The notes under the pieces were generated by a model. The model was not told the DNA's origin and searched no databases. It was given only the letters and a program-made list of their open reading frames with translations. 64,000 bases of DNA from a virus. The stretch spans positions 9,109 through 73,108 of IMG/VR virus record IMGVR_UViG_3300046331_000099; one strand, 5' to 3'. Positions 1 to 64,000 of the stretch are shown here, piece after piece. Every line of letters begins with the position of its first letter. Within the stretch, counting starts at the first letter, position 1. A program made the translations under genes and the position numbers.

Positions 1-891
1 AGTCAGACCAAGAGTGTCGTACATATCAGCAGTGTATGCAAGAACAGGCACATGCTTCAGTCCCATCTGCTCGATCAGACGACGACGGTCTTGTGGCAGC
101 AGGTATTCACCAGCACGGATGTTGTACACATCAAACACACGGAACTCGCATTCCTTGAGATTGTAGATGTTGCCTTGAATTCCTGGTCCAATCAATTCGC
201 CTTGGATAGCAAAGTCCCAGAACTCATCGACAGCCATCATCTTTTCTTGGATACCTTCCTTGCGAGCAGTAGCCCAGAAAGAGTTACCTTCGGTTTCTTT
301 CAGATCCATGTTACGAGAGCAGACACCGAACTCACCCTTGATCTGGTACACAGTCATTGAAGATCCTTCCAGCTTCTCAGTGATTTCGAACTTCAAACCA
401 GCCTCGTTCGCAGCAACAATTTCTTTCTTTAGGTTTTGAGCACGTTCTTGATCAGTCTTTGGAATCAGAGAAGGAAAGTTACCTTTACACACACCAGCAA
501 GTTGTGCGTTCAATGGCTTTTCCCACTTCTTGATGCCAAGAATTTCAGTCAGGTCATCACCTTCAACGAAGGCATCCATCTGAAAATCTGTTTTGATCTC
601 ACGCAGAGGCATCAGCAAACCCTGAGACAATTGGCCACGCAGCTTGATAGTCTTTAGACGTTCACCCTTAACACCTTCAAACTCACGAGGCTCTTTACCT
701 TTAGACAGGAATGGAGCAAGTTCAGTCGGGATCCAAGAGTCGATCTCGAAGTACACAGCCAAGTCGCCGACATTATAGAGACCCTTCTGAGCCACTACCT
801 TCCAACCACCGACAACGGCACACTCAATGGCATCTGCACCTTCGATGGGGTTCAGTTCATCAATTCGAACAATTTTAGCAAGTTTACGCAT
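1..891 (-). CDS. ATP-dependent RNA ligase, DRB0094/Rnl2-like family (runs off the window edge)
   Basis: Not in the ORF track. Manual translation from ATG 891: MRKLAKIVRIDELNPIEGADAIECAVVGGWKVV...YFEIDSW...IKLRGQLSQGL...FEITEKLEGSS (KxxG ligase motif I). Confidence 0.85.
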   Translation of the reverse strand, partial: MRKLAKIVRIDELNPIEGADAIECAVVGGWKVVAQKGLYNVGDLAVYFEIDSWIPTELAPFLSKGKEPREFEGVKGERLKTIKLRGQLSQGLLMPLREIKTDFQMDAFVEGDDLTEILGIKKWEKPLNAQLAGVCKGNFPSLIPKTDQERAQNLKKEIVAANEAGLKFEITEKLEGSSMTVYQIKGEFGVCSRNMDLKETEGNSFWATARKEGIQEKMMAVDEFWDFAIQGELIGPGIQGNIYNLKECEFRVFDVYNIRAGEYLLPQDRRRLIEQMGLKHVPVLAYTADMYDTLGLT

Positions 892-1240
892 TTTCAATTT
901 CCTTCATAACAAATAAGTTTTGTGGTACTGGACCAAACAACGAATACAATTGTCTACTTGATGTAGACGCCACCGCAAGTTTCATACTTTTCTTGGCAGC
1001 TTGTGTCTTGTAATAGGCACGGGCGATTCGGTTACGAACAGCACCACGACTATTGTTACACTGATAACATGCAGCGACTAGGTTAGACGAACATTCGATC
1101 TTATGGTGTTTCGGGCTAGACCATTTATCAACCAAGTGTTCAATTGTCGCTTGGCTTGGAGACTTATTAGTCTGGTTCATTTCGCAGTTACAGTAATAGC
1201 ACTTATTACCCTGCCGTGAAATTAAACTAAAGAGAGTCAT
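884..1240 (-). CDS. HNH endonuclease-like protein
   Basis: CYYC...TIEHL...NLVAACYQCN, HNH/Zn-binding pattern. Confidence 0.75.
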   Translation of the reverse strand: MTLFSLISRQGNKCYYCNCEMNQTNKSPSQATIEHLVDKWSSPKHHKIECSSNLVAACYQCNNSRGAVRNRIARAYYKTQAAKKSMKLAVASTSSRQLYSLFGPVPQNLFVMKEIENA

Positions 1241-1458
1241 TAGTAAGCCACACCGTAGGCATAGAATTTACCATTATCGTATTGACCAGTTTCCCAGCTG
1301 ACACGACGATTACCACAGTCACAACGACGATCCACTCCATCCCAACCATCGCAGACTACGTCTTCATCGTAGTCCATACAGTTTTGACCTTCAAACTCAT
1401 CCACACCACCAGCATCAATGCCAGCTTGGATAGCTTCTTCAGCAGTGTTATAGCTCAT
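1240..1458 (-). CDS. small acidic Cys-containing hypothetical protein
   Basis: 72-aa ORF with AGGAG RBS, tightly packed with neighbours. Confidence 0.7.
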   Translation of the reverse strand: MSYNTAEEAIQAGIDAGGVDEFEGQNCMDYDEDVVCDGWDGVDRRCDCGNRRVSWETGQYDNGKFYAYGVAY

Positions 1459-1467
1459 GATAACTCC

Positions 1468-1869
1468 TTAGTTCTTGTACAAGATAGCAGATTTTGGATA
1501 AACTTGACCAGTCTGAGCAGGGAGGATCACTGGGTTGCCGTTTACTGTGTAGACCACGTACATCATGTGAACATCAACTCTACGTGTGCTCTTACCAGAA
1601 GTGCGTGATTCGTTGTAGCCTTCGGGCTGATATCCTTGGAACTCAGCTGTGACTTTCTCGTTAGCAAAGGTCTTTGGAGTTTGGTTAGTCCAGTGATAAC
1701 TCACACCGTAGGCAAAACCTGCAACGACCACAGCAAAAAAGAAGTAAACAAAGAACGATTCACGCTCAACGAACAAGCAAATGATCAGGGCAATTATGCA
1801 GAAAGTAACTACAATACCAAAGCCTGTGTGATCAACTGGAATGAGTGCGAGAGGGTGGAACGTATACAT
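1468..1869 (-). CDS. hypothetical membrane protein
   Basis: Two N-terminal hydrophobic segments; directly downstream of a sigma70-type promoter. Confidence 0.7.
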   Translation of the reverse strand: MYTFHPLALIPVDHTGFGIVVTFCIIALIICLFVERESFFVYFFFAVVVAGFAYGVSYHWTNQTPKTFANEKVTAEFQGYQPEGYNESRTSGKSTRRVDVHMMYVVYTVNGNPVILPAQTGQVYPKSAILYKN

Positions 1870-1900
1870 TTGGGTCTTTCTTTCCTAATCAACTGTAGTT

Positions 1901-1929
1901 ATTATACAGTGGATCTGCAAAAGTGTCAA
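1901..1929 (-). promoter_or_regulatory. sigma70-type early promoter
   Basis: TTGACA-N17-TATAAT on the minus strand. Confidence 0.85.
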
Positions 1930-1939
1930 CAACTAAATT

Positions 1940-1968
1940 GAAAGACCCCACTTAGTGTGGGGTCTTTC
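1940..1968. promoter_or_regulatory. palindrome ACCCCAC-N5-GTGGGGT (terminator of nadV and/or operator upstream of the -35)
   Basis: GAAAGACCCCAC ttagt GTGGGGTCTTTC inverted repeat; same motif recurs upstream of four other promoters. Confidence 0.6.
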
Positions 1969-1984
1969 TAAGTAAACTTTAAGT

Positions 1985-3385
1985 TTACTTTTTAGTGTTG
2001 GCTCGAACCGTTGCAAAGTCAATTTCGTTGAACAGTGCACCATTCATGTAGACGGTCTTCATAGCCTCTGTCCAACCTCCTACACCCTTGTCTGACCAAC
2101 CAGTTGGAGCAGTCACACCAGAAGCGAACTCGCCTCCTGAGTTGGTCCAAAGTTTAACACGACCACCTTTAGAACGCTTTCCAGAGTCGGTTACAGGGTC
2201 TTTTACAACATCCTGCCACACGCCATTGATCTGGATAGACGAACACTTCATGGCGAATCGTTGAGTGTCTCGGTTGACGATTTGGAGCAGAGCACCGCCC
2301 ATACCGAAGGCAATGTTGTCAGCTGACCATCCCATTGCCATGAATGCACCAAGGATAGAACGGATGGACAACTCATTGACCCCATCCCCTTGGATAAGTC
2401 GGACATTGTTAAGGACTTTGAAACCCTTGGCGTTTGTGGTGTATCCAAATTTTGCTCCTAAAATTTCAATCAGCTTACGGTTAACTACAACAGGATCACC
2501 AGAGTCAGGACGAATCACGACAGTGGCACCAGAAGCGACCACTTCGTCACGCAGTTCTTCACCCCAGAGTTTCTCTGCAGCATTGTAGATGTCATAGCTA
2601 TCACTAACAACAGCAAGGATAGAACCTTCACGACCGAATTGCTTCAGCATGTTGCGGTATGCATCTACTTCACCCTCACGACCCCAAGAAGTGATAGTAC
2701 TGTGTTCGGCAGCTGGAATTGAAAAGCCAGCGATGCCAGCATTGTAATATTCACGAGCGTACAGTACACCAGTAATAGTGTCGGAACCCATAAAGTTAAC
2801 CAAGTGGGCAGCGCCACCAATTCCCGCAGACTCCATTGAAGAGACACCACGAGCACCAAAGTCATGCAACTTAAAATCAATAGCAGTAGGGTCACCAGTT
2901 TTCTCCAAGTATTCAGCAATCACTTGCTTGATTGTATAAGACTGGGTTGCCACAGTTGTACCATACCATACGGCACGGAGCACTGCAGTTTCCAGATAAG
3001 TCGTCAGCCAGAAACATTCTGGGTCTGTGTTTTCGACAGTCGCCAGAACATTCGAGACAGGCACCACAGTGCCTTCAGGTACAGCACGAATGACCAAAGG
3101 TAAGTAACCTTCGTGCTTATCAAGGATGTATTGCCAGCCCTCACGATTAAATGGTTCGCCGTGGGCTGTAAGAATCTCATCTGCAACATCAATGTCGGCT
3201 TGTGTGATGGGGTCAAGTAAATACTCCTTAATGAACGCTTGAAGACCGAACATCAATGTACGATCGTATTGACCACCACGAGATTCGATGTAAGAATAAA
3301 CGCCAGTTGTGCCAGCAGGATATTGTTTGAACATGCTTGTCTTGTACGAGTCAGTGTTCAGGATAAGGTTTTTTGCGAGTTTCAT
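1985..3385 (-). CDS. nadV: nicotinamide phosphoribosyltransferase (Nampt)
   Basis: LNTDSYKTS, LHDFGARG, SIPAAEHST, VSDSYD, IRPDSGDP, QGDG, FGMGGALLQ motifs. Confidence 0.95.
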   Translation of the reverse strand: MKLAKNLILNTDSYKTSMFKQYPAGTTGVYSYIESRGGQYDRTLMFGLQAFIKEYLLDPITQADIDVADEILTAHGEPFNREGWQYILDKHEGYLPLVIRAVPEGTVVPVSNVLATVENTDPECFWLTTYLETAVLRAVWYGTTVATQSYTIKQVIAEYLEKTGDPTAIDFKLHDFGARGVSSMESAGIGGAAHLVNFMGSDTITGVLYAREYYNAGIAGFSIPAAEHSTITSWGREGEVDAYRNMLKQFGREGSILAVVSDSYDIYNAAEKLWGEELRDEVVASGATVVIRPDSGDPVVVNRKLIEILGAKFGYTTNAKGFKVLNNVRLIQGDGVNELSIRSILGAFMAMGWSADNIAFGMGGALLQIVNRDTQRFAMKCSSIQINGVWQDVVKDPVTDSGKRSKGGRVKLWTNSGGEFASGVTAPTGWSDKGVGGWTEAMKTVYMNGALFNEIDFATVRANTKK

Positions 3386-3401
3386 GATTAGCTCCTAATC
3401 T

Positions 3402-4376
3402 TTACAGTTTTGAAAATGCTGGCATTGGGTTAACACCAGTTACTTTTGACAAGATGTCTTTGTGGTCGTCATACATCTGAATTGTATTCAGTGCATCAGT
3501 GAGTGGCACCCACTTACACAAAGCAGCATCGTCTGCACCATTGGCACGTGGCAACGAGAAATCAGGATTTGGGTTGATTCTCATGTACACAGCCATAGTG
3601 TTTCGGGGAATACCGAATGAACGACTTGGATCGTCGAACAGTTCAGTCTTCACGATAGAGCCACGGAGAACTTTCTCTGGAACTCTAACATTGGTTTCTT
3701 CGATCAGTTCACGGATGGCACAATCGAGGAATGTTTCACGTTGGTTGCGGAAACCGCCTGGAAGTGCCCATGCACCACGACCTGGAGCAAATTTGCGTTG
3801 TATGAGAAGAACGTGACCTTGGCACTCGAGTATCGCATCACTGCAGTTGAAGTTAAGGGTTTCAGGGAATGGGTAGTTAGCAAAAGTTACCTTCTCTTTC
3901 TGATAGAATGCGTAGTCGTCTTGAACAGTTGATGGCATGTCTGGATCTTTCAGATCGAACATGCGTTGGCGAACAGCTGTGGCGTTCACGTTGTACTGTG
4001 ACTCAATACTCTTGAATGGCCAATCTGGGAACCATGTAAGATAGTTGTTACCTTCTTTCATGTGTCCAAACAAGGTTGGTACACCCATGTCGTAGTGTTC
4101 AACAGTGGCACGCACATCAGACATCCATTGAGAATCTGAGTAGCGATAGTCGTTTAGTGGGAGAATTTCGTAGTTGGAGATATTTGCAGTACGCAATTTG
4201 TTACGCAACATCTGTACACGCTCTTGGAATGTCCAAGGGTTTTTGATTGATCGACATTGATTCGCAGAACCAACGAGGATGTAGAGTTTCTCTACTTGAG
4301 AAGCGGCAATGCCCAGTGCGTGGACATGTCCTTGGTGGACGGGTTGAAAACGTCCGATGAAGATTCCTGATTTCAT
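3402..4376 (-). CDS. nadM: bifunctional NMN adenylyltransferase / ADP-ribose pyrophosphatase (NadM-Nudix, NatV-like)
   Basis: N-terminal GRFQPVHQGH (HxGH) and C-terminal Nudix box GGF...E...CAIRELIEET. Confidence 0.92.
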   Translation of the reverse strand: MKSGIFIGRFQPVHQGHVHALGIAASQVEKLYILVGSANQCRSIKNPWTFQERVQMLRNKLRTANISNYEILPLNDYRYSDSQWMSDVRATVEHYDMGVPTLFGHMKEGNNYLTWFPDWPFKSIESQYNVNATAVRQRMFDLKDPDMPSTVQDDYAFYQKEKVTFANYPFPETLNFNCSDAILECQGHVLLIQRKFAPGRGAWALPGGFRNQRETFLDCAIRELIEETNVRVPEKVLRGSIVKTELFDDPSRSFGIPRNTMAVYMRINPNPDFSLPRANGADDAALCKWVPLTDALNTIQMYDDHKDILSKVTGVNPMPAFSKL

Positions 4377-4447
4377 TTTCTTAGCTCCTAAGAATTCATT
4401 GTAGAGTCTGACTACCAGACTCTTTGTTTATATATCTTATTCTAAAC

Positions 4448-4897
4448 TCACTTGCAAGTCAAGCGATCTTTGATCTCAGTATAGAACATTTGGTACTTAG
4501 CGATTCGAGCGATGTCTTTCTCAGTCACACCCTTCAACCGACGGATATCGGTATTGTGTCGCAAGTCAGCCATCTTAACACGCATGGCGTCTTCGCTGGA
4601 GAACACAGCAGCTTTGTACTCTTCGTAAGTCTGGCCACGTTGCTTTGTGAGACACTGGAGACCTTTGATAACTCGCTCAGAGATGCCAGCGTCACGTAGA
4701 TCTTGGTAAGTAACGTCAGTGTCTTCAATCACGTCATGACCAAGAGCCATACACATCAGTTCTTCGTCGTCAGACTTTAGGTAGTGCATCACTTTTAGAG
4801 GATGGAGAATGTAGGGATTTCCACCCTTGTCGAATTGACCATGGTGTGCATTAACAGCGATGTTAAGCATTTTGTCGAGCATTTCGCCTTTTCTCAT
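4448..4897 (-). CDS. HD-domain hydrolase, small alarmone (p)ppGpp hydrolase/Mesh1-like
   Basis: AHHGQ.DKGG.PYILHP, LGHDVIED, VKMADLRHN. Confidence 0.85.
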   Translation of the reverse strand: MRKGEMLDKMLNIAVNAHHGQFDKGGNPYILHPLKVMHYLKSDDEELMCMALGHDVIEDTDVTYQDLRDAGISERVIKGLQCLTKQRGQTYEEYKAAVFSSEDAMRVKMADLRHNTDIRRLKGVTEKDIARIAKYQMFYTEIKDRLTCK

Positions 4898-4923
4898 AAT
4901 CTCTTCTCCTAATCAGTAACTTT

Positions 4924-4952
4924 ATTATACCACAGTTCTTAGAGAAAGACAA
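4924..4952 (-). promoter_or_regulatory. sigma70-type promoter
   Basis: TTGTCT-N17-TATAAT. Confidence 0.65.
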
Positions 4953-5051
4953 CCACGCAGATTAAACCCATGATGACAATAAGGGCAATAGAGTCAGCCA
5001 GATCCTCTCCAGAACTAATACTTTTGGTTGACTTTAAGTAATCGTACCACT

Positions 5052-5546
5052 TCATTCCCAGTCTCCTACAGGCACTACAATGCCACCAGTTGTTACGACA
5101 CCGTTCACCACTTGGGATGGCTCATCGGAGTCGTAAGTCAAGCCCAGAACCTTCATCATCTTGTGCTTGACAAGCATGTTCGGGATTCGGAGTCGTTCAG
5201 TAGCCGTAAAGCCCATCATTGTAGCCACTTCGGTCACAGCACCACTACGACAGATACCAGCGTGACAATGGACGACTACGTTCATTGAGTTATCCAGTGC
5301 GTATTGGAGCAAGTCGACTAATTCCTGAGCGTCTGCATCACTGATGAGACATTCTTCTGGGAAACTACCATCATTCTCGGCATCTAGGAACTCAAAGTGA
5401 CGGGACACCACTTTGAATGGGAACTTTGGTGTAGGGAACGTGGACGCTGGGTCTCCAATCTGGATCAGCATGGCGTTTGGACCAGCATCAAAGTGGTGTC
5501 CATTACGCACAGCGTCCTTACTTACGTTCTCGATCCAGCGAATCAT
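5052..5546 (-). CDS. Cys-dependent protein-tyrosine/dual-specificity phosphatase-like protein
   Basis: VVHCHAGICRSG (HCxxGxxRS). Confidence 0.85.
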   Translation of the reverse strand: MIRWIENVSKDAVRNGHHFDAGPNAMLIQIGDPASTFPTPKFPFKVVSRHFEFLDAENDGSFPEECLISDADAQELVDLLQYALDNSMNVVVHCHAGICRSGAVTEVATMMGFTATERLRIPNMLVKHKMMKVLGLTYDSDEPSQVVNGVVTTGGIVVPVGDWE

Positions 5547-5758
5547 TTTGTTACCTTTGAAATTTGTACGTCGAAAGTCGACTTGTTCATTTTGTTGTCG
5601 TAGAAGTTAAATGTTCTACCCAAACCAAGACTGTCGCCCATTTCTTCAGCACAGAGACGGACAGCTGCATTTACTGCGATAGAATCACCCACGCCACGTT
5701 TGATGGCAGTAGCTGTTGAATAGAACGACACACCATTAACAATCACACGATACTTCAT
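5543..5758 (-). CDS. hypothetical protein
   Basis: 71-aa ORF with ATGA overlaps on both sides. Confidence 0.7.
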   Translation of the reverse strand: MKYRVIVNGVSFYSTATAIKRGVGDSIAVNAAVRLCAEEMGDSLGLGRTFNFYDNKMNKSTFDVQISKVTK

Positions 5759-5880
5759 ACCATTTCCTCGATTTCTTCACAACAAATAACTCCACCATTG
5801 ATGGAGAGATACAATTCGGCAACAGCCTTAACGTAGAAACACATCACTCGACCAGTCTTTGTAATCAGCACGTATTTCAT
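5755..5880 (-). CDS. small hypothetical protein (41 aa, not in ORF track)
   Basis: MKYVLITKTGRVMCFYVKAVAELYLSINGGVICCEEIEEMV; AGGAGA RBS; first gene after a promoter. Confidence 0.65.
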   Translation of the reverse strand: MKYVLITKTGRVMCFYVKAVAELYLSINGGVICCEEIEEMV

Positions 5881-5904
5881 TCGTTCTCCTAAGCAGATGA
5901 CTCT

Positions 5905-5932
5905 ATTATACAGTAACTATGCAAGATGTCAA
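5905..5932 (-). promoter_or_regulatory. sigma70-type promoter with upstream ACCCTAC-N5-GTAGGGT palindrome
   Basis: TTGACA-N16-TATAAT; palindrome at about 5949-5967. Confidence 0.75.
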
Positions 5933-5988
5933 CAACTAAATTGAGAAAACCCTACACTTGGTAGGGTTATTTCTGGAAAACGAAAGTA

Positions 5989-6186
5989 TTACCCTCCTCG
6001 AGAGGCTCCTCGACTTGTTGGTCGGGCTGCGATTCGGTTCACTGACTGTTTTACCATCTTAGTTGCTTCGCCTTTGCTCAATCCCCTTGCTTGAAGTTGC
6101 TTACGAGCCTTCTTCTTGGATTTCTTAAGAAGTTTCTCTGCGTGCCACTTGTCGGCGAATGTCATTGGTTTGATTTCTTCTGTCAT
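5989..6186 (-). CDS. small basic hypothetical protein
   Basis: 65 aa, Lys/Arg-rich. Confidence 0.65.
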   Translation of the reverse strand: MTEEIKPMTFADKWHAEKLLKKSKKKARKQLQARGLSKGEATKMVKQSVNRIAARPTSRGASRGG

Positions 6187-6187
6187 T

Positions 6188-6832
6188 TTATTTTCCTGTA
6201 TCTACTATGTTAATGTTAAGGATAACTCTTCTATTACTATTCACTGGATGCCCTGCAGTATGATACTGCATACCATCAAATATAAGTAAACGATTAGCCT
6301 TTGGTGGGATAGAATGCTCTATTGTGAACCCACTACGGGTGAAGTTGCTCGCATAATTAGTCTTTTCTTCTTCTGTAGAATCTTTACAAAGTGGAGTGCA
6401 ATTAATCGGTTTTTGTATCTGGTGGAATAATCTTGTATCACCATCACTATCATTTAAATACAATATGGCAGTTTTATGGGCTGCTGGTGAATCGATATGT
6501 GGTATATTATAGGTTTCTGCTCCAACGCCAATCTTTGGCCATTTCATCGCAGCACGTACCCTTAATAAGTTTTCTTGCGGATATCCTAACTTTATCATCA
6601 TGTTATAGAAATACTCCTCAAGAATACCATATTCTTCGCTAATATAATTTCTTGGACGATCGAACAGTAAACACTGCAAGGCATCTGTTTCTACTGCTAG
6701 TGGGTCTTCTACCTTTAACCAATCTGGAACAGATATATTTGGAATATAATACCATGGCATGGCTGGTCCAAGAATTAGATCTTGTAATTCTTTGAATTTA
6801 TCTTCTGGAAAAAAGTTATCAATTATTTGCAT
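6188..6832 (-). CDS. 2OG-Fe(II) oxygenase superfamily protein
   Basis: IIDNF start; PHID...ILYLNDSDGDT...PKANRLLIFDG..YH...R. Confidence 0.8.
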   Translation of the reverse strand: MQIIDNFFPEDKFKELQDLILGPAMPWYYIPNISVPDWLKVEDPLAVETDALQCLLFDRPRNYISEEYGILEEYFYNMMIKLGYPQENLLRVRAAMKWPKIGVGAETYNIPHIDSPAAHKTAILYLNDSDGDTRLFHQIQKPINCTPLCKDSTEEEKTNYASNFTRSGFTIEHSIPPKANRLLIFDGMQYHTAGHPVNSNRRVILNINIVDTGK

Positions 6833-7430
6833 AGGCTTCGAACACGAAATTTAATATGATTCTATCTTTATGTATCACTGGATTAGAAGAGGCGTGATAT
6901 CTGTTCGACTGGAATATGACAGCACGATTCTTTTTAGGTTTTATTCTCTGATTAACAGTTAGTTTATTTGGGTGCGGTTCACCCATAGTAAAGAACTCAT
7001 TAAATAAAAATGTATCACCATCACTATCTTGTGTATAATAAATCATAGAATAACATTTATCTGAACCATCATGATGTGGAATATTATAATGGGTATCAGG
7101 TAAGTTCTGTTTAGTTAAAATATTAGACTTGATTCTGCAGATACCAGTAATGCTAAATTCTGGAACTTTATCTTCTAATGAGTAAATTAGTGGTTTAATA
7201 TACTCAAAGTAGAATGGATGGCAGTGATTAACTTCAGCATCAAATATTGGTGAAGAAAACTGCCCACAGTCCATTACATTATTATCAGAGTAAAGTTCTC
7301 CTAGATACTCACCATATTTTAAATCAGTTGAAGTATGTCTTAAATACGAATATTGTAATGTATCAACCATATCTCTTTCGATAGCATCGGCATATCTTGG
7401 AGTGATTAAGTTATCAATAATCTTAATCAC
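6819..7430 (-). CDS. 2OG-Fe(II) oxygenase superfamily protein
   Basis: PHHD...YYTQDSDGDT...PKKNRAVIF...YHAS...RIILN; paralog of the neighbour. Confidence 0.8.
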   Translation of the reverse strand: MIKIIDNLITPRYADAIERDMVDTLQYSYLRHTSTDLKYGEYLGELYSDNNVMDCGQFSSPIFDAEVNHCHPFYFEYIKPLIYSLEDKVPEFSITGICRIKSNILTKQNLPDTHYNIPHHDGSDKCYSMIYYTQDSDGDTFLFNEFFTMGEPHPNKLTVNQRIKPKKNRAVIFQSNRYHASSNPVIHKDRIILNFVFEAYANN

Positions 7431-8113
7431 GTTTCGCTGCCACCCATATTCTTGATCATCTTTTCATTATCTGCATTTTTTAATACATTAACCCAATCTT
7501 CGTACATTCTGTGGATGTTTGACACAATAAGAATACGCTCTTGATAAACTGGCTTGTGGTAATCAGTAGGTTCAATAAAGTGAATCAAATAACCTGGACT
7601 CACAACCAACATACCTTCTTCTAATCGCAGACGTTTGAATGGACTAAACTGGTTGTTATAATTAACTCCGCCACGTGGATCGATAAAAACCATGTTCCCT
7701 GGATTATCATTATTAAGATTAATATAGAATACACCAACACCTAAAGTAGAACCATGGTGATGTGGAGTGATTCTATACTCCACATCGGCGTGGATGTGTC
7801 TGAAATAACCTTTGGCAATGCGCATTGGTGGTAATGGCATCTCAGAATGCAGAGTCAATGTCTTCTCAGCTAATTCTAATTTCTTTTTCTGAACTTCTAA
7901 CATAGTGTCTGGCAAGTCAGGTAAACTCCAAACATCAACACTATTCTTTTGTGCTCTTGGTAGGACATACTTACGCACGTCATCTTTCAATTGTTCAATA
8001 AAATCCTGAGAGAATGGACGAGAGACACCAATTGGTGTTGACCATAACTCATGTATTGTTTCTTGTCCATTATTAACAAGGACGGTTTTCTTACCGTTGT
8101 CTGTCATACTCAT
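7427..8113 (-). CDS. putative 2OG-Fe(II) oxygenase (TIGR02466-like)
   Basis: PHHH..LGVGVFY..G.MVFIDPR..EGMLVVSPGYLIH..R. Confidence 0.7.
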   Translation of the reverse strand: MSMTDNGKKTVLVNNGQETIHELWSTPIGVSRPFSQDFIEQLKDDVRKYVLPRAQKNSVDVWSLPDLPDTMLEVQKKKLELAEKTLTLHSEMPLPPMRIAKGYFRHIHADVEYRITPHHHGSTLGVGVFYINLNNDNPGNMVFIDPRGGVNYNNQFSPFKRLRLEEGMLVVSPGYLIHFIEPTDYHKPVYQERILIVSNIHRMYEDWVNVLKNADNEKMIKNMGGSET

Positions 8114-8127
8114 ATGTTGGGGTTCCG

Positions 8128-8856
8128 TTATACTTCTCTAACTCTGAAAACTACAGCATAGCGCATTTGATCTGCCCATGGTGCAGTAGGCTTTGTTGTA
8201 TGTAAAGCTCTTCCATCATATACAATAACTCTGCCTGCAACTGGCGATACTATTGCATATGGATAACCAACTCCAAATTCTCTTGATTGCCCATAACCTC
8301 TTTGAAATTGTTGATTATCACCCGTTGTGTCATCATCACTATAAAACACATTCTCTGCCATCCAAGTTGGATACCACTGAAGATTAGCTATGTATAAAAT
8401 TGTATGATGTTTGGTATTGCTTAAATCAATTGTATCTCTATGTATTGCATGAGAACGTTTAATAGTTTCATTCGGTTGTGCATTTACATAGCAAAGAGAA
8501 TATGCATTAGGTCTTAGCTTTGGGTCAGCCATTCCTTCTGTATCACCATCAATAACATATTTGTTTCCAAGTTTAGAGTTGATATCATTCCACAACTCTT
8601 GGATAACAGGATGACCTTCACCACGTAATCCAAAGACGCAACGATGCATGTATTGGTTATTGATAGAAGGTATAGTATCGTCAAGATACTCTTTTTTGTT
8701 GTCGATTGGTTTGTAGTAGATTACAGATCCAGGTTCTGGATATGAGACATCCTTGCGAGTTGCATGGAAAGTTTGTCGTTGGATGTAATCCCAGACTCTC
8801 CAACGGAGATCATCTGGGATTAAATCGTCGAATGATTGTACGCTATAAGTTTTCAT
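8128..8856 (-). CDS. 2OG-Fe(II) oxygenase superfamily protein
   Basis: IHRD...ILY...PVAGRVIVYDG..LH...R; start placed at ATG 8856, below the late promoter. Confidence 0.75.
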   Translation of the reverse strand: MKTYSVQSFDDLIPDDLRWRVWDYIQRQTFHATRKDVSYPEPGSVIYYKPIDNKKEYLDDTIPSINNQYMHRCVFGLRGEGHPVIQELWNDINSKLGNKYVIDGDTEGMADPKLRPNAYSLCYVNAQPNETIKRSHAIHRDTIDLSNTKHHTILYIANLQWYPTWMAENVFYSDDDTTGDNQQFQRGYGQSREFGVGYPYAIVSPVAGRVIVYDGRALHTTKPTAPWADQMRYAVVFRVREV

Positions 8857-8861
8857 AAATG

Positions 8862-8869
8862 TATTTATA
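8862..8869 (-). promoter_or_regulatory. T4-type late promoter
   Basis: TATAAATA immediately upstream of the four-oxygenase run. Confidence 0.65.
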
Positions 8870-8980
8870 TCATATAGGAACACACTGCCAATTATTCTAA
8901 ACGTGCTAACAAATTTAGACTTTGTTTATCTGAAACGACTCGGAGTACGACTTCCAAGCTCAGTGTGCTGCTATATGATA
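8868..8980 (-). ncRNA. family-2 long-stem element (copy 1)
   Basis: 5' TATCATATAGCAGCACACTG pairs with 3' CAGTGTGTTCCTATATGATA. Confidence 0.55.
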
Positions 8981-9050
8981 GTTGGTAGAGATAATCTAGG
9001 TTTCTCGTTTATCGCACCATGCTCGCCCTAGCGCCTAGGTAGACCAACTT

Positions 9051-9202
9051 ACCATAATAAAACACATTCTGCTTTCTCGTTTTTCCTTTCGAAACTACTA
9101 GACGAGTACCCCTGCTATTCAACCTTGGGTGCTGGCGATTTGCGGCTCACTTAGATCAATCTGCAGATATCTCGTTTGTGATTGAATGTGTTTTATTATA
9201 GT
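9051..9202 (-). ncRNA. family-2 long-stem element (copy 2)
   Basis: 5' ACTATAATAAAACACATTC pairs with 3' GAATGTGTTTTATTATGGT. Confidence 0.6.
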
Positions 9203-9308
9203 GACTGTTTAGTCTGATAACAGTCAAAGAGTTGTTGTAAGTTTGTTCTAGACCAAGATTACATTTAGCTTTCGCAAGGCACTCCACGTTTGAGCCTTCT
9301 GGTTAGAT

Positions 9309-9451
9309 ACCATAATTCAATACACTCCCAGAAGAAGTCATCCTTCTGTAACCATTACACTTCTCTTGATTAGATCATGACCCTAACCTCAAAATGTCTT
9401 GACACGACTGGCTATGCCTGCTATTTGACTAAAAGTATATTGAATTATAGT
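9309..9451 (-). ncRNA. family-2 long-stem element (copy 3)
   Basis: 5' ACTATAATTCAATATACT pairs with 3' AGTGTATTGAATTATGGT. Confidence 0.6.
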
Positions 9452-9501
9452 GTCTGGTGATTACGCACACCAGACAATGCGCCCGCCCCTAAGCGACTAG
9501 G

Positions 9502-10929
9502 TTAAGCCAAGTCGTAACGTGGATTCATCAATGCCTTCAGCATGATGGCTTCTGGAGTGAATTGCTCAGTGTCTCCACCAAGAACCGCTACCATGATAGC
9601 TGGGCTGAACCCAGATACCAAAGCCACACCACGTGTGTCGTACTTAACTGGGACGTTGTCCTTAGCGTTAAGATTCCAGAACACGATCTTTGGCAGTTCG
9701 TATCCTGCATCTTCGAACTTGCGAGACATCATCTTCATCGCAGTGTCGTCGAAACGAGCACAGTGATCGAATTGCATGTCTGACATGATCAGAAGCATTT
9801 CTGGCATTTCTTCTTGAGGAACATTACCATTCTTGGCAGTAGACAGGATCTTGTCCATAGCCTTAACCAAGTCAGTATTCATACCCCAGTTAGAAGATGA
9901 CATTTGTTGACACTTCTCAACGATGTTACCCTTCAGGTGCAACAGTTCTGGTTCGCCAGAGAAAGTCAGGAATGTATCCTTGAACTTACCCTTGTTCTTG
10001 TCGGCAACGTACAATCCCAGAGAGATCGCAACGTCCATACAAGTAGTCACAGACTTGGAGTCAGCACCACCTGCACGGCAAGACATTGAACCAGAAACGT
10101 CCACCAATGGCAACACGTTAGCGTCACCGATGAAGTTTTCCATGGCTTCCCATTGCTTTTGCACAACTACCAATTCGTTTGCACTGAACTTGTTACGGTA
10201 TGAACCGATAACACCCTTCAACACATCGTATGGGAATACTGCACCAGCATTTACCTTCACCTTTGGGTCATCACCCTTTACCAACGCAGTCACGTACTCA
10301 GCGTACTTTGAAGTGTTACGTCCAAAAGCCTTTTTGTAACGTGCGTGAGCAACAGATGGAACATGAGAGAAGTTGATTTCGTCCCATTCTTTGGCACACA
10401 TGCTTTGTTCAACCACTTTAGTCATTTCGACCAAAGACTTACGGTAGAACTTAGGTGACATACCGAAGAACTCACGGATTTCTCGAGCAGTCTCACCTTT
10501 ACGTGGAGTCCACTTTGCAGCCAGACCATTCTTCGCACGCAGAGCGTCACCAAGCATAGTGTAGGCTTGTGCCTTCAGAGGTTGAGTCTTGAAGACAAAC
10601 AAGTCATCCCAACGACCAACTTCTGGCACTTTCGCCAGCAACTTTGCAGCTAGATCTGGACGAGTGTTTTCTAATTGAACCATGATTTGACGAAACAATT
10701 CACGTTCACCAGCACCACCACGTGCGTCACGTAGCCACAAAGCCAAGCGCAAGGCAAGGTCTTGATCTTCTACTAGAGCAGCAGTGAATTCTTTGGTGAT
10801 GTTCTTGCCACGTGATGCGCCAGCTTTGAAGAACAGGTCTACAAGAGCATTGGCAGTGGACTTACGAGCAAGCATACCATTTTCGGTGCGTGCTTCTTGA
10901 TTAACAACGGCATTAACAAAAGTGTTCAT
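9502..10929 (-). CDS. DUF2828-family protein: helical TROVE/Ro60-like domain plus vWA domain
   Basis: RTENG..., VDLFF, LRDARGGAGER, GRWDDL, AAKWTPR, vWA MIDAS DVSGSM, SDMQFD, VFWNL, LVSGFS; start placed at ATG 10929. Confidence 0.85.
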   Translation of the reverse strand: MNTFVNAVVNQEARTENGMLARKSTANALVDLFFKAGASRGKNITKEFTAALVEDQDLALRLALWLRDARGGAGERELFRQIMVQLENTRPDLAAKLLAKVPEVGRWDDLFVFKTQPLKAQAYTMLGDALRAKNGLAAKWTPRKGETAREIREFFGMSPKFYRKSLVEMTKVVEQSMCAKEWDEINFSHVPSVAHARYKKAFGRNTSKYAEYVTALVKGDDPKVKVNAGAVFPYDVLKGVIGSYRNKFSANELVVVQKQWEAMENFIGDANVLPLVDVSGSMSCRAGGADSKSVTTCMDVAISLGLYVADKNKGKFKDTFLTFSGEPELLHLKGNIVEKCQQMSSSNWGMNTDLVKAMDKILSTAKNGNVPQEEMPEMLLIMSDMQFDHCARFDDTAMKMMSRKFEDAGYELPKIVFWNLNAKDNVPVKYDTRGVALVSGFSPAIMVAVLGGDTEQFTPEAIMLKALMNPRYDLA

Positions 10930-10970
10930 ATAAATTTCTTTCACATAACAGGCGAGATTTGCCTAAAAAC

Positions 10971-11114
10971 AACAGGTTAGTTTCCTACTTTTTTGTTTTT
11001 CATGAGAAAATCGAAAACTCATTAGACGGTGGGGGAGAGAGCGAACTCTCAGCGTATCCATCGTCAGTCCTTAGTGGATACGAGATCCTAAGAATTGTTT
11101 GCTGAACCTAACCT
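10971..11114 (-). ncRNA. CAGCA-stem RNA A (Y RNA-like candidate), in the leader of the DUF2828 gene
   Basis: 5' AGGTTAG-GTT-CAGCAA ... CTAACCT-GTT 3'; internal hairpins; begins just after a promoter. Confidence 0.7.
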
Positions 11115-11125
11115 AACGAAACTCT

Positions 11126-11154
11126 ATTATACTTCACACATACAATAAAGTCAA
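11126..11154 (-). promoter_or_regulatory. sigma70-type promoter for RNA A and the DUF2828 gene
   Basis: TTGACT-N17-TATAAT. Confidence 0.8.
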
Positions 11155-11161
11155 CAAAAAT

Positions 11162-11436
11162 AACGGGATGAACGGGTAAATAATTTTGGTTACTTAAACC
11201 ATCGTGTTCCTTTCGGCTTAGCCCCACGAGAATCGTCCAGTTCACTGGTATAGCCTGACAAGTTCAGGCAACTTGGTACACATTCGGGTGTAACTATCGA
11301 ACTCCTAATAGGGGTTCCAAGGCATAAGAGCATGCAATAGTCTTTCCAGCCTAGTTTCAGTTATGACGCCTTACGACGTTTCCTCCTGTTGAAACTACTC
11401 TTTAGGCAGTATTGTTTAATATGCTGCAATCATCCC
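11162..11436 (-). ncRNA. CAGCA-stem RNA B (about 275 nt)
   Basis: 5' GGGATGA-TTG-CAGCAT ... TCATCCC-GTT 3'; own promoter. Confidence 0.7.
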
Positions 11437-11448
11437 AATTCAAACTAA

Positions 11449-11477
11449 ATTATACATCATCTAGTCTTGCAAGTCAA
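11449..11477 (-). promoter_or_regulatory. sigma70-type promoter for RNA B
   Basis: TTGACT-N17-TATAAT. Confidence 0.8.
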
Positions 11478-11482
11478 GCACT

Positions 11483-11965
11483 TTATGCTGCTTTGCGATT
11501 AGACAAGATGTGTTTCATTCTATCAGCGCAGTAAGATGCAGCGAATGCGTTTGGCTTAACCAAAGGAATCACGTTGCACATACCACGGATGTAGCCAGTT
11601 GCTTCGTTGATTACGCAAGAACTACCATGCATTTCGTTTGGGTTGATGTCTAAGTGGACTTCCACTTCTCTGTCTTCCAAAACGTCATGTAGCTTTTGAT
11701 ACAATTCAGCAATTTTATAAACTTCATTCATCAAACGCATACGTGGACGATTCTTCTTTTGATCGTAGTCACGTTCACGTTGTACTTCACCGAAAATCTT
11801 GCAGCCGTGTTTACCATCAATGTGAACAACAACAGCAAGTGTGTAATCTGCATACCAGTCTTTACCAATATTAAATCGTTCAGAATCTCCACCGATGTAG
11901 ATTTTAGTTTCTGGACTTTGAGCCTCGATGAATGCTTTAACTTCATCGATATCGATTTTACGCAT
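11483..11965 (-). CDS. RNase H-like protein, YkuK/DUF458 family
   Basis: IYIGGDS, RLMNEVYK, EVHLDIN, KPNAFAASYCAD. Confidence 0.8.
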   Translation of the reverse strand: MRKIDIDEVKAFIEAQSPETKIYIGGDSERFNIGKDWYADYTLAVVVHIDGKHGCKIFGEVQRERDYDQKKNRPRMRLMNEVYKIAELYQKLHDVLEDREVEVHLDINPNEMHGSSCVINEATGYIRGMCNVIPLVKPNAFAASYCADRMKHILSNRKAA

Positions 11966-11995
11966 ATTACACCTCTTTCACCTCATTAAAAAAAT

Positions 11996-12069
11996 TGGAG
12001 CGGGATGAGAGAATCGAACTCTCAACAACAGATTGGAAATCTGTAGTTTTACCATTAAACTAATCCCGC
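11996..12069 (-). tRNA. tRNA-Gly(TCC)
   Basis: Cloverleaf, anticodon loop TTTCCAA, encoded CCA. Confidence 0.92.
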
Positions 12070-12075
12070 AATATT

Positions 12076-12152
12076 TGGCGAGCCGAGAGGGATTCGAACC
12101 CCCAACATATGGTTTTGGAGACCATCGTTCTGCCAATTGGAACTACCGACTC
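12076..12152 (-). tRNA. tRNA-Trp(CCA)
   Basis: Loop CTCCAAA, T-loop TTCGAAT, CCA end. Confidence 0.9.
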
Positions 12153-12313
12153 ATGTTTTGTAAGACCTCTTGGGTCTCATCATTATTTCGAGTCAGCTTT
12201 TCTTCTGCCTCGGAATTCTGTTTGTTTTTGTTACCCCAGATAGCATCGTATCCGTTGTCCCATTTATCTTTATCTTCTGGACGACGTTTGTCGCCTTTAC
12301 CACCATCACTCAT
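12143..12313 (-). CDS. small hypothetical protein (MSDGGKGDKRRP...)
   Basis: AGGAG RBS before ATG 12313; its TAG stop lies inside tRNA-Trp. Confidence 0.6.
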   Translation of the reverse strand: MSDGGKGDKRRPEDKDKWDNGYDAIWGNKNKQNSEAEEKLTRNNDETQEVLQNMSR

Positions 12314-12321
12314 ACTTACTC

Positions 12322-12984
12322 CTATAACCACTCAGCAAAGAAATACTGATTGAGTTTCTTTGGTACAGATTTAGTTATTCGTTGTCCATGAAGAGTACCA
12401 CCCTTCCACGACACCATTCTATTATACACGTTCTTTACTTCACATGTCAAGTCGAAGTTGTCGTCGTGTTCTTTACGCATACGCTTAAATTCTTGTAAGT
12501 CTATCTTACCTGCACGATACAACTCACCTGGAATTGTATATTCGTCAATACATCGTTTGACAATTTCTTGTTCATCCCAATCAATATGATCTTTGAATCT
12601 ATGTATTGTTACTCCAGATTCTGGATCTGGGTTTGGTGTGAGTAAAATTTGCCCACAAAACGCCATTCTGTATTCTTCAACTGTTGCTCTGCAAACATCT
12701 GGATTCTTACCGTCCATATGAGTAGTCGAAACATTAAACAGTTCGTCTACATCGTTGTACTGATGTTCCATAAAGAAGGTAGTCAGTTTAATCTTATTAG
12801 GATCAACACCATGGATAGAACAAAGAGCATTCTTTACTCCATCAAATGTAGGCTTACTCATCATCTCTAGACTAATACTTCTGTTTCCAGTACCACAACC
12901 AGAAATAGGAAATTCGTTAACCAATCCAAGTATATAATCTGGTTGTGTGTAAAAATTATCAAGAACTTTGATGTCTGTTATCAT
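12322..12984 (-). CDS. 2OG-Fe(II) oxygenase-like protein (DUF6445-like)
   Basis: VLDNFY start; HMD...ILLTP.P.P.SG...NVYNRMV...LHG. Confidence 0.7.
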   Translation of the reverse strand: MITDIKVLDNFYTQPDYILGLVNEFPISGCGTGNRSISLEMMSKPTFDGVKNALCSIHGVDPNKIKLTTFFMEHQYNDVDELFNVSTTHMDGKNPDVCRATVEEYRMAFCGQILLTPNPDPESGVTIHRFKDHIDWDEQEIVKRCIDEYTIPGELYRAGKIDLQEFKRMRKEHDDNFDLTCEVKNVYNRMVSWKGGTLHGQRITKSVPKKLNQYFFAEWL

Positions 12985-13352
12985 AATTTATCTATCTTAA
13001 GTTTTGTGTTTCTTGGTTCATACTTAAATCGATTGAACCAATTCTTGTGTATCTTAACAGAGAACGAAACATCATTTTGTTTGATGCAGTAGTACAGATT
13101 TTTATACAAAGATGATAGTAAGTTCAACTCGTACATATCTCTGTATAACTCATCAGTGATATCATCTTCGATATCTTTAGTCCAAATTAAAGCAACTTTA
13201 GTTTTCTGAACTCTCACAACAACAGAAAGGTTATAAACTACTTTGTTATCTACAATTATAGAATCAACACCAAGCGAAATGCTATCACCATCAGATATTC
13301 TTGACGCTATATGTTCTATGTCTAACTCATGAGCCATTAGAATGGTATCCAA
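12981..13352 (-). CDS. hypothetical protein
   Basis: 123-aa ORF overlapping both neighbours, AT-rich. Confidence 0.6.
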   Translation of the reverse strand: MDTILMAHELDIEHIASRISDGDSISLGVDSIIVDNKVVYNLSVVVRVQKTKVALIWTKDIEDDITDELYRDMYELNLLSSLYKNLYYCIKQNDVSFSVKIHKNWFNRFKYEPRNTKLKIDKL

Positions 13353-13813
13353 TTTTCTTCTTCACGCAATGAAGAATGTATTCTAATAAGAATCATAAGA
13401 AGTGGTTGCCCATCACAAGTGACAGTAAATTCTTCTTTATGGTGCGGAGATATTAGAATAGTTGGATCATTCAACTCGATCTCTTGAGTCTGGCCATCTA
13501 CTGAGAAAGATAGTTTATTTACATTCGGATTTGCAAACAACACACCAAAGTATTCATGGTCACGACTATCAGTCACTCTTGTATTACTGTGAATCAAAAC
13601 TGGTTCTGCGCTCACGAAGTATTTTTTGAAGTTGGTATTTGGCCAGTTACAGTAGAACGCATCTTGAATCATCTCGTATAGATGCCATGTGTGAACAGAC
13701 ATGGTATTAAACAGATGCTTATGCTCTGGAAAGTTTACCATGTAATCTACAAAACCATCAGTTAACTTTTGGTCTTCTCTAGTAACAAAATATTTTAGAT
13801 ATTTCTTTGCCAT
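13337..13813 (-). CDS. hypothetical protein (possible degenerate cupin/DSBH fold)
   Basis: 158-aa ORF in an AT-rich operon. Confidence 0.6.
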   Translation of the reverse strand: MAKKYLKYFVTREDQKLTDGFVDYMVNFPEHKHLFNTMSVHTWHLYEMIQDAFYCNWPNTNFKKYFVSAEPVLIHSNTRVTDSRDHEYFGVLFANPNVNKLSFSVDGQTQEIELNDPTILISPHHKEEFTVTCDGQPLLMILIRIHSSLREEENWIPF

Positions 13814-13814
13814 A

Positions 13815-14345
13815 TCACTCGAAACAAAAATTCATTATACACCTAATATCAGTGGTTGGTTTGGATCCATGGTGCTGAAGGTTACCATCAAACACGATAA
13901 CATTACCACGTTTATGTTCTGATCTAACCAACTCACTACCATCTGGATTATACAGAACTGTTGGTCCATCACTTTCGTTTATATAATAAACAGCACTGTA
14001 GTATGGAGTCGGAAAGTTTGGTAAATCTACATGTTTAATCGGAGGATTAACACCTGCAGTAACTAACTGTAGTTGACATATCATATTGTGTATCCTAGTA
14101 GCACCTAACTTTTCTGGGACTATCTTAAACACATCATACATTTCACGATCCAACATTTTACCATTTTGATAAACAGGGTGGCGAAACGAACTTATATTTC
14201 TCTTAGCTTCGTCGCTAACATTATATGCATTACTCGTGTAGGCTGAGAACCTATTAAATATCCACTGAGTGTTAGCATTAAGAACAGATGCCTCTAAAAG
14301 ATTTTGCTGTTCTTCAGTTAATAAATTTTCTACAATTTTATACAT
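13815..14345 (-). CDS. 2OG-Fe(II) oxygenase superfamily protein
   Basis: Start MYKIVENLL at 14345 (the longer ORF runs through tRNAs); HVD...YYINESDGPT...FDG..HH...R. Confidence 0.8.
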   Translation of the reverse strand: MYKIVENLLTEEQQNLLEASVLNANTQWIFNRFSAYTSNAYNVSDEAKRNISSFRHPVYQNGKMLDREMYDVFKIVPEKLGATRIHNMICQLQLVTAGVNPPIKHVDLPNFPTPYYSAVYYINESDGPTVLYNPDGSELVRSEHKRGNVIVFDGNLQHHGSKPTTDIRCIMNFCFE

Positions 14346-14350
14346 ATTTT

Positions 14351-14426
14351 TGGTGCCCCTCACATGATTCGAACACGTGACCTTCACATTACTAATGTGC
14401 TGCTCTACCAACTGAGCTAGAAGGGC
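14351..14426 (-). tRNA. tRNA-Thr(AGT)
   Basis: Loop TTAGTAA (A34), CCA end. Confidence 0.85.
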
Positions 14427-14435
14427 ATTAAATTT

Positions 14436-14514
14436 TGGCTCTGCATCTGGGGTTCGAACCCAGCTAATCATTGATTAACAGTCAAGTCCGTGCACCTAGC
14501 TCGGATTCTGCGGA
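14436..14514 (-). tRNA. tRNA-Asn(GTT)
   Basis: Loop CTGTTAA, enlarged D region, GCCA end. Confidence 0.85.
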
Positions 14515-15032
14515 ATAACATCTTGCCAACGAATGACAAGACTCTCATTATATGTATCTCGATTTCCCTTACGCTTATTTTCAAGCGAAGGTAAGTACTG
14601 CAAATTATCTTGGTGATGTAAACCACCCCTTGATATTGGAACTATGTGATCAACTTCACATCCTTCTGGTTTTGCCTTGTAGATTTTATCAATCAATGCA
14701 AGGTCAGCATCGACAGCTAGAGCATTTACCTTTCTAGCTTGATACCTACGAACAGTTGCCAATCGCCTTGCAGCGATTTCTTCAACTGGCTTCCTGCCTT
14801 TTTTATCCCAATACTCAGTCGTTCTCTGACGCTTTATTTCTTTCATCTCATTAGAGTGTTTCCAACCAGACTTACCTTTTGCTGGATGTCCATTTTCCTT
14901 GAATGTTTTACTGACAGAAACACTCTTCTTTAGTTTGTCTTCATCTGACCATGTTCTAGAATTAGCACAAGATTTAGAACAGAACCTTCCACTCATCTCA
15001 TGTTCAATTCCACATTTAGGGCATATCTTCAT
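14496..15032 (-). CDS. free-standing HNH homing endonuclease in the tRNA cluster
   Basis: MKICPKCG..FCSKSCAN Zn finger, NUMOD-like KHSNEMKE, EVDHIVPISRGGLHHQDNLQYL...EN..K. Confidence 0.85.
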   Translation of the reverse strand: MKICPKCGIEHEMSGRFCSKSCANSRTWSDEDKLKKSVSVSKTFKENGHPAKGKSGWKHSNEMKEIKRQRTTEYWDKKGRKPVEEIAARRLATVRRYQARKVNALAVDADLALIDKIYKAKPEGCEVDHIVPISRGGLHHQDNLQYLPSLENKRKGNRDTYNESLVIRWQDVIPQNPS

Positions 15033-15046
15033 AAAGACCTCATAAC

Positions 15047-15123
15047 TGGTGCGGATGGTGAGACTCGAACTCACAAAATTTGGCTTCTAAGACCAACACG
15101 TATACCAATTCCATCACATCCGC
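15047..15123 (-). tRNA. tRNA-Leu(TAG), short variable region
   Basis: Loop CTTAGAA, 77 nt. Confidence 0.85.
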
Positions 15124-15131
15124 ATAAACTT

Positions 15132-15208
15132 TGGTCGGAATACAAGGATTCGAACCTTGGACCCCCTCGTCCCAAACGAGGTGCGCTACCAGACTGCGCT
15201 ATACTCCG
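15132..15208 (-). tRNA. tRNA-Pro(TGG)
   Basis: Loop TTTGGGA. Confidence 0.92.
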
Positions 15209-15213
15209 ATAAT

Positions 15214-15288
15214 TGGTGCATCGTGACAGTTTCGAACTGCCGACCCGCTGCGTGTAAGGCAGCCGCTCTACCACTGAGCTAACGATGC
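15214..15288 (-). tRNA. tRNA-Val(TAC)
   Basis: Loop CTTACAC. Confidence 0.92.
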
Positions 15289-15343
15289 GAAATTTATTAC
15301 ACACTACTTATCTTATTATACGCCATGTGTAAGGGCGAGGCTC

Positions 15344-15418
15344 TGGTGGTGATGGTTGGATTTGAACCAACGACCATCTCCGTATGAAGGAGGTGCACTA
15401 CCACTGTGCTACATCACC
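15344..15418 (-). tRNA. tRNA with CAT anticodon (Met or Ile2)
   Basis: Loop TTCATAC. Confidence 0.85.
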
Positions 15419-15523
15419 ATATTGAAACACACTTACCAGAATCGAACTGGTGACCAGATACTATCGATCCAGCTATGCTCCACATAACAGCCTAGCTTCA
15501 GCTGTAGTATGCTTCAATATGGT
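15416..15523 (-). ncRNA. family-2 long-stem element (copy 4) with an internal T-arm-like hairpin
   Basis: 5' ACCATATTGAAGCATACT pairs with AGTGTGTTTCAATATGGT; contains ACCAG-TTCGATT-CTGGT. Confidence 0.6.
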
Positions 15524-15593
15524 GCCCCATGACAGAATCGAACTGCCTTAGCCTGATTACAAAACAGGAGTAATACCAATATACGAATAGGGC
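15520..15593 (-). tRNA. tRNA-Thr(TGT)
   Basis: Loop TTTGTAA. Confidence 0.88.
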
Positions 15594-15597
15594 AAAT

Positions 15598-15716
15598 AAC
15601 AGAATCGCTTTTTACGTGCTACCATTACACCACACTGAAGACCAACTCAGCGCTGGGATTCGAACCCAGACCCTCTTTTTTACAGAAAGATTATTTTTAA
15701 TTGCTGTAACGATTCT
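15598..15716 (-). ncRNA. CAGCA-stem RNA C with circularly permuted tRNA module (YrlA-like)
   Basis: 5' AGAATCG-TTA-CAGCAA ... T-arm CTGGG-TTCGAAT-CCCAG, loop-closed acceptor CGCTGAG/TTCAGTG, D-arm GTGT-AATGGTA-GCAC ... CGATTCT-GTT 3'. Confidence 0.8.
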
Positions 15717-15729
15717 AACGGTCTTAATC

Positions 15730-15790
15730 AACAGGATAGCTTTTGTCGCTAGACAACCATAGTTAGCTTTGTGATTGCTGTAACTATCCT
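15730..15790 (-). ncRNA. CAGCA-stem RNA D (minimal)
   Basis: 5' AGGATAG-TTA-CAGCAA ... CTATCCT-GTT 3'. Confidence 0.7.
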
Positions 15791-15795
15791 AAAAC

Positions 15796-15870
15796 TGGTT
15801 GCGGGTGGTGGAATCGAACCACCTATCTTCAGCTTATGAGACTGACGAGTTACCATTTCTCCGACCCGCA
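15796..15870 (-). tRNA. tRNA-Met(CAT), initiator-like body
   Basis: Loop CTCATAA; acceptor TGCGGGT/ACCCGCA. Confidence 0.85.
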
Positions 15871-15875
15871 ATAAC

Positions 15876-16256
15876 TTACTTCTTTGACCACTGCCAGATG
15901 TCATCACGTGTCATCTTGCGTTGGTCACCTTTACCGTACTTTGTCACCATAACATGTATGCGTGGAACAATATACATGAAGAACATGACATCATTCGCTT
16001 TGCTTCTCTTCTCAACAGAAGAGTACATTTTACCTGCAAGAAACGCTCTTGCCAAGGTAGTTGCTCGGGATTCGTTACGGACATTCCAACGACGATGGTT
16101 AATCAACTCATCTAGCTTTCGTGCCAGAGTAAACGCTGATGTCTCGTCGCTTGAACGATGATACTTGATTTGCTTCTTAAGTTTAGCTTCTTCGTGACGA
16201 ATAACTTGTGGCTCAAGAGCGAGGTGTTTTGCTTTAATTTTTAGTTCGATACTCAT
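15876..16256 (-). CDS. basic hypothetical protein within the tRNA cluster
   Basis: 126-aa ORF with AAGGAG RBS. Confidence 0.8.
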   Translation of the reverse strand: MSIELKIKAKHLALEPQVIRHEEAKLKKQIKYHRSSDETSAFTLARKLDELINHRRWNVRNESRATTLARAFLAGKMYSSVEKRSKANDVMFFMYIVPRIHVMVTKYGKGDQRKMTRDDIWQWSKK

Positions 16257-16320
16257 TTAATTTCTCCTTGTGTTATAAAATTGTTTTCAATGCCCAAGAA
16301 GAAACTTACGGAGGGCGAAT

Positions 16321-16341
16321 CTACAAACGGAAATCTTTCAT
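16321..16341 (-). CDS. putative minigene MKDFRL-UAG
   Basis: GAAAGGAAAACAG-ATG AAA GAT TTC CGT TTG TAG, followed by a GCCC...GGGC hairpin. Confidence 0.4.
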   Translation of the reverse strand: MKDFRL

Positions 16342-16364
16342 CTGTTTTCCTTTCAATAAAAAGT

Positions 16365-16439
16365 TGGTGCGTCTGACAGGAATCGAACCTGCTCTCTGGA
16401 GTTTTAGAGGCTCTTGCTATACCATACAGCTTCAAACGC
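16365..16439 (-). tRNA. tRNA with CTA anticodon (amber-suppressor-like)
   Basis: Standard numbering gives loop CTCTAAA; anticodon stem has two mismatches; T-arm and ACCA end intact. Confidence 0.7.
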
Positions 16440-16459
16440 ATAATTGTATTTAGCAATTA

Positions 16460-16671
16460 AATTTGTAAGTAGTGCCACCATCATTATAGGCACCATTCAC
16501 CCGTGTAATAAACTCGAGCGGGACTCGGTACGTCACTTGGGATACTAGTCCAGTTAGCAACCAAACTGCGCCGCTCTTCCGAGCAGCTGGGAGTTGAACC
16601 CATCACCTTCTACTATTTCGTCCCTTCGAAGAAGACTAGATAGCGTGACATTCTCTTGCTGACACTCACAA
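16460..16671 (-). ncRNA. CAGCA-stem RNA H (about 212 nt) with a second permuted tRNA module
   Basis: 5' TTGTGAG-TGT-CAGCAA ... TGGG-TTCAACT-CCCA, GCTGCTC-GGAA-GAGCGGC, CAGTT-TGGTTGCT-AACTG ... CTTACAA-ATT 3'. Confidence 0.7.
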
Positions 16672-16675
16672 AACT

Positions 16676-16750
16676 TGGCGGTCTTATGGGGTAACGATCC
16701 CCATCTACAGCAGTGACAGTGCTGTGTGCGTCCATGAACACTTTAAGACC
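16676..16750 (-). tRNA. tRNA-Asp(GTC)
   Basis: Loop CTGTCAC; atypical T-loop ATCGTTA. Confidence 0.85.
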
Positions 16751-16882
16751 AAAATATGTGGCATTACGAACTTTAGCCGTATCTCTATCGTGGATACCGA
16801 ATAGACCGACTGGCGTCGACCCGCACATGTAACACGCCAGACCCTTTGTCTGGATTGACAAGCAACTGACGTTGCTCGATTC

Positions 16883-16968
16883 TGGTGGATGCCGCTGGAC
16901 TCGAACCAGCAATGCCGTAAGGCGGAAGATTTACAGTCTCCTGGGGTTACCAATTTTCCTACACATCC
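16883..16968 (-). tRNA. tRNA-Tyr(GTA)
   Basis: Loop CTGTAAA, long variable arm. Confidence 0.9.
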
Positions 16969-16975
16969 AAAAACT

Positions 16976-17050
16976 TGGCACACGATACGGGAATCGAACC
17001 CGTCTTACCAACGTGAAAGGCTGGTGTCCTAGCCGATAGACGAATCGTGC
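16976..17050 (-). tRNA. tRNA-Glu(TTC)
   Basis: Loop CTTTCAC. Confidence 0.9.
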
Positions 17051-17058
17051 ATATAACT

Positions 17059-17087
17059 ATTATACATCAACTTGCGCTGCAAGTCAA
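17059..17087 (-). promoter_or_regulatory. internal sigma70-type promoter in the tRNA array
   Basis: TTGACT-N17-TATAAT. Confidence 0.8.
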
Positions 17088-17095
17088 CAACTATC

Positions 17096-17173
17096 TGGAG
17101 TACGAGGTGAGATTTGAACTCACGATTTTACGGATTTGCAATCCGTTGCAATTGACCACTCTGCCACTCGTAC
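17096..17173 (-). tRNA. tRNA-Cys(GCA)
   Basis: Loop TTGCAAA, U discriminator. Confidence 0.9.
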
Positions 17174-17180
17174 ATAAACT

Positions 17181-17257
17181 TGGTGCGGATAGCGAGACTC
17201 GAACTCGCAGAATCCTGCTTTTGAGACAGGCACGTATACCAATTCCATCATATCCGC
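17181..17257 (-). tRNA. tRNA-Leu(CAA), short variable region
   Basis: Loop CTCAAAA; body nearly identical to Leu(TAG). Confidence 0.85.
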
Positions 17258-17258
17258 A

Positions 17259-17333
17259 TGGTGGGCTGAGAGAGAATTGAACTCTCACTCGATCGATTAT
17301 GAGTCGACTGCTTTACCATTAAGCTATCAGCCC
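17259..17333 (-). tRNA. tRNA with CAT anticodon, probably Ile2 (lysidine)
   Basis: Loop CTCATAA; GGGCT acceptor typical of Ile. Confidence 0.8.
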
Positions 17334-17337
17334 AAAC

Positions 17338-17414
17338 TGGTGCGCCCAGAGGGATTCGAACCCCCGACATGCGGTGTAGAAGACCGCTGTTCTATCCAAC
17401 TGAACTATAGGCGC
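17338..17414 (-). tRNA. tRNA-Arg(TCT)
   Basis: Loop CTTCTAC. Confidence 0.92.
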
Positions 17415-17421
17415 ATAAACT

Positions 17422-17505
17422 TGGTGCGAGTGGCGAGACTCGAACTCGCAAACCCAAAGGTGGCAGATTTTAAGTCTGCTGCGTATACCATTCCACCACA
17501 CTCGC
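17422..17505 (-). tRNA. tRNA-Leu(TAA)
   Basis: Loop CTTAAAA, variable arm present. Confidence 0.92.
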
Positions 17506-17510
17506 AAATT

Positions 17511-17599
17511 TGGCGGAGAGTGTGGGAATCGAACCCACTCACCATATCACTACGATGACAGATTAGCAATCTGCTGCATTACCATCCTGCCCACTCTCC
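17511..17599 (-). tRNA. tRNA-Ser(GCT)
   Basis: Loop TTGCTAA, long variable arm. Confidence 0.92.
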
Positions 17600-17601
17600 A
17601 A

Positions 17602-17730
17602 TTATCTTATACGTCTTATCAGTCTCAACCAATAGTACTTTAATCCACGAACTGGGATCTCAAAATAGAACCCCACTTCTTTCGGAATGGAGCCATATGC
17701 TTTATCTAATGTTTCTTTTGCTTTTGGCAT
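17602..17730 (-). CDS. small hypothetical protein (42 aa, not in ORF track)
   Basis: AGGAGA RBS; MPKAKETLDKAYGSIPKEVGFYFEIPVRGLKYYWLRLIRRIR. Confidence 0.55.
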   Translation of the reverse strand: MPKAKETLDKAYGSIPKEVGFYFEIPVRGLKYYWLRLIRRIR

Positions 17731-17810
17731 TCCATTCTCCTAATGTTGGCCACGATTTTTGTCATTCTTACTTAGGCTAACGACGACTCCCTAAGATCAG
17801 TTGCAACACA

Positions 17811-18389
17811 TTACATTGTTGGTCCATTGCCGTTTTTGAATCCGACAGTACCACCTTCGTTCTGAATGCGCTTGATTACGTCTTCAAACAAGATGGGTCT
17901 GAAGTCTGTCTGTTCGACGCACACGCACTGATAACGAGGATCGATTCGTTCAACACCGTACTGGTCAGTCTTCATAACACGATTGGTATGAGTGTGACCA
18001 TGGATGTTAGTACCGAAACGATACAAGTTGCTTTCATGGACTGGGATATGAGTTAAAATCATACCATTCATCACATGTGAACCACGAATGTCTCTAAAGA
18101 ATGGAGTGTATTCCTCTAATCTAAAGATGTCGTGATTACCTTTAATTAAAACCTTGTCACCATTCAAACGATGCATAATCTTTAAGGCTTTACGGTTAAT
18201 GACAACGTCACCTAAGTGATAGACTTTGTCAGTTGGACGAACTGTTTCGTTCCACATCTTAACCATGGCTTCATCCATTTCTTCAGGATCAGTCCACGGT
18301 CTAATCTTCGTCACTCCGTCAGCTTCAGTAAATTTACATACACCCATGTGACCAAAGTGCGTATCGCTTACTAAGAATACACTCGGCAT
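17811..18389 (-). CDS. calcineurin-like metallophosphoesterase
   Basis: SDTHFGH, HLGD, KGNHD, LTHIP, IHGHTH. Confidence 0.9.
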   Translation of the reverse strand: MPSVFLVSDTHFGHMGVCKFTEADGVTKIRPWTDPEEMDEAMVKMWNETVRPTDKVYHLGDVVINRKALKIMHRLNGDKVLIKGNHDIFRLEEYTPFFRDIRGSHVMNGMILTHIPVHESNLYRFGTNIHGHTHTNRVMKTDQYGVERIDPRYQCVCVEQTDFRPILFEDVIKRIQNEGGTVGFKNGNGPTM

Positions 18390-18413
18390 ATCAAACTCCA
18401 TTTCAAGTTAAAC

Positions 18414-18471
18414 AACAGGATGCTTATTTTTCAATTACAAGTTGAATTTTTTTGCTTGCTGGACGCATCCT
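18414..18471 (-). ncRNA. CAGCA-stem RNA E (minimal)
   Basis: 5' AGGATGC-GTC-CAGCAA ... GCATCCT-GTT 3'. Confidence 0.7.
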
Positions 18472-18476
18472 AAAAG

Positions 18477-18569
18477 TGGCGGAAAAGCAGAGGAGTCGAA
18501 CCCCATCCCATTTCTGAGAACCGAGTTTTCAAGGCTCGTCGCCGCACCAACGCAGCTGCATTACTTTCC
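18477..18569 (-). tRNA. tRNA-Ser(TGA)
   Basis: Loop CTTGAAA, long variable arm. Confidence 0.85.
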
Positions 18570-18574
18570 ATATT

Positions 18575-18664
18575 TGGCGGAGATAGTAGGATTTGAACCC
18601 ACGAGACCTTTCGATCTGCTTGTTTTCTAGACAAGTGCCATAAACCAGACTCGACCATATCTCC
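18575..18664 (-). tRNA. tRNA-Ser(AGA)
   Basis: Loop CTAGAAA (A34), long variable arm, GCCA end. Confidence 0.85.
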
Positions 18665-18671
18665 ATTATAC

Positions 18672-18727
18672 AACAGGATTCGCTTTTTTTCATTAACAGT
18701 GAAATTTTTAATTGCTGAATGAATCCT
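18672..18727 (-). ncRNA. CAGCA-stem RNA F (minimal)
   Basis: 5' AGGATTC-ATT-CAGCAA ... GAATCCT-GTT 3'. Confidence 0.7.
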
Positions 18728-18732
18728 AAAAC

Positions 18733-18806
18733 TGGTGCGGGGTAAGAGAATCGAACTCTTGACAAGACGTTGGCAACGTCCTATTTTACCATTAAACTAA
18801 CCACGC
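18733..18806 (-). tRNA. tRNA-Gly(GCC)
   Basis: Loop TTGCCAA; A rather than U discriminator. Confidence 0.85.
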
Positions 18807-18811
18807 ATAAC

Positions 18812-18887
18812 TGGTACCTCTGGAGAGAATCGAACTCCCGTCTCAGCGTTCGTAGCACCGTATTCTAATCCGTTGAACTACAGAGGC
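18812..18887 (-). tRNA. tRNA-Arg(ACG)
   Basis: Loop CTACGAA. Confidence 0.9.
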
Positions 18888-19039
18888 ATAAATTAGTGCA
18901 CATCTATCAATTGGGACTCTTACCCCAGTGTTTCTCAGCATCCAGTTGCCCTTTGCTGACGCAGTATACACTGCAAAGACGACCGAGATGGCGGGATCGT
19001 CTACTGTTTACTTTTCGGTTAATTACTCCGACTAATTCT

Positions 19040-19115
19040 TGGTCTCCGTAGAAGGATTCGAACCTTCACCCCACCGCCCCAAACGGCGAGTGCAACCTGA
19101 TAACACTTTACAGAG
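19040..19115 (-). tRNA. tRNA-Pro(TGG), second copy
   Basis: Loop TTTGGGG. Confidence 0.85.
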
Positions 19116-19120
19116 ATAAC

Positions 19121-19195
19121 TGGTACTGCGTACGGGTAACGATCCCGTCTAGTCAGCTTGAAAGGCTGATGACCTCACCTGAAGTCGAACGCAGT
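19121..19195 (-). tRNA. tRNA-Glu(TTC), second copy
   Basis: Loop CTTTCAA; T-loop ATCGTTA. Confidence 0.8.
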
Positions 19196-19203
19196 ATAAA
19201 AAT

Positions 19204-19294
19204 TGGTGGACAACAATGGGAATCTAACCCACTTCTTTCCCCTATGCTGTTAGGGAATTTCATGCCAGCAGCAGGCAATTGACACATCAAGTCC
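19204..19294 (-). ncRNA. atypical tRNA-like RNA or pseudo-tRNA
   Basis: GGAC...GTCC-ACCA ends, T-arm GTGGG-TTAGATT-CCCAT; central hairpin TTCCCTA-ACAGCA-TAGGGGA in place of an anticodon arm. Confidence 0.5.
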
Positions 19295-19299
19295 ATAAT

Positions 19300-19374
19300 T
19301 GGTGGAGACCGAGGAAATCGAATCCTTCTAGACATCCTCCTTGCAAGGGAGAACCGTAGCCCACTACTGTCCCC
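19300..19374 (-). tRNA. tRNA-Ala(TGC), reduced D-loop
   Basis: Loop CTTGCAA, G3:U70 pair. Confidence 0.8.
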
Positions 19375-19457
19375 AAATTAGGGTTAGTTTCTATAGCACC
19401 CATTGAAACTAACAAACGTTGAGTAACCATACATCAAAACAAGATTACTATTTGCTC

Positions 19458-19536
19458 TGGCTCCGTGTGTGAGGATCGAACTCACCTAATCATTGATTAA
19501 CAGTCAAGTCCTTGCACCATGCTTGGATTTCACGGA
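19458..19536 (-). tRNA. tRNA-Asn(GTT), second copy
   Basis: Loop CTGTTAA; similar to 14436-14514. Confidence 0.85.
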
Positions 19537-19544
19537 ATAAAAAT

Positions 19545-19613
19545 AACAGGATGATTTTGACGAACATGTCAAATTATAAGTTTGGTGTTCTTGTTGATTG
19601 CAGAACTCATCCT
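19545..19613 (-). ncRNA. CAGCA-stem RNA G (CTGCA variant)
   Basis: 5' AGGATGA-GTT-CTGCAA ... TCATCCT-GTT 3'. Confidence 0.65.
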
Positions 19614-19618
19614 AAAAC

Positions 19619-19692
19619 TGGCGACGCATGGGAGAATCGAACTCCCGTCTATGGATAGACAATCCACGATAATGCCATTATATGAATGCGCC
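19619..19692 (-). tRNA. tRNA-Asp(GTC), second copy
   Basis: Loop TTGTCTA. Confidence 0.85.
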
Positions 19693-19698
19693 GTAACT

Positions 19699-19773
19699 TG
19701 GTCCTCTCGAAAGGAATCGAACCTTAGGTCTATCGCTTATCAAGCGAGTGCTCTACCATTGAGCTACAAGAGG
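19699..19773 (-). tRNA. tRNA-Ile(GAT)
   Basis: Loop TTGATAA. Confidence 0.88.
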
Positions 19774-19781
19774 AAATACTT

Positions 19782-19857
19782 TGGTGCCTATGAGTGGACT
19801 CGAACCACTAACACATGGATTTTCAATCCACTGCTCTACCATTGGAGCTACACAGGC
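19782..19857 (-). tRNA. tRNA-Phe(GAA)
   Basis: Loop TTGAAAA. Confidence 0.92.
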
Positions 19858-19861
19858 AAAT

Positions 19862-19936
19862 TGGGGAGATGTACGAGAATCGAACTCGTGATAACGGAAT
19901 CACAACCCGTGGTTTTACCACTAAACTAACAACTCC
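19862..19936 (-). tRNA. tRNA-His(GTG)
   Basis: Loop TTGTGAT; G-1:C73 pair. Confidence 0.9.
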
Positions 19937-19940
19937 ATAA

Positions 19941-20026
19941 ACCATATAGAAACACACTGGCTTGCAAGACTCCTACTAACCTTTCGATAGATGTCGCAGT
20001 TAGTATTCAATGTGTTTTCATATGGT
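19941..20026 (-). ncRNA. family-2 long-stem element (copy 5)
   Basis: 5' ACCATATGAAAACACATTG pairs with CAGTGTGTTTCTATATGGT; starts in the ACCA of tRNA-Lys. Confidence 0.6.
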
Positions 20027-20097
20027 AGGGGCACAGAGAATCGAACTCTGATTACATGGTTAAAAGCCACGTACTTTAGCCGTTAAGTTATACCCCC
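20023..20097 (-). tRNA. tRNA-Lys(TTT)
   Basis: Loop CTTTTAA. Confidence 0.9.
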
Positions 20098-20100
20098 ATA

Positions 20101-20176
20101 TGGTCCACTCTCTGAGATTCGAACTCAGCCTTCATAGGTTAAGAGCCTAGTATGCTGCCAACAACATCTAGAGTGG
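20101..20176 (-). tRNA. tRNA-Lys(CTT)
   Basis: Loop CTCTTAA. Confidence 0.85.
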
Positions 20177-20236
20177 TTGTACGTATTATTTTGATTTTAC
20201 GTGCCAACTCAGACCATACGGGGGATCTGAGTGACA

Positions 20237-20260
20237 CTAACGTTTACCTGAACGTTTCAT
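20237..20260 (-). CDS. putative minigene MKRSGKR-UAG
   Basis: AAGGAGAGTAGC-ATG AAA CGT TCA GGT AAA CGT TAG, directly followed by a long hairpin. Confidence 0.45.
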   Translation of the reverse strand: MKRSGKR

Positions 20261-20280
20261 GCTACTCTCCTTGTTAAACT

Positions 20281-20353
20281 TACCAAATAAAAACATACTA
20301 CTCATCTGCTTATTAGGCAATTTGAATGTTCGGCAGTATGTTTTTATTTGGCA
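20281..20353 (-). ncRNA. family-2 long-stem element (copy 6)
   Basis: 5' TGCCAAATAAAAACATACTG pairs with TAGTATGTTTTTATTTGGTA; starts in the GCCA of tRNA-Gln. Confidence 0.6.
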
Positions 20354-20422
20354 CCCGAGGTAAGAATCGAACTTACAATAACAGAGTCAAAGTCTGGTGT
20401 GTTACCACTACACTACTCGGGA
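20349..20422 (-). tRNA. tRNA-Gln(TTG)
   Basis: Loop CTTTGAC; first tRNA of the array. Confidence 0.9.
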
Positions 20423-20523
20423 ACATACGACTTAGGCAATACTAACAGGGCATTCGATATCGGCGTTAGCCAAAATCACTTACCCCGACTTTCTAACCTA
20501 AGTCGCAATAAAAACTGGTGCAG

Positions 20524-20536
20524 ATTGTTAAAGATC
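20524..20536 (-). promoter_or_regulatory. rrn-type boxA antitermination element
   Basis: GATCTTTAACAAT vs E. coli rrn boxA TGCTCTTTAACA(ATT); between the promoters and the first tRNA. Confidence 0.6.
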
Positions 20537-20573
20537 TAAAGCTAATCAAGAGATCAAGATCAGCGAGGCATTT

Positions 20574-20810
20574 ATTATACATCAGCTAAGATATAAAGTC
20601 AACACCTTTTTGGATAACCTTACTAACCGTAGGGTCTTTCCAAGGTTTCATGGGAATCGCTTCTCATTCAACCTAAGACATAATCTTACATCATGTCAGC
20701 GTTACTGTCAACAACTTTCTGAAAGACTTTACTGTTAGTAGGGTTTCTTTCATCATCGTTCTTCACACTAACTAAGCATTGATTATACAGCACAAGTGCT
20801 TTACCGTCAA
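20574..20810 (-). promoter_or_regulatory. three tandem sigma70-type promoters for the tRNA array
   Basis: TTGACT-N17-TATAAT (20574-20602), TTGACA-N17-TAAGAT (20683-20711), TTGACG-N17-TATAAT (20782-20810), about 100-110 bp apart. Confidence 0.85.
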
Positions 20811-20852
20811 CACCTTTCTTTAAAGACCCCACATCGTGGTAGACTATAAAGC

Positions 20853-20887
20853 AAAAAACCCTCGAGATTCACATCTTCGAGGGTTTT
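20853..20887 (-). terminator. intrinsic terminator (attenuator candidate)
   Basis: AAAACCCTCGA...TCGAGGGTTTTTT. Confidence 0.8.
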
Positions 20888-20906
20888 GGTAAAGAGACTT
20901 ATTCTC

Positions 20907-21038
20907 TTACATCTTCTTACCAAAACCCTTCGTATCCTCAATCGCATAGCCAGAACCTTCTACAAATGATGGGCGTGTGCTTGTCCATCCGTTATTCAAC
21001 GGTAGCTGTTTATGCATTTTGGAACAAGAGAGTAACAT
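20907..21038 (-). CDS. putative leader peptide containing all 20 amino acids (43 aa, not in ORF track)
   Basis: MLLSCSKMHKQLPLNNGWTSTRPSFVEGSGYAIEDTKGFGKKM; its 3' end is complementary (13 bp) to the terminator 5' arm; no clear SD. Confidence 0.6.
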   Translation of the reverse strand: MLLSCSKMHKQLPLNNGWTSTRPSFVEGSGYAIEDTKGFGKKM

Positions 21039-21048
21039 AGTAGAAAGA

Positions 21049-21144
21049 ATTCTATCCTAGAAGTTGATTGAAGTCAAGTGGTTTGTTCAACCACCTGTAG
21101 ATCTATTTAGACAATATCTTAGCTCAGTTTGAACTATTTGTCAA
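21049..21144 (-). promoter_or_regulatory. promoters upstream of the leader ORF
   Basis: TTGACT-N17-TAGAAT (21049-21077), TTGACA-N17-TAAGAT (21116-21144), late-like CTAAATA (21104-21110). Confidence 0.65.
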
Positions 21145-21155
21145 GTATTTTGAAA

Positions 21156-21716
21156 TTATTTTAGTAAGTCTGCCACACACTGTGGAACTACTGGCTCCAA
21201 CATCCTCTCAGGATGCCAAACAATACCAAAGATTGGAAGATGTTCATGTCTGAACGCTTCGATGGTCTGATCAGCCTCATGCATTGCAATTGGAATCATC
21301 CCTTTACCAAGAGTCTTGATTGTCTGTCCGTGGTAACTATTTACAAGAACCTTCTTACCATCCATCACAACTTCATGATCTGTTTTATCATGAGTTGGCA
21401 CCAAATTCCAATCAATGTCATTCTTACCACCAGTAAGATCATTGATTGCAAAAGCACCATGACACACACCAAGGATCGGCTTTTTATTCTGCACGGCATG
21501 ATAGAACAATGCGTTCTCTGTGTAGTTTCTAGCAACAGAATCAGTGCCACCAGAAAGAACTAAACAATCATACTCGATGTCAGGAACAAATCCAGTATTG
21601 GCTACTGGAATGAGATGATGACTGCTTAGAAAGGAGTACCAACTTCTCTCCAAGCAGTCAAACAAGAAATTATTTGGAGGGATCCGAAAATCCCTCTGTG
21701 AAATCAAAATTTTCAT
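21156..21716 (-). CDS. class I glutamine amidotransferase / peptidase C26-like protein
   Basis: LVLSGG, PILGVCHG, VNSYHGQ, WHPE triad. Confidence 0.9.
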   Translation of the reverse strand: MKILISQRDFRIPPNNFLFDCLERSWYSFLSSHHLIPVANTGFVPDIEYDCLVLSGGTDSVARNYTENALFYHAVQNKKPILGVCHGAFAINDLTGGKNDIDWNLVPTHDKTDHEVVMDGKKVLVNSYHGQTIKTLGKGMIPIAMHEADQTIEAFRHEHLPIFGIVWHPERMLEPVVPQCVADLLK

Positions 21717-21733
21717 AACAAAGGGATTAGGTA

Positions 21734-22507
21734 TTAGACGCTAGCTTCTTTACCATTGAACGCAACACATAGGTCACGATGTGGTTCGCCATACGCTTCT
21801 AGCATGATTGCTTGAACTTCTGGAGAAGCAGTCTTGAAGTCACCCAAAGATGTGCAAGAACATTCGAACAAGTCCCAAACCATTTCTTTAACATGAGAAA
21901 GAGCTTGTGCTTGGGCTTCTGGAGTTGTTACCAACTTCTCGAGCATCAAACGACCAATGTTAGAGTGGAACTTCTCGTCACGAGCAACACGGTCATAACG
22001 CTTCTGGATGAACTCATCACCAGCGCATTGAGCCATTGTTTGCCATACTTTAGCAGCACGACCTTCAGCCATGTATTGGTACATGTGCATCATGATTGGA
22101 TTATCATGGGCTTCGTACTTCTGGATCAAAGATGCGCCCATACGAACGTCAACTTTACCATACTCTTTCCAGATTGCTTCTAGGTCTGGTGCTTCACCAG
22201 TCAAGTGCTCTAGAACTTCGTAAACGATACGGAAGTGTTCTGCTTCGTCCCATGCTTGCTTAGAAAGCAAACGGCATTCTTCTGGGTTAGTCAAAGCTGG
22301 TAGTTCGGAAACTTTCTTAGAAAGTTCGATCATGTTCATACGTTCGTTAGACAAACGGATGTGGAAGAAGTTAGCGAGCTTTTCTTTGTCGCCCTTTACT
22401 TCGTCGAAGAACTGACGTGTTTGGATCTCAGCCACTTTGTGTAGTGGCATGAAGGATTCCCACAGGTCGTCCAAGAATTCTTTTGCTGGTTTAGCAGTTG
22501 CTGTCAT
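21734..22507 (-). CDS. ferritin-like di-iron protein
   Basis: E...DEAEH...AEG...DEKFH paired ExxH motifs. Confidence 0.8.
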   Translation of the reverse strand: MTATAKPAKEFLDDLWESFMPLHKVAEIQTRQFFDEVKGDKEKLANFFHIRLSNERMNMIELSKKVSELPALTNPEECRLLSKQAWDEAEHFRIVYEVLEHLTGEAPDLEAIWKEYGKVDVRMGASLIQKYEAHDNPIMMHMYQYMAEGRAAKVWQTMAQCAGDEFIQKRYDRVARDEKFHSNIGRLMLEKLVTTPEAQAQALSHVKEMVWDLFECSCTSLGDFKTASPEVQAIMLEAYGEPHRDLCVAFNGKEASV

Positions 22508-22576
22508 TTGAGTTTTCCTTTAAGTATAAAAGTTAAAGTGTTGTTGAAATAGAGGCACATCTTGTACCTCATATTC

Positions 22577-22584
22577 TATTTATA
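22577..22584 (-). promoter_or_regulatory. T4-type late promoter
   Basis: TATAAATA. Confidence 0.65.
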
Positions 22585-22596
22585 AGAGAAATAGAC

Positions 22597-23553
22597 TCAC
22601 TTTTGGTTATTTTTTGATAAAACTGTATCTACAAGAGGTTGCCACTGTTTTTCACGTGTTTTCACCCACAATTTCATGGCTTCTGGGTTTTGTAGAACCT
22701 TGTTTTGAACCAATAGGTTGTCATAGAAGATAGCCTTAACTTCATCAGAATTCAAAGCCTTAGTGAACTCTCGGTTGTACCATTCGATAACATCTTTCGG
22801 TACACCAGCTGGAAGCATTAAAGCCCACATTCCAGATACATTGAAATTAGGAATAGCTGTATCCATAGTTTGGGCTTCTGGAATCTGAGCTAATGGTATA
22901 ATACCACTCAACGCTACAACTTGCACTCGTCCATCTCTATAGAATGGATTAGCCACTGCAGATGGGACGATAGCAAACCGTACATGACCACCAGCTACAT
23001 CGTTCAATGCATCGTTTGGACCTTTGTGGTCTACACGAACAACATCAGAGAACTGAACTTTTGCAGCAATAGATTCATAGACCAGTCTAGCACCACCGCT
23101 TGCAGCAATAGTTACCTTCTCGGTCTTAAGAGCCTGAACCAATTGTTTTGGAGTTTTTACTGGATCGCCAGACTTAGCCACGACAACGAATGGGCTAGTA
23201 GCAATATGAGTTGGATAGACAAAACTATCAACATTGTATGAACGACCATCACCTTGAACAGAAACCTTGTCCATAGCTGCAATCCCTGGAACAGAGACGT
23301 TAGTTACAGAGTACCCATCAGCTGGACGCTTGCTCAATTCTTCAGTACCAATAACACCACCAGCACCTGGACGATTAGTGATAACAAATTTTGCACCAGT
23401 GTTTTGTTCAACTTGTTTAGCTAGGACACGGAATGAGAGTTCATTCACACTTCCAGGTGTCCATGCCATAATCGCTTCAATCGGTTTTGTCGGTTGCCAC
23501 GCAAAAGCAGAAGCAGACATCACCATCAACAAACTAATTACGAGTTTTTTCAT
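22597..23553 (-). CDS. Bug/TctC tripartite tricarboxylate transporter substrate-binding protein
   Basis: Signal peptide; P.KPI, NRPGAGGVIG, PADGY, DVAGGHV, PAGVP. Confidence 0.9.
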   Translation of the reverse strand: MKKLVISLLMVMSASAFAWQPTKPIEAIMAWTPGSVNELSFRVLAKQVEQNTGAKFVITNRPGAGGVIGTEELSKRPADGYSVTNVSVPGIAAMDKVSVQGDGRSYNVDSFVYPTHIATSPFVVVAKSGDPVKTPKQLVQALKTEKVTIAASGGARLVYESIAAKVQFSDVVRVDHKGPNDALNDVAGGHVRFAIVPSAVANPFYRDGRVQVVALSGIIPLAQIPEAQTMDTAIPNFNVSGMWALMLPAGVPKDVIEWYNREFTKALNSDEVKAIFYDNLLVQNKVLQNPEAMKLWVKTREKQWQPLVDTVLSKNNQK

Positions 23554-23642
23554 ATTCTTTCATCATCCTATTCATAAAATCTTCATCAGATTCATAGTTA
23601 AAAGACCACTCCCAAAATTGTTTCAGGAGTGGTTTGGTTTCA

Positions 23643-24359
23643 TTAAGCAGCCATTTCAAATTTGTAATCATATGCTTCTTCAACGATCTTAGCAGCTTCT
23701 GGAAGGAATGTTGTTCCTTTTGCAGAGATAGCGTATAAGTCTTTGCGCATTTCATTAGCCAATTCAGTGGCACGTGCTTGGGCTTCTGGTGTAGTAACCA
23801 GTTGCTCTAATTTCCACTTACCGATGTTGGAGTGGAATCCTTCGTCACGAGCGATCTTAGCATAACGGTGGCTAATAAAGTCGTCTTCAATAGTCTCAGC
23901 CATTTGATTCCAAACTGCTTCGGCACGACCTTCGGCGATTGTTTGATACAATGCTAGTGCTAGATCGTCAGTTTGTGCTTCGTACTTGTCCAATAGGCTA
24001 GCACCTTTATTCTTAATACGAGTTTCCCAAGATGCGGCTGCTGCTTCTAAGTCCACGGCTTCACCTGTGATGTGCTCAATAACTTCTTTTACCATACGGT
24101 AGTGTTGGGCTTCGTCAAGTGCTTGTTTGCTCAGCAACTGAAGTTCTTCAGTACTGGTGTTTAGTGGCATTTCTGCAATTTTCTTGGAGATTTCAATTAG
24201 GTTCATACGTTCGTTAACCATACGACCAGTAAAGTGGTCTACAAGAGTTTCCTTGCTTGGGTTAGATTCGAAGTATGCCTTTACCTGCATTGCAGATGCT
24301 GTGAATAAAGGTTGATTGGCTGCAGCTAGTTCGCTGACAAATTCTTTTGCGGCTTTCAT
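23643..24359 (-). CDS. ferritin-like di-iron protein (paralog of 21734-22507)
   Basis: NERMN.IE.SKK, LLSKQA.DEA.H, AEGRA, ARDEGFHSNIG shared with the paralog. Confidence 0.8.
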   Translation of the reverse strand: MKAAKEFVSELAAANQPLFTASAMQVKAYFESNPSKETLVDHFTGRMVNERMNLIEISKKIAEMPLNTSTEELQLLSKQALDEAQHYRMVKEVIEHITGEAVDLEAAAASWETRIKNKGASLLDKYEAQTDDLALALYQTIAEGRAEAVWNQMAETIEDDFISHRYAKIARDEGFHSNIGKWKLEQLVTTPEAQARATELANEMRKDLYAISAKGTTFLPEAAKIVEEAYDYKFEMAA

Positions 24360-24423
24360 CTTAAGTTCCTTTTGATTATTGACTGGTTAATCGCTGGGTT
24401 ATTCAACGCTGGGATTTGTATTC

Positions 24424-24431
24424 TATTTATA
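24424..24431 (-). promoter_or_regulatory. T4-type late promoter
   Basis: TATAAATA. Confidence 0.65.
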
Positions 24432-24435
24432 ATTC

Positions 24436-25401
24436 TTAATTCGGCTTGGGTAGGCTTTTAACGTAAGGAAGCCACTGTTTTTGTAGTTCTACCATATCTT
24501 TACGAACACCCTTTGGGCCAACTGATTTTGGGTCTAAGAAGATGTAGTTCTCTTCCATAAACTTCTTGTATTCAGCTGTTTTTAAGGCTGGAATGAAGTT
24601 CTTTTCGTACCAGTTGGCGATCTCTGGTGGGGTATTCGGAGGCAAAGCTACGTTCCAGCAACCATATACATTTAGTCCAGGAACTGAGTCTTTCATTAAT
24701 AGCACTTCAGTAGGGATACCAGCAAGTTTAGTTTCACCTGCAATACCGATTAACTTAACCTTACCTGTAGAGACAAGTGTATTTGCGATAGCGATAGGCA
24801 TAACACCAAACTCAGTGCCAGTTTTACCATCATATTGGGCTACGCTAGTAACTGCAGGCACTGGACCTTTGAAAATAATTGGTTGAACCTTCTCTTTGTT
24901 ACCATTGACATTCTGCATAAAATATTCATATGCTAGGTAATGTGCAGAACCACCAACAGCAAAGTTGATCTCACGTCCAGATGTCACTTCTTTAACAAGT
25001 TCAGGAATACTATTTACATTGCTCTTAGAACTAGCAACAAACGCCATTGGGCTTTTACCGATGTTAGTCACTAGGGTTAGATCTAATGGACTGCGTGTGA
25101 TTAGGTTAGAAAAGTGCACTTCTGAAAATAAGAAGCCACTCACACAAGAAGGAATACCAACAGTATAGCCATCTGGTTTGCTCTCTAGTAATTGCTTGAG
25201 CATGATGTTACCATCTGCTCCAGGTTTATTCTGAAGAACAAAGTTAGCCTTACCTGTATTCTCAATGTAAGATGTGATCAATCGAGCAGTAACCTCACCA
25301 CCAGAACCCGCTGTAGTAGGTAGTAATACCGTGATTGGTTGTTTTGGTTCCCATGCATTGGCTAGTAGGGGGAACAATAGTACTAGTAAAAACTTTTTCA
25401 A
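24436..25401 (-). CDS. Bug/TctC substrate-binding protein
   Basis: Signal peptide; NKPGADGNI, KPDGYT, PPNTP. Confidence 0.88.
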   Translation of the reverse strand: MKKFLLVLLFPLLANAWEPKQPITVLLPTTAGSGGEVTARLITSYIENTGKANFVLQNKPGADGNIMLKQLLESKPDGYTVGIPSCVSGFLFSEVHFSNLITRSPLDLTLVTNIGKSPMAFVASSKSNVNSIPELVKEVTSGREINFAVGGSAHYLAYEYFMQNVNGNKEKVQPIIFKGPVPAVTSVAQYDGKTGTEFGVMPIAIANTLVSTGKVKLIGIAGETKLAGIPTEVLLMKDSVPGLNVYGCWNVALPPNTPPEIANWYEKNFIPALKTAEYKKFMEENYIFLDPKSVGPKGVRKDMVELQKQWLPYVKSLPKPN

Positions 25402-25485
25402 TTTAATTTATTCCTGTGTTATTTGGACAATCATACATTTTTCTTAGGGTATTTATTTCTGAGAAAAATTGTTTAATGCGTTCGA

Positions 25486-26499
25486 TCATAGAAAATCTTT
25501 CATGTATAGTGAAGTTCCGTCGACCAAGTCCATGACCCAATAGTGATCAACGATATGATAATGAGATGTCTGAACTACTTTATTGGCAGCATAGAAATCA
25601 AGCCCACAATCTTTTAGAAACTTCTTCGAAGCCCACTTGTATGTCTTTGGATCTGGTGATAGAAACTTCTCTTCGTATCTACCAATAGACCATTTCTGAA
25701 AGTCTACTGTATCATAAAAGGCAAAGAATCTATCAGCGTTCGGCAGCGCACGTTGGCGGTTGACCTTACCCATCTGCCACTTAGAATTTAGTTCTATGAA
25801 CGACAGATACTCTGGTACAGTTTTGATAGGAGCACCTGGAAAGTTTTCCATCATCAATCCCACCATCTCAACTTGATCTCTATCGAGATAGTCTTCCCAT
25901 GCCATGGTAAACTCGTTTGGCTTTAATGTAAAGTATCTACCGTATAGTTGGTCACCAAGATAACCACTGACAATTATACCATCATCAAAGGTTGGAGTCA
26001 AAAGTGGTAGAGTAATATGACATTCAACATTTCTGGGAACAATATGTTTCTCCATCATATTAGCAGATTCAACAATGGAGCTAACGTTACAGAAAACCTT
26101 TAGTTGTTTTGGATCAGCAACTTCCATCAAAGCAAACAGTGCAGTTGTGCTGTCTAAACCACCAGACCACGAGATATTTATCTTCTTACCAGTAGCAACT
26201 AAACGCTCAGCAGTCTCTAGGCAGATCTGTTTGAATGGTTTGTTGAAAGAAGAATCATACTCAGGCAGTGGTTCGTACTCTGCCATCTTTAGATAGTGTG
26301 GCAGTGTCCTAGTTCTATCTTGGAACATGTCCATATTACCCTGATGGATTCTACCATCACTCATGTCCCACTGTTCAAGATTCAACTTCTGATAGATTGG
26401 TAGAACTTTATCAAAGTGTTCTGACTTGTAATGATCTAGCTTCGGAGATTCAATAATCTTATCAGCCCGCAGTCTGTGTATAATGCAGTTTCGAATCAT
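25486..26499 (-). CDS. PP-loop (N-type) ATP pyrophosphatase, asparagine-synthase-like
   Basis: ISWSGGLDST, SGYLGDQLYG. Confidence 0.75.
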   Translation of the reverse strand: MIRNCIIHRLRADKIIESPKLDHYKSEHFDKVLPIYQKLNLEQWDMSDGRIHQGNMDMFQDRTRTLPHYLKMAEYEPLPEYDSSFNKPFKQICLETAERLVATGKKINISWSGGLDSTTALFALMEVADPKQLKVFCNVSSIVESANMMEKHIVPRNVECHITLPLLTPTFDDGIIVSGYLGDQLYGRYFTLKPNEFTMAWEDYLDRDQVEMVGLMMENFPGAPIKTVPEYLSFIELNSKWQMGKVNRQRALPNADRFFAFYDTVDFQKWSIGRYEEKFLSPDPKTYKWASKKFLKDCGLDFYAANKVVQTSHYHIVDHYWVMDLVDGTSLYMKDFL

Positions 26500-26804
26500 T
26501 CTAATCTCAATCTAACAGGTAGGATGCCTTCACGAATACCCCAATTACCATTATGGTCAGTAACAATGACATAGTCTTTATTCTTAATGAATTTATCTTT
26601 GTTATCTCGAACATATTTTATAACAGATGGTGGAGCAATAATCATAGACTCTGGCACTAATATTTCATAAGCATCAGTGAACTTGGTAAACTCATCTTCA
26701 TTAGAAGAGTCATACCAGAATATTTCTTTTAGAGTTCTTACATTACTGCCAATACATGGGTAGAATGGAATGCTCCATATCCATCCTTTAAGAATCGGTT
26801 CCAT
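26496..26804 (-). CDS. hypothetical protein
   Basis: 102-aa ORF in operon. Confidence 0.6.
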   Translation of the reverse strand: MEPILKGWIWSIPFYPCIGSNVRTLKEIFWYDSSNEDEFTKFTDAYEILVPESMIIAPPSVIKYVRDNKDKFIKNKDYVIVTDHNGNWGIREGILPVRLRLE

Positions 26805-26805
26805 A

Positions 26806-27159
26806 TCATGTTATAAGATGTTGAGCAAGAACCATACAAGAGATCCAAGCCCACAGAGTGTTGAACGCCACAAGAGTTGGCAGCAGCTTCTTATTGCTCG
26901 CCCAAATCAGAGTCACGCTTGTTGCAAGAGTCAAGAAGTACAACCACCAAATCTGGATACCAAAGATAAGTCCAGGGACGATGATAACTGCTTTAGCTGT
27001 CCAACTTGCAAACTCTACTATGTTATAGTCAGTCCAGTATTCTTTCGTGAACCACATCTTGTAACATTCAAGAATCTTGCGCCAGTTGCTATGGAAGTAT
27101 GATATACCAATAAGAACTGACCATACTGCTGTTGCTACTAAGATCTGCTCAAGTGTCAT
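26806..27159 (-). CDS. small multi-pass membrane protein
   Basis: Three to four hydrophobic segments. Confidence 0.7.
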   Translation of the reverse strand: MTLEQILVATAVWSVLIGISYFHSNWRKILECYKMWFTKEYWTDYNIVEFASWTAKAVIIVPGLIFGIQIWWLYFLTLATSVTLIWASNKKLLPTLVAFNTLWAWISCMVLAQHLIT

Positions 27160-28031
27160 TTTGATTCCTCTATTTTCATTCGATACTTCTGTTGTAAATT
27201 TTTGACTGTGGTGACTGACTTAGTATAGAAATGTTCAACCGATTCGCTTGGCACTTTCATACCAGATACCTTGAAGATCTCTTCAGCACCAACTTTTACC
27301 TGAGCATCGTTGAGAATAATAGCGATGGCTTTACGTCGGGTTTCGTCCATTGATTTTGGTGCAACTGTGATGTTGAAAACATAAGGAGCATCAATACCAA
27401 TTTCATTTAGGGTCTTAACATTTGGTGCATTTGGAAGTCGAGTTGGACAAGAAGCAGCGAATGCTTGTAAGTTTGGATTCTTAGTCTTCATCGCTTCATA
27501 TGATTCGTAGCGATCAACAACCATAAAGATTCCATTGTTGCCTGCCATGTTTACTAGAGCATCGTTATTTGATTTGAAGACAATGTACTTGACATTGAAT
27601 TTGTACTTCTCACCAAGAGCCAACGCAGTTAAGTGTGTAGCATTACCGAAACCTACACCACCGACAGTAAGTTCTTTATTGGCATTGATTGGCCCATTGG
27701 TAATAACAGCCCAACAAGCATCACCAAGAGCATGGATAGGAATATAATCAGATTCAACCAACTTACCAGAAGCAATGTTCTCAACAAACGCTGGTGCAAT
27801 GATACCAAGACTATTTGAGTCCATAGATTTTAATGCGATCATCTGATTACCACCTGGACGGAACTCCAACACAAAGGTATAGATCTTCTGCGCTTTGTTA
27901 GCTTCATCGATGATCTTATACATTGCAGGTGTGCCAGAATGTGTTGGGCTATAAGGCGATAAGATCTTGATAGTTTCAGACGCAAAGGCAGAAGTACACA
28001 ACATCATTAGAGCTGCTAGAAATTTCTTCAC
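27156..28031 (-). CDS. divergent Bug/TctC substrate-binding protein
   Basis: Signal peptide; PYSP, FRPGGNQ.IA, RLPNAPNVKTLNEIG. Confidence 0.8.
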   Translation of the reverse strand: MKKFLAALMMLCTSAFASETIKILSPYSPTHSGTPAMYKIIDEANKAQKIYTFVLEFRPGGNQMIALKSMDSNSLGIIAPAFVENIASGKLVESDYIPIHALGDACWAVITNGPINANKELTVGGVGFGNATHLTALALGEKYKFNVKYIVFKSNNDALVNMAGNNGIFMVVDRYESYEAMKTKNPNLQAFAASCPTRLPNAPNVKTLNEIGIDAPYVFNITVAPKSMDETRRKAIAIILNDAQVKVGAEEIFKVSGMKVPSESVEHFYTKSVTTVKNLQQKYRMKIEESK

Positions 28032-28501
28032 ACTTTCTCCGTTTCAATATTACATTTAACTAAAAAATTCAACCCATCTTCATTACGGTATGAGTTGCGA
28101 TAATACACATGCTTGATGCCAGCGCCGTAAATTAACTTAGCGCAGTCCACACAAGGAGCATGAGTAATAAAGATACTAGCACCTTCTCCTGATTCAGAAG
28201 ACTTTGCCAACTTAGAGATAGCGTTGGCTTCTGCGTGGATGACTTCTGGTTTAGTTACCAGTTTATATCTTTTCCAAGTGTCAGCGTCTTTGGGATACTG
28301 CTGTTCATAAACATCACCATCTTCACAGTAGACTTTATCTTCACAGTTGTTATCCCAACCAGCAGGTGTGCCATTATAACCAATAGATGTGATACGGTTA
28401 TCTTTAACAACAACCGCACCTACATGTAGTCGCCTTGAACTTGACAACTGAGCGAATCGCTCGGCTGTGTCCATAAATGCTTCAATCCACTTTTGTTTCA
28501 T
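28028..28501 (-). CDS. cd: dCMP deaminase
   Basis: VGAVVV, GYNG, IHAEANA, PCVDC; start placed at MKQKW. Confidence 0.92.
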   Translation of the reverse strand: MKQKWIEAFMDTAERFAQLSSSRRLHVGAVVVKDNRITSIGYNGTPAGWDNNCEDKVYCEDGDVYEQQYPKDADTWKRYKLVTKPEVIHAEANAISKLAKSSESGEGASIFITHAPCVDCAKLIYGAGIKHVYYRNSYRNEDGLNFLVKCNIETEKV

Positions 28502-29283
28502 TTTCCAAATCCAAATGGACACTTAGGGTCTTCCATAGCATCCATCGTTTCTTTTTCTTTCATCAATTTTTTATATCTAGTATTTCTAGAGCCTGAGCCA
28601 ATTTCTGGAAACGATAATGGTATATTACCTTGTACTCCACACCACTCATCAAATGTAACTAAGTGGGTCTTCCATTCAATATCATTTTCTGTTATTGGTA
28701 TCAAATGCATCATTGGTGTTCCAGCTAAAATAGTAAAGTCTGGAGAATCTTTTCTAACAAACATCTGTAAATTAGTCTGCGTTTGTAGATCATAATATGA
28801 CAGTGCTGGTGGGATAATAAAATTATTGTTAAAATTATTAAGATTATATGTGGCAGGAATAATTAGAACTTTAATACCAGTCTTTTCTTTGATATGCCAG
28901 ATTCCATGGAATTTAACATTAACAAAATCATCAAACATACCTGGAAATTGTAGCCTAGAATGTTCATGAACTTCTTGAGAAGAAACGCCCAATCTAGATT
29001 TTTTCTCTACAATAGCTTTATTGGGTTGACAAATGTAATCATCCCAGAATGGAATTATAGCACCTTGTTTATATAAACCATTGATACCACTACATAATTT
29101 CATAGTAGATGCTGGAACATCATTATTTGTTCTGGGGTCTGTCATAGTGACAGTTGGTGGCATCTGCTTGATGACTTCGGGGTAATACGGCATAGACTTG
29201 CGAATAGGATATATGTCATGAGCAGCACGATCATGCGTAAAGCAGTCAAACACAACTTTCTTTTTCTTAAACCAAAACATCAT
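28498..29283 (-). CDS. hypothetical protein (dUTPase-like beta-clip candidate)
   Basis: TMKLC.G, ILAGTPMMHLIP; AT-rich. Confidence 0.6.
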   Translation of the reverse strand: MMFWFKKKKVVFDCFTHDRAAHDIYPIRKSMPYYPEVIKQMPPTVTMTDPRTNNDVPASTMKLCSGINGLYKQGAIIPFWDDYICQPNKAIVEKKSRLGVSSQEVHEHSRLQFPGMFDDFVNVKFHGIWHIKEKTGIKVLIIPATYNLNNFNNNFIIPPALSYYDLQTQTNLQMFVRKDSPDFTILAGTPMMHLIPITENDIEWKTHLVTFDEWCGVQGNIPLSFPEIGSGSRNTRYKKLMKEKETMDAMEDPKCPFGFGK

Positions 29284-29522
29284 AATTTCATAATCCTATT
29301 GAGCACTTCATTGGCTTCTCTCATTCCATCTTCTTCCATCTCATCGTCAAACAATTCATCCTTGGCCATTTGGATCATAACCAAGACACGCATTGCATCT
29401 TCTCTGGACATAGCGTTGAGCATCATCTCGAATTCATCTGCTTCGAGACTCAGTAAAAAGAGGAGGAATCCTCTGTCTTCATCTTCAAGGTGTTGCACGT
29501 TTCTGTTCGACTGGAGGAGCAA
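29280..29522 (-). CDS. small acidic hypothetical protein
   Basis: ORF in operon; start uncertain. Confidence 0.6.
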   Translation of the reverse strand: MLLQSNRNVQHLEDEDRGFLLFLLSLEADEFEMMLNAMSREDAMRVLVMIQMAKDELFDDEMEEDGMREANEVLNRIMKL

Positions 29523-29910
29523 TAAAACCAGCTTCAGTTACAAGTTTAGCGGTAATCTTCTTATACAACTTGTGTAAGGCTTGATCTTTGATAGCGATAA
29601 GTGCTGTGGCTTCTTCTGGATGCACACCTTCTAGCAAAGAGATGAATAATGATTCACGCTTTAGTGGTGTAAGGTCTGCTCGGCAGAACACATACAAGCG
29701 ACGCATCTCATTAAACAAGTTAGTCGGTGTCATACCCATAGGCTCAGCCGCTGGCTTAAATGGTGGTGTGCCTTCTGGAAGAATCATCTTCTTGGCTGGA
29801 TCGAATGCATACTCGAAGGCTAGCTTTAGTACAGCATCACCCCTATAATTGTTAATAGCTTTTGGATCAGCATTGATCTCATCAAGCATTTGTGTCAGAT
29901 ATTTTCTCAT
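29485..29910 (-). CDS. conserved T4-like phage hypothetical protein
   Basis: LPEGTPPFKP, KRESLFISLLEGVHPEEA; follows rnh. Confidence 0.75.
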   Translation of the reverse strand: MRKYLTQMLDEINADPKAINNYRGDAVLKLAFEYAFDPAKKMILPEGTPPFKPAAEPMGMTPTNLFNEMRRLYVFCRADLTPLKRESLFISLLEGVHPEEATALIAIKDQALHKLYKKITAKLVTEAGFIAPPVEQKRATP

Positions 29911-30803
29911 TAAAAGTCCTCTAGGTCATCCAATAGTAGGCGACACTTATGTGTAATGAGATAGTTCATTATAGACATCTTGTCACCCTTCGGTTTGTTA
30001 TTTAGATAGGTAACGATGACTTCTTCATCAACATCTGGTGGGATGTTATCGAATGCAACCAATACAGAGTTACGTTTCCAGTTACGTTTCTCTTCATCTG
30101 TGCGACAAGCATCGTAACCCAATTCAATAAACTCAGCAAGACGTTTAGCAGAGACTGGTTTCTGACGCTCACCTTTAACAAATACATCATCTTTGGAAAG
30201 AATGTTCGGGATACCATCGCCAGCATCACCCTTAACGATATGCTCAACCATAAAGTCTTGGATATCTTTCTTAGAAGCTGTGATAAACTTCTTGACCATC
30301 GGCGACCACTGATTCACATTTGAGTACAGTTGGAGTTGCTTGAAGTCTTTATCAGATGATAAGATCAAAACCTTCTGTGGTTCTTCAACAAGACCTTCTT
30401 GAACCAGTTGGTTAGATTGAACCCAACGAGTTAAACAAGCGATAACATCATCAGCTTCTGCTCGGTCTACGTGAACAACACGATATGGAAAGTGAGTGGC
30501 AATGTCTTCTCGCAACTCAGTCAACGTATCAAAGATTAGTTTCCAGTCTAGGTCAGATGCATCACGGTTCTTTTTACGAGAGGCTTTGTAGAATTCAAAG
30601 TATTCCTTGCGCCAGTACTTACGACCATCGCAAGCAATAACGATCTCTCCGTACTCTTTACCATACTTGCGTTTATACGACTTGATTGTGGATAAGGTTA
30701 CATGACGAATAAGGTTCTTAACCTCAGACTCAGTACCTTTGAGTTCTCGTTGGAACGTAAGGATAGTGCTTAGGGCAACTTGGCTGTAATCAATTAAAAT
30801 CAT
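29910..30803 (-). CDS. rnh: T4-type RNase H (5'-3' exonuclease)
   Basis: ILIDYSQ, YWRK..F..YKA.R, AEADDVI, SSDKDFKQLQ, KGDAGDGIPN. Confidence 0.92.
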   Translation of the reverse strand: MILIDYSQVALSTILTFQRELKGTESEVKNLIRHVTLSTIKSYKRKYGKEYGEIVIACDGRKYWRKEYFEFYKASRKKNRDASDLDWKLIFDTLTELREDIATHFPYRVVHVDRAEADDVIACLTRWVQSNQLVQEGLVEEPQKVLILSSDKDFKQLQLYSNVNQWSPMVKKFITASKKDIQDFMVEHIVKGDAGDGIPNILSKDDVFVKGERQKPVSAKRLAEFIELGYDACRTDEEKRNWKRNSVLVAFDNIPPDVDEEVIVTYLNNKPKGDKMSIMNYLITHKCRLLLDDLEDF

Positions 30804-31429
30804 AATCTTGGGTCTTTTTTATTTAAGAAATGGGTGATACAAAACCTACCATCTCCTTTGTTGAAATCAAATTTATCGTTAGCTACCACAGGTGTCACAC
30901 CATGCATGGTGCAACTTGGAAAAATAATAGCCCTATTTGGGATAGCTTCTATTGTTGCCTTTTTAGATTCATCTGCAGAGTAAAGAAAGACGTCTCCACC
31001 AGAAAACTTTTTATTATGTTTATTCTTAAATGCATAAACTAGAATAGTAAATATTGATGCATCTTTATGTTTATCATAATGGTCACCATCACCATAGTAA
31101 GACAATAGAGTAGATGGGCTGTCCATATCTCTATAAATTTTATACATGGGGTTTAATTCTATTACTTTTTTATAGAATTCATCTGATGTAAACTTAGAAA
31201 AGTTTATAGTAATAATTTTAGAAGTATTGGTGTTCTCAATAAAGATACCATGATTACTTTTAATAATACGAGAACCATCTTCAGATAATGCACCTGCAGT
31301 TTTGTTTGGTGGCATCAAAGAAGGTATCAGAGATATCTGCTCATCTACAATAGATTTATACTCTTCTTCATAATAAACCCCATCAACAACAATTGCATCT
31401 ATACCTTCTGCAAGATAGTGGAATTCCAT
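30800..31429 (-). CDS. 2OG-Fe(II) prolyl-4-hydroxylase-like oxygenase
   Basis: Y..GDHY.KHKD, FSGGD, NRAIIFPS..MHGV, GRF. Confidence 0.8.
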   Translation of the reverse strand: MEFHYLAEGIDAIVVDGVYYEEEYKSIVDEQISLIPSLMPPNKTAGALSEDGSRIIKSNHGIFIENTNTSKIITINFSKFTSDEFYKKVIELNPMYKIYRDMDSPSTLLSYYGDGDHYDKHKDASIFTILVYAFKNKHNKKFSGGDVFLYSADESKKATIEAIPNRAIIFPSCTMHGVTPVVANDKFDFNKGDGRFCITHFLNKKDPRL

Positions 31430-32535
31430 TAAAATGCTCCAAGCAAGATACACTCTTCATTCACTCGCCCATTTGGCACTGAAGGTTTGGTTGTTAGTTT
31501 CTTAAACGCACCATTGATAGCACGTTTACCCATCGCAAGACCTTTGAAGAATTCTTCTGGCTTGCGCAGTGTCATAGTCTTGGACTCTTTGATATCGAAT
31601 CCGAGGATTGAAGTGCCTTTAACAGACAGAGTACCACCATCAGACTTATACACCGTCACCTTGCGGTACTTAGTATTATACACCCACAGTTCAGTGGCAG
31701 TCAAGATATCCTCTGCCTTACAAGACTTGAGATTAAGTTCAGCAAAGTCACGCATGAATTTCATCTTAGAAACCACTTTAGTTGGAGACACTGCCTTGCG
31801 TTTGCGTGGTGCACGATTAGCCTTAGCAGTCTGTACTTGTTGTTGGCAGTCAGAGATAATACCTTCTACAAATTCAGCAAAGCGTTTTAGTTCTCGCTTA
31901 TTGAGATGGGAGTAACCTTCTACCAATTGTTCATCATTAGCTTCAATCGCTTCTCTAATTTCTTCGGCAGTACGCACAAAGATCTCTCCAATGCGTTTAG
32001 CAATAGGTCCAGCCACTTGATTAGCCAAGAGATAATTCTTTGTCGAAAAGTCAGACTTGCACTTATTGAGAACAAAGTCGTCAATAGCACCTTCAATTTC
32101 ACCAGCAAGATCATGTGCCTTTTCTTCCATGCGGTCTTGAATTGATACTGTCGCCACTGGGACAATAACGGTTTTATCTTCTTTAATCTTTTTAGGTAAT
32201 GCTTCTTTGCGGATGATATGAGTAACCATATTGTCAATGGTCTTCATATGGTCATCGCTCAGTACATTTTCATTTGACACGAGACGACAGAGCACACCAA
32301 GTTGGCGAACATCATAGTCATCTGCTTTATTGATAGCAAGCACTTCTGTTTTCTTGCCGAGTTTTGCGAAGTATTCCAAAGCGAATTTGCGAATCTTCTT
32401 TTCATCTACATTATCACGATACCAAACCAATGCGTTGGTCAGGGAAACATTGTAGTTGTCCTGATCCAACATTGGTTCGTCGATAGTCTTACGCAGGGTT
32501 GCGTGTGCTTTTGCACGTTTTGCGGTAGTCGCCAT
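31429..32535 (-). CDS. conserved T4-like phage hypothetical protein
   Basis: 368 aa; SIQDRM, LVEGYSH, LWVYNTKYRK, TLRKPEE, NGRVNE; own promoter. Confidence 0.75.
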   Translation of the reverse strand: MATTAKRAKAHATLRKTIDEPMLDQDNYNVSLTNALVWYRDNVDEKKIRKFALEYFAKLGKKTEVLAINKADDYDVRQLGVLCRLVSNENVLSDDHMKTIDNMVTHIIRKEALPKKIKEDKTVIVPVATVSIQDRMEEKAHDLAGEIEGAIDDFVLNKCKSDFSTKNYLLANQVAGPIAKRIGEIFVRTAEEIREAIEANDEQLVEGYSHLNKRELKRFAEFVEGIISDCQQQVQTAKANRAPRKRKAVSPTKVVSKMKFMRDFAELNLKSCKAEDILTATELWVYNTKYRKVTVYKSDGGTLSVKGTSILGFDIKESKTMTLRKPEEFFKGLAMGKRAINGAFKKLTTKPSVPNGRVNEECILLGAF

Positions 32536-32562
32536 AGGTTCTTAGCCTCCAATTAATAATAT

Positions 32563-32591
32563 ATTATACCGCAAATCGGGTTAAGTGTCAA
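32563..32591 (-). promoter_or_regulatory. sigma70-type promoter
   Basis: TTGACA-N17-TATAAT. Confidence 0.8.
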
Positions 32592-32848
32592 GCACTTTTT
32601 TGGACCCCTGTAACCTCCTCGTAGAGGGTCTCGAAGTCCTCGTGGTCTTGTTGCTCTTGTGTAAAGTTCTGCTTGTGGTAAGTCTTTGCAATCTTATTGA
32701 TGATTTTCTTTGGGAGTTGGAACTCAGCATTGAGTTCTTTCACGATCTCTCGAATCAAATCACTCTCTGCCTCTTTGCGAGTCATTGAGTTGCTAATCTC
32801 TTGGATAGCGTCTTTGAACTTTTTACGGTCTGCTGGGGATGAAATCAT
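32588..32848 (-). CDS. dsbA: T4 DsbA-like dsDNA-binding protein
   Basis: 86 aa; AIQEISNS...KTYHKQNF..E...FETLYE. Confidence 0.75.
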   Translation of the reverse strand: MISSPADRKKFKDAIQEISNSMTRKEAESDLIREIVKELNAEFQLPKKIINKIAKTYHKQNFTQEQQDHEDFETLYEEVTGVQKSA

Positions 32849-32856
32849 ATATTTCC

Positions 32857-33360
32857 TTAATCACTAGATGAAGAGCCACTATCAGAAGAAGAACTGTCCG
32901 AGTAGCTAGAAGAAGAATCGCTAGAACTGTAGCTTGAATAGCTAGATGAACTAGAAGATTCGTAAGAAGAAGATGGAGTTGGAGTGATAGTTGGTGTATC
33001 GTTATCCCAACGAACTGAACCAGATACAGTATCAGAAGAACTGTTCATTGCATTCTGAAGAATCATCATGGTCAACATATCACTGTTGTCATCAACAGCA
33101 ACAGGACGACGATCTGCATAACGATTTTGATGAGCACGAGTCTCAGTCACTTTAGTTGCAGATACTGGAGTTGTAGACCACTGAGACATCTTAGATCGAC
33201 GTTCAGCACGGGCTTGGCGTAGTCGTTCGTTGTTTTCTTCAATCTCACGCATCACACGTTCATGGCGTTCTTTTTCAAGACGAACACTACGACGATGCGC
33301 CCAGAAGATGCCAGCGCATAGAGCACCAAATGCTAATGCGAATGCAATTTCATATTCCAT
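32857..33360 (-). CDS. membrane-anchored protein with Ser-rich tail
   Basis: N-terminal TM segment; C-terminal S/Y/D low-complexity tract. Confidence 0.7.
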   Translation of the reverse strand: MEYEIAFALAFGALCAGIFWAHRRSVRLEKERHERVMREIEENNERLRQARAERRSKMSQWSTTPVSATKVTETRAHQNRYADRRPVAVDDNSDMLTMMILQNAMNSSSDTVSGSVRWDNDTPTITPTPSSSYESSSSSSYSSYSSSDSSSSYSDSSSSDSGSSSSD

Positions 33361-33362
33361 AA

Positions 33363-33557
33363 TTAAGCCTTGAACTTAAGAGTACTTTCGCCTCGGAAGA
33401 ACATACCCAATACAACCACAGCACACCAAGTATCAAACGACACTGGAATTGCAGCTGCTGGAATCAACATGTTCACTGACCAGATAACAGCCAAGGGGAA
33501 CAAAACCACCACTGCAATAACCAACAACAAAATCAAAATTTTACTCATAATAATCAC
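33363..33557 (-). CDS. small membrane protein
   Basis: Two hydrophobic segments. Confidence 0.65.
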   Translation of the reverse strand: MIIMSKILILLLVIAVVVLFPLAVIWSVNMLIPAAAIPVSFDTWCAVVVLGMFFRGESTLKFKA

Positions 33558-33560
33558 CTT

Positions 33561-33836
33561 TTAGTAAGAAATAACTGAACTCAAACGGAAAGAGCGCCAT
33601 TCGCTTTTTTCCATATCGAAAACTCGGATAGCGGATCCAACAGTGCTGCTAGTTTGCGCCTCTGTTGACTTTGGTCGCTTGTCTGCTGGAATTTTAGACT
33701 CGACAAGGGTGCATCGCATGGTACGCTCTGTACCATCTGCTTTGGTAAACTTGACTGTGGCTTCATTAGTGCGCAATTTTTCAAGAAGATTTTCCTTTAG
33801 AAGATCAAGGTTGGTTTGTTCTAGGCTCATCATCAA
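33561..33836 (-). CDS. SH3-like beta-barrel (WYL-related) protein
   Basis: VKFTKADGTERTMRCTL...VFDMEKSEWRSFR. Confidence 0.8.
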   Translation of the reverse strand: MMMSLEQTNLDLLKENLLEKLRTNEATVKFTKADGTERTMRCTLVESKIPADKRPKSTEAQTSSTVGSAIRVFDMEKSEWRSFRLSSVISY

Positions 33837-34062
33837 ATCTCTCTTTCATATTATATAAGAATGGTTTAAAAAACTCATCAAACTCACGGTTAGTGAATAA
33901 CATCTGGTACTTGTTGTCCAAGATGTAATCACCAGTATCATCGGGCAGCTGTTTACGAAGCGTGACCTCAATGACATCATAGTCATGCTCAATCACATCT
34001 ACAGTAGTCATAAGACCACCACGAAACAACTCACCCTTGTAAAGAACTTTGCTCTCTTTCAT
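33805..34062 (-). CDS. hypothetical protein
   Basis: Start placed at MKESKVL. Confidence 0.6.
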   Translation of the reverse strand: MKESKVLYKGELFRGGLMTTVDVIEHDYDVIEVTLRKQLPDDTGDYILDNKYQMLFTNREFDEFFKPFLYNMKERFDDEPRTNQP

Positions 34063-34174
34063 AAGAATCTTTCTTGTGCTTAGGTTTGCGATTGTACTTA
34101 ACCTTGCTCTCAACTACACGCATGCGGTACTTGGGAGTTCGAAGGTCTTTTGCGACCAAGTCTCTAGGTTTCAT
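34031..34174 (-). CDS. small basic ArfA-like protein (47 aa, not in ORF track), probably leaderless
   Basis: MKPRDLVAKDLRTPKYRMRVVESKVKYNRKPKHKK...; ATG lies 6 nt after TATAAT. Confidence 0.55.
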   Translation of the reverse strand: MKPRDLVAKDLRTPKYRMRVVESKVKYNRKPKHKKDSYEREQSSLQG

Positions 34175-34180
34175 ACTTTT

Positions 34181-34209
34181 ATTATACGCCATATCTTCTT
34201 ACAAAGCAA
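34181..34209 (-). promoter_or_regulatory. sigma70-type promoter
   Basis: TTGCTT-N17-TATAAT. Confidence 0.7.
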
Positions 34210-34212
34210 CTT

Positions 34213-34371
34213 TCATTGTAGTGTCTCGTGGGTTGCAAACGGTGTCTTCTGGTCTGCAATTAGTTCAAACAATAATTCTTCTACTTCTTGTAGTTCTTCT
34301 ATTGTCACATCAGTCGCAGGGAGTTCACCTTGCAACACTCTCATCATAACTGCCTGACGATCTTCTGTCAT
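34213..34371 (-). CDS. small acidic hypothetical protein
   Basis: Start MTEDRQ with ATGA overlap and GGAG RBS. Confidence 0.6.
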   Translation of the reverse strand: MTEDRQAVMMRVLQGELPATDVTIEELQEVEELLFELIADQKTPFATHETLQ

Positions 34372-34709
34372 TCTTTCTCTCCAAAAATGTTGGACCACTT
34401 ACGCAGTTTCTCATACTTTGCTGCCTTAGCTTGCAAGATGATATCATTACTAACAAACTGTCGATCAATAAGAATATCAATCATACAAAGCAAGTCACCT
34501 ATTTCTTCTTCCAAGTGGGCTTGATTAGTCTTACCATTATGACTGTCTGCAACACCGAATCGAAAAACTTTACTGATAGCTTGAATAACCTCAGCACATT
34601 CTTCTTGAGTGATTAACAGAACCTCTTGGTTCCCTTCACTAAGTTCTTTCAATGATTGTTCCATCGTCACGCTTAATTCACTCATACAATTCTCCAATAT
34701 CAAATTCAA
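34368..34709 (-). CDS. MazG-like nucleotide pyrophosphohydrolase
   Basis: QEECAEVIQAISK...LEEEIGDL; start uncertain. Confidence 0.8.
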   Translation of the reverse strand: MNLILENCMSELSVTMEQSLKELSEGNQEVLLITQEECAEVIQAISKVFRFGVADSHNGKTNQAHLEEEIGDLLCMIDILIDRQFVSNDIILQAKAAKYEKLRKWSNIFGEKE

Positions 34710-35070
34710 AACGCTCAGCCATTTGCTTTAGCTTTTCTTCAGGTACATTGTGGATGTTACCCCAGTTAGACTGACACACCATTACAGTTGGAACAATACC
34801 AAACTCTTTTGCAAGATCAAAGTAAGGTTTTAATTCTTTCTTTGTAGTAAACGTATTCGACACTACTGGACTTTGGCCATGTGTCATCATCTCACGAGTC
34901 TTATCTAAACACCATTTGTGTGCTTCAGCTAGACGAGTATACTCGAATTTGTACTCACCGTCAACCATCCAAAATTGGTCAGTCTCTAGATGCCAGTACC
35001 AACCAATCAAGTTCTTAGCAAGAGTGGACTTACCAGAACCTGGAAGACCACGGATTAAAAGCAGTTTCAT
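34678..35070 (-). CDS. P-loop kinase (AAA_33 / polynucleotide kinase-like)
   Basis: LIRGLPGSGKST, VVSNTF, HNVPEE. Confidence 0.85.
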   Translation of the reverse strand: MKLLLIRGLPGSGKSTLAKNLIGWYWHLETDQFWMVDGEYKFEYTRLAEAHKWCLDKTREMMTHGQSPVVSNTFTTKKELKPYFDLAKEFGIVPTVMVCQSNWGNIHNVPEEKLKQMAERFEFDIGELYE

Positions 35071-35101
35071 ATTTATCTCTTTATAAACTCTAACACAGTG
35101 A

Positions 35102-35130
35102 ATTATGCCCTAAGTCAAGTGTTTTGTCAA
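35102..35130 (-). promoter_or_regulatory. sigma70-type promoter
   Basis: TTGACA-N17-CATAAT. Confidence 0.65.
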
Positions 35131-35140
35131 GGGATAAATG

Positions 35141-35164
35141 AAAACCCCTCTTTGCAGAGGGGTT
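35141..35164 (-). terminator. intrinsic terminator
   Basis: AACCCCTC-TGCAAA-GAGGGGTT followed by a T-rich tract. Confidence 0.75.
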
Positions 35165-35187
35165 ATTCTAGTTAGAAAACTAAAGGA

Positions 35188-35748
35188 TTACAATAGTTCT
35201 TTAAATGTAAAAGCCATCCATACGTCTAACTTGGTAGAGTTATCAACACGACGCATACATAATGTCAACATATTTGGTGTAGTACCACCATGCATAGTCG
35301 CAGGGGCTTCATCTCCACTTGTATTTTTACCAATCATCACACCACTATGTCGCATAACAGCACCATTAGGGGTAAAACTATTACCTGTGTTAGAACCATA
35401 CTTATCTTGATATAATCGATATTGAATTTTTGTGCCAAGACTTGACCAAGATGGAATCGCTGTCCCAGAGATATTTAACTCACCTTCGTACCATTCATAA
35501 ACGATAGTTGATTGATTGGCATTATTATTACCAATTTCATATTCAATAATTTCTAATAAATCTGCAACAGTAGTGCCTGATGGATTAACTCGAAAACTCA
35601 TCACTGGGCGCATAGTGTCATCCATAGTCCATCCACGGTTGACGTTTATAGAAGCATTATTATATGCAAATAAAGTTCCAGCTGATTCTGCAACAACAGC
35701 ATTTATATCATTAACAACATTCACGTAATAGTCTTGTTCGTGTGACAT
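35188..35748 (-). CDS. hypothetical protein (beta-rich, possibly virion-associated)
   Basis: 186-aa ORF with AAGGA RBS. Confidence 0.65.
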   Translation of the reverse strand: MSHEQDYYVNVVNDINAVVAESAGTLFAYNNASINVNRGWTMDDTMRPVMSFRVNPSGTTVADLLEIIEYEIGNNNANQSTIVYEWYEGELNISGTAIPSWSSLGTKIQYRLYQDKYGSNTGNSFTPNGAVMRHSGVMIGKNTSGDEAPATMHGGTTPNMLTLCMRRVDNSTKLDVWMAFTFKELL

Positions 35749-35757
35749 TTAGTTTCC

Positions 35758-36294
35758 TTAGATCGGTAACCAAAGCCAGATGCCTTGGGTCATTAGTAAT
35801 AGGGCAAGAGCGCCCACTCCCCAAGAACCCCAATACATGCGAGTGTCAACTGCAATGATGGAGGCTGATAGTAATACGATAGCTAACTGGAATAACATAC
35901 CAGAGAATGTCAACCATGGGCTATGTAGCTTGGCTTCATTACGCATCTCTTTTAGATGAGTTGCTTTGGCAAGTAGTTCTTTCTTACCTTCCATTGACTT
36001 TGGGTCAGACTCGTAACGGTCGATCTTCTTTTGTAAAGCAGCCTTACGTTCTGGAGACTTAGCTTCTTCTAATTGACCTTCAGCGATAGCTTGTTTGATA
36101 GACTTGGCTTGAAAGAAGCCATATGTATCACTGGCTTCGATCAAGTTGGTCATGGCAGTGCCACTAAATGAGTTAGAGTAGTAAGTGTTCAGCGCTAAGA
36201 ACAACGCCATAACAACGATTACTAAACCTGCTTTGTCTTTGATCGCAGCTTCACGTTCGCTGCGTGTCGGTACTTTTTTGATTTCTTCTGCCAT
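35758..36294 (-). CDS. DUF4337-like membrane protein
   Basis: ASDTYGFFQAKSIK, LFQLAIVLLSASI; three TM segments. Confidence 0.75.
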   Translation of the reverse strand: MAEEIKKVPTRSEREAAIKDKAGLVIVVMALFLALNTYYSNSFSGTAMTNLIEASDTYGFFQAKSIKQAIAEGQLEEAKSPERKAALQKKIDRYESDPKSMEGKKELLAKATHLKEMRNEAKLHSPWLTFSGMLFQLAIVLLSASIIAVDTRMYWGSWGVGALALLLMTQGIWLWLPI

Positions 36295-36321
36295 ATAATT
36301 CCTTTTCGTTTTGATTATTTA

Positions 36322-36468
36322 TTACTTGATAAAAACTAGAACCTTGGATATAATTACGGCTATACCAACTACGCACATTAAAGCAACACCACCTAGGATT
36401 ATAATAAGCCCTGCAGCCATTGCAAGACTATATTCCATAAGGCTGTCCCATTTCTTTCTAATAGTCAT
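36322..36468 (-). CDS. small membrane protein (48 aa, not in ORF track)
   Basis: ATGA overlap with the upstream gene; long hydrophobic stretch. Confidence 0.45.
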   Translation of the reverse strand: MTIRKKWDSLMEYSLAMAAGLIIILGGVALMCVVGIAVIISKVLVFIK

Positions 36469-37247
36469 CTTCCTGTCCAAACTTTTGGTGCAGCTTCTTT
36501 TCTTCGCTGCTCTTCTGTTTTAGGTATCCAATCAGTTCCAAGATGTGGATACTTTTGGATTCTATCATTAACGACATAAACAAAAATCATACCAATAAAT
36601 GAAGCAAATATTAAACCACAGATACCGATGGCGATTTCAGCACGCAGTTTTTCTAATCGGTGCTTTCTTCTTTTAGCTTCAAGATCTTGATTTCTCATTT
36701 GCTTGGCAACGAGAACACGTTGGGTCTGACCCATGTGCTTCATCATTGCTTCTACTTCAGTGTAAAGAGCGCCGAGTTCAGGTGGGGATTGGTAGACCAT
36801 GAGTTCACGTAGATCCACAGACATCTGCTCTAGTTGCTTGCGCATTAGAACACGTTGTAGAGCACGTTTACCAAGAGAGGCTTCGCCAGTGTACACTTCG
36901 TTCTCAGCACGGCGTTCTTCTTCTTCGAACACAGCCATGCACTTATAGAAGTTATCGTAGTAAGTACCTAGATGTTCACCGATTTCACGGTAGATACCAT
37001 CGTGTTCACCAGCGTTGGCTTTCTTGTTTAACTCAATGACTTCGTTCTTTTCACGAATGTATTGGTTCTTCTGCTCTATGGTGGGTGGTTTCTCAGGTGG
37101 GTGTAATTTATGAAACTGTTCGTCAAGATCTTTGAGAACGTCTTTGACTTCGCCAGCAGCACTCTTGATGTCTTTATAGAGCTTGCACCCCTGCTTCACC
37201 GCTGCCACAGCGGAGTTGGCTAACATAAACAGGGTTAGCGGATCCAT
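36465..37247 (-). CDS. coiled-coil membrane hypothetical protein
   Basis: MDPLTL...; C-terminal TM segment. Confidence 0.7.
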   Translation of the reverse strand: MDPLTLFMLANSAVAAVKQGCKLYKDIKSAAGEVKDVLKDLDEQFHKLHPPEKPPTIEQKNQYIREKNEVIELNKKANAGEHDGIYREIGEHLGTYYDNFYKCMAVFEEEERRAENEVYTGEASLGKRALQRVLMRKQLEQMSVDLRELMVYQSPPELGALYTEVEAMMKHMGQTQRVLVAKQMRNQDLEAKRRKHRLEKLRAEIAIGICGLIFASFIGMIFVYVVNDRIQKYPHLGTDWIPKTEEQRRKEAAPKVWTGR

Positions 37248-37393
37248 ATCACTTCGCCTTGGTGATAGGATTAATGGTTTGGTGGAGGTTTATCGAATCA
37301 GATTTGATTGATATAGACATAACAAAAAGACCACCACCGTGATCTTTTTTGCACATTGCAAGCCTTTATAGCTGTAAATTCATTACAACATAT

Positions 37394-38512
37394 TTAGGAT
37401 TTAGCTTTTTGCAATTCGTCTACTTCTAATTCTATTGTTTTCACTTGAACTGCTGGAGCGCCCCTAACTTTATTCAAGAATGATTGAGCTTTGCCACCAA
37501 TGACTTCATCAGTATTCTTAACTTGTTTTCTTGAATATAGCTCTGGTTCCCAGTCCTTAGATGGCTCTTCAACTGTTACATTGAGGTCATCTTCATTAGT
37601 TAGAGCGATGTTCTCTTGTGCTTCTTTAGCAGCTGCAGCCAACGATTTCTCTGGCTCTGGTAGGTCGACTTCTTCCGCAGTATCAACAGTATCTTCGATA
37701 TGAATTTCTATTGGAGCAGGTGGTTCTGGTAATTGGTAATCGTCTTCAGGCTCTGTATCTTTAACATCGTTTCTCTTTAGATTCCAGTTAGCTGCAATCA
37801 GTAAGAGGACTGCCAGTGGATCAAACACAGCAACAATCATCATAGTGACGAATCGAACTGCCTTTTCTAGGATGTCATCACCAAGTTTCTCATCGTAGAT
37901 TACAGCAGCAATGTACTTGATTGGACCTACTTCTGCTTCAACCTTGCGTACTTCAGAAGCGATGGGCGCACGGTGCTCTTGTAAGGCAGCAAGGTTAACC
38001 TGCGATTTGGATATGTCCGCAGCCAATTGACTACGTTCTTTCTGCTGCGATCTACGCAAAGATGCTGCTTTAGTGGCACCGTTTTCATTATCTGTGCGTG
38101 CCATTGTTTGGTCAACAGCCTCATCCATCTGTTTAAGAGCTTTGCGGTTGGCATCAATGTTATCCTTCTCAGTTCTAATCTTCTCATCAACAATATTTAA
38201 TTTAGCCATAACATCACCAGATGGAACAGCTTGATCCAAGTGTGCCTTCGATAAGAAACCGAAGATACCCATTGAAGTTAAGAACATCAGAATTAGTAAG
38301 GAGATGGTGAAGTAGGTCTTCATTAGTAACGGGATTTCTTTCCAGTTACGATATAACCAAGATGCGATTACTAGTTTAGATGCTCCCAACAGTGCGCCCA
38401 TAATAGCGATAGGAATTGGGGCTGAAGCAAAGATAGCCATCAGACCGACGATGGCGTACCATTCGGCGACTGTGGATAATCCTAATGCGATAGCGAAAAG
38501 TAGATATGTCAT
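37394..38512 (-). CDS. membrane / coiled-coil hypothetical protein
   Basis: TSMGIFGFLSKAH, EVGPIKYIA, VFDPLAV; acidic tail. Confidence 0.75.
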   Translation of the reverse strand: MTYLLFAIALGLSTVAEWYAIVGLMAIFASAPIPIAIMGALLGASKLVIASWLYRNWKEIPLLMKTYFTISLLILMFLTSMGIFGFLSKAHLDQAVPSGDVMAKLNIVDEKIRTEKDNIDANRKALKQMDEAVDQTMARTDNENGATKAASLRRSQQKERSQLAADISKSQVNLAALQEHRAPIASEVRKVEAEVGPIKYIAAVIYDEKLGDDILEKAVRFVTMMIVAVFDPLAVLLLIAANWNLKRNDVKDTEPEDDYQLPEPPAPIEIHIEDTVDTAEEVDLPEPEKSLAAAAKEAQENIALTNEDDLNVTVEEPSKDWEPELYSRKQVKNTDEVIGGKAQSFLNKVRGAPAVQVKTIELEVDELQKAKS

Positions 38513-38934
38513 AATTTATTCTTGATATGAGAACCATGGACTCGGACAGAGATTTGCCCATTATAGTAGTCGTCTGATTCTAATACTCTCCTTGAAAATT
38601 GTTCTCTTGCTTCTATGTATGAGCACTCAGCTTTAGACTTACAAAAGAATAGAATTTCTCGGGTGAAGTTATCCTTCCCGAGAGTGTCTACGTCTTTATT
38701 TAGTTCTATACTTGAACCATAGTAGTCCATCCAGTCAGAGTCGATCTTGGACTTGATCTTCTTTTTCTTCTTTACACCATTCTTCTGAGTAACCGTCTTG
38801 TAGGTTGTCTTAGAAAACTTGGCTAACTTCTTACCAACGTACATACGACTGCTGGCTTTGTTCGTAATTAAATAAACAAAGCCAACGCAGTCTTCGGGTA
38901 ACTCTTCAACGATAATATTATTAAATGTCCACAT
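38509..38934 (-). CDS. GIY-YIG endonuclease (T4 EndoII/DenA-like)
   Basis: GFVYLITN...YVGKK, SDW.DYYGSS, FTREIL, YYN. Confidence 0.8.
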   Translation of the reverse strand: MWTFNNIIVEELPEDCVGFVYLITNKASSRMYVGKKLAKFSKTTYKTVTQKNGVKKKKKIKSKIDSDWMDYYGSSIELNKDVDTLGKDNFTREILFFCKSKAECSYIEAREQFSRRVLESDDYYNGQISVRVHGSHIKNKL

Positions 38935-38947
38935 AGTGGACTATTTA

Positions 38948-39097
38948 TTAGTTCTCCTCGTCGAAGTCTTCCTCTTCATAAATGTCTGCTGAACAAACTG
39001 GACAATAGACGATATCTGATAGATTGTGGTCGTCACCCTTTACAGTGATTTTACCTTCTGCCTCACAAGATTTACATTCATAGTGTTTTGTAATCAT
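38948..39097 (-). CDS. small zinc-ribbon protein (49 aa, not in ORF track)
   Basis: YECKSC...YCPVC, acidic tail; ATGA overlap with nrdB. Confidence 0.7.
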   Translation of the reverse strand: MITKHYECKSCEAEGKITVKGDDHNLSDIVYCPVCSADIYEEEDFDEEN

Positions 39098-40086
39098 TTT
39101 GCCCTTCCCCATACATCGTCCCACGTACCACCAAGAGCACCCTTAGCATAGTCAGTAACACGGTTCTCAAAGAAGTTGCCGTGCACTGGTGCGTTGATCA
39201 TCTCTTCTACCCATGGTAGTGGATTCTTCTTAACTTTAAAAATACCCTTCATTCCTAATGAGATTAGGCGACGGTCTGCGATATAACGAATGTATTGCTT
39301 AACTTCTGCTGCTGTTAGATCACGCATGTCTGCGCCAGCAAAAGAGAGATCGATGAACTTATCTTCAAGTTCAACCATTTTCTCTGCGATTGTATATATC
39401 TTTCCTTTAAGTTCATCATTCCAAATCTCAGGATTTTCTTTGACGAACTCTTTGAATAGACGAATCATATTCTCAGCATGCATCGTTTCATCAACGATAG
39501 ACCATGTAACAATCTGCCCCATACCCTTCATCAAACCATGACGAGGAAAGTTCAATAACATAATGAATGATGAGAACAACTGCATACCTTCAGTGAAAGC
39601 AGAGAACACAGCGATGTGTTCGGCAGTTGACGCTAGTGTTCCATTACGAGAAGACAACTCAGTGACATAATCATGCTTATCTTTCATCTCTTGGTATTCC
39701 AAGAATTGACTATATGTTACTTCAGGAAGACCCAGCGTTTCAATCAAGTGAGAGTAAGCAGCCACGTGTAAACTTTCACGAGCAGCAAACCCTAGAAGCA
39801 TCATCCTAATTTCAGGCTGAGGAAAATGGGGAAGGTAATTATTAACGTAACCACCAGCAACGTCAATGTCACCCTGAGTAAAGAATCTAAAAATATTAGT
39901 AAGGAATGTCTTTTCTTCATTTGTTAGCTTCTTCTTCCAATCTTTAACGTCTTCCATCATTGGCACTTCAGTGTGTAACCAATGCGCCTGTTCATGTTTT
40001 AACCATGCATCATAAGCCCATGGATAGTTGAACGGCTTAAAGTGTGTGCGTTCATCCATCAATTTACTATTATTCTTCTTTACCAT
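39094..40086 (-). CDS. nrdB: ribonucleotide reductase class Ia beta subunit
   Basis: FFTQGD, RESLH..AY, TEGMQLFSSF, VDETMH, NFFE. Confidence 0.95.
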   Translation of the reverse strand: MVKKNNSKLMDERTHFKPFNYPWAYDAWLKHEQAHWLHTEVPMMEDVKDWKKKLTNEEKTFLTNIFRFFTQGDIDVAGGYVNNYLPHFPQPEIRMMLLGFAARESLHVAAYSHLIETLGLPEVTYSQFLEYQEMKDKHDYVTELSSRNGTLASTAEHIAVFSAFTEGMQLFSSFIMLLNFPRHGLMKGMGQIVTWSIVDETMHAENMIRLFKEFVKENPEIWNDELKGKIYTIAEKMVELEDKFIDLSFAGADMRDLTAAEVKQYIRYIADRRLISLGMKGIFKVKKNPLPWVEEMINAPVHGNFFENRVTDYAKGALGGTWDDVWGRAK

Positions 40087-40276
40087 CGTCCAACTCCAAC
40101 ATAATACCGAGTGTGGGATCCACACCGATAGATTTAACTTTTACTGCGCCCTTGTCTGTATAAACATAGACAGGAACGAGTATCTTTTCTTTATTAGTCT
40201 CAGCTGCGTCTTGCCAATGGAGATATTCTTCTCCCCACAGTTTACGCATCTGAGTAGCTAGATCGTATGCATCCAT
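40070..40276 (-). CDS. hypothetical protein between nrdA and nrdB
   Basis: 68-aa ORF. Confidence 0.6.
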   Translation of the reverse strand: MDAYDLATQMRKLWGEEYLHWQDAAETNKEKILVPVYVYTDKGAVKVKSIGVDPTLGIMLELDDGKEE

Positions 40277-42073
40277 TTAACCCTCACAAGCTAAACATTC
40301 GTTGCCTTCTGTCAGTGCATGAAGGTCGATCTCTTTCATAACTTCACGTTCAATACGCTTGCTAACTTTATCAGCCTTAGCGATCTTATCAGAACGGCAG
40401 TAGTACATAGTCTTCAAACCTTGTTTCCACGCTTGGAAATGAACCGCATGGATGTACTTGATGTGAGAATCTGGACGGAAGAACACGTTCAGAGACTGGG
40501 CTTGATCTATAAATACTTGCCTGTCTGCGGCATGCTGGACGACCCAGCGCTGGTCGATTTCCATAGAAGTTTTGAAAACATCTTTTGTCCAGTCGTCCAT
40601 CCAATCGATGTGCTGAACTGAACCATCATTCGCAATGATGCTCGACCATACTTCATCTGACCAACCCTCTTTATGATTGACTGCTTCTTTTTGGATGAGT
40701 TCATCTAAGTAGCGGTTCTTGTTTAGGTGAGAACCCGATAGAGTGTCTTGGCGATAAGCATTGGCACGATAAGGTTCAATAGAAGGACTAGTATTGCCCA
40801 TGAGAATGGAAGAAGAAGCATTGGGAGCAATAGCCATAAGATGACTAAAGCGATTCCCAGTACCCACTGCATCGGGCGCTTCACCTCTAAGTTTTCCCAA
40901 CGATTGATTAGCTTCATCTAATTTCTCTCTCACGTATTTGAAGATCTGTTTATTCTTTCCTACTGCGATACTTGATTCCCATGGGAGGTTATTTTTCTGC
41001 AAGAAGGCATGCCAACCCAACGCACCGATACCGATTGATCGTTCACGCATGGCGGAATACTTCGCTCTGGTAATTGAGTCAGGCGCATTATCAATAAAAT
41101 ACTGAAGAACATTATCAAGCATTTCTGCAATATCAAGAAGGAATAAACTATCGTGTTTCCACTCATCATAATACTCTAAGTTCAAAGAAGACAAACAACA
41201 AACAGCAGTACGCTCTTCATTTGTTGGTAGAATAATCTCAGAGCAGAGATTGGACTGATGGATCTTTAAACCCAACGCCTTCAGGTGTTGTGGCATTTTA
41301 CGATTTGATTCATCAATAAAGTGAATGTATGGCTCACCTGTTTGCATACGCATCTCAAGGATACGTTGCCATAGTTCTTTGGCAGATACACGCTCACGAA
41401 CTTCATTAGAAGCTGGATCAACCAAGTCCCATCCATCGTCTGCATGATCATCAACCATAGCACGTTCGATGATTTCCATGAACGCATCAGGAATGTTAAT
41501 ACCATGATGAAGATTCAGACAACGCATATTCTGGTCGCCTGTTGGCTTACGCATCTCTAGAAAGGAGATGATATCAGGATGGTCAATACTTAGGTAAGCA
41601 GCGTATGAACCACGACGAGTGCTACCTTGTTTATAAGCTAATGAACTAGCATCATAAGTTTTCAAGTGAGGCATAACACCAGTTGACTTATCACTGGCAG
41701 AACGAATACCGAAACCGATACCAACACCACCGCCCATCATAGACAACCAACTTGTTTCGCTGAAGTTGTTAACTAATCCTTCAGCCGTGTCTTCAATGTA
41801 GTTGAGGAAACAGGAGATTGGCAGTCCACGCTTGGAGCGACCGAATGAGAGAATTGGAGTACTATACGACAACCAATGTTTACTTGAGTACTCGTACAGG
41901 CGCTGAGCATGGGCTGGGTTGCTACCAAAGGTAGAACTAACAAACGCAAAACGTTCTTGTGGAGATACTTCTCCATCTTTCATGTAACTTTCTTTTAATC
42001 TAATCTTACCTAATTCATCGAATAGACCATCACGTGTGTAGTCTACTGTAATCCCATGCACTAATTCTTGCAT
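40277..42073 (-). CDS. nrdA: ribonucleotide reductase class I alpha subunit (compact, no ATP cone)
   Basis: STPILS, PISC, SNLCSE, AVCCL, IAPNASSS, KTMYY, C-terminal CLACEG. Confidence 0.95.
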   Translation of the reverse strand: MQELVHGITVDYTRDGLFDELGKIRLKESYMKDGEVSPQERFAFVSSTFGSNPAHAQRLYEYSSKHWLSYSTPILSFGRSKRGLPISCFLNYIEDTAEGLVNNFSETSWLSMMGGGVGIGFGIRSASDKSTGVMPHLKTYDASSLAYKQGSTRRGSYAAYLSIDHPDIISFLEMRKPTGDQNMRCLNLHHGINIPDAFMEIIERAMVDDHADDGWDLVDPASNEVRERVSAKELWQRILEMRMQTGEPYIHFIDESNRKMPQHLKALGLKIHQSNLCSEIILPTNEERTAVCCLSSLNLEYYDEWKHDSLFLLDIAEMLDNVLQYFIDNAPDSITRAKYSAMRERSIGIGALGWHAFLQKNNLPWESSIAVGKNKQIFKYVREKLDEANQSLGKLRGEAPDAVGTGNRFSHLMAIAPNASSSILMGNTSPSIEPYRANAYRQDTLSGSHLNKNRYLDELIQKEAVNHKEGWSDEVWSSIIANDGSVQHIDWMDDWTKDVFKTSMEIDQRWVVQHAADRQVFIDQAQSLNVFFRPDSHIKYIHAVHFQAWKQGLKTMYYCRSDKIAKADKVSKRIEREVMKEIDLHALTEGNECLACEG

Positions 42074-42090
42074 AAAACCTCTTGTTATTC

Positions 42091-42771
42091 TTATTCGTTT
42101 ACAAACTCACCAGCCATAGGGAATACCTCGGCGATGACCTTAGCACATTCTCGTGCCACTTCCATGTGTTCCTTTTGTGTACCGTGCCCTGAACGCAGTT
42201 CAATAAAGTGAATCCAACTACGTAATGTGCCGTTCATATACAAACGACTTACTGTGTTTCCCTCTGGGAGAATAGCACGAGCTTGTTCTTTTGCGATACC
42301 TTTATCGATCGCTTCAGCGTATGTTGCTTTCACATATTCAATTAGAAACTTTTGCTTCGCATCCCACCATGCTTTTAACTCAGCGTCTGACGTATCTACA
42401 CTATTTTGACGATTCTTTGTATCTTGAAGACGGGCTTCCCTTAGAACAAAGTCTAAATCTTTTGTAGGGTCAGCATATCGCTGACTGAATTCTTGGAATG
42501 AAAAGGAGCGATGACGCAAAATTTGTCTTGCGATATCACGAGTTGTTTCGACTTCTAAGCATGCTGATACCATTTCCAATGGTGACCAGTGTTGATGCTT
42601 GATCAAGTAACGAATCAACTTTTCTGATGTCTCTGTGTTGAACTGATTGCTTGGGTTGGATACTCTAGCGCAAAAGCCAATCAACTCTTGCACATCCACT
42701 AAACCCTCATCATACATCTCACGAGAGGGTTTGCTATAACTAATCATTCTAACGTTCATATTTTCTTCCAT
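42091..42771 (-). CDS. thyX: FAD-dependent thymidylate synthase
   Basis: HWSPLE, RQILRHRSFSFQEFSQRY, AKEQAR..LP. Confidence 0.95.
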   Translation of the reverse strand: MEENMNVRMISYSKPSREMYDEGLVDVQELIGFCARVSNPSNQFNTETSEKLIRYLIKHQHWSPLEMVSACLEVETTRDIARQILRHRSFSFQEFSQRYADPTKDLDFVLREARLQDTKNRQNSVDTSDAELKAWWDAKQKFLIEYVKATYAEAIDKGIAKEQARAILPEGNTVSRLYMNGTLRSWIHFIELRSGHGTQKEHMEVARECAKVIAEVFPMAGEFVNE

Positions 42772-43787
42772 GTACTAAATCTAAGTGTCGCTTCAATTCC
42801 TGAAAAGGTATTTGTATTTATCGTTTCGAGAATCTCTTCGGCAGTGTGACCACCTTTAACGATCATATCATTGATATCTTTTTGCTCGATATGTTCAGGA
42901 AACATACACACACTGTAACCAGCCTTGATGTTTTTACCAAGTAGTCTTACAATGTCCTTTGATCGAGGCTCATTGTCCATTACTAGCGTTGCATTAGTAA
43001 GAAGGCTCCGCACAGTAGGGGTGTCAAAACTGCTTCCTGACACAGCAATGCAATTGGGGATGAAGAGAGAGTCGAGTGGACCTTCCACAACATAGATTCG
43101 TTTGCTAAAATCAACTCGGTCGAGTCCATAAATTTTCTCCTCAGTCTCATCGACTTTAATGGTATAATACTTAGGCTGTTCATCTCCGAAGGCTCTGCCT
43201 TGAAAAGCAAAGCACTTACCAGCATTGGTAAAGAACGGGATGATCAGTCGTGGGTGCTCATCGACAATAGGCTCTTGAAACTTTGGTGTAACTGAGTTAA
43301 CAAACGCTTTGAACTTAGGAGCAAAGTAAAGAAGATTCCAAAACTCTCTTGGGATCTTCCTGTCGATTAGGGTCTTCATGGCAGGATGGTTCAGGGGCAA
43401 CTTATCCATACGTGTAAGAGACTCGAGGATATCATCCTCAAGTAATTCTGTCTTTGGAGTTTCTAAGACGACCCGAGTATCCTCGATGTCTTTATGATCA
43501 TGATAACGGGTAGCGCCAGCTTTGTAACGCTCAAGAACATACTCATCATATAAAGTTGCATCGACATACTTGATAAGATTGCCGATGTTAGAAGAATAAC
43601 CACACTTGTGACACTTCACTAAAAGGTCTGCACGTGCACGATAGATGTATCCACGGGCTTTGTTTTTATTGCGCTTGCTGTCGCCACATACTGGACAACT
43701 GTAGTTCCAGAGGTAATCTTCTTTTTGTTTGAAATTTCTTAGGCGACCTCCTAAGATTAGTGCATACTTTGCGTCAATGTATAGCAT
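42756..43787 (-). CDS. gp61: DNA primase (T4 gp61)
   Basis: CPVCGDS..NKNKARG, CHKC, FQGRA, VVEGPLDSLF, DNEPR, KDIND. Confidence 0.95.
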   Translation of the reverse strand: MLYIDAKYALILGGRLRNFKQKEDYLWNYSCPVCGDSKRNKNKARGYIYRARADLLVKCHKCGYSSNIGNLIKYVDATLYDEYVLERYKAGATRYHDHKDIEDTRVVLETPKTELLEDDILESLTRMDKLPLNHPAMKTLIDRKIPREFWNLLYFAPKFKAFVNSVTPKFQEPIVDEHPRLIIPFFTNAGKCFAFQGRAFGDEQPKYYTIKVDETEEKIYGLDRVDFSKRIYVVEGPLDSLFIPNCIAVSGSSFDTPTVRSLLTNATLVMDNEPRSKDIVRLLGKNIKAGYSVCMFPEHIEQKDINDMIVKGGHTAEEILETINTNTFSGIEATLRFSTWKKI

Positions 43788-43812
43788 AATGAAAACTCCA
43801 CGGTAAGGTATT

Positions 43813-43841
43813 ATTATACCCTAACATGGAGTTGCAAGCAA
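43813..43841 (-). promoter_or_regulatory. sigma70-type promoter
   Basis: TTGCTT-N17-TATAAT. Confidence 0.65.
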
Positions 43842-43844
43842 ACT

Positions 43845-44201
43845 TTATTTGCCGAAGAACTTGGAGAAGATCTCTAGGTGTCCAACAACATATCCCACAG
43901 AGATTGCACCACCGACGATCATCCAGCGCCACTGCTCAAGTGTATCTACACGCTTTGCAATTTTTTGGATATCTACACGAAGTTCTTTTTGAATCTCTTC
44001 GTGTTGTTCAGAAGACTTAGTAGAGTTAGCTGACATCTTTGCAGTCAAACTCTCGTTCATTGTGTCAATTTTCTCCATAATCTCTCTGTTGCCAGTAGTG
44101 ATACGGGAGTGAACCTCTTTGACGTCAGCTTTAAGGTCTTTGACATCGTCTTTGATACCTTCTACTTGAGCTTCCAATTTGGCGATTCTTTCTGTTTCCA
44201 T
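43845..44201 (-). CDS. coiled-coil protein with C-terminal TM segment (possible lysis accessory)
   Basis: Heptad pattern, LEQWRWMIVGGA. Confidence 0.65.
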   Translation of the reverse strand: METERIAKLEAQVEGIKDDVKDLKADVKEVHSRITTGNREIMEKIDTMNESLTAKMSANSTKSSEQHEEIQKELRVDIQKIAKRVDTLEQWRWMIVGGAISVGYVVGHLEIFSKFFGK

Positions 44202-44210
44202 CGGTGTAGA

Positions 44211-44801
44211 TCACTTATTATAGATTGATTGTTGATCTCTTACCCACTCTTGAAGTGACTTCAGTTGTGCACTTACTTGGTAGTAGAGGGTGTAGTTCTC
44301 TGCGACGGTTGTGGCGACTTCAGAGAGCTTAATTGAGGAGGTTCCTGCATCAACGACTCTGGTGGAGTCGGGAACTTCATTGCGACTGGCACTGTCGTGG
44401 AGCAAGACGAAACCATTAGGGATAACGCACTGATCATCAGCAGTTTGGTTAATAAATTTTGGGATTTCTTTAATGATTGCATTACCATTCTCCTTAATCA
44501 CTTCAACCTTTGTTACATACTTTGTCACTACTCTTGTAGTAGTATCGGCTGATGCAACATCTTTTTTAGCCATTTCTAACTTTGCTTCGGAAACTTTGGC
44601 TTCCCATCGTTCTTGGTTGGAGATGCCACCTTCCATGTAAAGCCCGAATACCAACAAAAAAGCAGAACCAATTTTCACTGGTAGTAGATATTTATTAACC
44701 AGAGGAATTGAGCCCACGAAAAACGAAATGAACAATCCTACCACACCAACCAGTAAGGTTAAATGGAATATCCAAGATGGTAGGAATTCAAGTATCCACA
44801 T
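44211..44801 (-). CDS. Rz-like inner-membrane spanin
   Basis: N-terminal TM segments, coiled coil, VVTKYV, C.IPNGFV.LHD, QLKSLQEW. Confidence 0.65.
   Translation of the reverse strand: MWILEFLPSWIFHLTLLVGVVGLFISFFVGSIPLVNKYLLPVKIGSAFLLVFGLYMEGGISNQERWEAKVSEAKLEMAKKDVASADTTTRVVTKYVTKVEVIKENGNAIIKEIPKFINQTADDQCVIPNGFVLLHDSASRNEVPDSTRVVDAGTSSIKLSEVATTVAENYTLYYQVSAQLKSLQEWVRDQQSIYNK
44273..44488 (-). CDS. embedded Rz1-like outer-membrane spanin lipoprotein
   Basis: Alternate frame inside the Rz-like gene; lipobox-like LMVSSC then Pro-rich FPTPPESLMQEPPQL. Confidence 0.6.
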   Translation of the reverse strand: MVMQSLKKSQNLLTKLLMISALSLMVSSCSTTVPVAMKFPTPPESLMQEPPQLSSLKSPQPSQRTTPSTTK

Positions 44802-44802
44802 A

Positions 44803-45327
44803 TTAACACTTCATTGAAGCACCACGGCGAGCCATGATTTGATACTTCTTGATGTTTTTCTTTTCGATCTTTGGTTCTTGAACAGATACTGGACCACCAG
44901 TATTGTTTGTTGGTGCGCCTCCTTCACCATCTTCAGCTAAAACTTTGCTAACGATGATTTGTTCTTCAGCAAGAACAACATTACTATCGATGATTCGCAT
45001 AATGTGCTTATAGCGATCTTCCATTAGAGAGGTTGTGCGAGAACCACTCTCATAGTATTCTTTGACTAACCACAGAGCACCAACAAGAGACTTGGTGCGG
45101 TTCTCACCACCTGGAAGACGGTTGATGATTTTCTTCATGTTGAAGACTAGTCGGTTTAGATACGTGTAAGATGATCGTTCTGCATCAGTAGTAAGAGTGC
45201 TTGCTTTACGTAGATTATTGCCTTTATGATCAATGATTCCCATTTTGAACGCATCTGTGTCTTCAAAATTTTGAATAATCATTCTAACGATCTTTAGCGC
45301 TATTAAATTGTCTATCGTGCGACTCAT
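44803..45327 (-). CDS. conserved T4-like phage protein
   Basis: FEDTDAFKMGIID..G, YTYLNRLVFNMKKII. Confidence 0.75.
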   Translation of the reverse strand: MSRTIDNLIALKIVRMIIQNFEDTDAFKMGIIDHKGNNLRKASTLTTDAERSSYTYLNRLVFNMKKIINRLPGGENRTKSLVGALWLVKEYYESGSRTTSLMEDRYKHIMRIIDSNVVLAEEQIIVSKVLAEDGEGGAPTNNTGGPVSVQEPKIEKKNIKKYQIMARRGASMKC

Positions 45328-45704
45328 TAAATCTTCCTTAAAGTGGCAATAACAGTTTCGTCTAACTTGATCTCAGAGAGGATGATACCATACTCTGAGA
45401 TCGTTTCTGGCATTCTATCGAGATAAACCAAGAAAGTTACCAAGACATCCCAGCAAGATTCTTCTACTTTGTAGAACAGCATTCTTGTAGCTGCATCACC
45501 AAAAATATTGTATAAAACTATAATGTGGTTTAATATAAGTCTCTCTCTTAACTCACCGTTGTTTTTATATCGTGACAACAGTTTTTTAAGATAGAGTATT
45601 TTCTTTAAGTCTTCTTCAAACTCGACTAGACTATAACACTGAGTATTGTCATAGTGATGCATCGCATAAAGAAGGAAATTACTCTCATTTAGTTTTTCAG
45701 TCAT
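45327..45704 (-). CDS. conserved T4-like phage protein
   Basis: NFLLYAM.HYDN.QC...EF.EDL, ERLILNHIIVLYNIFG. Confidence 0.75.
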   Translation of the reverse strand: MTEKLNESNFLLYAMHHYDNTQCYSLVEFEEDLKKILYLKKLLSRYKNNGELRERLILNHIIVLYNIFGDAATRMLFYKVEESCWDVLVTFLVYLDRMPETISEYGIILSEIKLDETVIATLRKI

Positions 45705-45716
45705 ACCCTACATTTC

Positions 45717-45744
45717 AAAAAAATGGGGGAACAATTCCCCCATT
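45717..45744 (-). terminator. intrinsic terminator
   Basis: AATGGGGAA-TTG-TTCCCCCATT followed by a T tract. Confidence 0.75.
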
Positions 45745-45760
45745 ATTGCATAACTATTTA

Positions 45761-46303
45761 TTAAGCGTCTGCAAGGATGGCGTCGTCACCATTATCGCCA
45801 GCAGCAACTGCTGTACGCTTCATTGGCACAAGACATTCAACCTTGTGACGTGTCTCGCCTTGTGAACCAGTGTAAGTAGTATACTTGTTCCAGCCTGGAG
45901 TTGATAGACCTTGAGCCTTGTTAGCAGTAACACCAGCTTCTGTCAAGTCTTCAAAGAAGATGTCAGGCGCAGTGAACTGAATAGTATGAGCTGTACCAGC
46001 TGCACCAGTAGTTAAGTTAACTGCGGTACCAGCAACGGCATTTGCTTTAGATGTTGCCAACTTGATAAGACCTTGACCAGCTGCGATAGCAAAGTAAGTA
46101 GTACCAGATGTTAGACCACCGATATCAGTGCCACCTCCATTTGTATAGATAACAGGTTCGCCTGTTTCATACATGTGACCACCACCAGAGATGTCGATAG
46201 TTTCGTTTGTTAAATTGACAGCTGTTGTAGCGTCAAAAGTAACTTTCTTAGTTAGGTTCTTTGGCTTAGAAGCCAGAGTATCTGTGTCAGACCATAGTGC
46301 CAT
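45761..46303 (-). CDS. virion structural protein (tail/head-fibre-associated candidate)
   Basis: MALW start, Ala/Gly/Thr-rich, TPGW..Y.TY, RHK.E.LV. Confidence 0.65.
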   Translation of the reverse strand: MALWSDTDTLASKPKNLTKKVTFDATTAVNLTNETIDISGGGHMYETGEPVIYTNGGGTDIGGLTSGTTYFAIAAGQGLIKLATSKANAVAGTAVNLTTGAAGTAHTIQFTAPDIFFEDLTEAGVTANKAQGLSTPGWNKYTTYTGSQGETRHKVECLVPMKRTAVAAGDNGDDAILADA

Positions 46304-46333
46304 TTGAATTCTCCTTGAATTGGACTTTATTTA

Positions 46334-49300
46334 TTATTTATGCAATTTAGAATTGCCGAGATTTTTGCGTGCGCCAGACTTTGATCCGACTTTGCGACCA
46401 GCTGTCGCTGGTTCTTCATCATGTTCTGGTTCGTCTTTCTGTAGAGAACCACCATATCGTGAACCTTTCTTAACACCAGAACCACCACCTTGCTTAGCAC
46501 CATCGTACTTAGCTTTGTATTCTGGAGTTCCTGGCCACATACCTTCTTTCAATGCTTGGAACAAGTCAGAAACAGTGTAACCTTCTTTACGAACTGCTTT
46601 CTTAATTGTTTCAAAAGTTTCGTGGTGCGGTTCATCACCAGCAGTATGCACTTTGTCGATATCGATAGCTGGCTTTTTGTTTGTTGGAGCAACGTGTTTA
46701 GTAGCTTCGTCTAGAGTAGATGATACTTTGAACTTGTGAACATCACCAGCACCCATCTTACCGTCTTTGTGGGCTTTGATATGAACTTCGCCACCAGTAG
46801 TGTGCTTAACTACACCAGAGATTTTATCACCAGTCTTAGAATGGTAGAAGTCTGTTTCTTGACCAGTCTTCATATGCTTCGCCATGTCTGGGTGCATCTT
46901 ACCTTGAGAAGCAAACTCACGGTGGTTGGCTTCTTCTAGAGATTCAACTCCCTCATTGAAGGTTGGCTTCTTACCCGTCAATCGAGTATAATGTTCGGCA
47001 GACTTTTGGGCTTTTGCAGCTGCATCTTTAGCAATATCGTGGTCACCCTTTGATGACGCATTTTTAGCAGCTTGAGTATAACGACGATAATCCATCAAAT
47101 GGTTCTCCTCGATCTGCTCAACATCTTCTTTACGCAGTTTTTTAAAGTCTTCGGCGTCTAGTTTACCATTTTTATTTTTATCGAGTTTGTGTTGATCACC
47201 TTTTAGTTCTTCATCAACTTCTTCGTTCTGTTTAGCCATACCAACTTTACCAGTCTGTGGTACGCCCATCTTCTTCTGTAAGTCTTTCTTATGTCCTTCA
47301 TCGTCTGGACCACCAAGAACTTCAGCTGCTTTCTTAGCAACCTTCTTAACAGCGTCCATCAAACCTTCTTCAAGTTCTTCATTGTATTTACCAGTTGGCA
47401 TACCATTGATTGGTTTCTTAGTTGCTTTGTATGCTTTGTGTTCTGGAGTACCTTTGATGTACTTACGGTCTAGATTTGGTGCTTGTGGTGCCTTAGTCAA
47501 TGTAGGAATAGAATCATCTCCAGACGATTGTAATGTACCTTCTTTAACTAAAGTCTTGAATGATTTCAATCCCATTTCTGTCTCCTGTGTTTCTTCTTTA
47601 ACATTTTTCTTAGTTGGTTCACCCGCAACAAATTTCTTACGTGCTTGTTGGTCTTTAAGTTTCTTTGCTAGTTCTGGATCTTGACGTAGCATCCATCCAG
47701 GCTTTGCTCCAGTTGCTGCTTCTTCAACAGTCTCTTCTTTAACTGGCTTCTGTTTAGCTTCTGCTTCTTTCTTTTCACGGGCAAGACGTTCTTGCTTGGC
47801 AATACGACCCATGCTCTTTAGGAAAGATGGCTTGTTGTAGTATGCAGTAGCTTCTTCAAGTTCTTCTTTTGACTGTAGATAATCTCTAACAGTAGTGATG
47901 TAATCTTGAGCTAGTGTAATCTTAGACTGAACCCACTCTGGCATATTCTCGTCGTCTTCGATCATATCGATCAAATCTGTACAATTGCGTAGAGTAGTTT
48001 GTAATTGAGTGCGAGCCATCTGACCTTCGTAGTCATACTCACCCTTATCGATAGACTTTGCTGCTTCTTCTAGCATATCAAATGTCTGGTCAAAAGATTC
48101 TTGAGATGCCTTTAATGCATCAGCAGTTGGTGCACCTTTGCTTCCTGGCTTTCTCATACGCTCACCAGAACCATTCTTAATACGCTTTTGTTTAGCATGG
48201 ATATTATCCCAAAGACCACGGGCTTCTTTAAGAGACATAGCTTTATCGTGGTGTTCTTCAGCTTTCTCAGCATGAGAATCTGCTACACCATGGCGTCCTT
48301 TTTCAGAATGCCACTGTGAAAGGTTTTCATGATGGTCAGCCATATGCATGTGGTGATCAAACATATTACCTTGTTTCTTAGCAGCGTCAGCAGAACGTTT
48401 GTTCTCTTCAGACTTTGCATAAACATCAGACTCTTCAGCCATTGTGCGGATCTTAGAAACAATCTTACCGTATGTCTTAGCCTTTGGATCTTTTGGAGCG
48501 ATAACTACTGGAGACTTTTTCTCGTAAGCACCACGTTTATCACCAGCTTCTTCTTTTAGCTTGTCATTTGACGGAATAGCTTTATTCATTCTGTGGCGAT
48601 CTTGACTATTCTTTAGTTTATTTTGTTCTTTATCTTTGAACGTAGAAGGATATCCTTCATAGTCATTTTTAGTATGAATACGACCAGTTGGAGTTTCTTT
48701 AACATCCTCGTGAATCTTATAACCTTGCTTTGTGATATGTGCACGAGCTAAATGTTCCAACTCATGTTTCTTGCGAGTAGTTAGTGGAGTAGTAACATGA
48801 CGTTCGTGTTTCTTACCATCTTCAACTCCAGGCTTTGATACATGGAACTTGTAAGTGTGACGGTATAACTCACCACCTTCGTCGTCTTCACGTTTCTTCT
48901 TAGCGAAACCAGTACGGTTGTCGTGGACACTTTCTGTGAATTGCATCTCTTCCTCTTTCATATGCTTAAAGTATTCTACTTGTTTTAGACGTTTCTTGGC
49001 ACCAGCAAGAGTTGGTGAACCACCAAGATTCTTACCTGTTTCGCTCTTGACTTCATAACCAGAATCAACCCTTACGATTGTCTCATCGATTGTTTCTTCT
49101 TTAACTGGTTCTGGCTTCTTTGGAGCTAACAATTGCTTGGCACGTTCTCTTGAAGCAGCAGACTTTTGTTGCTCACGTTCGAATGCACGCTGTAGCTTAA
49201 CAGCAGCAGACATACGAACTTCCATAAATGTCTGATAGCTAATAGCTTCTTCTTTGATACCAGAACCCCTACGAACGTCGTTCATTAGTTCATGTGCGTG

Positions 49301-49879
49301 CTTATCAGAAACGTGGGGTGGGACACCCTTACGGAATTCGGCAAAGTTTTTATCATGAGCATGCTGACGCATCTTAGTGCCAGACATTCCAGTAGTACCT
49401 TCAGAGTCTGGATCACGTTCACCAGATGAGTGCATTGTGATAGACTTGAACTTGAAAGAACCGTGTTTATGTTCTTCGCCAGTGTTATATTTATGTAAGA
49501 GATCGTGCATTTCTTTATGACGATCTGAACCAGCAACTACGTGCAAATGCTCGACACCACTCTTATGTAGAGCAGCAGCGTGGTGCAAGATAGTTGGGGA
49601 TTCTTTGTCAGCAGCTTTAACGTTTGTCTCTGGAGAGTAACGCTTTAGATGTTTGACCTTTTGTTCTGCAGTCAGTGGGTTCTTTTTAGCATCGTTTGAA
49701 CCAGAAACTATAAGGCTGTGCGGAGCATTGTGTTCTTTGGCAACAGCGTGTAGCTTGCTAACAACTTCCATATGACCAGTTGTTGGTGGGTTCATTCGAG
49801 CAAATGACATAACATGGTGCTTTTCAGAACCATGACCACCAGCATCCTTAGCTTCAAATAATTCCTTGAACGTAATCAT
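46334..49879 (-). CDS. large modular internal-head protein with N-terminal cytidylyltransferase-like domain
   Basis: MITFKELFE start; FARMNPPTTGH, KNPL, VVAGSDR, GMSGTKMR; then short modules separated by [VLIM]xEE; EF-hand-like DKNKNGKLDAED. Confidence 0.7.
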   Translation of the reverse strand: MITFKELFEAKDAGGHGSEKHHVMSFARMNPPTTGHMEVVSKLHAVAKEHNAPHSLIVSGSNDAKKNPLTAEQKVKHLKRYSPETNVKAADKESPTILHHAAALHKSGVEHLHVVAGSDRHKEMHDLLHKYNTGEEHKHGSFKFKSITMHSSGERDPDSEGTTGMSGTKMRQHAHDKNFAEFRKGVPPHVSDKHAHELMNDVRRGSGIKEEAISYQTFMEVRMSAAVKLQRAFEREQQKSAASRERAKQLLAPKKPEPVKEETIDETIVRVDSGYEVKSETGKNLGGSPTLAGAKKRLKQVEYFKHMKEEEMQFTESVHDNRTGFAKKKREDDEGGELYRHTYKFHVSKPGVEDGKKHERHVTTPLTTRKKHELEHLARAHITKQGYKIHEDVKETPTGRIHTKNDYEGYPSTFKDKEQNKLKNSQDRHRMNKAIPSNDKLKEEAGDKRGAYEKKSPVVIAPKDPKAKTYGKIVSKIRTMAEESDVYAKSEENKRSADAAKKQGNMFDHHMHMADHHENLSQWHSEKGRHGVADSHAEKAEEHHDKAMSLKEARGLWDNIHAKQKRIKNGSGERMRKPGSKGAPTADALKASQESFDQTFDMLEEAAKSIDKGEYDYEGQMARTQLQTTLRNCTDLIDMIEDDENMPEWVQSKITLAQDYITTVRDYLQSKEELEEATAYYNKPSFLKSMGRIAKQERLAREKKEAEAKQKPVKEETVEEAATGAKPGWMLRQDPELAKKLKDQQARKKFVAGEPTKKNVKEETQETEMGLKSFKTLVKEGTLQSSGDDSIPTLTKAPQAPNLDRKYIKGTPEHKAYKATKKPINGMPTGKYNEELEEGLMDAVKKVAKKAAEVLGGPDDEGHKKDLQKKMGVPQTGKVGMAKQNEEVDEELKGDQHKLDKNKNGKLDAEDFKKLRKEDVEQIEENHLMDYRRYTQAAKNASSKGDHDIAKDAAAKAQKSAEHYTRLTGKKPTFNEGVESLEEANHREFASQGKMHPDMAKHMKTGQETDFYHSKTGDKISGVVKHTTGGEVHIKAHKDGKMGAGDVHKFKVSSTLDEATKHVAPTNKKPAIDIDKVHTAGDEPHHETFETIKKAVRKEGYTVSDLFQALKEGMWPGTPEYKAKYDGAKQGGGSGVKKGSRYGGSLQKDEPEHDEEPATAGRKVGSKSGARKNLGNSKLHK
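48101..48217. repeat. module duplicated at 50269-50386
   Basis: Both copies encode GLWDNIHAKQKRIK.GSGERMRKPGSKGAPTA.ALKASQ. Confidence 0.85.
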
Positions 49880-50514
49880 TAGCAGTTCCACTTTCTTAGT
49901 GCCAGCGCCTTGCGTGTTGGTTCACCATTTGGTTTCTTCATTGCACCTTCCATGCCACCCATGCGAGCACAGAAAGACTTACGACGATTGGCAGCTTTGC
50001 TACCTTTCTTTAACTTAGACGGTGGAGTGGTGACTGGTGCTTTTAGGTTAGCGCCTTTGGCATTATAAGCATCACGACCCTTTTGAGTTAGACCGCCAGT
50101 AGAAGACTTGTGTCCCTTAGCATCAACTGCAGCTTCGTAAAGAGTATCATCATCTACTGCTTCGAACTTTTCCCAAACAAGTTCAGGATCCATACTATAC
50201 TCTTCTGCCATAGCCATTACCATCTCTTCGATAACATCAAACTGTTCATCGGCAGACAGTTCTTCGTTTTGAGATGCCTTTAGCGCTGCTGCAGTTGGAG
50301 CACCTTTACTTCCAGGCTTGCGCATGCGCTCACCAGAACCAGCTTTGATGCGTTTTTGTTTAGCGTGAATATTGTCCCAAAGACCAAGTTCACCTTCAGT
50401 GACAGTTTCTTCTTTCATGCAACTTCCAGGTGAGCATGGCGCAGTTCCAGGCTTGCGCTTGTAACCTTTCCAGCAGTCACAAGATTCGTTTAAATAGTCG
50501 GTAAAAGATTTCAT
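49879..50514 (-). CDS. putative internal head protein (DUF6321-like C-terminus)
   Basis: MKSFTDYLNE start; CWKGY module; GGLTQKGR...RRKSFCARM...ALRKWNC. Confidence 0.7.
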   Translation of the reverse strand: MKSFTDYLNESCDCWKGYKRKPGTAPCSPGSCMKEETVTEGELGLWDNIHAKQKRIKAGSGERMRKPGSKGAPTAAALKASQNEELSADEQFDVIEEMVMAMAEEYSMDPELVWEKFEAVDDDTLYEAAVDAKGHKSSTGGLTQKGRDAYNAKGANLKAPVTTPPSKLKKGSKAANRRKSFCARMGGMEGAMKKPNGEPTRKALALRKWNC

Positions 50515-51713
50515 TTTCTTACTTTCAATAAGTTAGCCTTAGCAAACTCGGCACGGTTTACTAGCTTGGTTGGTTCATTCTCATGGTGGACAACAAAGCC
50601 TTCTGGCTTAGATTTCTGACCAGCAATGTGGTGATCAAGACCACCTTCGTGAGATTCTAAATGCTTAACTAGAACGTTCTTAGCTTGGTGTAAGTGATGG
50701 TGCATCGACAACAGATTCTCGTAATGAGACTTATTGGATTCAATATGACCAACGTGTTCAGCACCTTCGGCTTTACGCTTTGATTGACCAGCTTCAGACT
50801 TCAACTTAGATGCAGCACGTTCGTAGTGACCAGCGATGTGCTTTTGTAAGCCACCAGCAGTTGGAACAGAGTCTGTCTTAATCGTAGAGTTAATGTAAGT
50901 GGCTAAGTGACTTGCTTCGCCTTGGTGCTTCTTAGTGGCAGGATACATCTTACCAGCATGAGTGTCGTGGATATCTTTAGCAGCTTCCATATGCTTATGG
51001 AATTCTTTCTGAGCTTTTTCTGGATAATCAACTTTAGATGTATCGTGCTCAGGAGACTTGTGGTAAACGTCTGGGTGTTCTTTGAAACCCTCGCTGCTGT
51101 GCAGTGGAGCAGCGTGCATAGATGCTAGATCTTTGCCATGGTATTGAGTATGAGTCACAACACCTAGTTTAGACTTCTTAACTGCTTCGGCTTCTTTACC
51201 GTGAGCAGTATAAGTGATAGTGTTTGGAGTGAATGAAGCTGAACCACTTTCGTGATGAGTGACGTCAGTCTTAGAATGCATCAAATCACCTTGATAAACA
51301 CCAGTCTTTGGAGCAACTTTAGGTAGATGTTTTAGCGCTGCCTTTAGTTTCTCAGCAAGACCTGGAGCATGTCCATGATTCTTATCAACGTCTTTTTCAG
51401 AGTAGTTGATCTTAGGGGTCTTGTTAAATGCAGACTTAGAAGCTACAAAGAACTTACCTGATTCTGGGTGGTGTCCATAGACAACAGCTGGAGAACCATC
51501 GTACTTCATAGAAAGATTAGAGCTTTTAGCTCCAGACTTCATGTGCTCATGGGCTCTTAATAGAGAACCACGAGCATGTTCGAAACCGCCAGCGCCATGT
51601 AGTAATGGGCGATCTTCGGCATGATGAATGTGTTTTAGCTTACCATCATGGGCATCTGAACCATGTCCAAGAGCATCTTTTTCTTCTTTTAGATATGTAA
51701 GAAACGACTTCAT
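50511..51713 (-). CDS. His-rich nucleotidyltransferase/ligase-fold protein (DUF6267-like)
   Basis: MKSFLTYLKEE start; MKYDGSPA (KxDG), QGDLM, PEGFVV, KLVNR.EF. Confidence 0.7.
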   Translation of the reverse strand: MKSFLTYLKEEKDALGHGSDAHDGKLKHIHHAEDRPLLHGAGGFEHARGSLLRAHEHMKSGAKSSNLSMKYDGSPAVVYGHHPESGKFFVASKSAFNKTPKINYSEKDVDKNHGHAPGLAEKLKAALKHLPKVAPKTGVYQGDLMHSKTDVTHHESGSASFTPNTITYTAHGKEAEAVKKSKLGVVTHTQYHGKDLASMHAAPLHSSEGFKEHPDVYHKSPEHDTSKVDYPEKAQKEFHKHMEAAKDIHDTHAGKMYPATKKHQGEASHLATYINSTIKTDSVPTAGGLQKHIAGHYERAASKLKSEAGQSKRKAEGAEHVGHIESNKSHYENLLSMHHHLHQAKNVLVKHLESHEGGLDHHIAGQKSKPEGFVVHHENEPTKLVNRAEFAKANLLKVRK

Positions 51714-51714
51714 T

Positions 51715-52167
51715 TTATCCCTTTAGTGAAGCACGTAATTGCCAACCGTGCTTCTCATGTGTATCGATACGATCTGCAATAAAGTTGCAGAGTCCTTGCT
51801 TATTTTGTTTAGTAGCAAGGGCGAATACTTTATTTAGGCTAAACAAGACTTGATCGTTTGCAGCTAGTGTTGCAGTTAGCATACCAGTTAGATCAGGGAT
51901 AGATGATTCTTCCATAATTGTCTTGAGGTCATACAGATCCATTAGACTTTTTGGAGAGTAATCACCTAGCTTACGAATGTTCTCAGCCAACGGGTCTACT
52001 GCACTATAAACATCTTCGTATAAATCACCGAAGAATTCATGGTACTGCGGGAATTCTATTCCTTCCAAGTTCCAATGGAATGAGTGTGTTTTAAAATACA
52101 TTACGAATGTATCTGCCATGGCCACTTTTAGGGCTTCTTGTAATTGTTTCATTTCTTCTTTCTCCAC
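51715..52167 (-). CDS. dps: Dps / DNA starvation-protection ferritin
   Basis: KTHSFHWNLEG.EF.QYHEFF..LYE..D.LAENIR, HEKHGWQL. Confidence 0.92.
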   Translation of the reverse strand: MEKEEMKQLQEALKVAMADTFVMYFKTHSFHWNLEGIEFPQYHEFFGDLYEDVYSAVDPLAENIRKLGDYSPKSLMDLYDLKTIMEESSIPDLTGMLTATLAANDQVLFSLNKVFALATKQNKQGLCNFIADRIDTHEKHGWQLRASLKG

Positions 52168-53027
52168 TCTTTAAACGATTCTTTGAACATCGGATCAAAC
52201 GGGTTCTTAAAATCATCTGGACATACACCAGTATGTTCTTTACCACATTGTCCACAGATATCGGTTTTAATCTGTGGATGCTTTTTAATTTTGTTAATTA
52301 TTTCTTCAGTAGGGTTTACGTCTTGAATCCATTTAGAAGTAAGTTTACCTGATGCTTCTTTAACGAGCAAGTGATTCGATCCACGTTTAACAATCTCGAA
52401 TTGTTCACCGTTTGATTCTACGATTTCACCAATCTTAAAGATCTCTCCACGGAAATACTTTTCACGGAGATCGTCTTTGACTAAGTTAATCTGTTCTTTG
52501 ATAACTTCCAATCCAGCGCCGAGACGAACATCGTTCATCAAACGACGAGAGTCGATCTCTCTTACAGCAGTTGGAAGACCCTTCTTGAATTCTTCATACA
52601 ACCCTTTGGCTGCGGCAGAACGAAGTGACTCATCAGAGTCTGGATCTTTCTCTCCAGCAGAGATAACCTCTACACCCAAACGACGGATAGCACCAGCTTT
52701 ATCGGCGCTAGTTACAACTACGATGTTCTTGTAGTTTTCTTTTAGTTGTTTGATTAGGGCTGGAACTGTATCCATGGACTCAACGAAGTTGGTCTTAGGA
52801 AACACCAGATTGAGATACTGGAGTTTCTTTTCTACTAACAGGGGATTCTTTTTGTGATCAGATGCAGAGGATGCATAGATCACGTGGTCTGCGCCTCTTT
52901 GTTCGGCGAGCTTTTTGACAGCCTTTACTACAAGTTCATGTCCCATCGTTGGAGGGTTAAACTTGCCACAGGCTAGAACCACCGTTTTAGATGGTAGTTC
53001 TTTTAGTAATTGTTTGTAATCTTTCAT
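52149..53027 (-). CDS. cytidylyltransferase-like protein
   Basis: GKFNPPTMGH, KKNPL, LREKYFRGEIF; MKDYKQLLKE start. Confidence 0.75.
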   Translation of the reverse strand: MKDYKQLLKELPSKTVVLACGKFNPPTMGHELVVKAVKKLAEQRGADHVIYASSASDHKKNPLLVEKKLQYLNLVFPKTNFVESMDTVPALIKQLKENYKNIVVVTSADKAGAIRRLGVEVISAGEKDPDSDESLRSAAAKGLYEEFKKGLPTAVREIDSRRLMNDVRLGAGLEVIKEQINLVKDDLREKYFRGEIFKIGEIVESNGEQFEIVKRGSNHLLVKEASGKLTSKWIQDVNPTEEIINKIKKHPQIKTDICGQCGKEHTGVCPDDFKNPFDPMFKESFKEWRKKK

Positions 53028-53055
53028 TTAATCCATCTATAAAGTAGTATACAGT

Positions 53056-53063
53056 TATTTATA
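53056..53063 (-). promoter_or_regulatory. T4-type late promoter
   Basis: TATAAATA upstream of the internal-protein operon. Confidence 0.7.
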
Positions 53064-53070
53064 ATCTAAA

Positions 53071-53793
53071 TTATTTTAAGAATGGATTAGCTTTATTGGT
53101 TCCAGGCTTTAGGGAGTACTTACTATTCGGCATATGAGCGATTTTAATCTCAGCTTGAACTTCATAAAATTCTGAACGAGTTGCTACACGAACCTTAAAG
53201 TCTCCACGCCCAGAGAGTAATGGAATGGTGGCACCAAGTTTGAATGGATCGAAATTAGAGATACGATAGAAGTCATCTCCAGCCTGCATATAGTAAGCTG
53301 GTTCGGCTTTACCTTTGGTGTAGTGTTCGGTAACGATCTTACCCAAGTCTAGATTTTCGCTATTGGCGATATATCGGTTAACACTTGGTTGATCGAAGAA
53401 CTTCTTCATGATATGAAGAGGAACAGCGCCTTCTTCTTTTAGACCACCCTTGGTTGTAGGAATCTTTAATGATCTGAATGGGATACCAGAAAACTCGGCG
53501 ATGTCCTTGAGGAACTTCTTGGTTTTTGGGTCTTTGTTTAGGATGTCAACTGCTGCTTTGGCAGAAGGAGTTTTGTAGGTAGTTTTCCAAGTACCATTCT
53601 CATAGTACACACGTGGGTTCGACAGATTGTCGGTGTGATTCATCTTCACTTCCATCCAAGAAGTGGCTTTCTTATACGTAATCTTTACATCAGCATACGC
53701 TGTGTCTCCAGGTGGACGAATAGCTTTAACACCTGGAATTTTATCGACGCTATCAGCAACGTCTTTTTCATACTTATCTGAAGCAGCACTCAT
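53071..53793 (-). CDS. hypothetical protein, possible PD-(D/E)XK nuclease fold
   Basis: YE...ADV.....WMEVK spacing. Confidence 0.55.
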   Translation of the reverse strand: MSAASDKYEKDVADSVDKIPGVKAIRPPGDTAYADVKITYKKATSWMEVKMNHTDNLSNPRVYYENGTWKTTYKTPSAKAAVDILNKDPKTKKFLKDIAEFSGIPFRSLKIPTTKGGLKEEGAVPLHIMKKFFDQPSVNRYIANSENLDLGKIVTEHYTKGKAEPAYYMQAGDDFYRISNFDPFKLGATIPLLSGRGDFKVRVATRSEFYEVQAEIKIAHMPNSKYSLKPGTNKANPFLK

Positions 53794-53820
53794 TATCTTT
53801 ACCCTAACATATTAGATCTA

Positions 53821-54519
53821 TTATTTAGGTAGTCGATTATACTTTCTTTCCCACTTGCCGATCTGTCGGATGATCATCTGAGGTGAACTATTATTGTTAA
53901 AATCGTAGTTGAATGTCTTTAGAAAGTAGTGTAGAGTTCTGGAGTCTACTTTTCGTTTACAACGAGACAGCAGAGTATCAACATCAACGTTGGGTTTGAA
54001 CATCTTGAAGTCTAGGTATACGCAATGGGCGTATGCTTGGATCTCGTCAAACTCGGACAGATATCTTCTCTCCTCATCTTTCTTCTTTTGCCCAACTCGT
54101 TTGTATGGGACAACGTAGTTACTGTAGTTGTCTTCTCTACGATCGTACTGCATGAAGTGAATTATCTCATGCATTAGAGTTTGGATAAGACGATACTTGA
54201 ACCTGTCCCAAGACTCAGGACTAAAGATGTGTCTGTCGAAGTTTACTGAATGGATGATTAAGGTGCACTGGCGATCTTCGGGAGAGTATTCTCCACCAAT
54301 GGCGATAAAGTCTCGATAGACTTTTGCCTTAGATTTTTGTTCGATCCACTCGATTTTGGTACGCCACTTCTTGACGTAATTAGAAAGACCTACAGAGTCA
54401 TTTTCGTACTTGTCTAGGTCTTTCCATACTTTAGCTGGAATGAGCTTGGCACGGAATGGGCGCTCATAAAAGTTGAGCAGACCCATCCAGTTGTAGTTGG
54501 CGGTTTCTAGGAAATGCAT
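53821..54519 (-). CDS. HExxH zincin-like hypothetical protein
   Basis: LMHEIIHFMQ...YLSEFDEIQAYA. Confidence 0.65.
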   Translation of the reverse strand: MHFLETANYNWMGLLNFYERPFRAKLIPAKVWKDLDKYENDSVGLSNYVKKWRTKIEWIEQKSKAKVYRDFIAIGGEYSPEDRQCTLIIHSVNFDRHIFSPESWDRFKYRLIQTLMHEIIHFMQYDRREDNYSNYVVPYKRVGQKKKDEERRYLSEFDEIQAYAHCVYLDFKMFKPNVDVDTLLSRCKRKVDSRTLHYFLKTFNYDFNNNSSPQMIIRQIGKWERKYNRLPK

Positions 54520-54539
54520 AGCCTCCCAGAAAGTCTTGC

Positions 54540-55145
54540 TTAACTAAGTTGCTTCTCCAAATGCGCAAGGACTTTCGATTGTTCCTCTAAGTTAGTGTTA
54601 TTGAACTCAGTAATGTAGGACATCAGGTCGAAATTAGACAGTATGTTACTATATTTAGTTTCTCGTCCTCTTAGGAATTGCTCGGACTGGTCGGAGCCTC
54701 GATCCTTATAGCGTTGTTCCAACATAGGCTTTGGAGCCTTCAAATAGACCACCTGAAGTTCGGTGTTCGGCAGACCCATACAAAACTCTAGGAATGACTG
54801 GTTAAAGACTCGGTCACCTTCGAAAAGGATGTTACAGTTATGGGAGGCGATCCACTCTTGTAGCGGAGGCTGGACTGCCATCGAAAGACGATCTGTTCCA
54901 GCAAAGGTTTCACCCTCGTCGTACTTACCAAGAACATACAAGTCTCGGTCAGTATTGTAGCTGGCAACCACTAACTTAGCTGGAGCGCATTCGGTCCAAC
55001 TCTTGTCTTCCATATACTTACGGAACAAGGTAGTCTTACCAGACCCTGGAACACCACCAACGGCAATAATCTTTCGAGTCTTCAGAGTGTTCTTGATCAA
55101 CTCGACTTTGATCTCGTCTTGAACACCAAATTTATCAATCATCAT
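54540..55145 (-). CDS. P-loop kinase associated with base hypermodification
   Basis: GGVPGSGKTT, LGKY..GETFAGTDRLS, LFEGDR. Confidence 0.75.
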   Translation of the reverse strand: MMIDKFGVQDEIKVELIKNTLKTRKIIAVGGVPGSGKTTLFRKYMEDKSWTECAPAKLVVASYNTDRDLYVLGKYDEGETFAGTDRLSMAVQPPLQEWIASHNCNILFEGDRVFNQSFLEFCMGLPNTELQVVYLKAPKPMLEQRYKDRGSDQSEQFLRGRETKYSNILSNFDLMSYITEFNNTNLEEQSKVLAHLEKQLS

Positions 55146-55612
55146 ACTTTACCTTGCTTAACGTCTTCGATTAGGTTCACCAATTCTTCTCGAGTAAACA
55201 CCCAAACACGTCCACGGAAAGAGTGGGTAGAAGTATCGGGGTCATGCTTCTTAGAGAATGACAGCTTCTTAATGAACTCACGAGCACAATTCTTGGCCAT
55301 GGCTTCTTTGATTTCTTCAGCGTAGTTGACGTTCTGTTCTTTCAGCGTCAACAGTTCTTGCTCTTGGACTTTATGCTCAACAACGAATTGATTGAACTCA
55401 TATTTCTCGAGCATTTCGTCTGGGTTTACGTTGATAGTGAACCCGTCATTAATAGCCGCAACAGTAACAACATTATGGGCACTCCAATTACCAACAGCAC
55501 CAATAGAAGATGGAGTAGTAAGCACTGCATTAGACATAATGGTTTGTAGTCCATTGTTAGTCATAATTTTCAAGTCGCCGTCATCATCAACAACATCACC
55601 AACAGTATTCAT
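55142..55612 (-). CDS. hypothetical protein
   Basis: 156-aa ORF in operon. Confidence 0.65.
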   Translation of the reverse strand: MNTVGDVVDDDGDLKIMTNNGLQTIMSNAVLTTPSSIGAVGNWSAHNVVTVAAINDGFTINVNPDEMLEKYEFNQFVVEHKVQEQELLTLKEQNVNYAEEIKEAMAKNCAREFIKKLSFSKKHDPDTSTHSFRGRVWVFTREELVNLIEDVKQGKV

Positions 55613-57120
55613 CGCATAGCTCCAATCATTTGTTTATATTGATTTATTTTTTCAGTATTCATTTTCTTTGTATCATATTTCTGGTAAATTTGATGCAAAC
55701 TCAAATCATAAAGATCTTGTAACGGAATGCCAGAATTCATATAAGTGATCATCTGGAACTCAGCAACTTTGTTCCTTGGGTATATTATACGGCTAAACTC
55801 ATCAGAAATCAACTGGCATCTATTGTAGTCTAAATCTTGCGATTCAAGTGACCATTGCATAAAGTTATTCTTATCATTGAATTTGTATCCATAGATTTCA
55901 GGATTCAAACTAAACTCAGAAGTATAAGCTGCTAAGTTATGACCCTTTGGTCTTGGAAATAAAAATAACGGATAGAAAGAAGTGTGTTGTAATGGATTAT
56001 CATTCTCCATACACCAATCAATCAATTCTTTGAAATACTGCTCAGTGTCATACGGTAAACCAAGAATGAAACCAGCGCCGATGTTTACTCTACCCTTCCA
56101 CTTTTCGTTGAGCCAATACAATCTATCTTTTACTTTATGAGGTTTCAATCCTTTACCAATAGAGACTGCACTTTCTGGCTGGAATGTTTCAAGACCGAGA
56201 TAGGTTCCAATCAATCCCATCTCAGATAACAAGTCGGCTTGATGTGGGAATTTATTGATTAAATCTATACGAAGATATGCACTGAACTTTGGTTTGAATG
56301 GTAGAGCAGTAAAAACTTTATGCAAAGCCTCAATCTTATCATTATCATCGTTGAACGTATCATCAGTGATGTAGTATGAATCAGTTCCATACAACTCCCA
56401 CATCTCAATCATCTCATCTCTGATCTCATTCGGGTCTCTTAGATAAGTACCTTTACTCTTTCCAAGAAGAGGATAAGAACAGAACTTACATTTAAAGATA
56501 CACCCACGGGCAAGTTCTAATGGAAGACCTTCTTTCGGTAACACATTATGATTCTTCCAAGAAGTCTTGATGTTGTCCATCTTTGGTTCTTCGAAATTGT
56601 TCGACTCGATGATATATGTTTCTTTACCATCAATCGCATGAGGTTTCATGTCAAGGTTAGAACCTGTGGCAATGTGCTTGGTCAATTCAACTGTTGAGTT
56701 ATCCGCATAACCGATAACGTAGTAGTCGATGTTCTTATCAGAGAGTAAGAATGGAGCTTTGGCACCGCCATAAACAATTTTAGCAGAAGACTTATCACGG
56801 ATGTGCTGAATAATCTCTTCGATGACAGAAACCTGAGTATAATACATCTTTTCAGTTTTAGTCTGATTAAACGAAGATGAATTATTTGCCCAAAAGAAAG
56901 TAGAAGAGAATCCCACCCAAAGTGTATCTTCAGATAAGTGTTTATCCAAAACATTTTTGATTTCATCAACAGACATATGAATTATATAATCCAAGACGAA
57001 TGTACTGAAGCCAGAATCTTCCAGAGCACTGGAGATTCTGTATGGTCCAAGAGAACGTTGAATTTTTGGTTGGTACTCTGGAGTCCAAGTACCACCACTT
57101 AAAATAATACAGTTAGCCAC
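55609..57120 (-). CDS. B12-binding-domain radical SAM protein
   Basis: GFSSTF, IVYGG, ELARGCIFKCKFC (CxxxCxxC), DDTFND, GLET, FILGLP. Confidence 0.85.
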   Translation of the reverse strand: MANCIILSGGTWTPEYQPKIQRSLGPYRISSALEDSGFSTFVLDYIIHMSVDEIKNVLDKHLSEDTLWVGFSSTFFWANNSSSFNQTKTEKMYYTQVSVIEEIIQHIRDKSSAKIVYGGAKAPFLLSDKNIDYYVIGYADNSTVELTKHIATGSNLDMKPHAIDGKETYIIESNNFEEPKMDNIKTSWKNHNVLPKEGLPLELARGCIFKCKFCSYPLLGKSKGTYLRDPNEIRDEMIEMWELYGTDSYYITDDTFNDDNDKIEALHKVFTALPFKPKFSAYLRIDLINKFPHQADLLSEMGLIGTYLGLETFQPESAVSIGKGLKPHKVKDRLYWLNEKWKGRVNIGAGFILGLPYDTEQYFKELIDWCMENDNPLQHTSFYPLFLFPRPKGHNLAAYTSEFSLNPEIYGYKFNDKNNFMQWSLESQDLDYNRCQLISDEFSRIIYPRNKVAEFQMITYMNSGIPLQDLYDLSLHQIYQKYDTKKMNTEKINQYKQMIGAMR

Positions 57121-58139
57121 TATAGAAACGCATCCAATCCGCTAGCAATAGGTTGTTCGCCGTCAAACATCATCTCAAGCCCATTTAGTTGTCCTGTTGC
57201 CAAGAAGTCTCCGAATCTTTCTTTATTGATACCACGTTTATGATTATGTAGTTGATTGATAGTCTCATCTCTAGCATCCCACATAACCTGCCATTCAATA
57301 CCAGCCCATCCGTCACTCTCTGCAACTTGGATCTCTTCAGCTTGTCTGTCGAGATAATAGCTAAGGTAACGTCCATGCTTCTGACGAAAGATCTTCTTGA
57401 AAGAGCACAGGCAGGTTTCCATTGTAAAGTAGTCTACTTGACTTGCCAACGATGGAAAACGATCCTTCATCTCTGATCTGATTCCGCTGCCAATAGACTC
57501 GAGAGTAGCGTATTCGCTTGCATTGAGTTTCTTATCGATATCGTCATCTCTGCCGATGGCCAGAAGAAGTCCATTACGATGAGAACGGGAACCATCATAA
57601 TCATCCAGCATAAGAGAAGTAGGGTCACAAACAATACCAGCAGTATGTTTAAGATGCTGAAGATAGAACCAAGTAGAATATCTCCCGAATTTATGAAGAT
57701 TTGTTTTAAGCACGACCCACAATGCATCAAAGTTTTGTTCTTCATTGTCTCCATAGTATGACTCCAGTTTCTCACGTTGTGTTTTATTTCCAATAAATTT
57801 CTGATATGATTCGAACATCGCAGGCAGATGTCCCTTGTTCCACTTAGTGTCTGTCTGATAACGCAAACGTTTGTAGTTCTTAGAATTCCAATCAGTGATA
57901 CGCCCAAGGTCAGCAAGTTCGTAGTCAGGGAATTCGTTCTTCAGCACCCAAGCTGTTGGGAGTTGATATGTGTTACCGTATAGCCACGCAAGCCAGATAC
58001 GTTCTTCATCATTATGCTCATAGCGTTCGTTGAGATAGTTCGTAGCCCAAACAGCTGGGTCACAATCATCACACTTCAACGACCAAGCATACCAACGGAT
58101 GAATGCCTCACGTCGGTTTTCTTTTAAACGATAATCCAT
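57120..58139 (-). CDS. amino acid:DNA transferase (alpha-glutamyl/putrescinyl-thymine pyrophosphorylase-like, aGPT-PPlase2)
   Basis: DCDP, W.AWLYG.TY, YQTD.KW, FGRYSTWFYLQ, METCLC.FKK. Confidence 0.75.
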   Translation of the reverse strand: MDYRLKENRREAFIRWYAWSLKCDDCDPAVWATNYLNERYEHNDEERIWLAWLYGNTYQLPTAWVLKNEFPDYELADLGRITDWNSKNYKRLRYQTDTKWNKGHLPAMFESYQKFIGNKTQREKLESYYGDNEEQNFDALWVVLKTNLHKFGRYSTWFYLQHLKHTAGIVCDPTSLMLDDYDGSRSHRNGLLLAIGRDDDIDKKLNASEYATLESIGSGIRSEMKDRFPSLASQVDYFTMETCLCSFKKIFRQKHGRYLSYYLDRQAEEIQVAESDGWAGIEWQVMWDARDETINQLHNHKRGINKERFGDFLATGQLNGLEMMFDGEQPIASGLDAFL

Positions 58140-58780
58140 TATTTCAAAAAGTCTTCAAGTGATGGTTGATCCATTAGCGCTGCACGCAACCAAGACTTAC
58201 CAACAGTATCAATAGCAGTCTGTGTCTTGGCTTTCTTCTTCTCACCCCATGTGTAAGATTCTAAACCTTCAGCAAGGAATTGCGCACGAGCCTTTGCTGG
58301 TGGTAATGCTTGAAGTGGGTTTACAATGGCGTTGTCTCTGTACGCAATTTGTTCGGCACGTGTAGGGAATAGTGGTTGGTCTGAGCGGAGTGAACCAGTG
58401 GGATCAACTGCCCAAAAGACCAGCCCATTGCGATTGTGCCAGCTGACAGAGGATGGGGTACAAGAGATTTTAAGTCGTTGGACTTTTCGTTCTTCGACTG
58501 CATATTTGATCCACGCATCCCAGCACTTGGACGCATATCCTTTACCTTCTTGACCTTCGAGTGTGACGATTTCGTAGAGGTTGGCATATCCATCCCGATT
58601 AAATGTAGCAAAGATTAAAGAAACAACTTCACCGTTGACTTCATAAGCCATCGGCAGAGACTTATCGTAGTTATGGAAACGAGTCCACAATGAGTGTGCA
58701 GCCGATAAGAACTTGGTGTTCTTACCAGCTGGACTGCTTTCGATAAGTTGTTGTACTTTGGTTGAGTTTACAAGAATCAT
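58139..58780 (-). CDS. GNAT-fold acetyltransferase
   Basis: NLYEIVT..GQEGKGYAS (motif A). Confidence 0.65.
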   Translation of the reverse strand: MILVNSTKVQQLIESSPAGKNTKFLSAAHSLWTRFHNYDKSLPMAYEVNGEVVSLIFATFNRDGYANLYEIVTLEGQEGKGYASKCWDAWIKYAVEERKVQRLKISCTPSSVSWHNRNGLVFWAVDPTGSLRSDQPLFPTRAEQIAYRDNAIVNPLQALPPAKARAQFLAEGLESYTWGEKKKAKTQTAIDTVGKSWLRAALMDQPSLEDFLK

Positions 58781-59463
58781 AATTGATAGTCCACTGCACC
58801 TTGAATATCTACTTTCTCTAAAAGATGAGACAAGTGTTCATCGATAGTATGATAGATGTTCATAGACAGCGGCACAGTTGTATAGTTTAAATTGGCACGT
58901 TTTGCAACGTTAGCCGTAGAAGTAATTATACACCCATTATCCAAAACTGTCAAGTATAATGGACGCTTACCGTTGCGATACGCACGGATGGTTCTATCAG
59001 TTCGGAGTTCGCACACTGCAAGGCTTGCATCTTTCCAATGTTCTAGTGGGCTGTAATGCTCCAATGAGCGGAGTAAGAGTTCGGTGTCGTTCTTACCTTC
59101 GCATGCATATCCGTGCAAGACTTCCCAATCAGCAGGATCGTGCTGAGTAATAACACCATTATGGACAATTGACGTGGTTGCATTTGCTATCGGCTGGTTA
59201 TACAATAAATCGCTAGTGCTATATCTACAGTGACCAATAAGGTAAAGAGTACCATCGTCATCAACCATATCCTCCAAATCATCTAGTTTTCTGAACTCAT
59301 CCGCTGGGACAGGTTCTTTAAAGGTATGGATTACGCCACCCCTGAGGTAGGACAATCCAGTCGCATGTAAACCACGAATACGAGACTCGTGGAATACACT
59401 TCTAATCATATCAAAGTCAGTTGCTGTGGGTTTTTTAATCACAGCACCGATAACTGCACACAT
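58777..59463 (-). CDS. class II (Ntn) glutamine amidotransferase domain protein
   Basis: MCAVIG (Cys2), RG.HATG, GHCRYST, NQPI, VHNG.I, NDTE. Confidence 0.88.
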   Translation of the reverse strand: MCAVIGAVIKKPTATDFDMIRSVFHESRIRGLHATGLSYLRGGVIHTFKEPVPADEFRKLDDLEDMVDDDGTLYLIGHCRYSTSDLLYNQPIANATTSIVHNGVITQHDPADWEVLHGYACEGKNDTELLLRSLEHYSPLEHWKDASLAVCELRTDRTIRAYRNGKRPLYLTVLDNGCIITSTANVAKRANLNYTTVPLSMNIYHTIDEHLSHLLEKVDIQGAVDYQL

Positions 59464-60791
59464 TAGAAAAAGCCTTCAAGTGAATTTGATTCAACAGACA
59501 GTGGGTGGTACTTGTGCAGAGTTTCTACACCAAGTTTAGATTCCAAGTAGTTATACCACTCTTTGTCTTCCCACATACCTTGACTCACACCATTCCACAA
59601 GTGACGGGCAGAGCCATCTTCATTCTTATGGCCTGGATGTTCTTTGTCCAAACGACGAGACTCAACATACTCATATCGGCAGTCTTCATATTGCTTAGAA
59701 CCAAGCTCAAGCATCTTCTCACGGAAATAGCAAACAAGTGAAACACGTTCTGCTTCTTCATCAAGCAATTTGATTTCAGTATTACCGTGCATAACTTCGT
59801 GATTATTAATCAACAAGAGATCACCTGGACGCACGTTCACTGCAACACGATACTCAGGAGCCACAAGATAACAACCAGAGTAGTTACCATTGTTGGACAA
59901 TACAAGCAAGTTACTCAAACCAGATGTCAAATCACCAGCGTCAAAGTGACATGCTGTGCGGAATGTCTTGTTTACTGTAACAGTAGTGAATGGAGTCCCT
60001 GGAATTAAAAAGCCACTATCAACTTTACTTGCAGCTTCCATTTGTGCAGTGAATCGTTTTGGCAACAAGTCCTTGAAACCCTTGGCAAGAGATTGAAGGA
60101 ATGGAAACGCCATGGCAAACTTTTCAGGTTCACGTTGAGTGTACGATGTTGCACGACCATAAGGGATGCGTGGGTAACGATCGAACCAACCAGCGATACC
60201 AGACATAACACCATTGGCGTAAGTAGTAGAGCAGACATACTTCTTAACAACACGATCAACTTCTTTCTTCTTGTCGTCGTCTGACAAGTTCTTAGTAGCA
60301 TCTACCCATGTTTCAAAGTCAAAGTTATCCTTCTTTACCGCCTGAATACCCCAGACGTTGTTACGTGTAGAAGCGGTATCTTTCTTACCCTTGTGGCTCT
60401 CACGAATATCTTCTACTGGATCGTCTCCATATAGATTGGCACCTGGATTTGAAAAGTATTCAATAATGTCTGACTCATACTCAGTGACCCATTCACGATT
60501 ACCCAACTTCTCATTACGTGGACCAGCAGCCATGCCACGGTTCTGTGTTTCTACTGCAGCTTCACGAAGCCCAGCATACGCTTGGTCTTGCTGTTCTTTA
60601 GTGAAGTAGTTCTTACGGAACTTTAGGATAATTCTTTCTTCAGTTCCAGTCATCTCAGGGTGACCTGGAATTTCTGGCATATAAACATCCATGTCTTCTT
60701 CAATAAGAAGATCATAATCTTTTTCTGTAGGGAATTGTCCTTGCATATGAGAACAATCATGCTTGATTGGTGCTACTAATATTTTAGTCAT
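59463..60791 (-). CDS. TET/JBP-family 2OG-Fe(II) nucleic-acid base oxygenase
   Basis: SGIAGWFDR, TPFTTVTVN..FRTACHFDAGD, PGDLL....H..MHGNT, ERVSLVCYFRE. Confidence 0.8.
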   Translation of the reverse strand: MTKILVAPIKHDCSHMQGQFPTEKDYDLLIEEDMDVYMPEIPGHPEMTGTEERIILKFRKNYFTKEQQDQAYAGLREAAVETQNRGMAAGPRNEKLGNREWVTEYESDIIEYFSNPGANLYGDDPVEDIRESHKGKKDTASTRNNVWGIQAVKKDNFDFETWVDATKNLSDDDKKKEVDRVVKKYVCSTTYANGVMSGIAGWFDRYPRIPYGRATSYTQREPEKFAMAFPFLQSLAKGFKDLLPKRFTAQMEAASKVDSGFLIPGTPFTTVTVNKTFRTACHFDAGDLTSGLSNLLVLSNNGNYSGCYLVAPEYRVAVNVRPGDLLLINNHEVMHGNTEIKLLDEEAERVSLVCYFREKMLELGSKQYEDCRYEYVESRRLDKEHPGHKNEDGSARHLWNGVSQGMWEDKEWYNYLESKLGVETLHKYHPLSVESNSLEGFF

Positions 60792-60800
60792 TTACTTTCC

Positions 60801-62195
60801 TTAAAATTTCCAACCGTCAAAACTCTCAGCCTTAGCACGTTGACCAAAATCACTCTTATCAAACATCGGTGTATCGTTCTTCATGTGACCAGCATCTGCC
60901 AGTCCTTCTTGAGCCGATGCTTCTACATCGTAGAGTTTCATCTTTGCTCGATCAACACCAATGATGAATCGTTTGTAAAACCCTGGATCGTTGTAACGAT
61001 TCTTAAGTTGTTTAACGATAATCTGATTCAATTGCTCTAGTTCTTCATTACTCACCAACGCAAACATAAAGTCAGCAGTGGCAGGTAGACCAAAAGATTC
61101 TGAGGTATCTTCCAGCCCTGGATCGCTGTTAGTATAACCTGAACGAGTAGTCTGAGTAGCCGATAGAATCGGAACATTATACTCAACTGCAAGACCACGC
61201 AACTCTTCAGCGATTGCCTTAATATATGTATAAGAGTTAACAGAGCCACCTTGCTTCATACGCTGTGAAGCGCAGATGTTCAGATAGTCAATCATAATGA
61301 TGTCGGGAGTAAACTCTCGTTTCAATTTCAACTCTTCGAGCAATGCTCTAAAGTGTCCAGCGTGGGCACCAGCAGTTGGATATTCTTTGATGATCAACTT
61401 ACCTTGAGTCTTCTTGGCCAACTTAGCCAGTCTGGATTCGTAGATATCCTTGTCAACAACCTTCAACTCGTCCATGGTTAGGTTCAAGAGGTTCGCATCA
61501 ATACGTTCAGCGATACGTTCTTCAGCCATCTCCATTGTTATGTATAAAACATTTCGACCAGCACTTAGAGCACCAGCAGCAACGTGACACATAAACAAAG
61601 ACTTACCAACACCAGTACCAGCAAGGACGATGTTTAGAGTTTTTCTTGACAACCCACCTTTGGTAATCTTATTGAACAAGTCCAAGTCGAATGCAATTTT
61701 CTCTTCAATGCGATGATAAAACTCATAACGAGAATTAGCGTCATCAATGTAATCATGACCAACATGATTGTCGAAAGATACAGCAAGAGCATCGGAAAGG
61801 ATAGAAGGGATTGAGTCAGTGGTGTAAGTCTTGTCCCTACCTTCTTGGATTCTGATTGACGTAAGGATTGCATTATACACCGCCTTGTCTTTACAAAACT
61901 TCTCTGTGTTGACCAACATCCAATCATCATTGGTTGGAATGTCAACTAGAGTGTCAAGGAATGTACCAACCTCGCCAAGTTCTTTGTCGTTGAGGTCTGT
62001 ACGGTTACTTACTTCAATCGCCAAAATCTCTTTTGTGATTGGCTTGTTATACTTCGTGAAGAATTCTGAAATCTCTCTAATTACAACTGACTCTTTTCTC
62101 TCGCTAAAATACTCATGCTTAAGAAATGGAATTACTTTTCGGCAGTAATTCTCATCATAAATCAGTCTGCTCAGAATCTGTTGTTCTAATCTCAT
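60801..62195 (-). CDS. gp41: replicative DNA helicase (T4 gp41)
   Basis: AGTGVGKS, YITMEMAE, IDYLNIC, SESFGLPATAD, QLKNRY; start placed at MRLEQQ. Confidence 0.95.
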   Translation of the reverse strand: MRLEQQILSRLIYDENYCRKVIPFLKHEYFSERKESVVIREISEFFTKYNKPITKEILAIEVSNRTDLNDKELGEVGTFLDTLVDIPTNDDWMLVNTEKFCKDKAVYNAILTSIRIQEGRDKTYTTDSIPSILSDALAVSFDNHVGHDYIDDANSRYEFYHRIEEKIAFDLDLFNKITKGGLSRKTLNIVLAGTGVGKSLFMCHVAAGALSAGRNVLYITMEMAEERIAERIDANLLNLTMDELKVVDKDIYESRLAKLAKKTQGKLIIKEYPTAGAHAGHFRALLEELKLKREFTPDIIMIDYLNICASQRMKQGGSVNSYTYIKAIAEELRGLAVEYNVPILSATQTTRSGYTNSDPGLEDTSESFGLPATADFMFALVSNEELEQLNQIIVKQLKNRYNDPGFYKRFIIGVDRAKMKLYDVEASAQEGLADAGHMKNDTPMFDKSDFGQRAKAESFDGWKF

Positions 62196-62487
62196 CAACC
62201 CCGCCTGTGTAGGAAATACTGTTTTGCTGCAATTGGTCCATAATGATGAACTGCAACAAGTCACCAAGATATTGTTCTAGTTCTTCTTTGATGTAAGTGA
62301 CACCCGCATCTTCATGCACCTCATACTCGAAGTGCATTTCACAAGTGTCAACCTGTTCATCAAAGCGAACCGCACCGTAAGAGAAGATTATACCTGAGTA
62401 ATCACCTTCTGTCAACTTCAGTCGATCTTGTCCAGTCTTGCTGTTCTCAAGAACAATGAATGGTGGTTTAGCTAAATGATTACTCAT
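62155..62487 (-). CDS. gp40: gp40-like head vertex assembly chaperone
   Basis: Position between uvsX and gp41; YSGIIFSYG.V.F. Confidence 0.65.
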   Translation of the reverse strand: MSNHLAKPPFIVLENSKTGQDRLKLTEGDYSGIIFSYGAVRFDEQVDTCEMHFEYEVHEDAGVTYIKEELEQYLGDLLQFIIMDQLQQNSISYTGGVDEIRTTDSEQTDL

Positions 62488-63550
62488 CGAATTCTAATTC
62501 CTCTAGAGTCTTGTCCAATGCATCAGACTGAATCATATCAGACTGACCCATAGAGTATTTGTTCTTGATGTAATCATAGAACGACTTCTGAGTCAACAGT
62601 GGCATCCAGAACTCTTTGGTATCAGTATCCTTGAGACGATACTTCTTGTCTTCAACAACACCAGTCTCTTGGTTTACTTGCGAATACCAACCATTGCTAG
62701 GCTTGATAACGTGTCCTGATTCGAGTGCAACATCAAGTAGACCAGACCACTTGCTAATACCACCATCGAAAGATACACTGACAGGGATCTTAGATTTTTC
62801 TTTAACATAACGAGATTTTTCCACGTTGATAATGAAGTTGTAACCGATTACTTCAGTACCTTCTTTTTCTTGCTGACGACCGAGAATAAAGATGTTGTCG
62901 GCAGAGTAGTATGAACCAGTACCACCACCAACGATATCTTTCGGATACAAACCGATCTCTTTATATGTATGGTTCACTACAACCATAGGGATGTCTTTGA
63001 TAGACAAGTGAGGTGTGACCATACGGAACAGAGACTTCATCTGCTTGGCACGAGACATATCGGCAACAGACTTACCATCCAAGGCATCATCAACTTCTTT
63101 CTTAGAAGCCAAGTTACCAATTGAGTCAATAACAATCATCAGACGATCTCCACGATCTACGTTCTGAAGCTGTTGCATGATGTCGAACTTCAGTTGTTCT
63201 ACGTCAGTGATAGGTGTATGCAGAACACGATTAGTATCAATACCAAAGGAATCAAAGTAAGACTGTGGAGTACCGAATTCAGAGTCATAGAACAACAGAG
63301 CAGCTTCTGGATATTTGTCAAGGTAAGACTTAGCCATCAGCAAACTGAATGCAGTCTTAAAGTGTTTCGATGGACCAGCCCACATTGTAAGACCTGGAGT
63401 GAGACCACCATCAAGACGACCAGAAAGGGCTACGTTGATGATTGGAATTGAAGTAGGGATCATATCCTTCTTCGTAAAGAACTTCGATACATTCAAGACC
63501 GCAGAGTCTTTGATTGTAGTGTTCTTTTTAATTTTATCTAGAATGCTCAT
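62480..63550 (-). CDS. uvsX: RecA-like recombinase
   Basis: AGPSKHFKT, FYDSEFG, IDSIGNLASKKE, GGGTG.YYSAD. Confidence 0.95.
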   Translation of the reverse strand: MSILDKIKKNTTIKDSAVLNVSKFFTKKDMIPTSIPIINVALSGRLDGGLTPGLTMWAGPSKHFKTAFSLLMAKSYLDKYPEAALLFYDSEFGTPQSYFDSFGIDTNRVLHTPITDVEQLKFDIMQQLQNVDRGDRLMIVIDSIGNLASKKEVDDALDGKSVADMSRAKQMKSLFRMVTPHLSIKDIPMVVVNHTYKEIGLYPKDIVGGGTGSYYSADNIFILGRQQEKEGTEVIGYNFIINVEKSRYVKEKSKIPVSVSFDGGISKWSGLLDVALESGHVIKPSNGWYSQVNQETGVVEDKKYRLKDTDTKEFWMPLLTQKSFYDYIKNKYSMGQSDMIQSDALDKTLEELEFDE

Positions 63551-63551
63551 A

Positions 63552-63809
63552 TTAAACCTTCACAAATTCAAGTAATTGGGCTTCGTTCATCAAACCTACG
63601 TGACGTTTGACTTCATTCTCTTGAGCATCAACTAAAATCATAGTTGGAACAGAACGAACTTTGAACTGTTGAGTGAGCATAATGTTCTCATCAATATTCA
63701 CATCTTCGATTGGAACTGTGACTTTATCACCAGCACCTTTAACTACCATGGACAATCCTTTACATGGACCACACCACTCAGCGTAAAATTTAAAAACTTT
63801 CATATTCAT
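63552..63809 (-). CDS. thioredoxin
   Basis: FYAEWCGPCK, VRSVPT. Confidence 0.92.
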   Translation of the reverse strand: MNMKVFKFYAEWCGPCKGLSMVVKGAGDKVTVPIEDVNIDENIMLTQQFKVRSVPTMILVDAQENEVKRHVGLMNEAQLLEFVKV

Positions 63810-63822
63810 CTCCTAAAAATAT

Positions 63823-63851
63823 ATTATACACTATCCCCATATGCAAAGCAA
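63823..63851 (-). promoter_or_regulatory. sigma70-type promoter
   Basis: TTGCTT-N17-TATAAT. Confidence 0.65.
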
Positions 63852-64000
63852 TTATTTCTGGGGAACATCAAACACAAATGTAACTCTTACCTCATCACCA
63901 ATATTCTTAGTTCCATGGGGTAATTTATTATTGAACCATAGCAAGGTTCCAGGTTCTACCGTAACAGATTCATCGCCTACTGTGTATATGTATCTGCCTT
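63852..64000 (-). CDS. C-terminus of a cupin / Asp-Asn beta-hydroxylase-like oxygenase (partial)
   Basis: ...GRYIYTVGDESVTVEPGTLLWFNNKLPHGTKNIGDEVRVTFVFDVPQK*. Confidence 0.65.
   Translation of the reverse strand, partial: GRYIYTVGDESVTVEPGTLLWFNNKLPHGTKNIGDEVRVTFVFDVPQK

What the first reader, a model, noticed from the sequence alone, without database searches (positions are those of the whole stretch)
20853..21077. Candidate attenuator with an all-20-amino-acid leader peptide upstream of the tRNA array
Seen: a 43-codon ORF (21038 to 20907), MLLSCSKMHKQLPLNNGWTSTRPSFVEGSGYAIEDTKGFGKKM, contains all 20 amino acids. Its first 37 codons use 33 different codons (Leu TTA/CTC/CTA/TTG; Ser TCT/TCC/AGC/TCA; Gly GGA/GGT/GGC; Pro CCG/CCA; Asn AAT/AAC; Glu GAA/GAG; Lys AAA/AAG; Thr ACA/ACG). 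Its last codons contain AGGGTTTTGGTAA (20929-20917), perfectly complementary to TTACCAAAACCCT (20892-20880), which overlaps the 5' arm of an intrinsic terminator (20887-20853). The two structures are mutually exclusive. Established: classical attenuators use runs of one amino acid. Inference: a ribosome reaching the stop masks the antiterminator strand and transcription terminates, while a stall at almost any codon (tRNA cleavage by host defence, or starvation) allows readthrough into an array encoding tRNAs for all 20 amino acids. That would be a general tRNA-pool sensor. Caveats: no clear SD (a promoter at 21049-21077 would give a near-leaderless mRNA), and three promoters downstream of the terminator can bypass it.
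Basis: partly seen in the sequence, partly recalled or inferred. Interest (0 to 1): 0.9.

Follow-up and report, generated by a model that had tools for sequence, protein, structure and literature searches.

The report
Phage tRNA attenuator with all-amino-acid leader
A family of large freshwater phages keeps a tiny gene that uses every one of the 20 amino acids and ends inside an RNA switch in front of their tRNA genes, which looks like a device that turns on the phage's own tRNAs whenever translation falters.

Summary
The 43-codon ORF (21038-20907, minus strand), its 20 amino acids, the 13-base complement and the terminator stand as described.

One such ORF is not beyond chance: 2 of 116 small ORFs in the window have all 20 amino acids. 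The relatives decide it.
- The element lies in front of tRNA-Gln and a tRNA array in 31 of 31 distinct relatives with enough DNA. In 14 of them no promoter-like site separates the terminator from the array.
- The ORF is leaderless and 33-46 codons long.
- It keeps all 20 amino acids in 32 of 39 distinct peptides, and in 20 of 24 readable representatives of a 1.84-billion-protein library. Rare residues move between positions. Tree-aware simulations never reach this (0 of 3000, 0 of 2000).
- The hairpin that competes with the terminator, and a hairpin inside the ORF, show compensatory changes.

Best reading (about 0.7): a ribosome-mediated transcription attenuator that reads general charged-tRNA supply.

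Corrections:
- This contig's array covers 18 amino acids, not 20.
- The two structures exclude each other only in part and are nearly isoenergetic.
- Three promoters bypass the terminator in this phage.

Nothing has been tested experimentally.

The parts
21116..21144 (-). Upstream promoter-like site P1 (10 of 12 matches), kept in relatives
21078..21095 (-). Small hairpin between P1 and P2. Relatives have a hairpin with a T-rich tail at this place
   Evidence: read by eye
21049..21077 (-). Promoter-like site P2 that drives the leader. Its second hexamer ends 10 bases before the ATG here, and 6-7 bases before it in 23 of 33 distinct relatives, which makes the mRNA leaderless
20907..21038 (-). 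Leader ORF: 43 codons plus stop, all 20 amino acids, no Pfam family
20989..21002 (-). Conserved hairpin H1 inside the ORF. Two of its pairs change on both sides in 10 and 11 of 33 sequences. Possible RNA polymerase pause hairpin (inference)
20970..20975 (-). Nearly invariant Arg-Pro codons that can pair with the G-run of segment A in predicted folds. Candidate 'segment 1' (anti-antiterminator); no covariation available
20917..20929 (-). Segment A: 5' arm of the antiterminator hairpin, formed by the last codons of the ORF
20880..20892 (-). Segment B: pairs either with segment A (antiterminator) or with the terminator's 3' arm
20853..20887 (-). Intrinsic terminator (hairpin plus T-run). The stem sequence varies among relatives while pairing is kept
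20574..20810 (-). Three promoter-like sites (P3 20782-20810, P4 20683-20711, P5 20574-20602) that bypass the terminator in this phage. Relatives have 0 to 3
11996..20422 (-). tRNA array: 31 genes starting with tRNA-Gln at 20349-20422, 26 distinct anticodons, 18 amino acids plus anticodon CTA

Best explanation
This is a ribosome-mediated transcription attenuator placed in front of the phage's tRNA array.

Proposed mechanism:
1. Promoter P2 makes a leaderless, or nearly leaderless, RNA whose first codons start a roughly 40-codon ORF that contains every amino acid.
2. The last codons of the ORF are the 5' arm (segment A) of a long hairpin. Its 3' arm (segment B) is also the 5' arm of an intrinsic terminator.
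3. If the ribosome translates to the end, it sits on segment A. Segment B then pairs with the terminator's 3' arm, and transcription stops before tRNA-Gln.
4. If the ribosome is held up earlier, because any charged tRNA is short or translation is impaired in general, segment A is free. It competes for segment B, and more polymerases read on into the tRNA genes.

The effect would be feedback: the phage makes more of its own tRNAs when the tRNA pool cannot support translation.

Shown here: the anatomy, its conservation, the covariation, the retention of all 20 amino acids, and the fixed position before tRNA arrays.
Inferred: translation of the ORF, the direction and size of the switch, and the biological signal, whether starvation, host tRNA decay or tRNA-cleaving defence.
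For: Anatomy in the window.

Conservation found without using the peptide. Loci were fetched through the neighbouring amidotransferase gene. All 9 loci of the close group L002-L012 that hold the region in full show promoter, ORF, hairpin, terminator and tRNA-Gln. L011 is cut inside the ORF and L005 before it.

Position. The first downstream gene is tRNA-Gln, followed by an array, in 31 of 31 distinct elements with enough DNA. In 14 of 31 it starts 49-53 bases after the T-run with no promoter-like site between. In five 96-100% complete relatives, all tRNAs but one lie in a single array behind the element.

Evidence that the ORF is translated:
- The frame is open in 33 of 33 distinct sequences, and both other frames are closed in 33 of 33.
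- Alignment gaps within the ORF fall in threes.
- The second promoter hexamer ends 6-7 bases before the ATG in 23 of 33.
- The two sequences without that promoter have a Shine-Dalgarno-like stretch instead.

All 20 amino acids:
- 24 of 29 distinct peptides from viral contigs; the other 5 have 19.
- 8 of 10 further distinct peptides from metagenomes.
- 20 of 24 readable library representatives; 3 have 19 and 1 has 17.
- Cys, His, Gln, Val, Tyr and Glu sit in different alignment columns in different lineages.
- A tree-aware simulation with column profiles gives a mean of 2.25 of 33 leaves with all 20, against 27 observed (0 of 3000). With the root forced to have all 20, the mean is 5.65 (0 of 2000).
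- Differing codons are synonymous in 2407 pairwise comparisons and non-synonymous in 7253. So it is the set of residues that is kept, not the sequence.

Placement. All residue types lie upstream of segment A in 49 of 53 distinct elements.

tRNA coverage. The window's leader codons can be read by 24 of 26 distinct anticodons of the array. Random 43-codon windows of the phage's genes average 17.3 and reach 24 in 0.04%. In complete relatives the figures are 26/27, 23/26, 22/23, 23/26 and 25/25.

RNA structure:
- 98.8% of cells are paired, against 38-58% when partners are slid. Seven pairs and 36 cells change on both sides. No shuffle of 500 reached the observed value for four of the five measures; for further pair types 2 of 500 did.
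- Changes in segment A that alter the C-terminal residues are matched in segment B.
- Terminator stems vary while pairing is kept.

Switch model. The probability that the base of the terminator forms is 0.99 with a ribosome on the stop or the last 6 codons. It is 0.15-0.40 for stalls 9-19 codons upstream of the stop, 0.38-0.66 for earlier stalls, and 0.56 for free RNA.

RNA libraries. Contigs of three of four runs lie on the leader, and one contig of a relative bridges the terminator. This is a weak hint only.
Against: - No experiment and no raw-read mapping of RNA ends or ribosomes supports the reading.
- The antiterminator and the terminator compete only for the lower stem. In many sequences the minimum-energy fold holds the upper antiterminator stem together with a complete terminator.
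- At the decision point the two states are near isoenergetic: mean difference -0.7 kcal/mol, range -7.3 to +2.0, with a predicted barrier of about 4 kcal/mol. The window's own element favours the terminator by 3.1 kcal/mol. Relief may therefore be modest.
- Each amino acid appears only once or a few times, whereas classical leaders use runs of codons to gain sensitivity.
- In the equilibrium model, stalls at early codons relieve termination less than stalls 9-19 codons before the stop.
- Asp always lies only 2 codons before segment A, and Val lies inside it in 4 of 53 elements.
- In this phage three promoter-like sites bypass the terminator, and arrays of relatives have internal promoters.
- A conserved core (Leu-Pro-Leu ... 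Gly-Trp ... Arg-Pro) could point to a function of the peptide itself.
- Seven of 39 distinct peptides lack one residue type, and one library representative lacks three.
- Codon-level selection beyond the amino-acid level is only marginal.
- The host is unknown, so the use of leaderless mRNA there is unverified.
Confidence: 0.7

Rival explanations
1. A stand-alone micropeptide gene with its own promoter and terminator. The peptide acts in trans, for example on a host protein. Its position before the tRNA array is only gene order, and its full residue set is a side effect of its function.
For: Conserved residues (Leu-Pro-Leu, Gly-Trp, Arg-Pro) persist across representatives that are at most 50% identical. 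Promoter-like sites follow the terminator in 17 of 31 elements.
Against: Outside the core, substitutions look nearly neutral, yet the full residue set is kept and rare residues relocate. Parts of the core coincide with RNA pairings that covary or are invariant at third codon positions. Compensatory changes in the A:B stem override the C-terminal residues. In 14 of 31 elements no promoter-like site was found between the terminator and the start of the array. There is no Pfam match.
Confidence: 0.12
2. A translation-coupled terminator that senses only general ribosome or translation capacity, or infection stage. It does not sense individual charged tRNAs, and the 20-residue composition has no sensing role.
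For: The same anatomy and model as the main reading fit this. Single codons give weak sensitivity to a shortage of one amino acid. The modelled response depends on position.
Against: It leaves unexplained why the full set of 20 is kept against tree-aware nulls. It also leaves unexplained why the leader's codons touch nearly all anticodons of the array.
Confidence: 0.12
3. A small non-coding RNA, or a processing or stability element for the tRNA precursor. The ORF would be incidental to conserved RNA structure.
For: The structure is strong and conserved: z = -4.25 with covarying hairpins. Contigs of RNA libraries cover the region. Terminated attenuator RNAs can act as small RNAs in other systems; for that paper (PMC6614838) only the listing and abstract were seen.
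Against: The frame is open in 33 of 33 sequences with the other frames closed, gaps fall in threes, and the ATG sits at the predicted transcript start. A Shine-Dalgarno-like stretch appears where the promoter is missing. Selection on residue composition makes no sense for an untranslated RNA. No Rfam family matches: the best hit has 24.1 bits against a threshold of 90.
Confidence: 0.05

Closest known systems
Leader-peptide attenuators of amino-acid biosynthesis operons (trp, his, leu, thr, ilv, phe of enterobacteria); named from established knowledge
   Same: A short ORF lies between the promoter and the first structural gene. An intrinsic terminator stands in front of that gene, and an alternative hairpin shares the terminator's 5' arm. 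A ribosome that reaches the end of the ORF favours termination, and a ribosome stalled upstream favours readthrough. The stop codon lies some 55-65 bases before the end of the T-run, similar to trp (the trp figure is recalled). A possible 'segment 1' and an internal hairpin could serve as a pause site.
   Different: There is no run of codons for one amino acid; each of the 20 amino acids is present at least once. The mRNA is leaderless. The controlled genes are tRNAs, not enzymes. The element is encoded by a phage. The antiterminator's 5' arm lies inside the ORF and spans the stop codon.
T-box riboswitches (established knowledge)
   Same: The input is tRNA charging. The output is a choice between terminator and antiterminator, in front of genes of the translation apparatus.
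   Different: A T-box binds one specific uncharged tRNA directly and has no ORF. The element here has no T-box match in Rfam and would read all tRNAs through the ribosome.
pyrBI and similar coupling-dependent attenuators (established knowledge)
   Same: The distance between the ribosome and RNA polymerase on a leader ORF decides whether a terminator hairpin forms.
   Different: In pyrBI the close-following ribosome prevents the terminator, so translation gives readthrough. Here complete translation is predicted to favour termination.
Arrest-peptide leaders (tnaC, secM, ermCL; established knowledge)
   Same: A short ORF with conserved Trp and Pro-containing positions lies upstream of regulated genes.
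   Different: Those depend on a specific nascent-chain sequence and a small-molecule or force signal. No arrest has been tested here, and the conserved feature is the complete residue set.

Membership tests
Ribosome-mediated (leader-peptide) transcription attenuator | Short ORF in the transcribed leader between the promoter and the first regulated gene | tested here: met
   The ORF 21038-20907 lies behind P2 and before tRNA-Gln. The same holds in 31 of 31 distinct relatives with enough DNA.
Ribosome-mediated (leader-peptide) transcription attenuator | Intrinsic terminator between the leader ORF and the regulated genes | tested here: met
   Hairpin plus T-run at 20887-20853, -18.6 kcal/mol. The mean over 33 sequences is -17.6. 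Stems vary with pairing kept.
Ribosome-mediated (leader-peptide) transcription attenuator | Alternative structure that excludes the terminator | tested here: inconclusive
   The A:B hairpin is conserved with compensatory changes. It overlaps only the lower terminator stem. The two states are near isoenergetic with a low barrier.
Ribosome-mediated (leader-peptide) transcription attenuator | Ribosome position on the ORF selects between the two structures | tested here: inconclusive
   Only an equilibrium model with occluded bases was run. It gives 0.99 with a ribosome at the stop, against 0.15-0.66 for upstream stalls. There is no kinetic or experimental test.
Ribosome-mediated (leader-peptide) transcription attenuator | Regulatory codons enriched for the amino acid that the operon supplies (runs of one or a few amino acids) | tested here: not met
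   There are no runs. Instead, all 20 residue types are present in 32 of 39 distinct peptides. This is the respect in which the element is a variant.
Ribosome-mediated (leader-peptide) transcription attenuator | The leader ORF is translated, and readthrough responds to charged-tRNA supply | not testable with these tools
   Only indirect signs exist: conserved frame, ATG at the transcript start, a Shine-Dalgarno-like stretch in two variants.
T-box riboswitch | Match to the T-box covariance model with specifier loop and T-box sequence | tested here: not met
   The Rfam scan of 10000-23000 at E up to 1 lists no T-box hit at the element.

The most novel reading that the evidence does not exclude
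One leaderless ORF of about 40 codons serves as a complete test of the charged-tRNA pool. It needs all 20 amino acids and nearly every tRNA species that the phage carries. Its translation sets transcription of the phage's tRNA array through a poised terminator/antiterminator. The phage would thereby restore whichever tRNA the host loses through decay after infection, starvation, or tRNA-cleaving defence nucleases. A second clade with a different peptide and the same layout suggests that the principle is wider than one family.
Probability: 0.5. Interest if true: 0.92.

Novelty: new variant of a known kind. Interest (0 to 1): 0.85.

Why it matters
Known attenuators sense one or a few amino acids and control enzymes that make them. 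A leader selected to contain all 20 amino acids, and placed before tRNA genes, would be a general sensor of translational supply that acts in cis.

It would also be the first regulatory logic proposed for phage tRNA arrays, whose expression control is little understood. That makes a current question testable: do phage tRNAs respond to loss of host tRNAs, including loss caused by tRNA-targeting defence systems?

The element is compact, about 230 bases with its promoter. It could serve as a reporter of charged-tRNA sufficiency.

Four full-text searches returned no description of such an element. Only listings and abstracts were read, and subscription journals and supplements are not covered.

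Tried and rejected
- DNA searches of 20600-21800 against deposited phage genomes, both near and distant modes, found nothing. Relatives were reached through the neighbouring protein instead.
- The simple terminator scan did not list the terminator.
- Rfam gave only a sub-threshold microRNA-family hit on the hairpin.
- More distant amidotransferase loci (L013-L081) lack the peptide motif by a regular-expression scan. Most of those I printed have other gene orders.
- A scan of bacterial and archaeal genomes found no relative.
- RNA-library contigs cannot show transcript ends, strand or level. One contig ends one base beyond the T-run and another bridges the terminator. No contig was laid on 21228-21671. 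The missing cover cannot be used, and the rest is only a weak hint.
- Codon diversity beyond the peptide's composition is marginal (P = 0.035 and 0.054) and was not taken as established.
- The long-range pair that RNAalifold proposed between columns 20-21 and 207-208 was dropped from the structure I counted.
- A conditional null for the 24 library representatives, with conserved positions fixed, was not obtained. For that set only the raw count and the unconditional per-peptide chances (0.2-1.7%) are available.
- The tool that fetches DNA for library proteins is closed. Their promoters, hairpins and terminators therefore could not be checked, and their starts were set from the profile alignment.

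Full report
**1. What is in the window**

All features lie on the minus strand.
- A class-I glutamine amidotransferase / peptidase C26 gene occupies 21716-21156.
- Promoter-like site P1 follows at 21144-21116, then a small hairpin at 21095-21078.
- A second promoter-like site, P2, lies at 21077-21049 (10 of 12 matches).
- The 43-codon ORF runs from 21038 to 20907.
- A hairpin plus T-run occupies 20887-20853.
- Three further promoter-like sites lie at 20810-20782, 20711-20683 and 20602-20574.
- tRNA-Gln at 20422-20349 opens an array of 31 tRNA genes that reaches 11996.

- The ORF has 20 residue types.
- It uses 33 distinct codons, all within the first 37.
- Bases 20929-20917 are exactly complementary to 20892-20880.
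- The 201-base transcript folds better than all 200 shuffles (z = -4.25).

The window is part of a 73-kb viral record judged 43% complete.

**2. Is it more than chance?**

On its own, the ORF is not.
- All 20 residue types occur in 0.8% of 43-residue windows of the window's 54 long ORFs.
- They occur in 2 of its 116 small ATG ORFs of 35-50 residues.
- The number of promoter-like sites in 19000-23000 does not exceed that of shuffles.

The weight comes from relatives.

**3. Relatives**

DNA searches of deposited phage genomes found nothing. Searching viral contigs with the neighbouring amidotransferase gave 127 relatives, of which 80 were kept.

In the close group L002-L012, all 9 loci that hold the region in full show the same order: P1, hairpin, P2, small ORF, hairpin, terminator, tRNA-Gln. 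L011 is cut inside the ORF and L005 before it. This retrieval did not use the peptide.

Further searches used a peptide alignment.
- Viral contigs gave 43 loci.
- Metagenome contigs gave 45 loci.
- A profile search of 1.84 billion representative proteins gave 35 hits.
- A scan of bacterial and archaeal genomes gave none.

More distant amidotransferase loci lack the motif, and most have other gene orders.

**4. Position**

The first downstream gene is tRNA-Gln, followed by further tRNAs, in 31 of 31 distinct elements with enough downstream DNA.
- In 14 of them tRNA-Gln starts 49-53 bases after the T-run, with no promoter-like site in between by my scan.
- In the other 17, one to three promoter-like sites intervene.

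In five 96-100% complete relatives of 162-174 kb, all tRNAs but one lie in a single array directly behind the element. The arrays also have internal promoter-like sites.

A strong terminator that stands between a promoter and a run of tRNA genes, with no promoter-like site found in between, argues for regulated termination. This step is inference.

**5. Signs of translation**
- The frame is open in 33 of 33 distinct sequences. The search guaranteed this only around the core motif.
- Both other frames carry stops in 33 of 33.
- All alignment gaps within the ORF fall in threes.
- The second promoter hexamer ends 6-7 bases before the ATG in 23 of 33, so the transcript would begin at or next to the ATG.
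- In the window's clade and three others (8 of 33) the distance is 10 bases, which gives a leader of about 3 bases.
- The two sequences without such a promoter have a Shine-Dalgarno-like stretch instead.
- Nucleotide diversity by codon position is 0.263, 0.235 and 0.325.
- Differing codons are synonymous in 2407 pairwise comparisons and non-synonymous in 7253.

Outside a conserved core, therefore, the peptide sequence is hardly constrained.

**6. The complete residue set is kept**

Counts:
- Viral contigs: 29 distinct peptides of 37-45 residues. Of these, 24 have all 20 types and 5 have 19; Val is missing in 4 and Cys in 1.
- Metagenomes: 10 further distinct peptides, 8 with 20 types and 2 with 19.
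- Together: 32 of 39 distinct peptides have all 20, and none has fewer than 19.

Library hits (35):
- I did not fetch 4 long multi-stretch proteins, which I judged unrelated.
- Of the 31 fetched, 6 were cut at the N-terminus by the gene call and 1 diverges after the core.
- Of the 24 readable as full length (33-46 residues), 20 have 20 types, 3 have 19 and 1 has 17.
- These representatives are at most about 50% identical to one another by the library's construction. They overlap in part with the DNA-based sets.
- Two of them were cut by me at the family's stop position, because the source read on with Trp there.

Rare residues move between positions.
- Cys lies either near the N-terminus or after Gly-Trp.
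- His and Gln swap places.
- Val occupies 10 different alignment columns, Tyr 4 and Glu 5.

Tree-aware null models do not reach the observed count.
- I simulated evolution on the tree of the 33 distinct elements, with each column given its own observed residue profile and fitted rate. This gave a mean of 2.25 leaves with all 20 (maximum 21), against 27 observed (0 of 3000).
- With the root forced to have all 20, the mean is 5.65 and the maximum 25 (0 of 2000).

These models treat columns as independent and use a short-sequence tree, so the figures are approximate. A conditional null for the library set could not be run (see the list of things tried and rejected).

**7. Where the residues lie, and which tRNAs they call**
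- In 49 of 53 distinct elements, every residue type present occurs upstream of the codon in which the G-run of segment A begins.
- The last type to arrive is Asp, always 2 codons before that codon.
- In 4 elements Val lies inside segment A.
- The mean number of types is 19.70 before segment A, 18.70 up to three codons before it, and 17.45 up to five codons before it.

By simple wobble rules, the window's leader can be read by 24 of the 26 distinct anticodons of its array.
- Random 43-codon windows of the phage's own genes average 17.3 and reach 24 in 0.04% of 13241 windows.
- Given the peptide, resampling synonymous codons reaches 24 with P = 0.054, and reaches 33 distinct codons with P = 0.035.
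- Selection on codons beyond residues is therefore only suggestive.

In complete relatives the leaders touch 26/27, 23/26, 22/23, 23/26 and 25/25 anticodons. Their arrays cover 19-20 amino acids, and 3 of 5 cover all 20. The window's contig covers 18 amino acids plus anticodon CTA, and lacks Ala and Asn.

**8. RNA structure**

RNAalifold on 33 sequences predicts three features:
- a hairpin inside the ORF (H1, window 21002-20989);
- a second small hairpin next to it;
- the A:B hairpin.

For the structure I counted:
- 98.8% of cells pair, against 38-58% when partners are slid.
- Seven pairs and 36 cells change on both sides.
- No shuffle of 500 reached the observed value for four of the five measures; for further pair types 2 of 500 did.

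H1 keeps pairing while the two codons on its 3' side switch between different amino acids. Several lineages changed segment A in ways that alter the C-terminal residues, with matching changes in segment B.

Every one of the 33 sequences folds an A:B hairpin (-15.8 to -29.3 kcal/mol, mean -23.0) and a terminator (mean -17.6). Terminator stems differ in sequence while keeping their pairs.

**9. How exclusive are the two structures?**

Only in part.
- They compete for the lower stem and for the A-tract. In many sequences the minimum-energy fold combines the upper A:B stem with a complete terminator.
- I modelled the RNA that lies outside the polymerase while the T-run is still in the hybrid. In that model the two states are nearly isoenergetic: mean difference -0.7 kcal/mol, range -7.3 to +2.0.
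- The predicted path barrier averages 4.0 kcal/mol. The window's own element favours the terminator by 3.1 kcal/mol.

I also ran an equilibrium model in which a ribosome occludes 24 bases around its A site. It gives the following probability that the base of the terminator forms:

| Ribosome position | Probability |
|---|---|
| On the stop or any of the last 6 codons | 0.99 |
| Stalled 9-19 codons upstream of the stop | 0.15-0.40 |
| Stalled earlier | 0.38-0.66 |
| None (free RNA) | 0.56 |

With the T-run included, the values shift toward termination.

Predicted folds suggest that the nearly invariant Arg-Pro codons (20975-20970) can pair with the G-run of segment A. This would resemble segment 1 of the trp leader. 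No covariation is available to test it.

These are thermodynamic models, not measurements.

**10. Expression**

Four RNA-library runs are held only as assembled contigs.
- Contigs of three runs lie on the leader.
- One 513-base contig of a relative spans 20660-21083 and so bridges the terminator.
- One 127-base contig spans 20852-20977 and ends one base beyond the T-run.

Contigs cannot show RNA ends, strand or level, so this is a weak hint only.

**11. Comparison with what is known**

The element works like the leader-peptide attenuators of amino-acid operons. It meets their anatomical criteria: a leader ORF, a terminator and an alternative pairing. It does not meet the criterion of runs of codons for one amino acid. 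In their place it has a complete residue set, a leaderless start, tRNA genes as its target, and a phage as its owner.
- It is not a T-box.
- Its logic is the opposite of pyrBI.
- An arrest-peptide role for the conserved Trp and Arg-Pro positions is possible but untested.

Four literature searches listed no paper that describes a leader with all amino acids or an attenuator before phage tRNA genes. I read only listings and abstracts, and supplements were closed.

**12. A second clade**

Loci L015-L018 are identical to one another in this region, with an amidotransferase 58% identical to the window's. They carry a different leaderless ORF of 67 residues, again with all 20 types. A stretch about 8 codons before its stop pairs with the 5' arm of a terminator, upstream of a tRNA array.

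Their relative L179 has an early stop after the promoter-proximal ATG. An inner start there gives a 49-residue ORF that also has all 20 types, with the same pairing and terminator.

At these lengths a complete set is less improbable, and these amount to only two data points. Still, the layout recurs with a different peptide.

**13. Verdict**

The attenuator reading is supported by every comparative test available.

Three corrections apply:
- The array in this contig covers 18 amino acids.
- The two structures exclude each other only in part.
- In this phage three promoters bypass the terminator.

My confidence that this is a translation-coupled attenuator tuned to the whole charged-tRNA pool is about 0.7. 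It is a new variant of a known kind of regulator, and of high interest because it is compact, widespread in one group of large phages, and directly testable.

Noticed in passing
window 16365-16439 (-): A tRNA with anticodon CTA, which ARAGORN labels 'Pyl'. This is an amber-suppressor-like tRNA inside the array. Arrays of three of five complete relatives also hold one, and some relatives' leader ORFs end with the amber codon.
   Followed up: partly
L015-L018 4835-5170; L179 1130-1430: A second, more distant clade has a different leaderless ORF: 67 residues, or 49 from an inner start in L179. It also holds all 20 amino acids. Its 3' part pairs with the 5' arm of a terminator, upstream of a tRNA array.
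   Followed up: partly
window 21078-21144 (-): Promoter-like site P1 plus a hairpin lie directly upstream of P2 and are kept in relatives. Transcripts from P1 would carry the ORF behind a leader that has no ribosome-binding site. Similar modules of a hairpin plus a promoter repeat downstream of the terminator.
   Followed up: no
window 9502-10944 (-): A 480-residue protein with DUF7788 and DUF2828 domains, filed under PHROG 850 as 'RNA-binding protein', lies beside the tRNA array. Sub-threshold Rfam hits to the Y RNA-like family YrlA lie inside the array at 19750-19813, 14372-14491 and 17308-17371.
   Followed up: no
window 21156-23553 (-): Auxiliary genes unusual for a phage: a class-I amidotransferase / peptidase C26, a weak PaaA/PaaC-like ferritin-fold protein, and a TctC-family tricarboxylate-binding protein. 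By eye, more distant relatives carry TctA-like membrane ORFs next to the amidotransferase.
   Followed up: no
window 18481-18569 (-): A sub-threshold match to the selenocysteine tRNA model (33.3 bits against a cut-off of 47), just upstream of tRNA-Ser. This may be a further tRNA-like gene that ARAGORN does not call.
   Followed up: no
library proteins P0017, P0019: Two predicted proteins read on past the family's stop position, with Trp at that place, and continue through the terminator region. The source may have applied a code in which TGA is Trp. The DNA could not be fetched.
   Followed up: no
relatives such as L111 and L101: the ~50 bases between the T-run and tRNA-Gln: In the 14 elements without an intervening promoter, the spacer between the terminator and tRNA-Gln is itself well conserved. 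It may be a processing context for the tRNA precursor.
   Followed up: no
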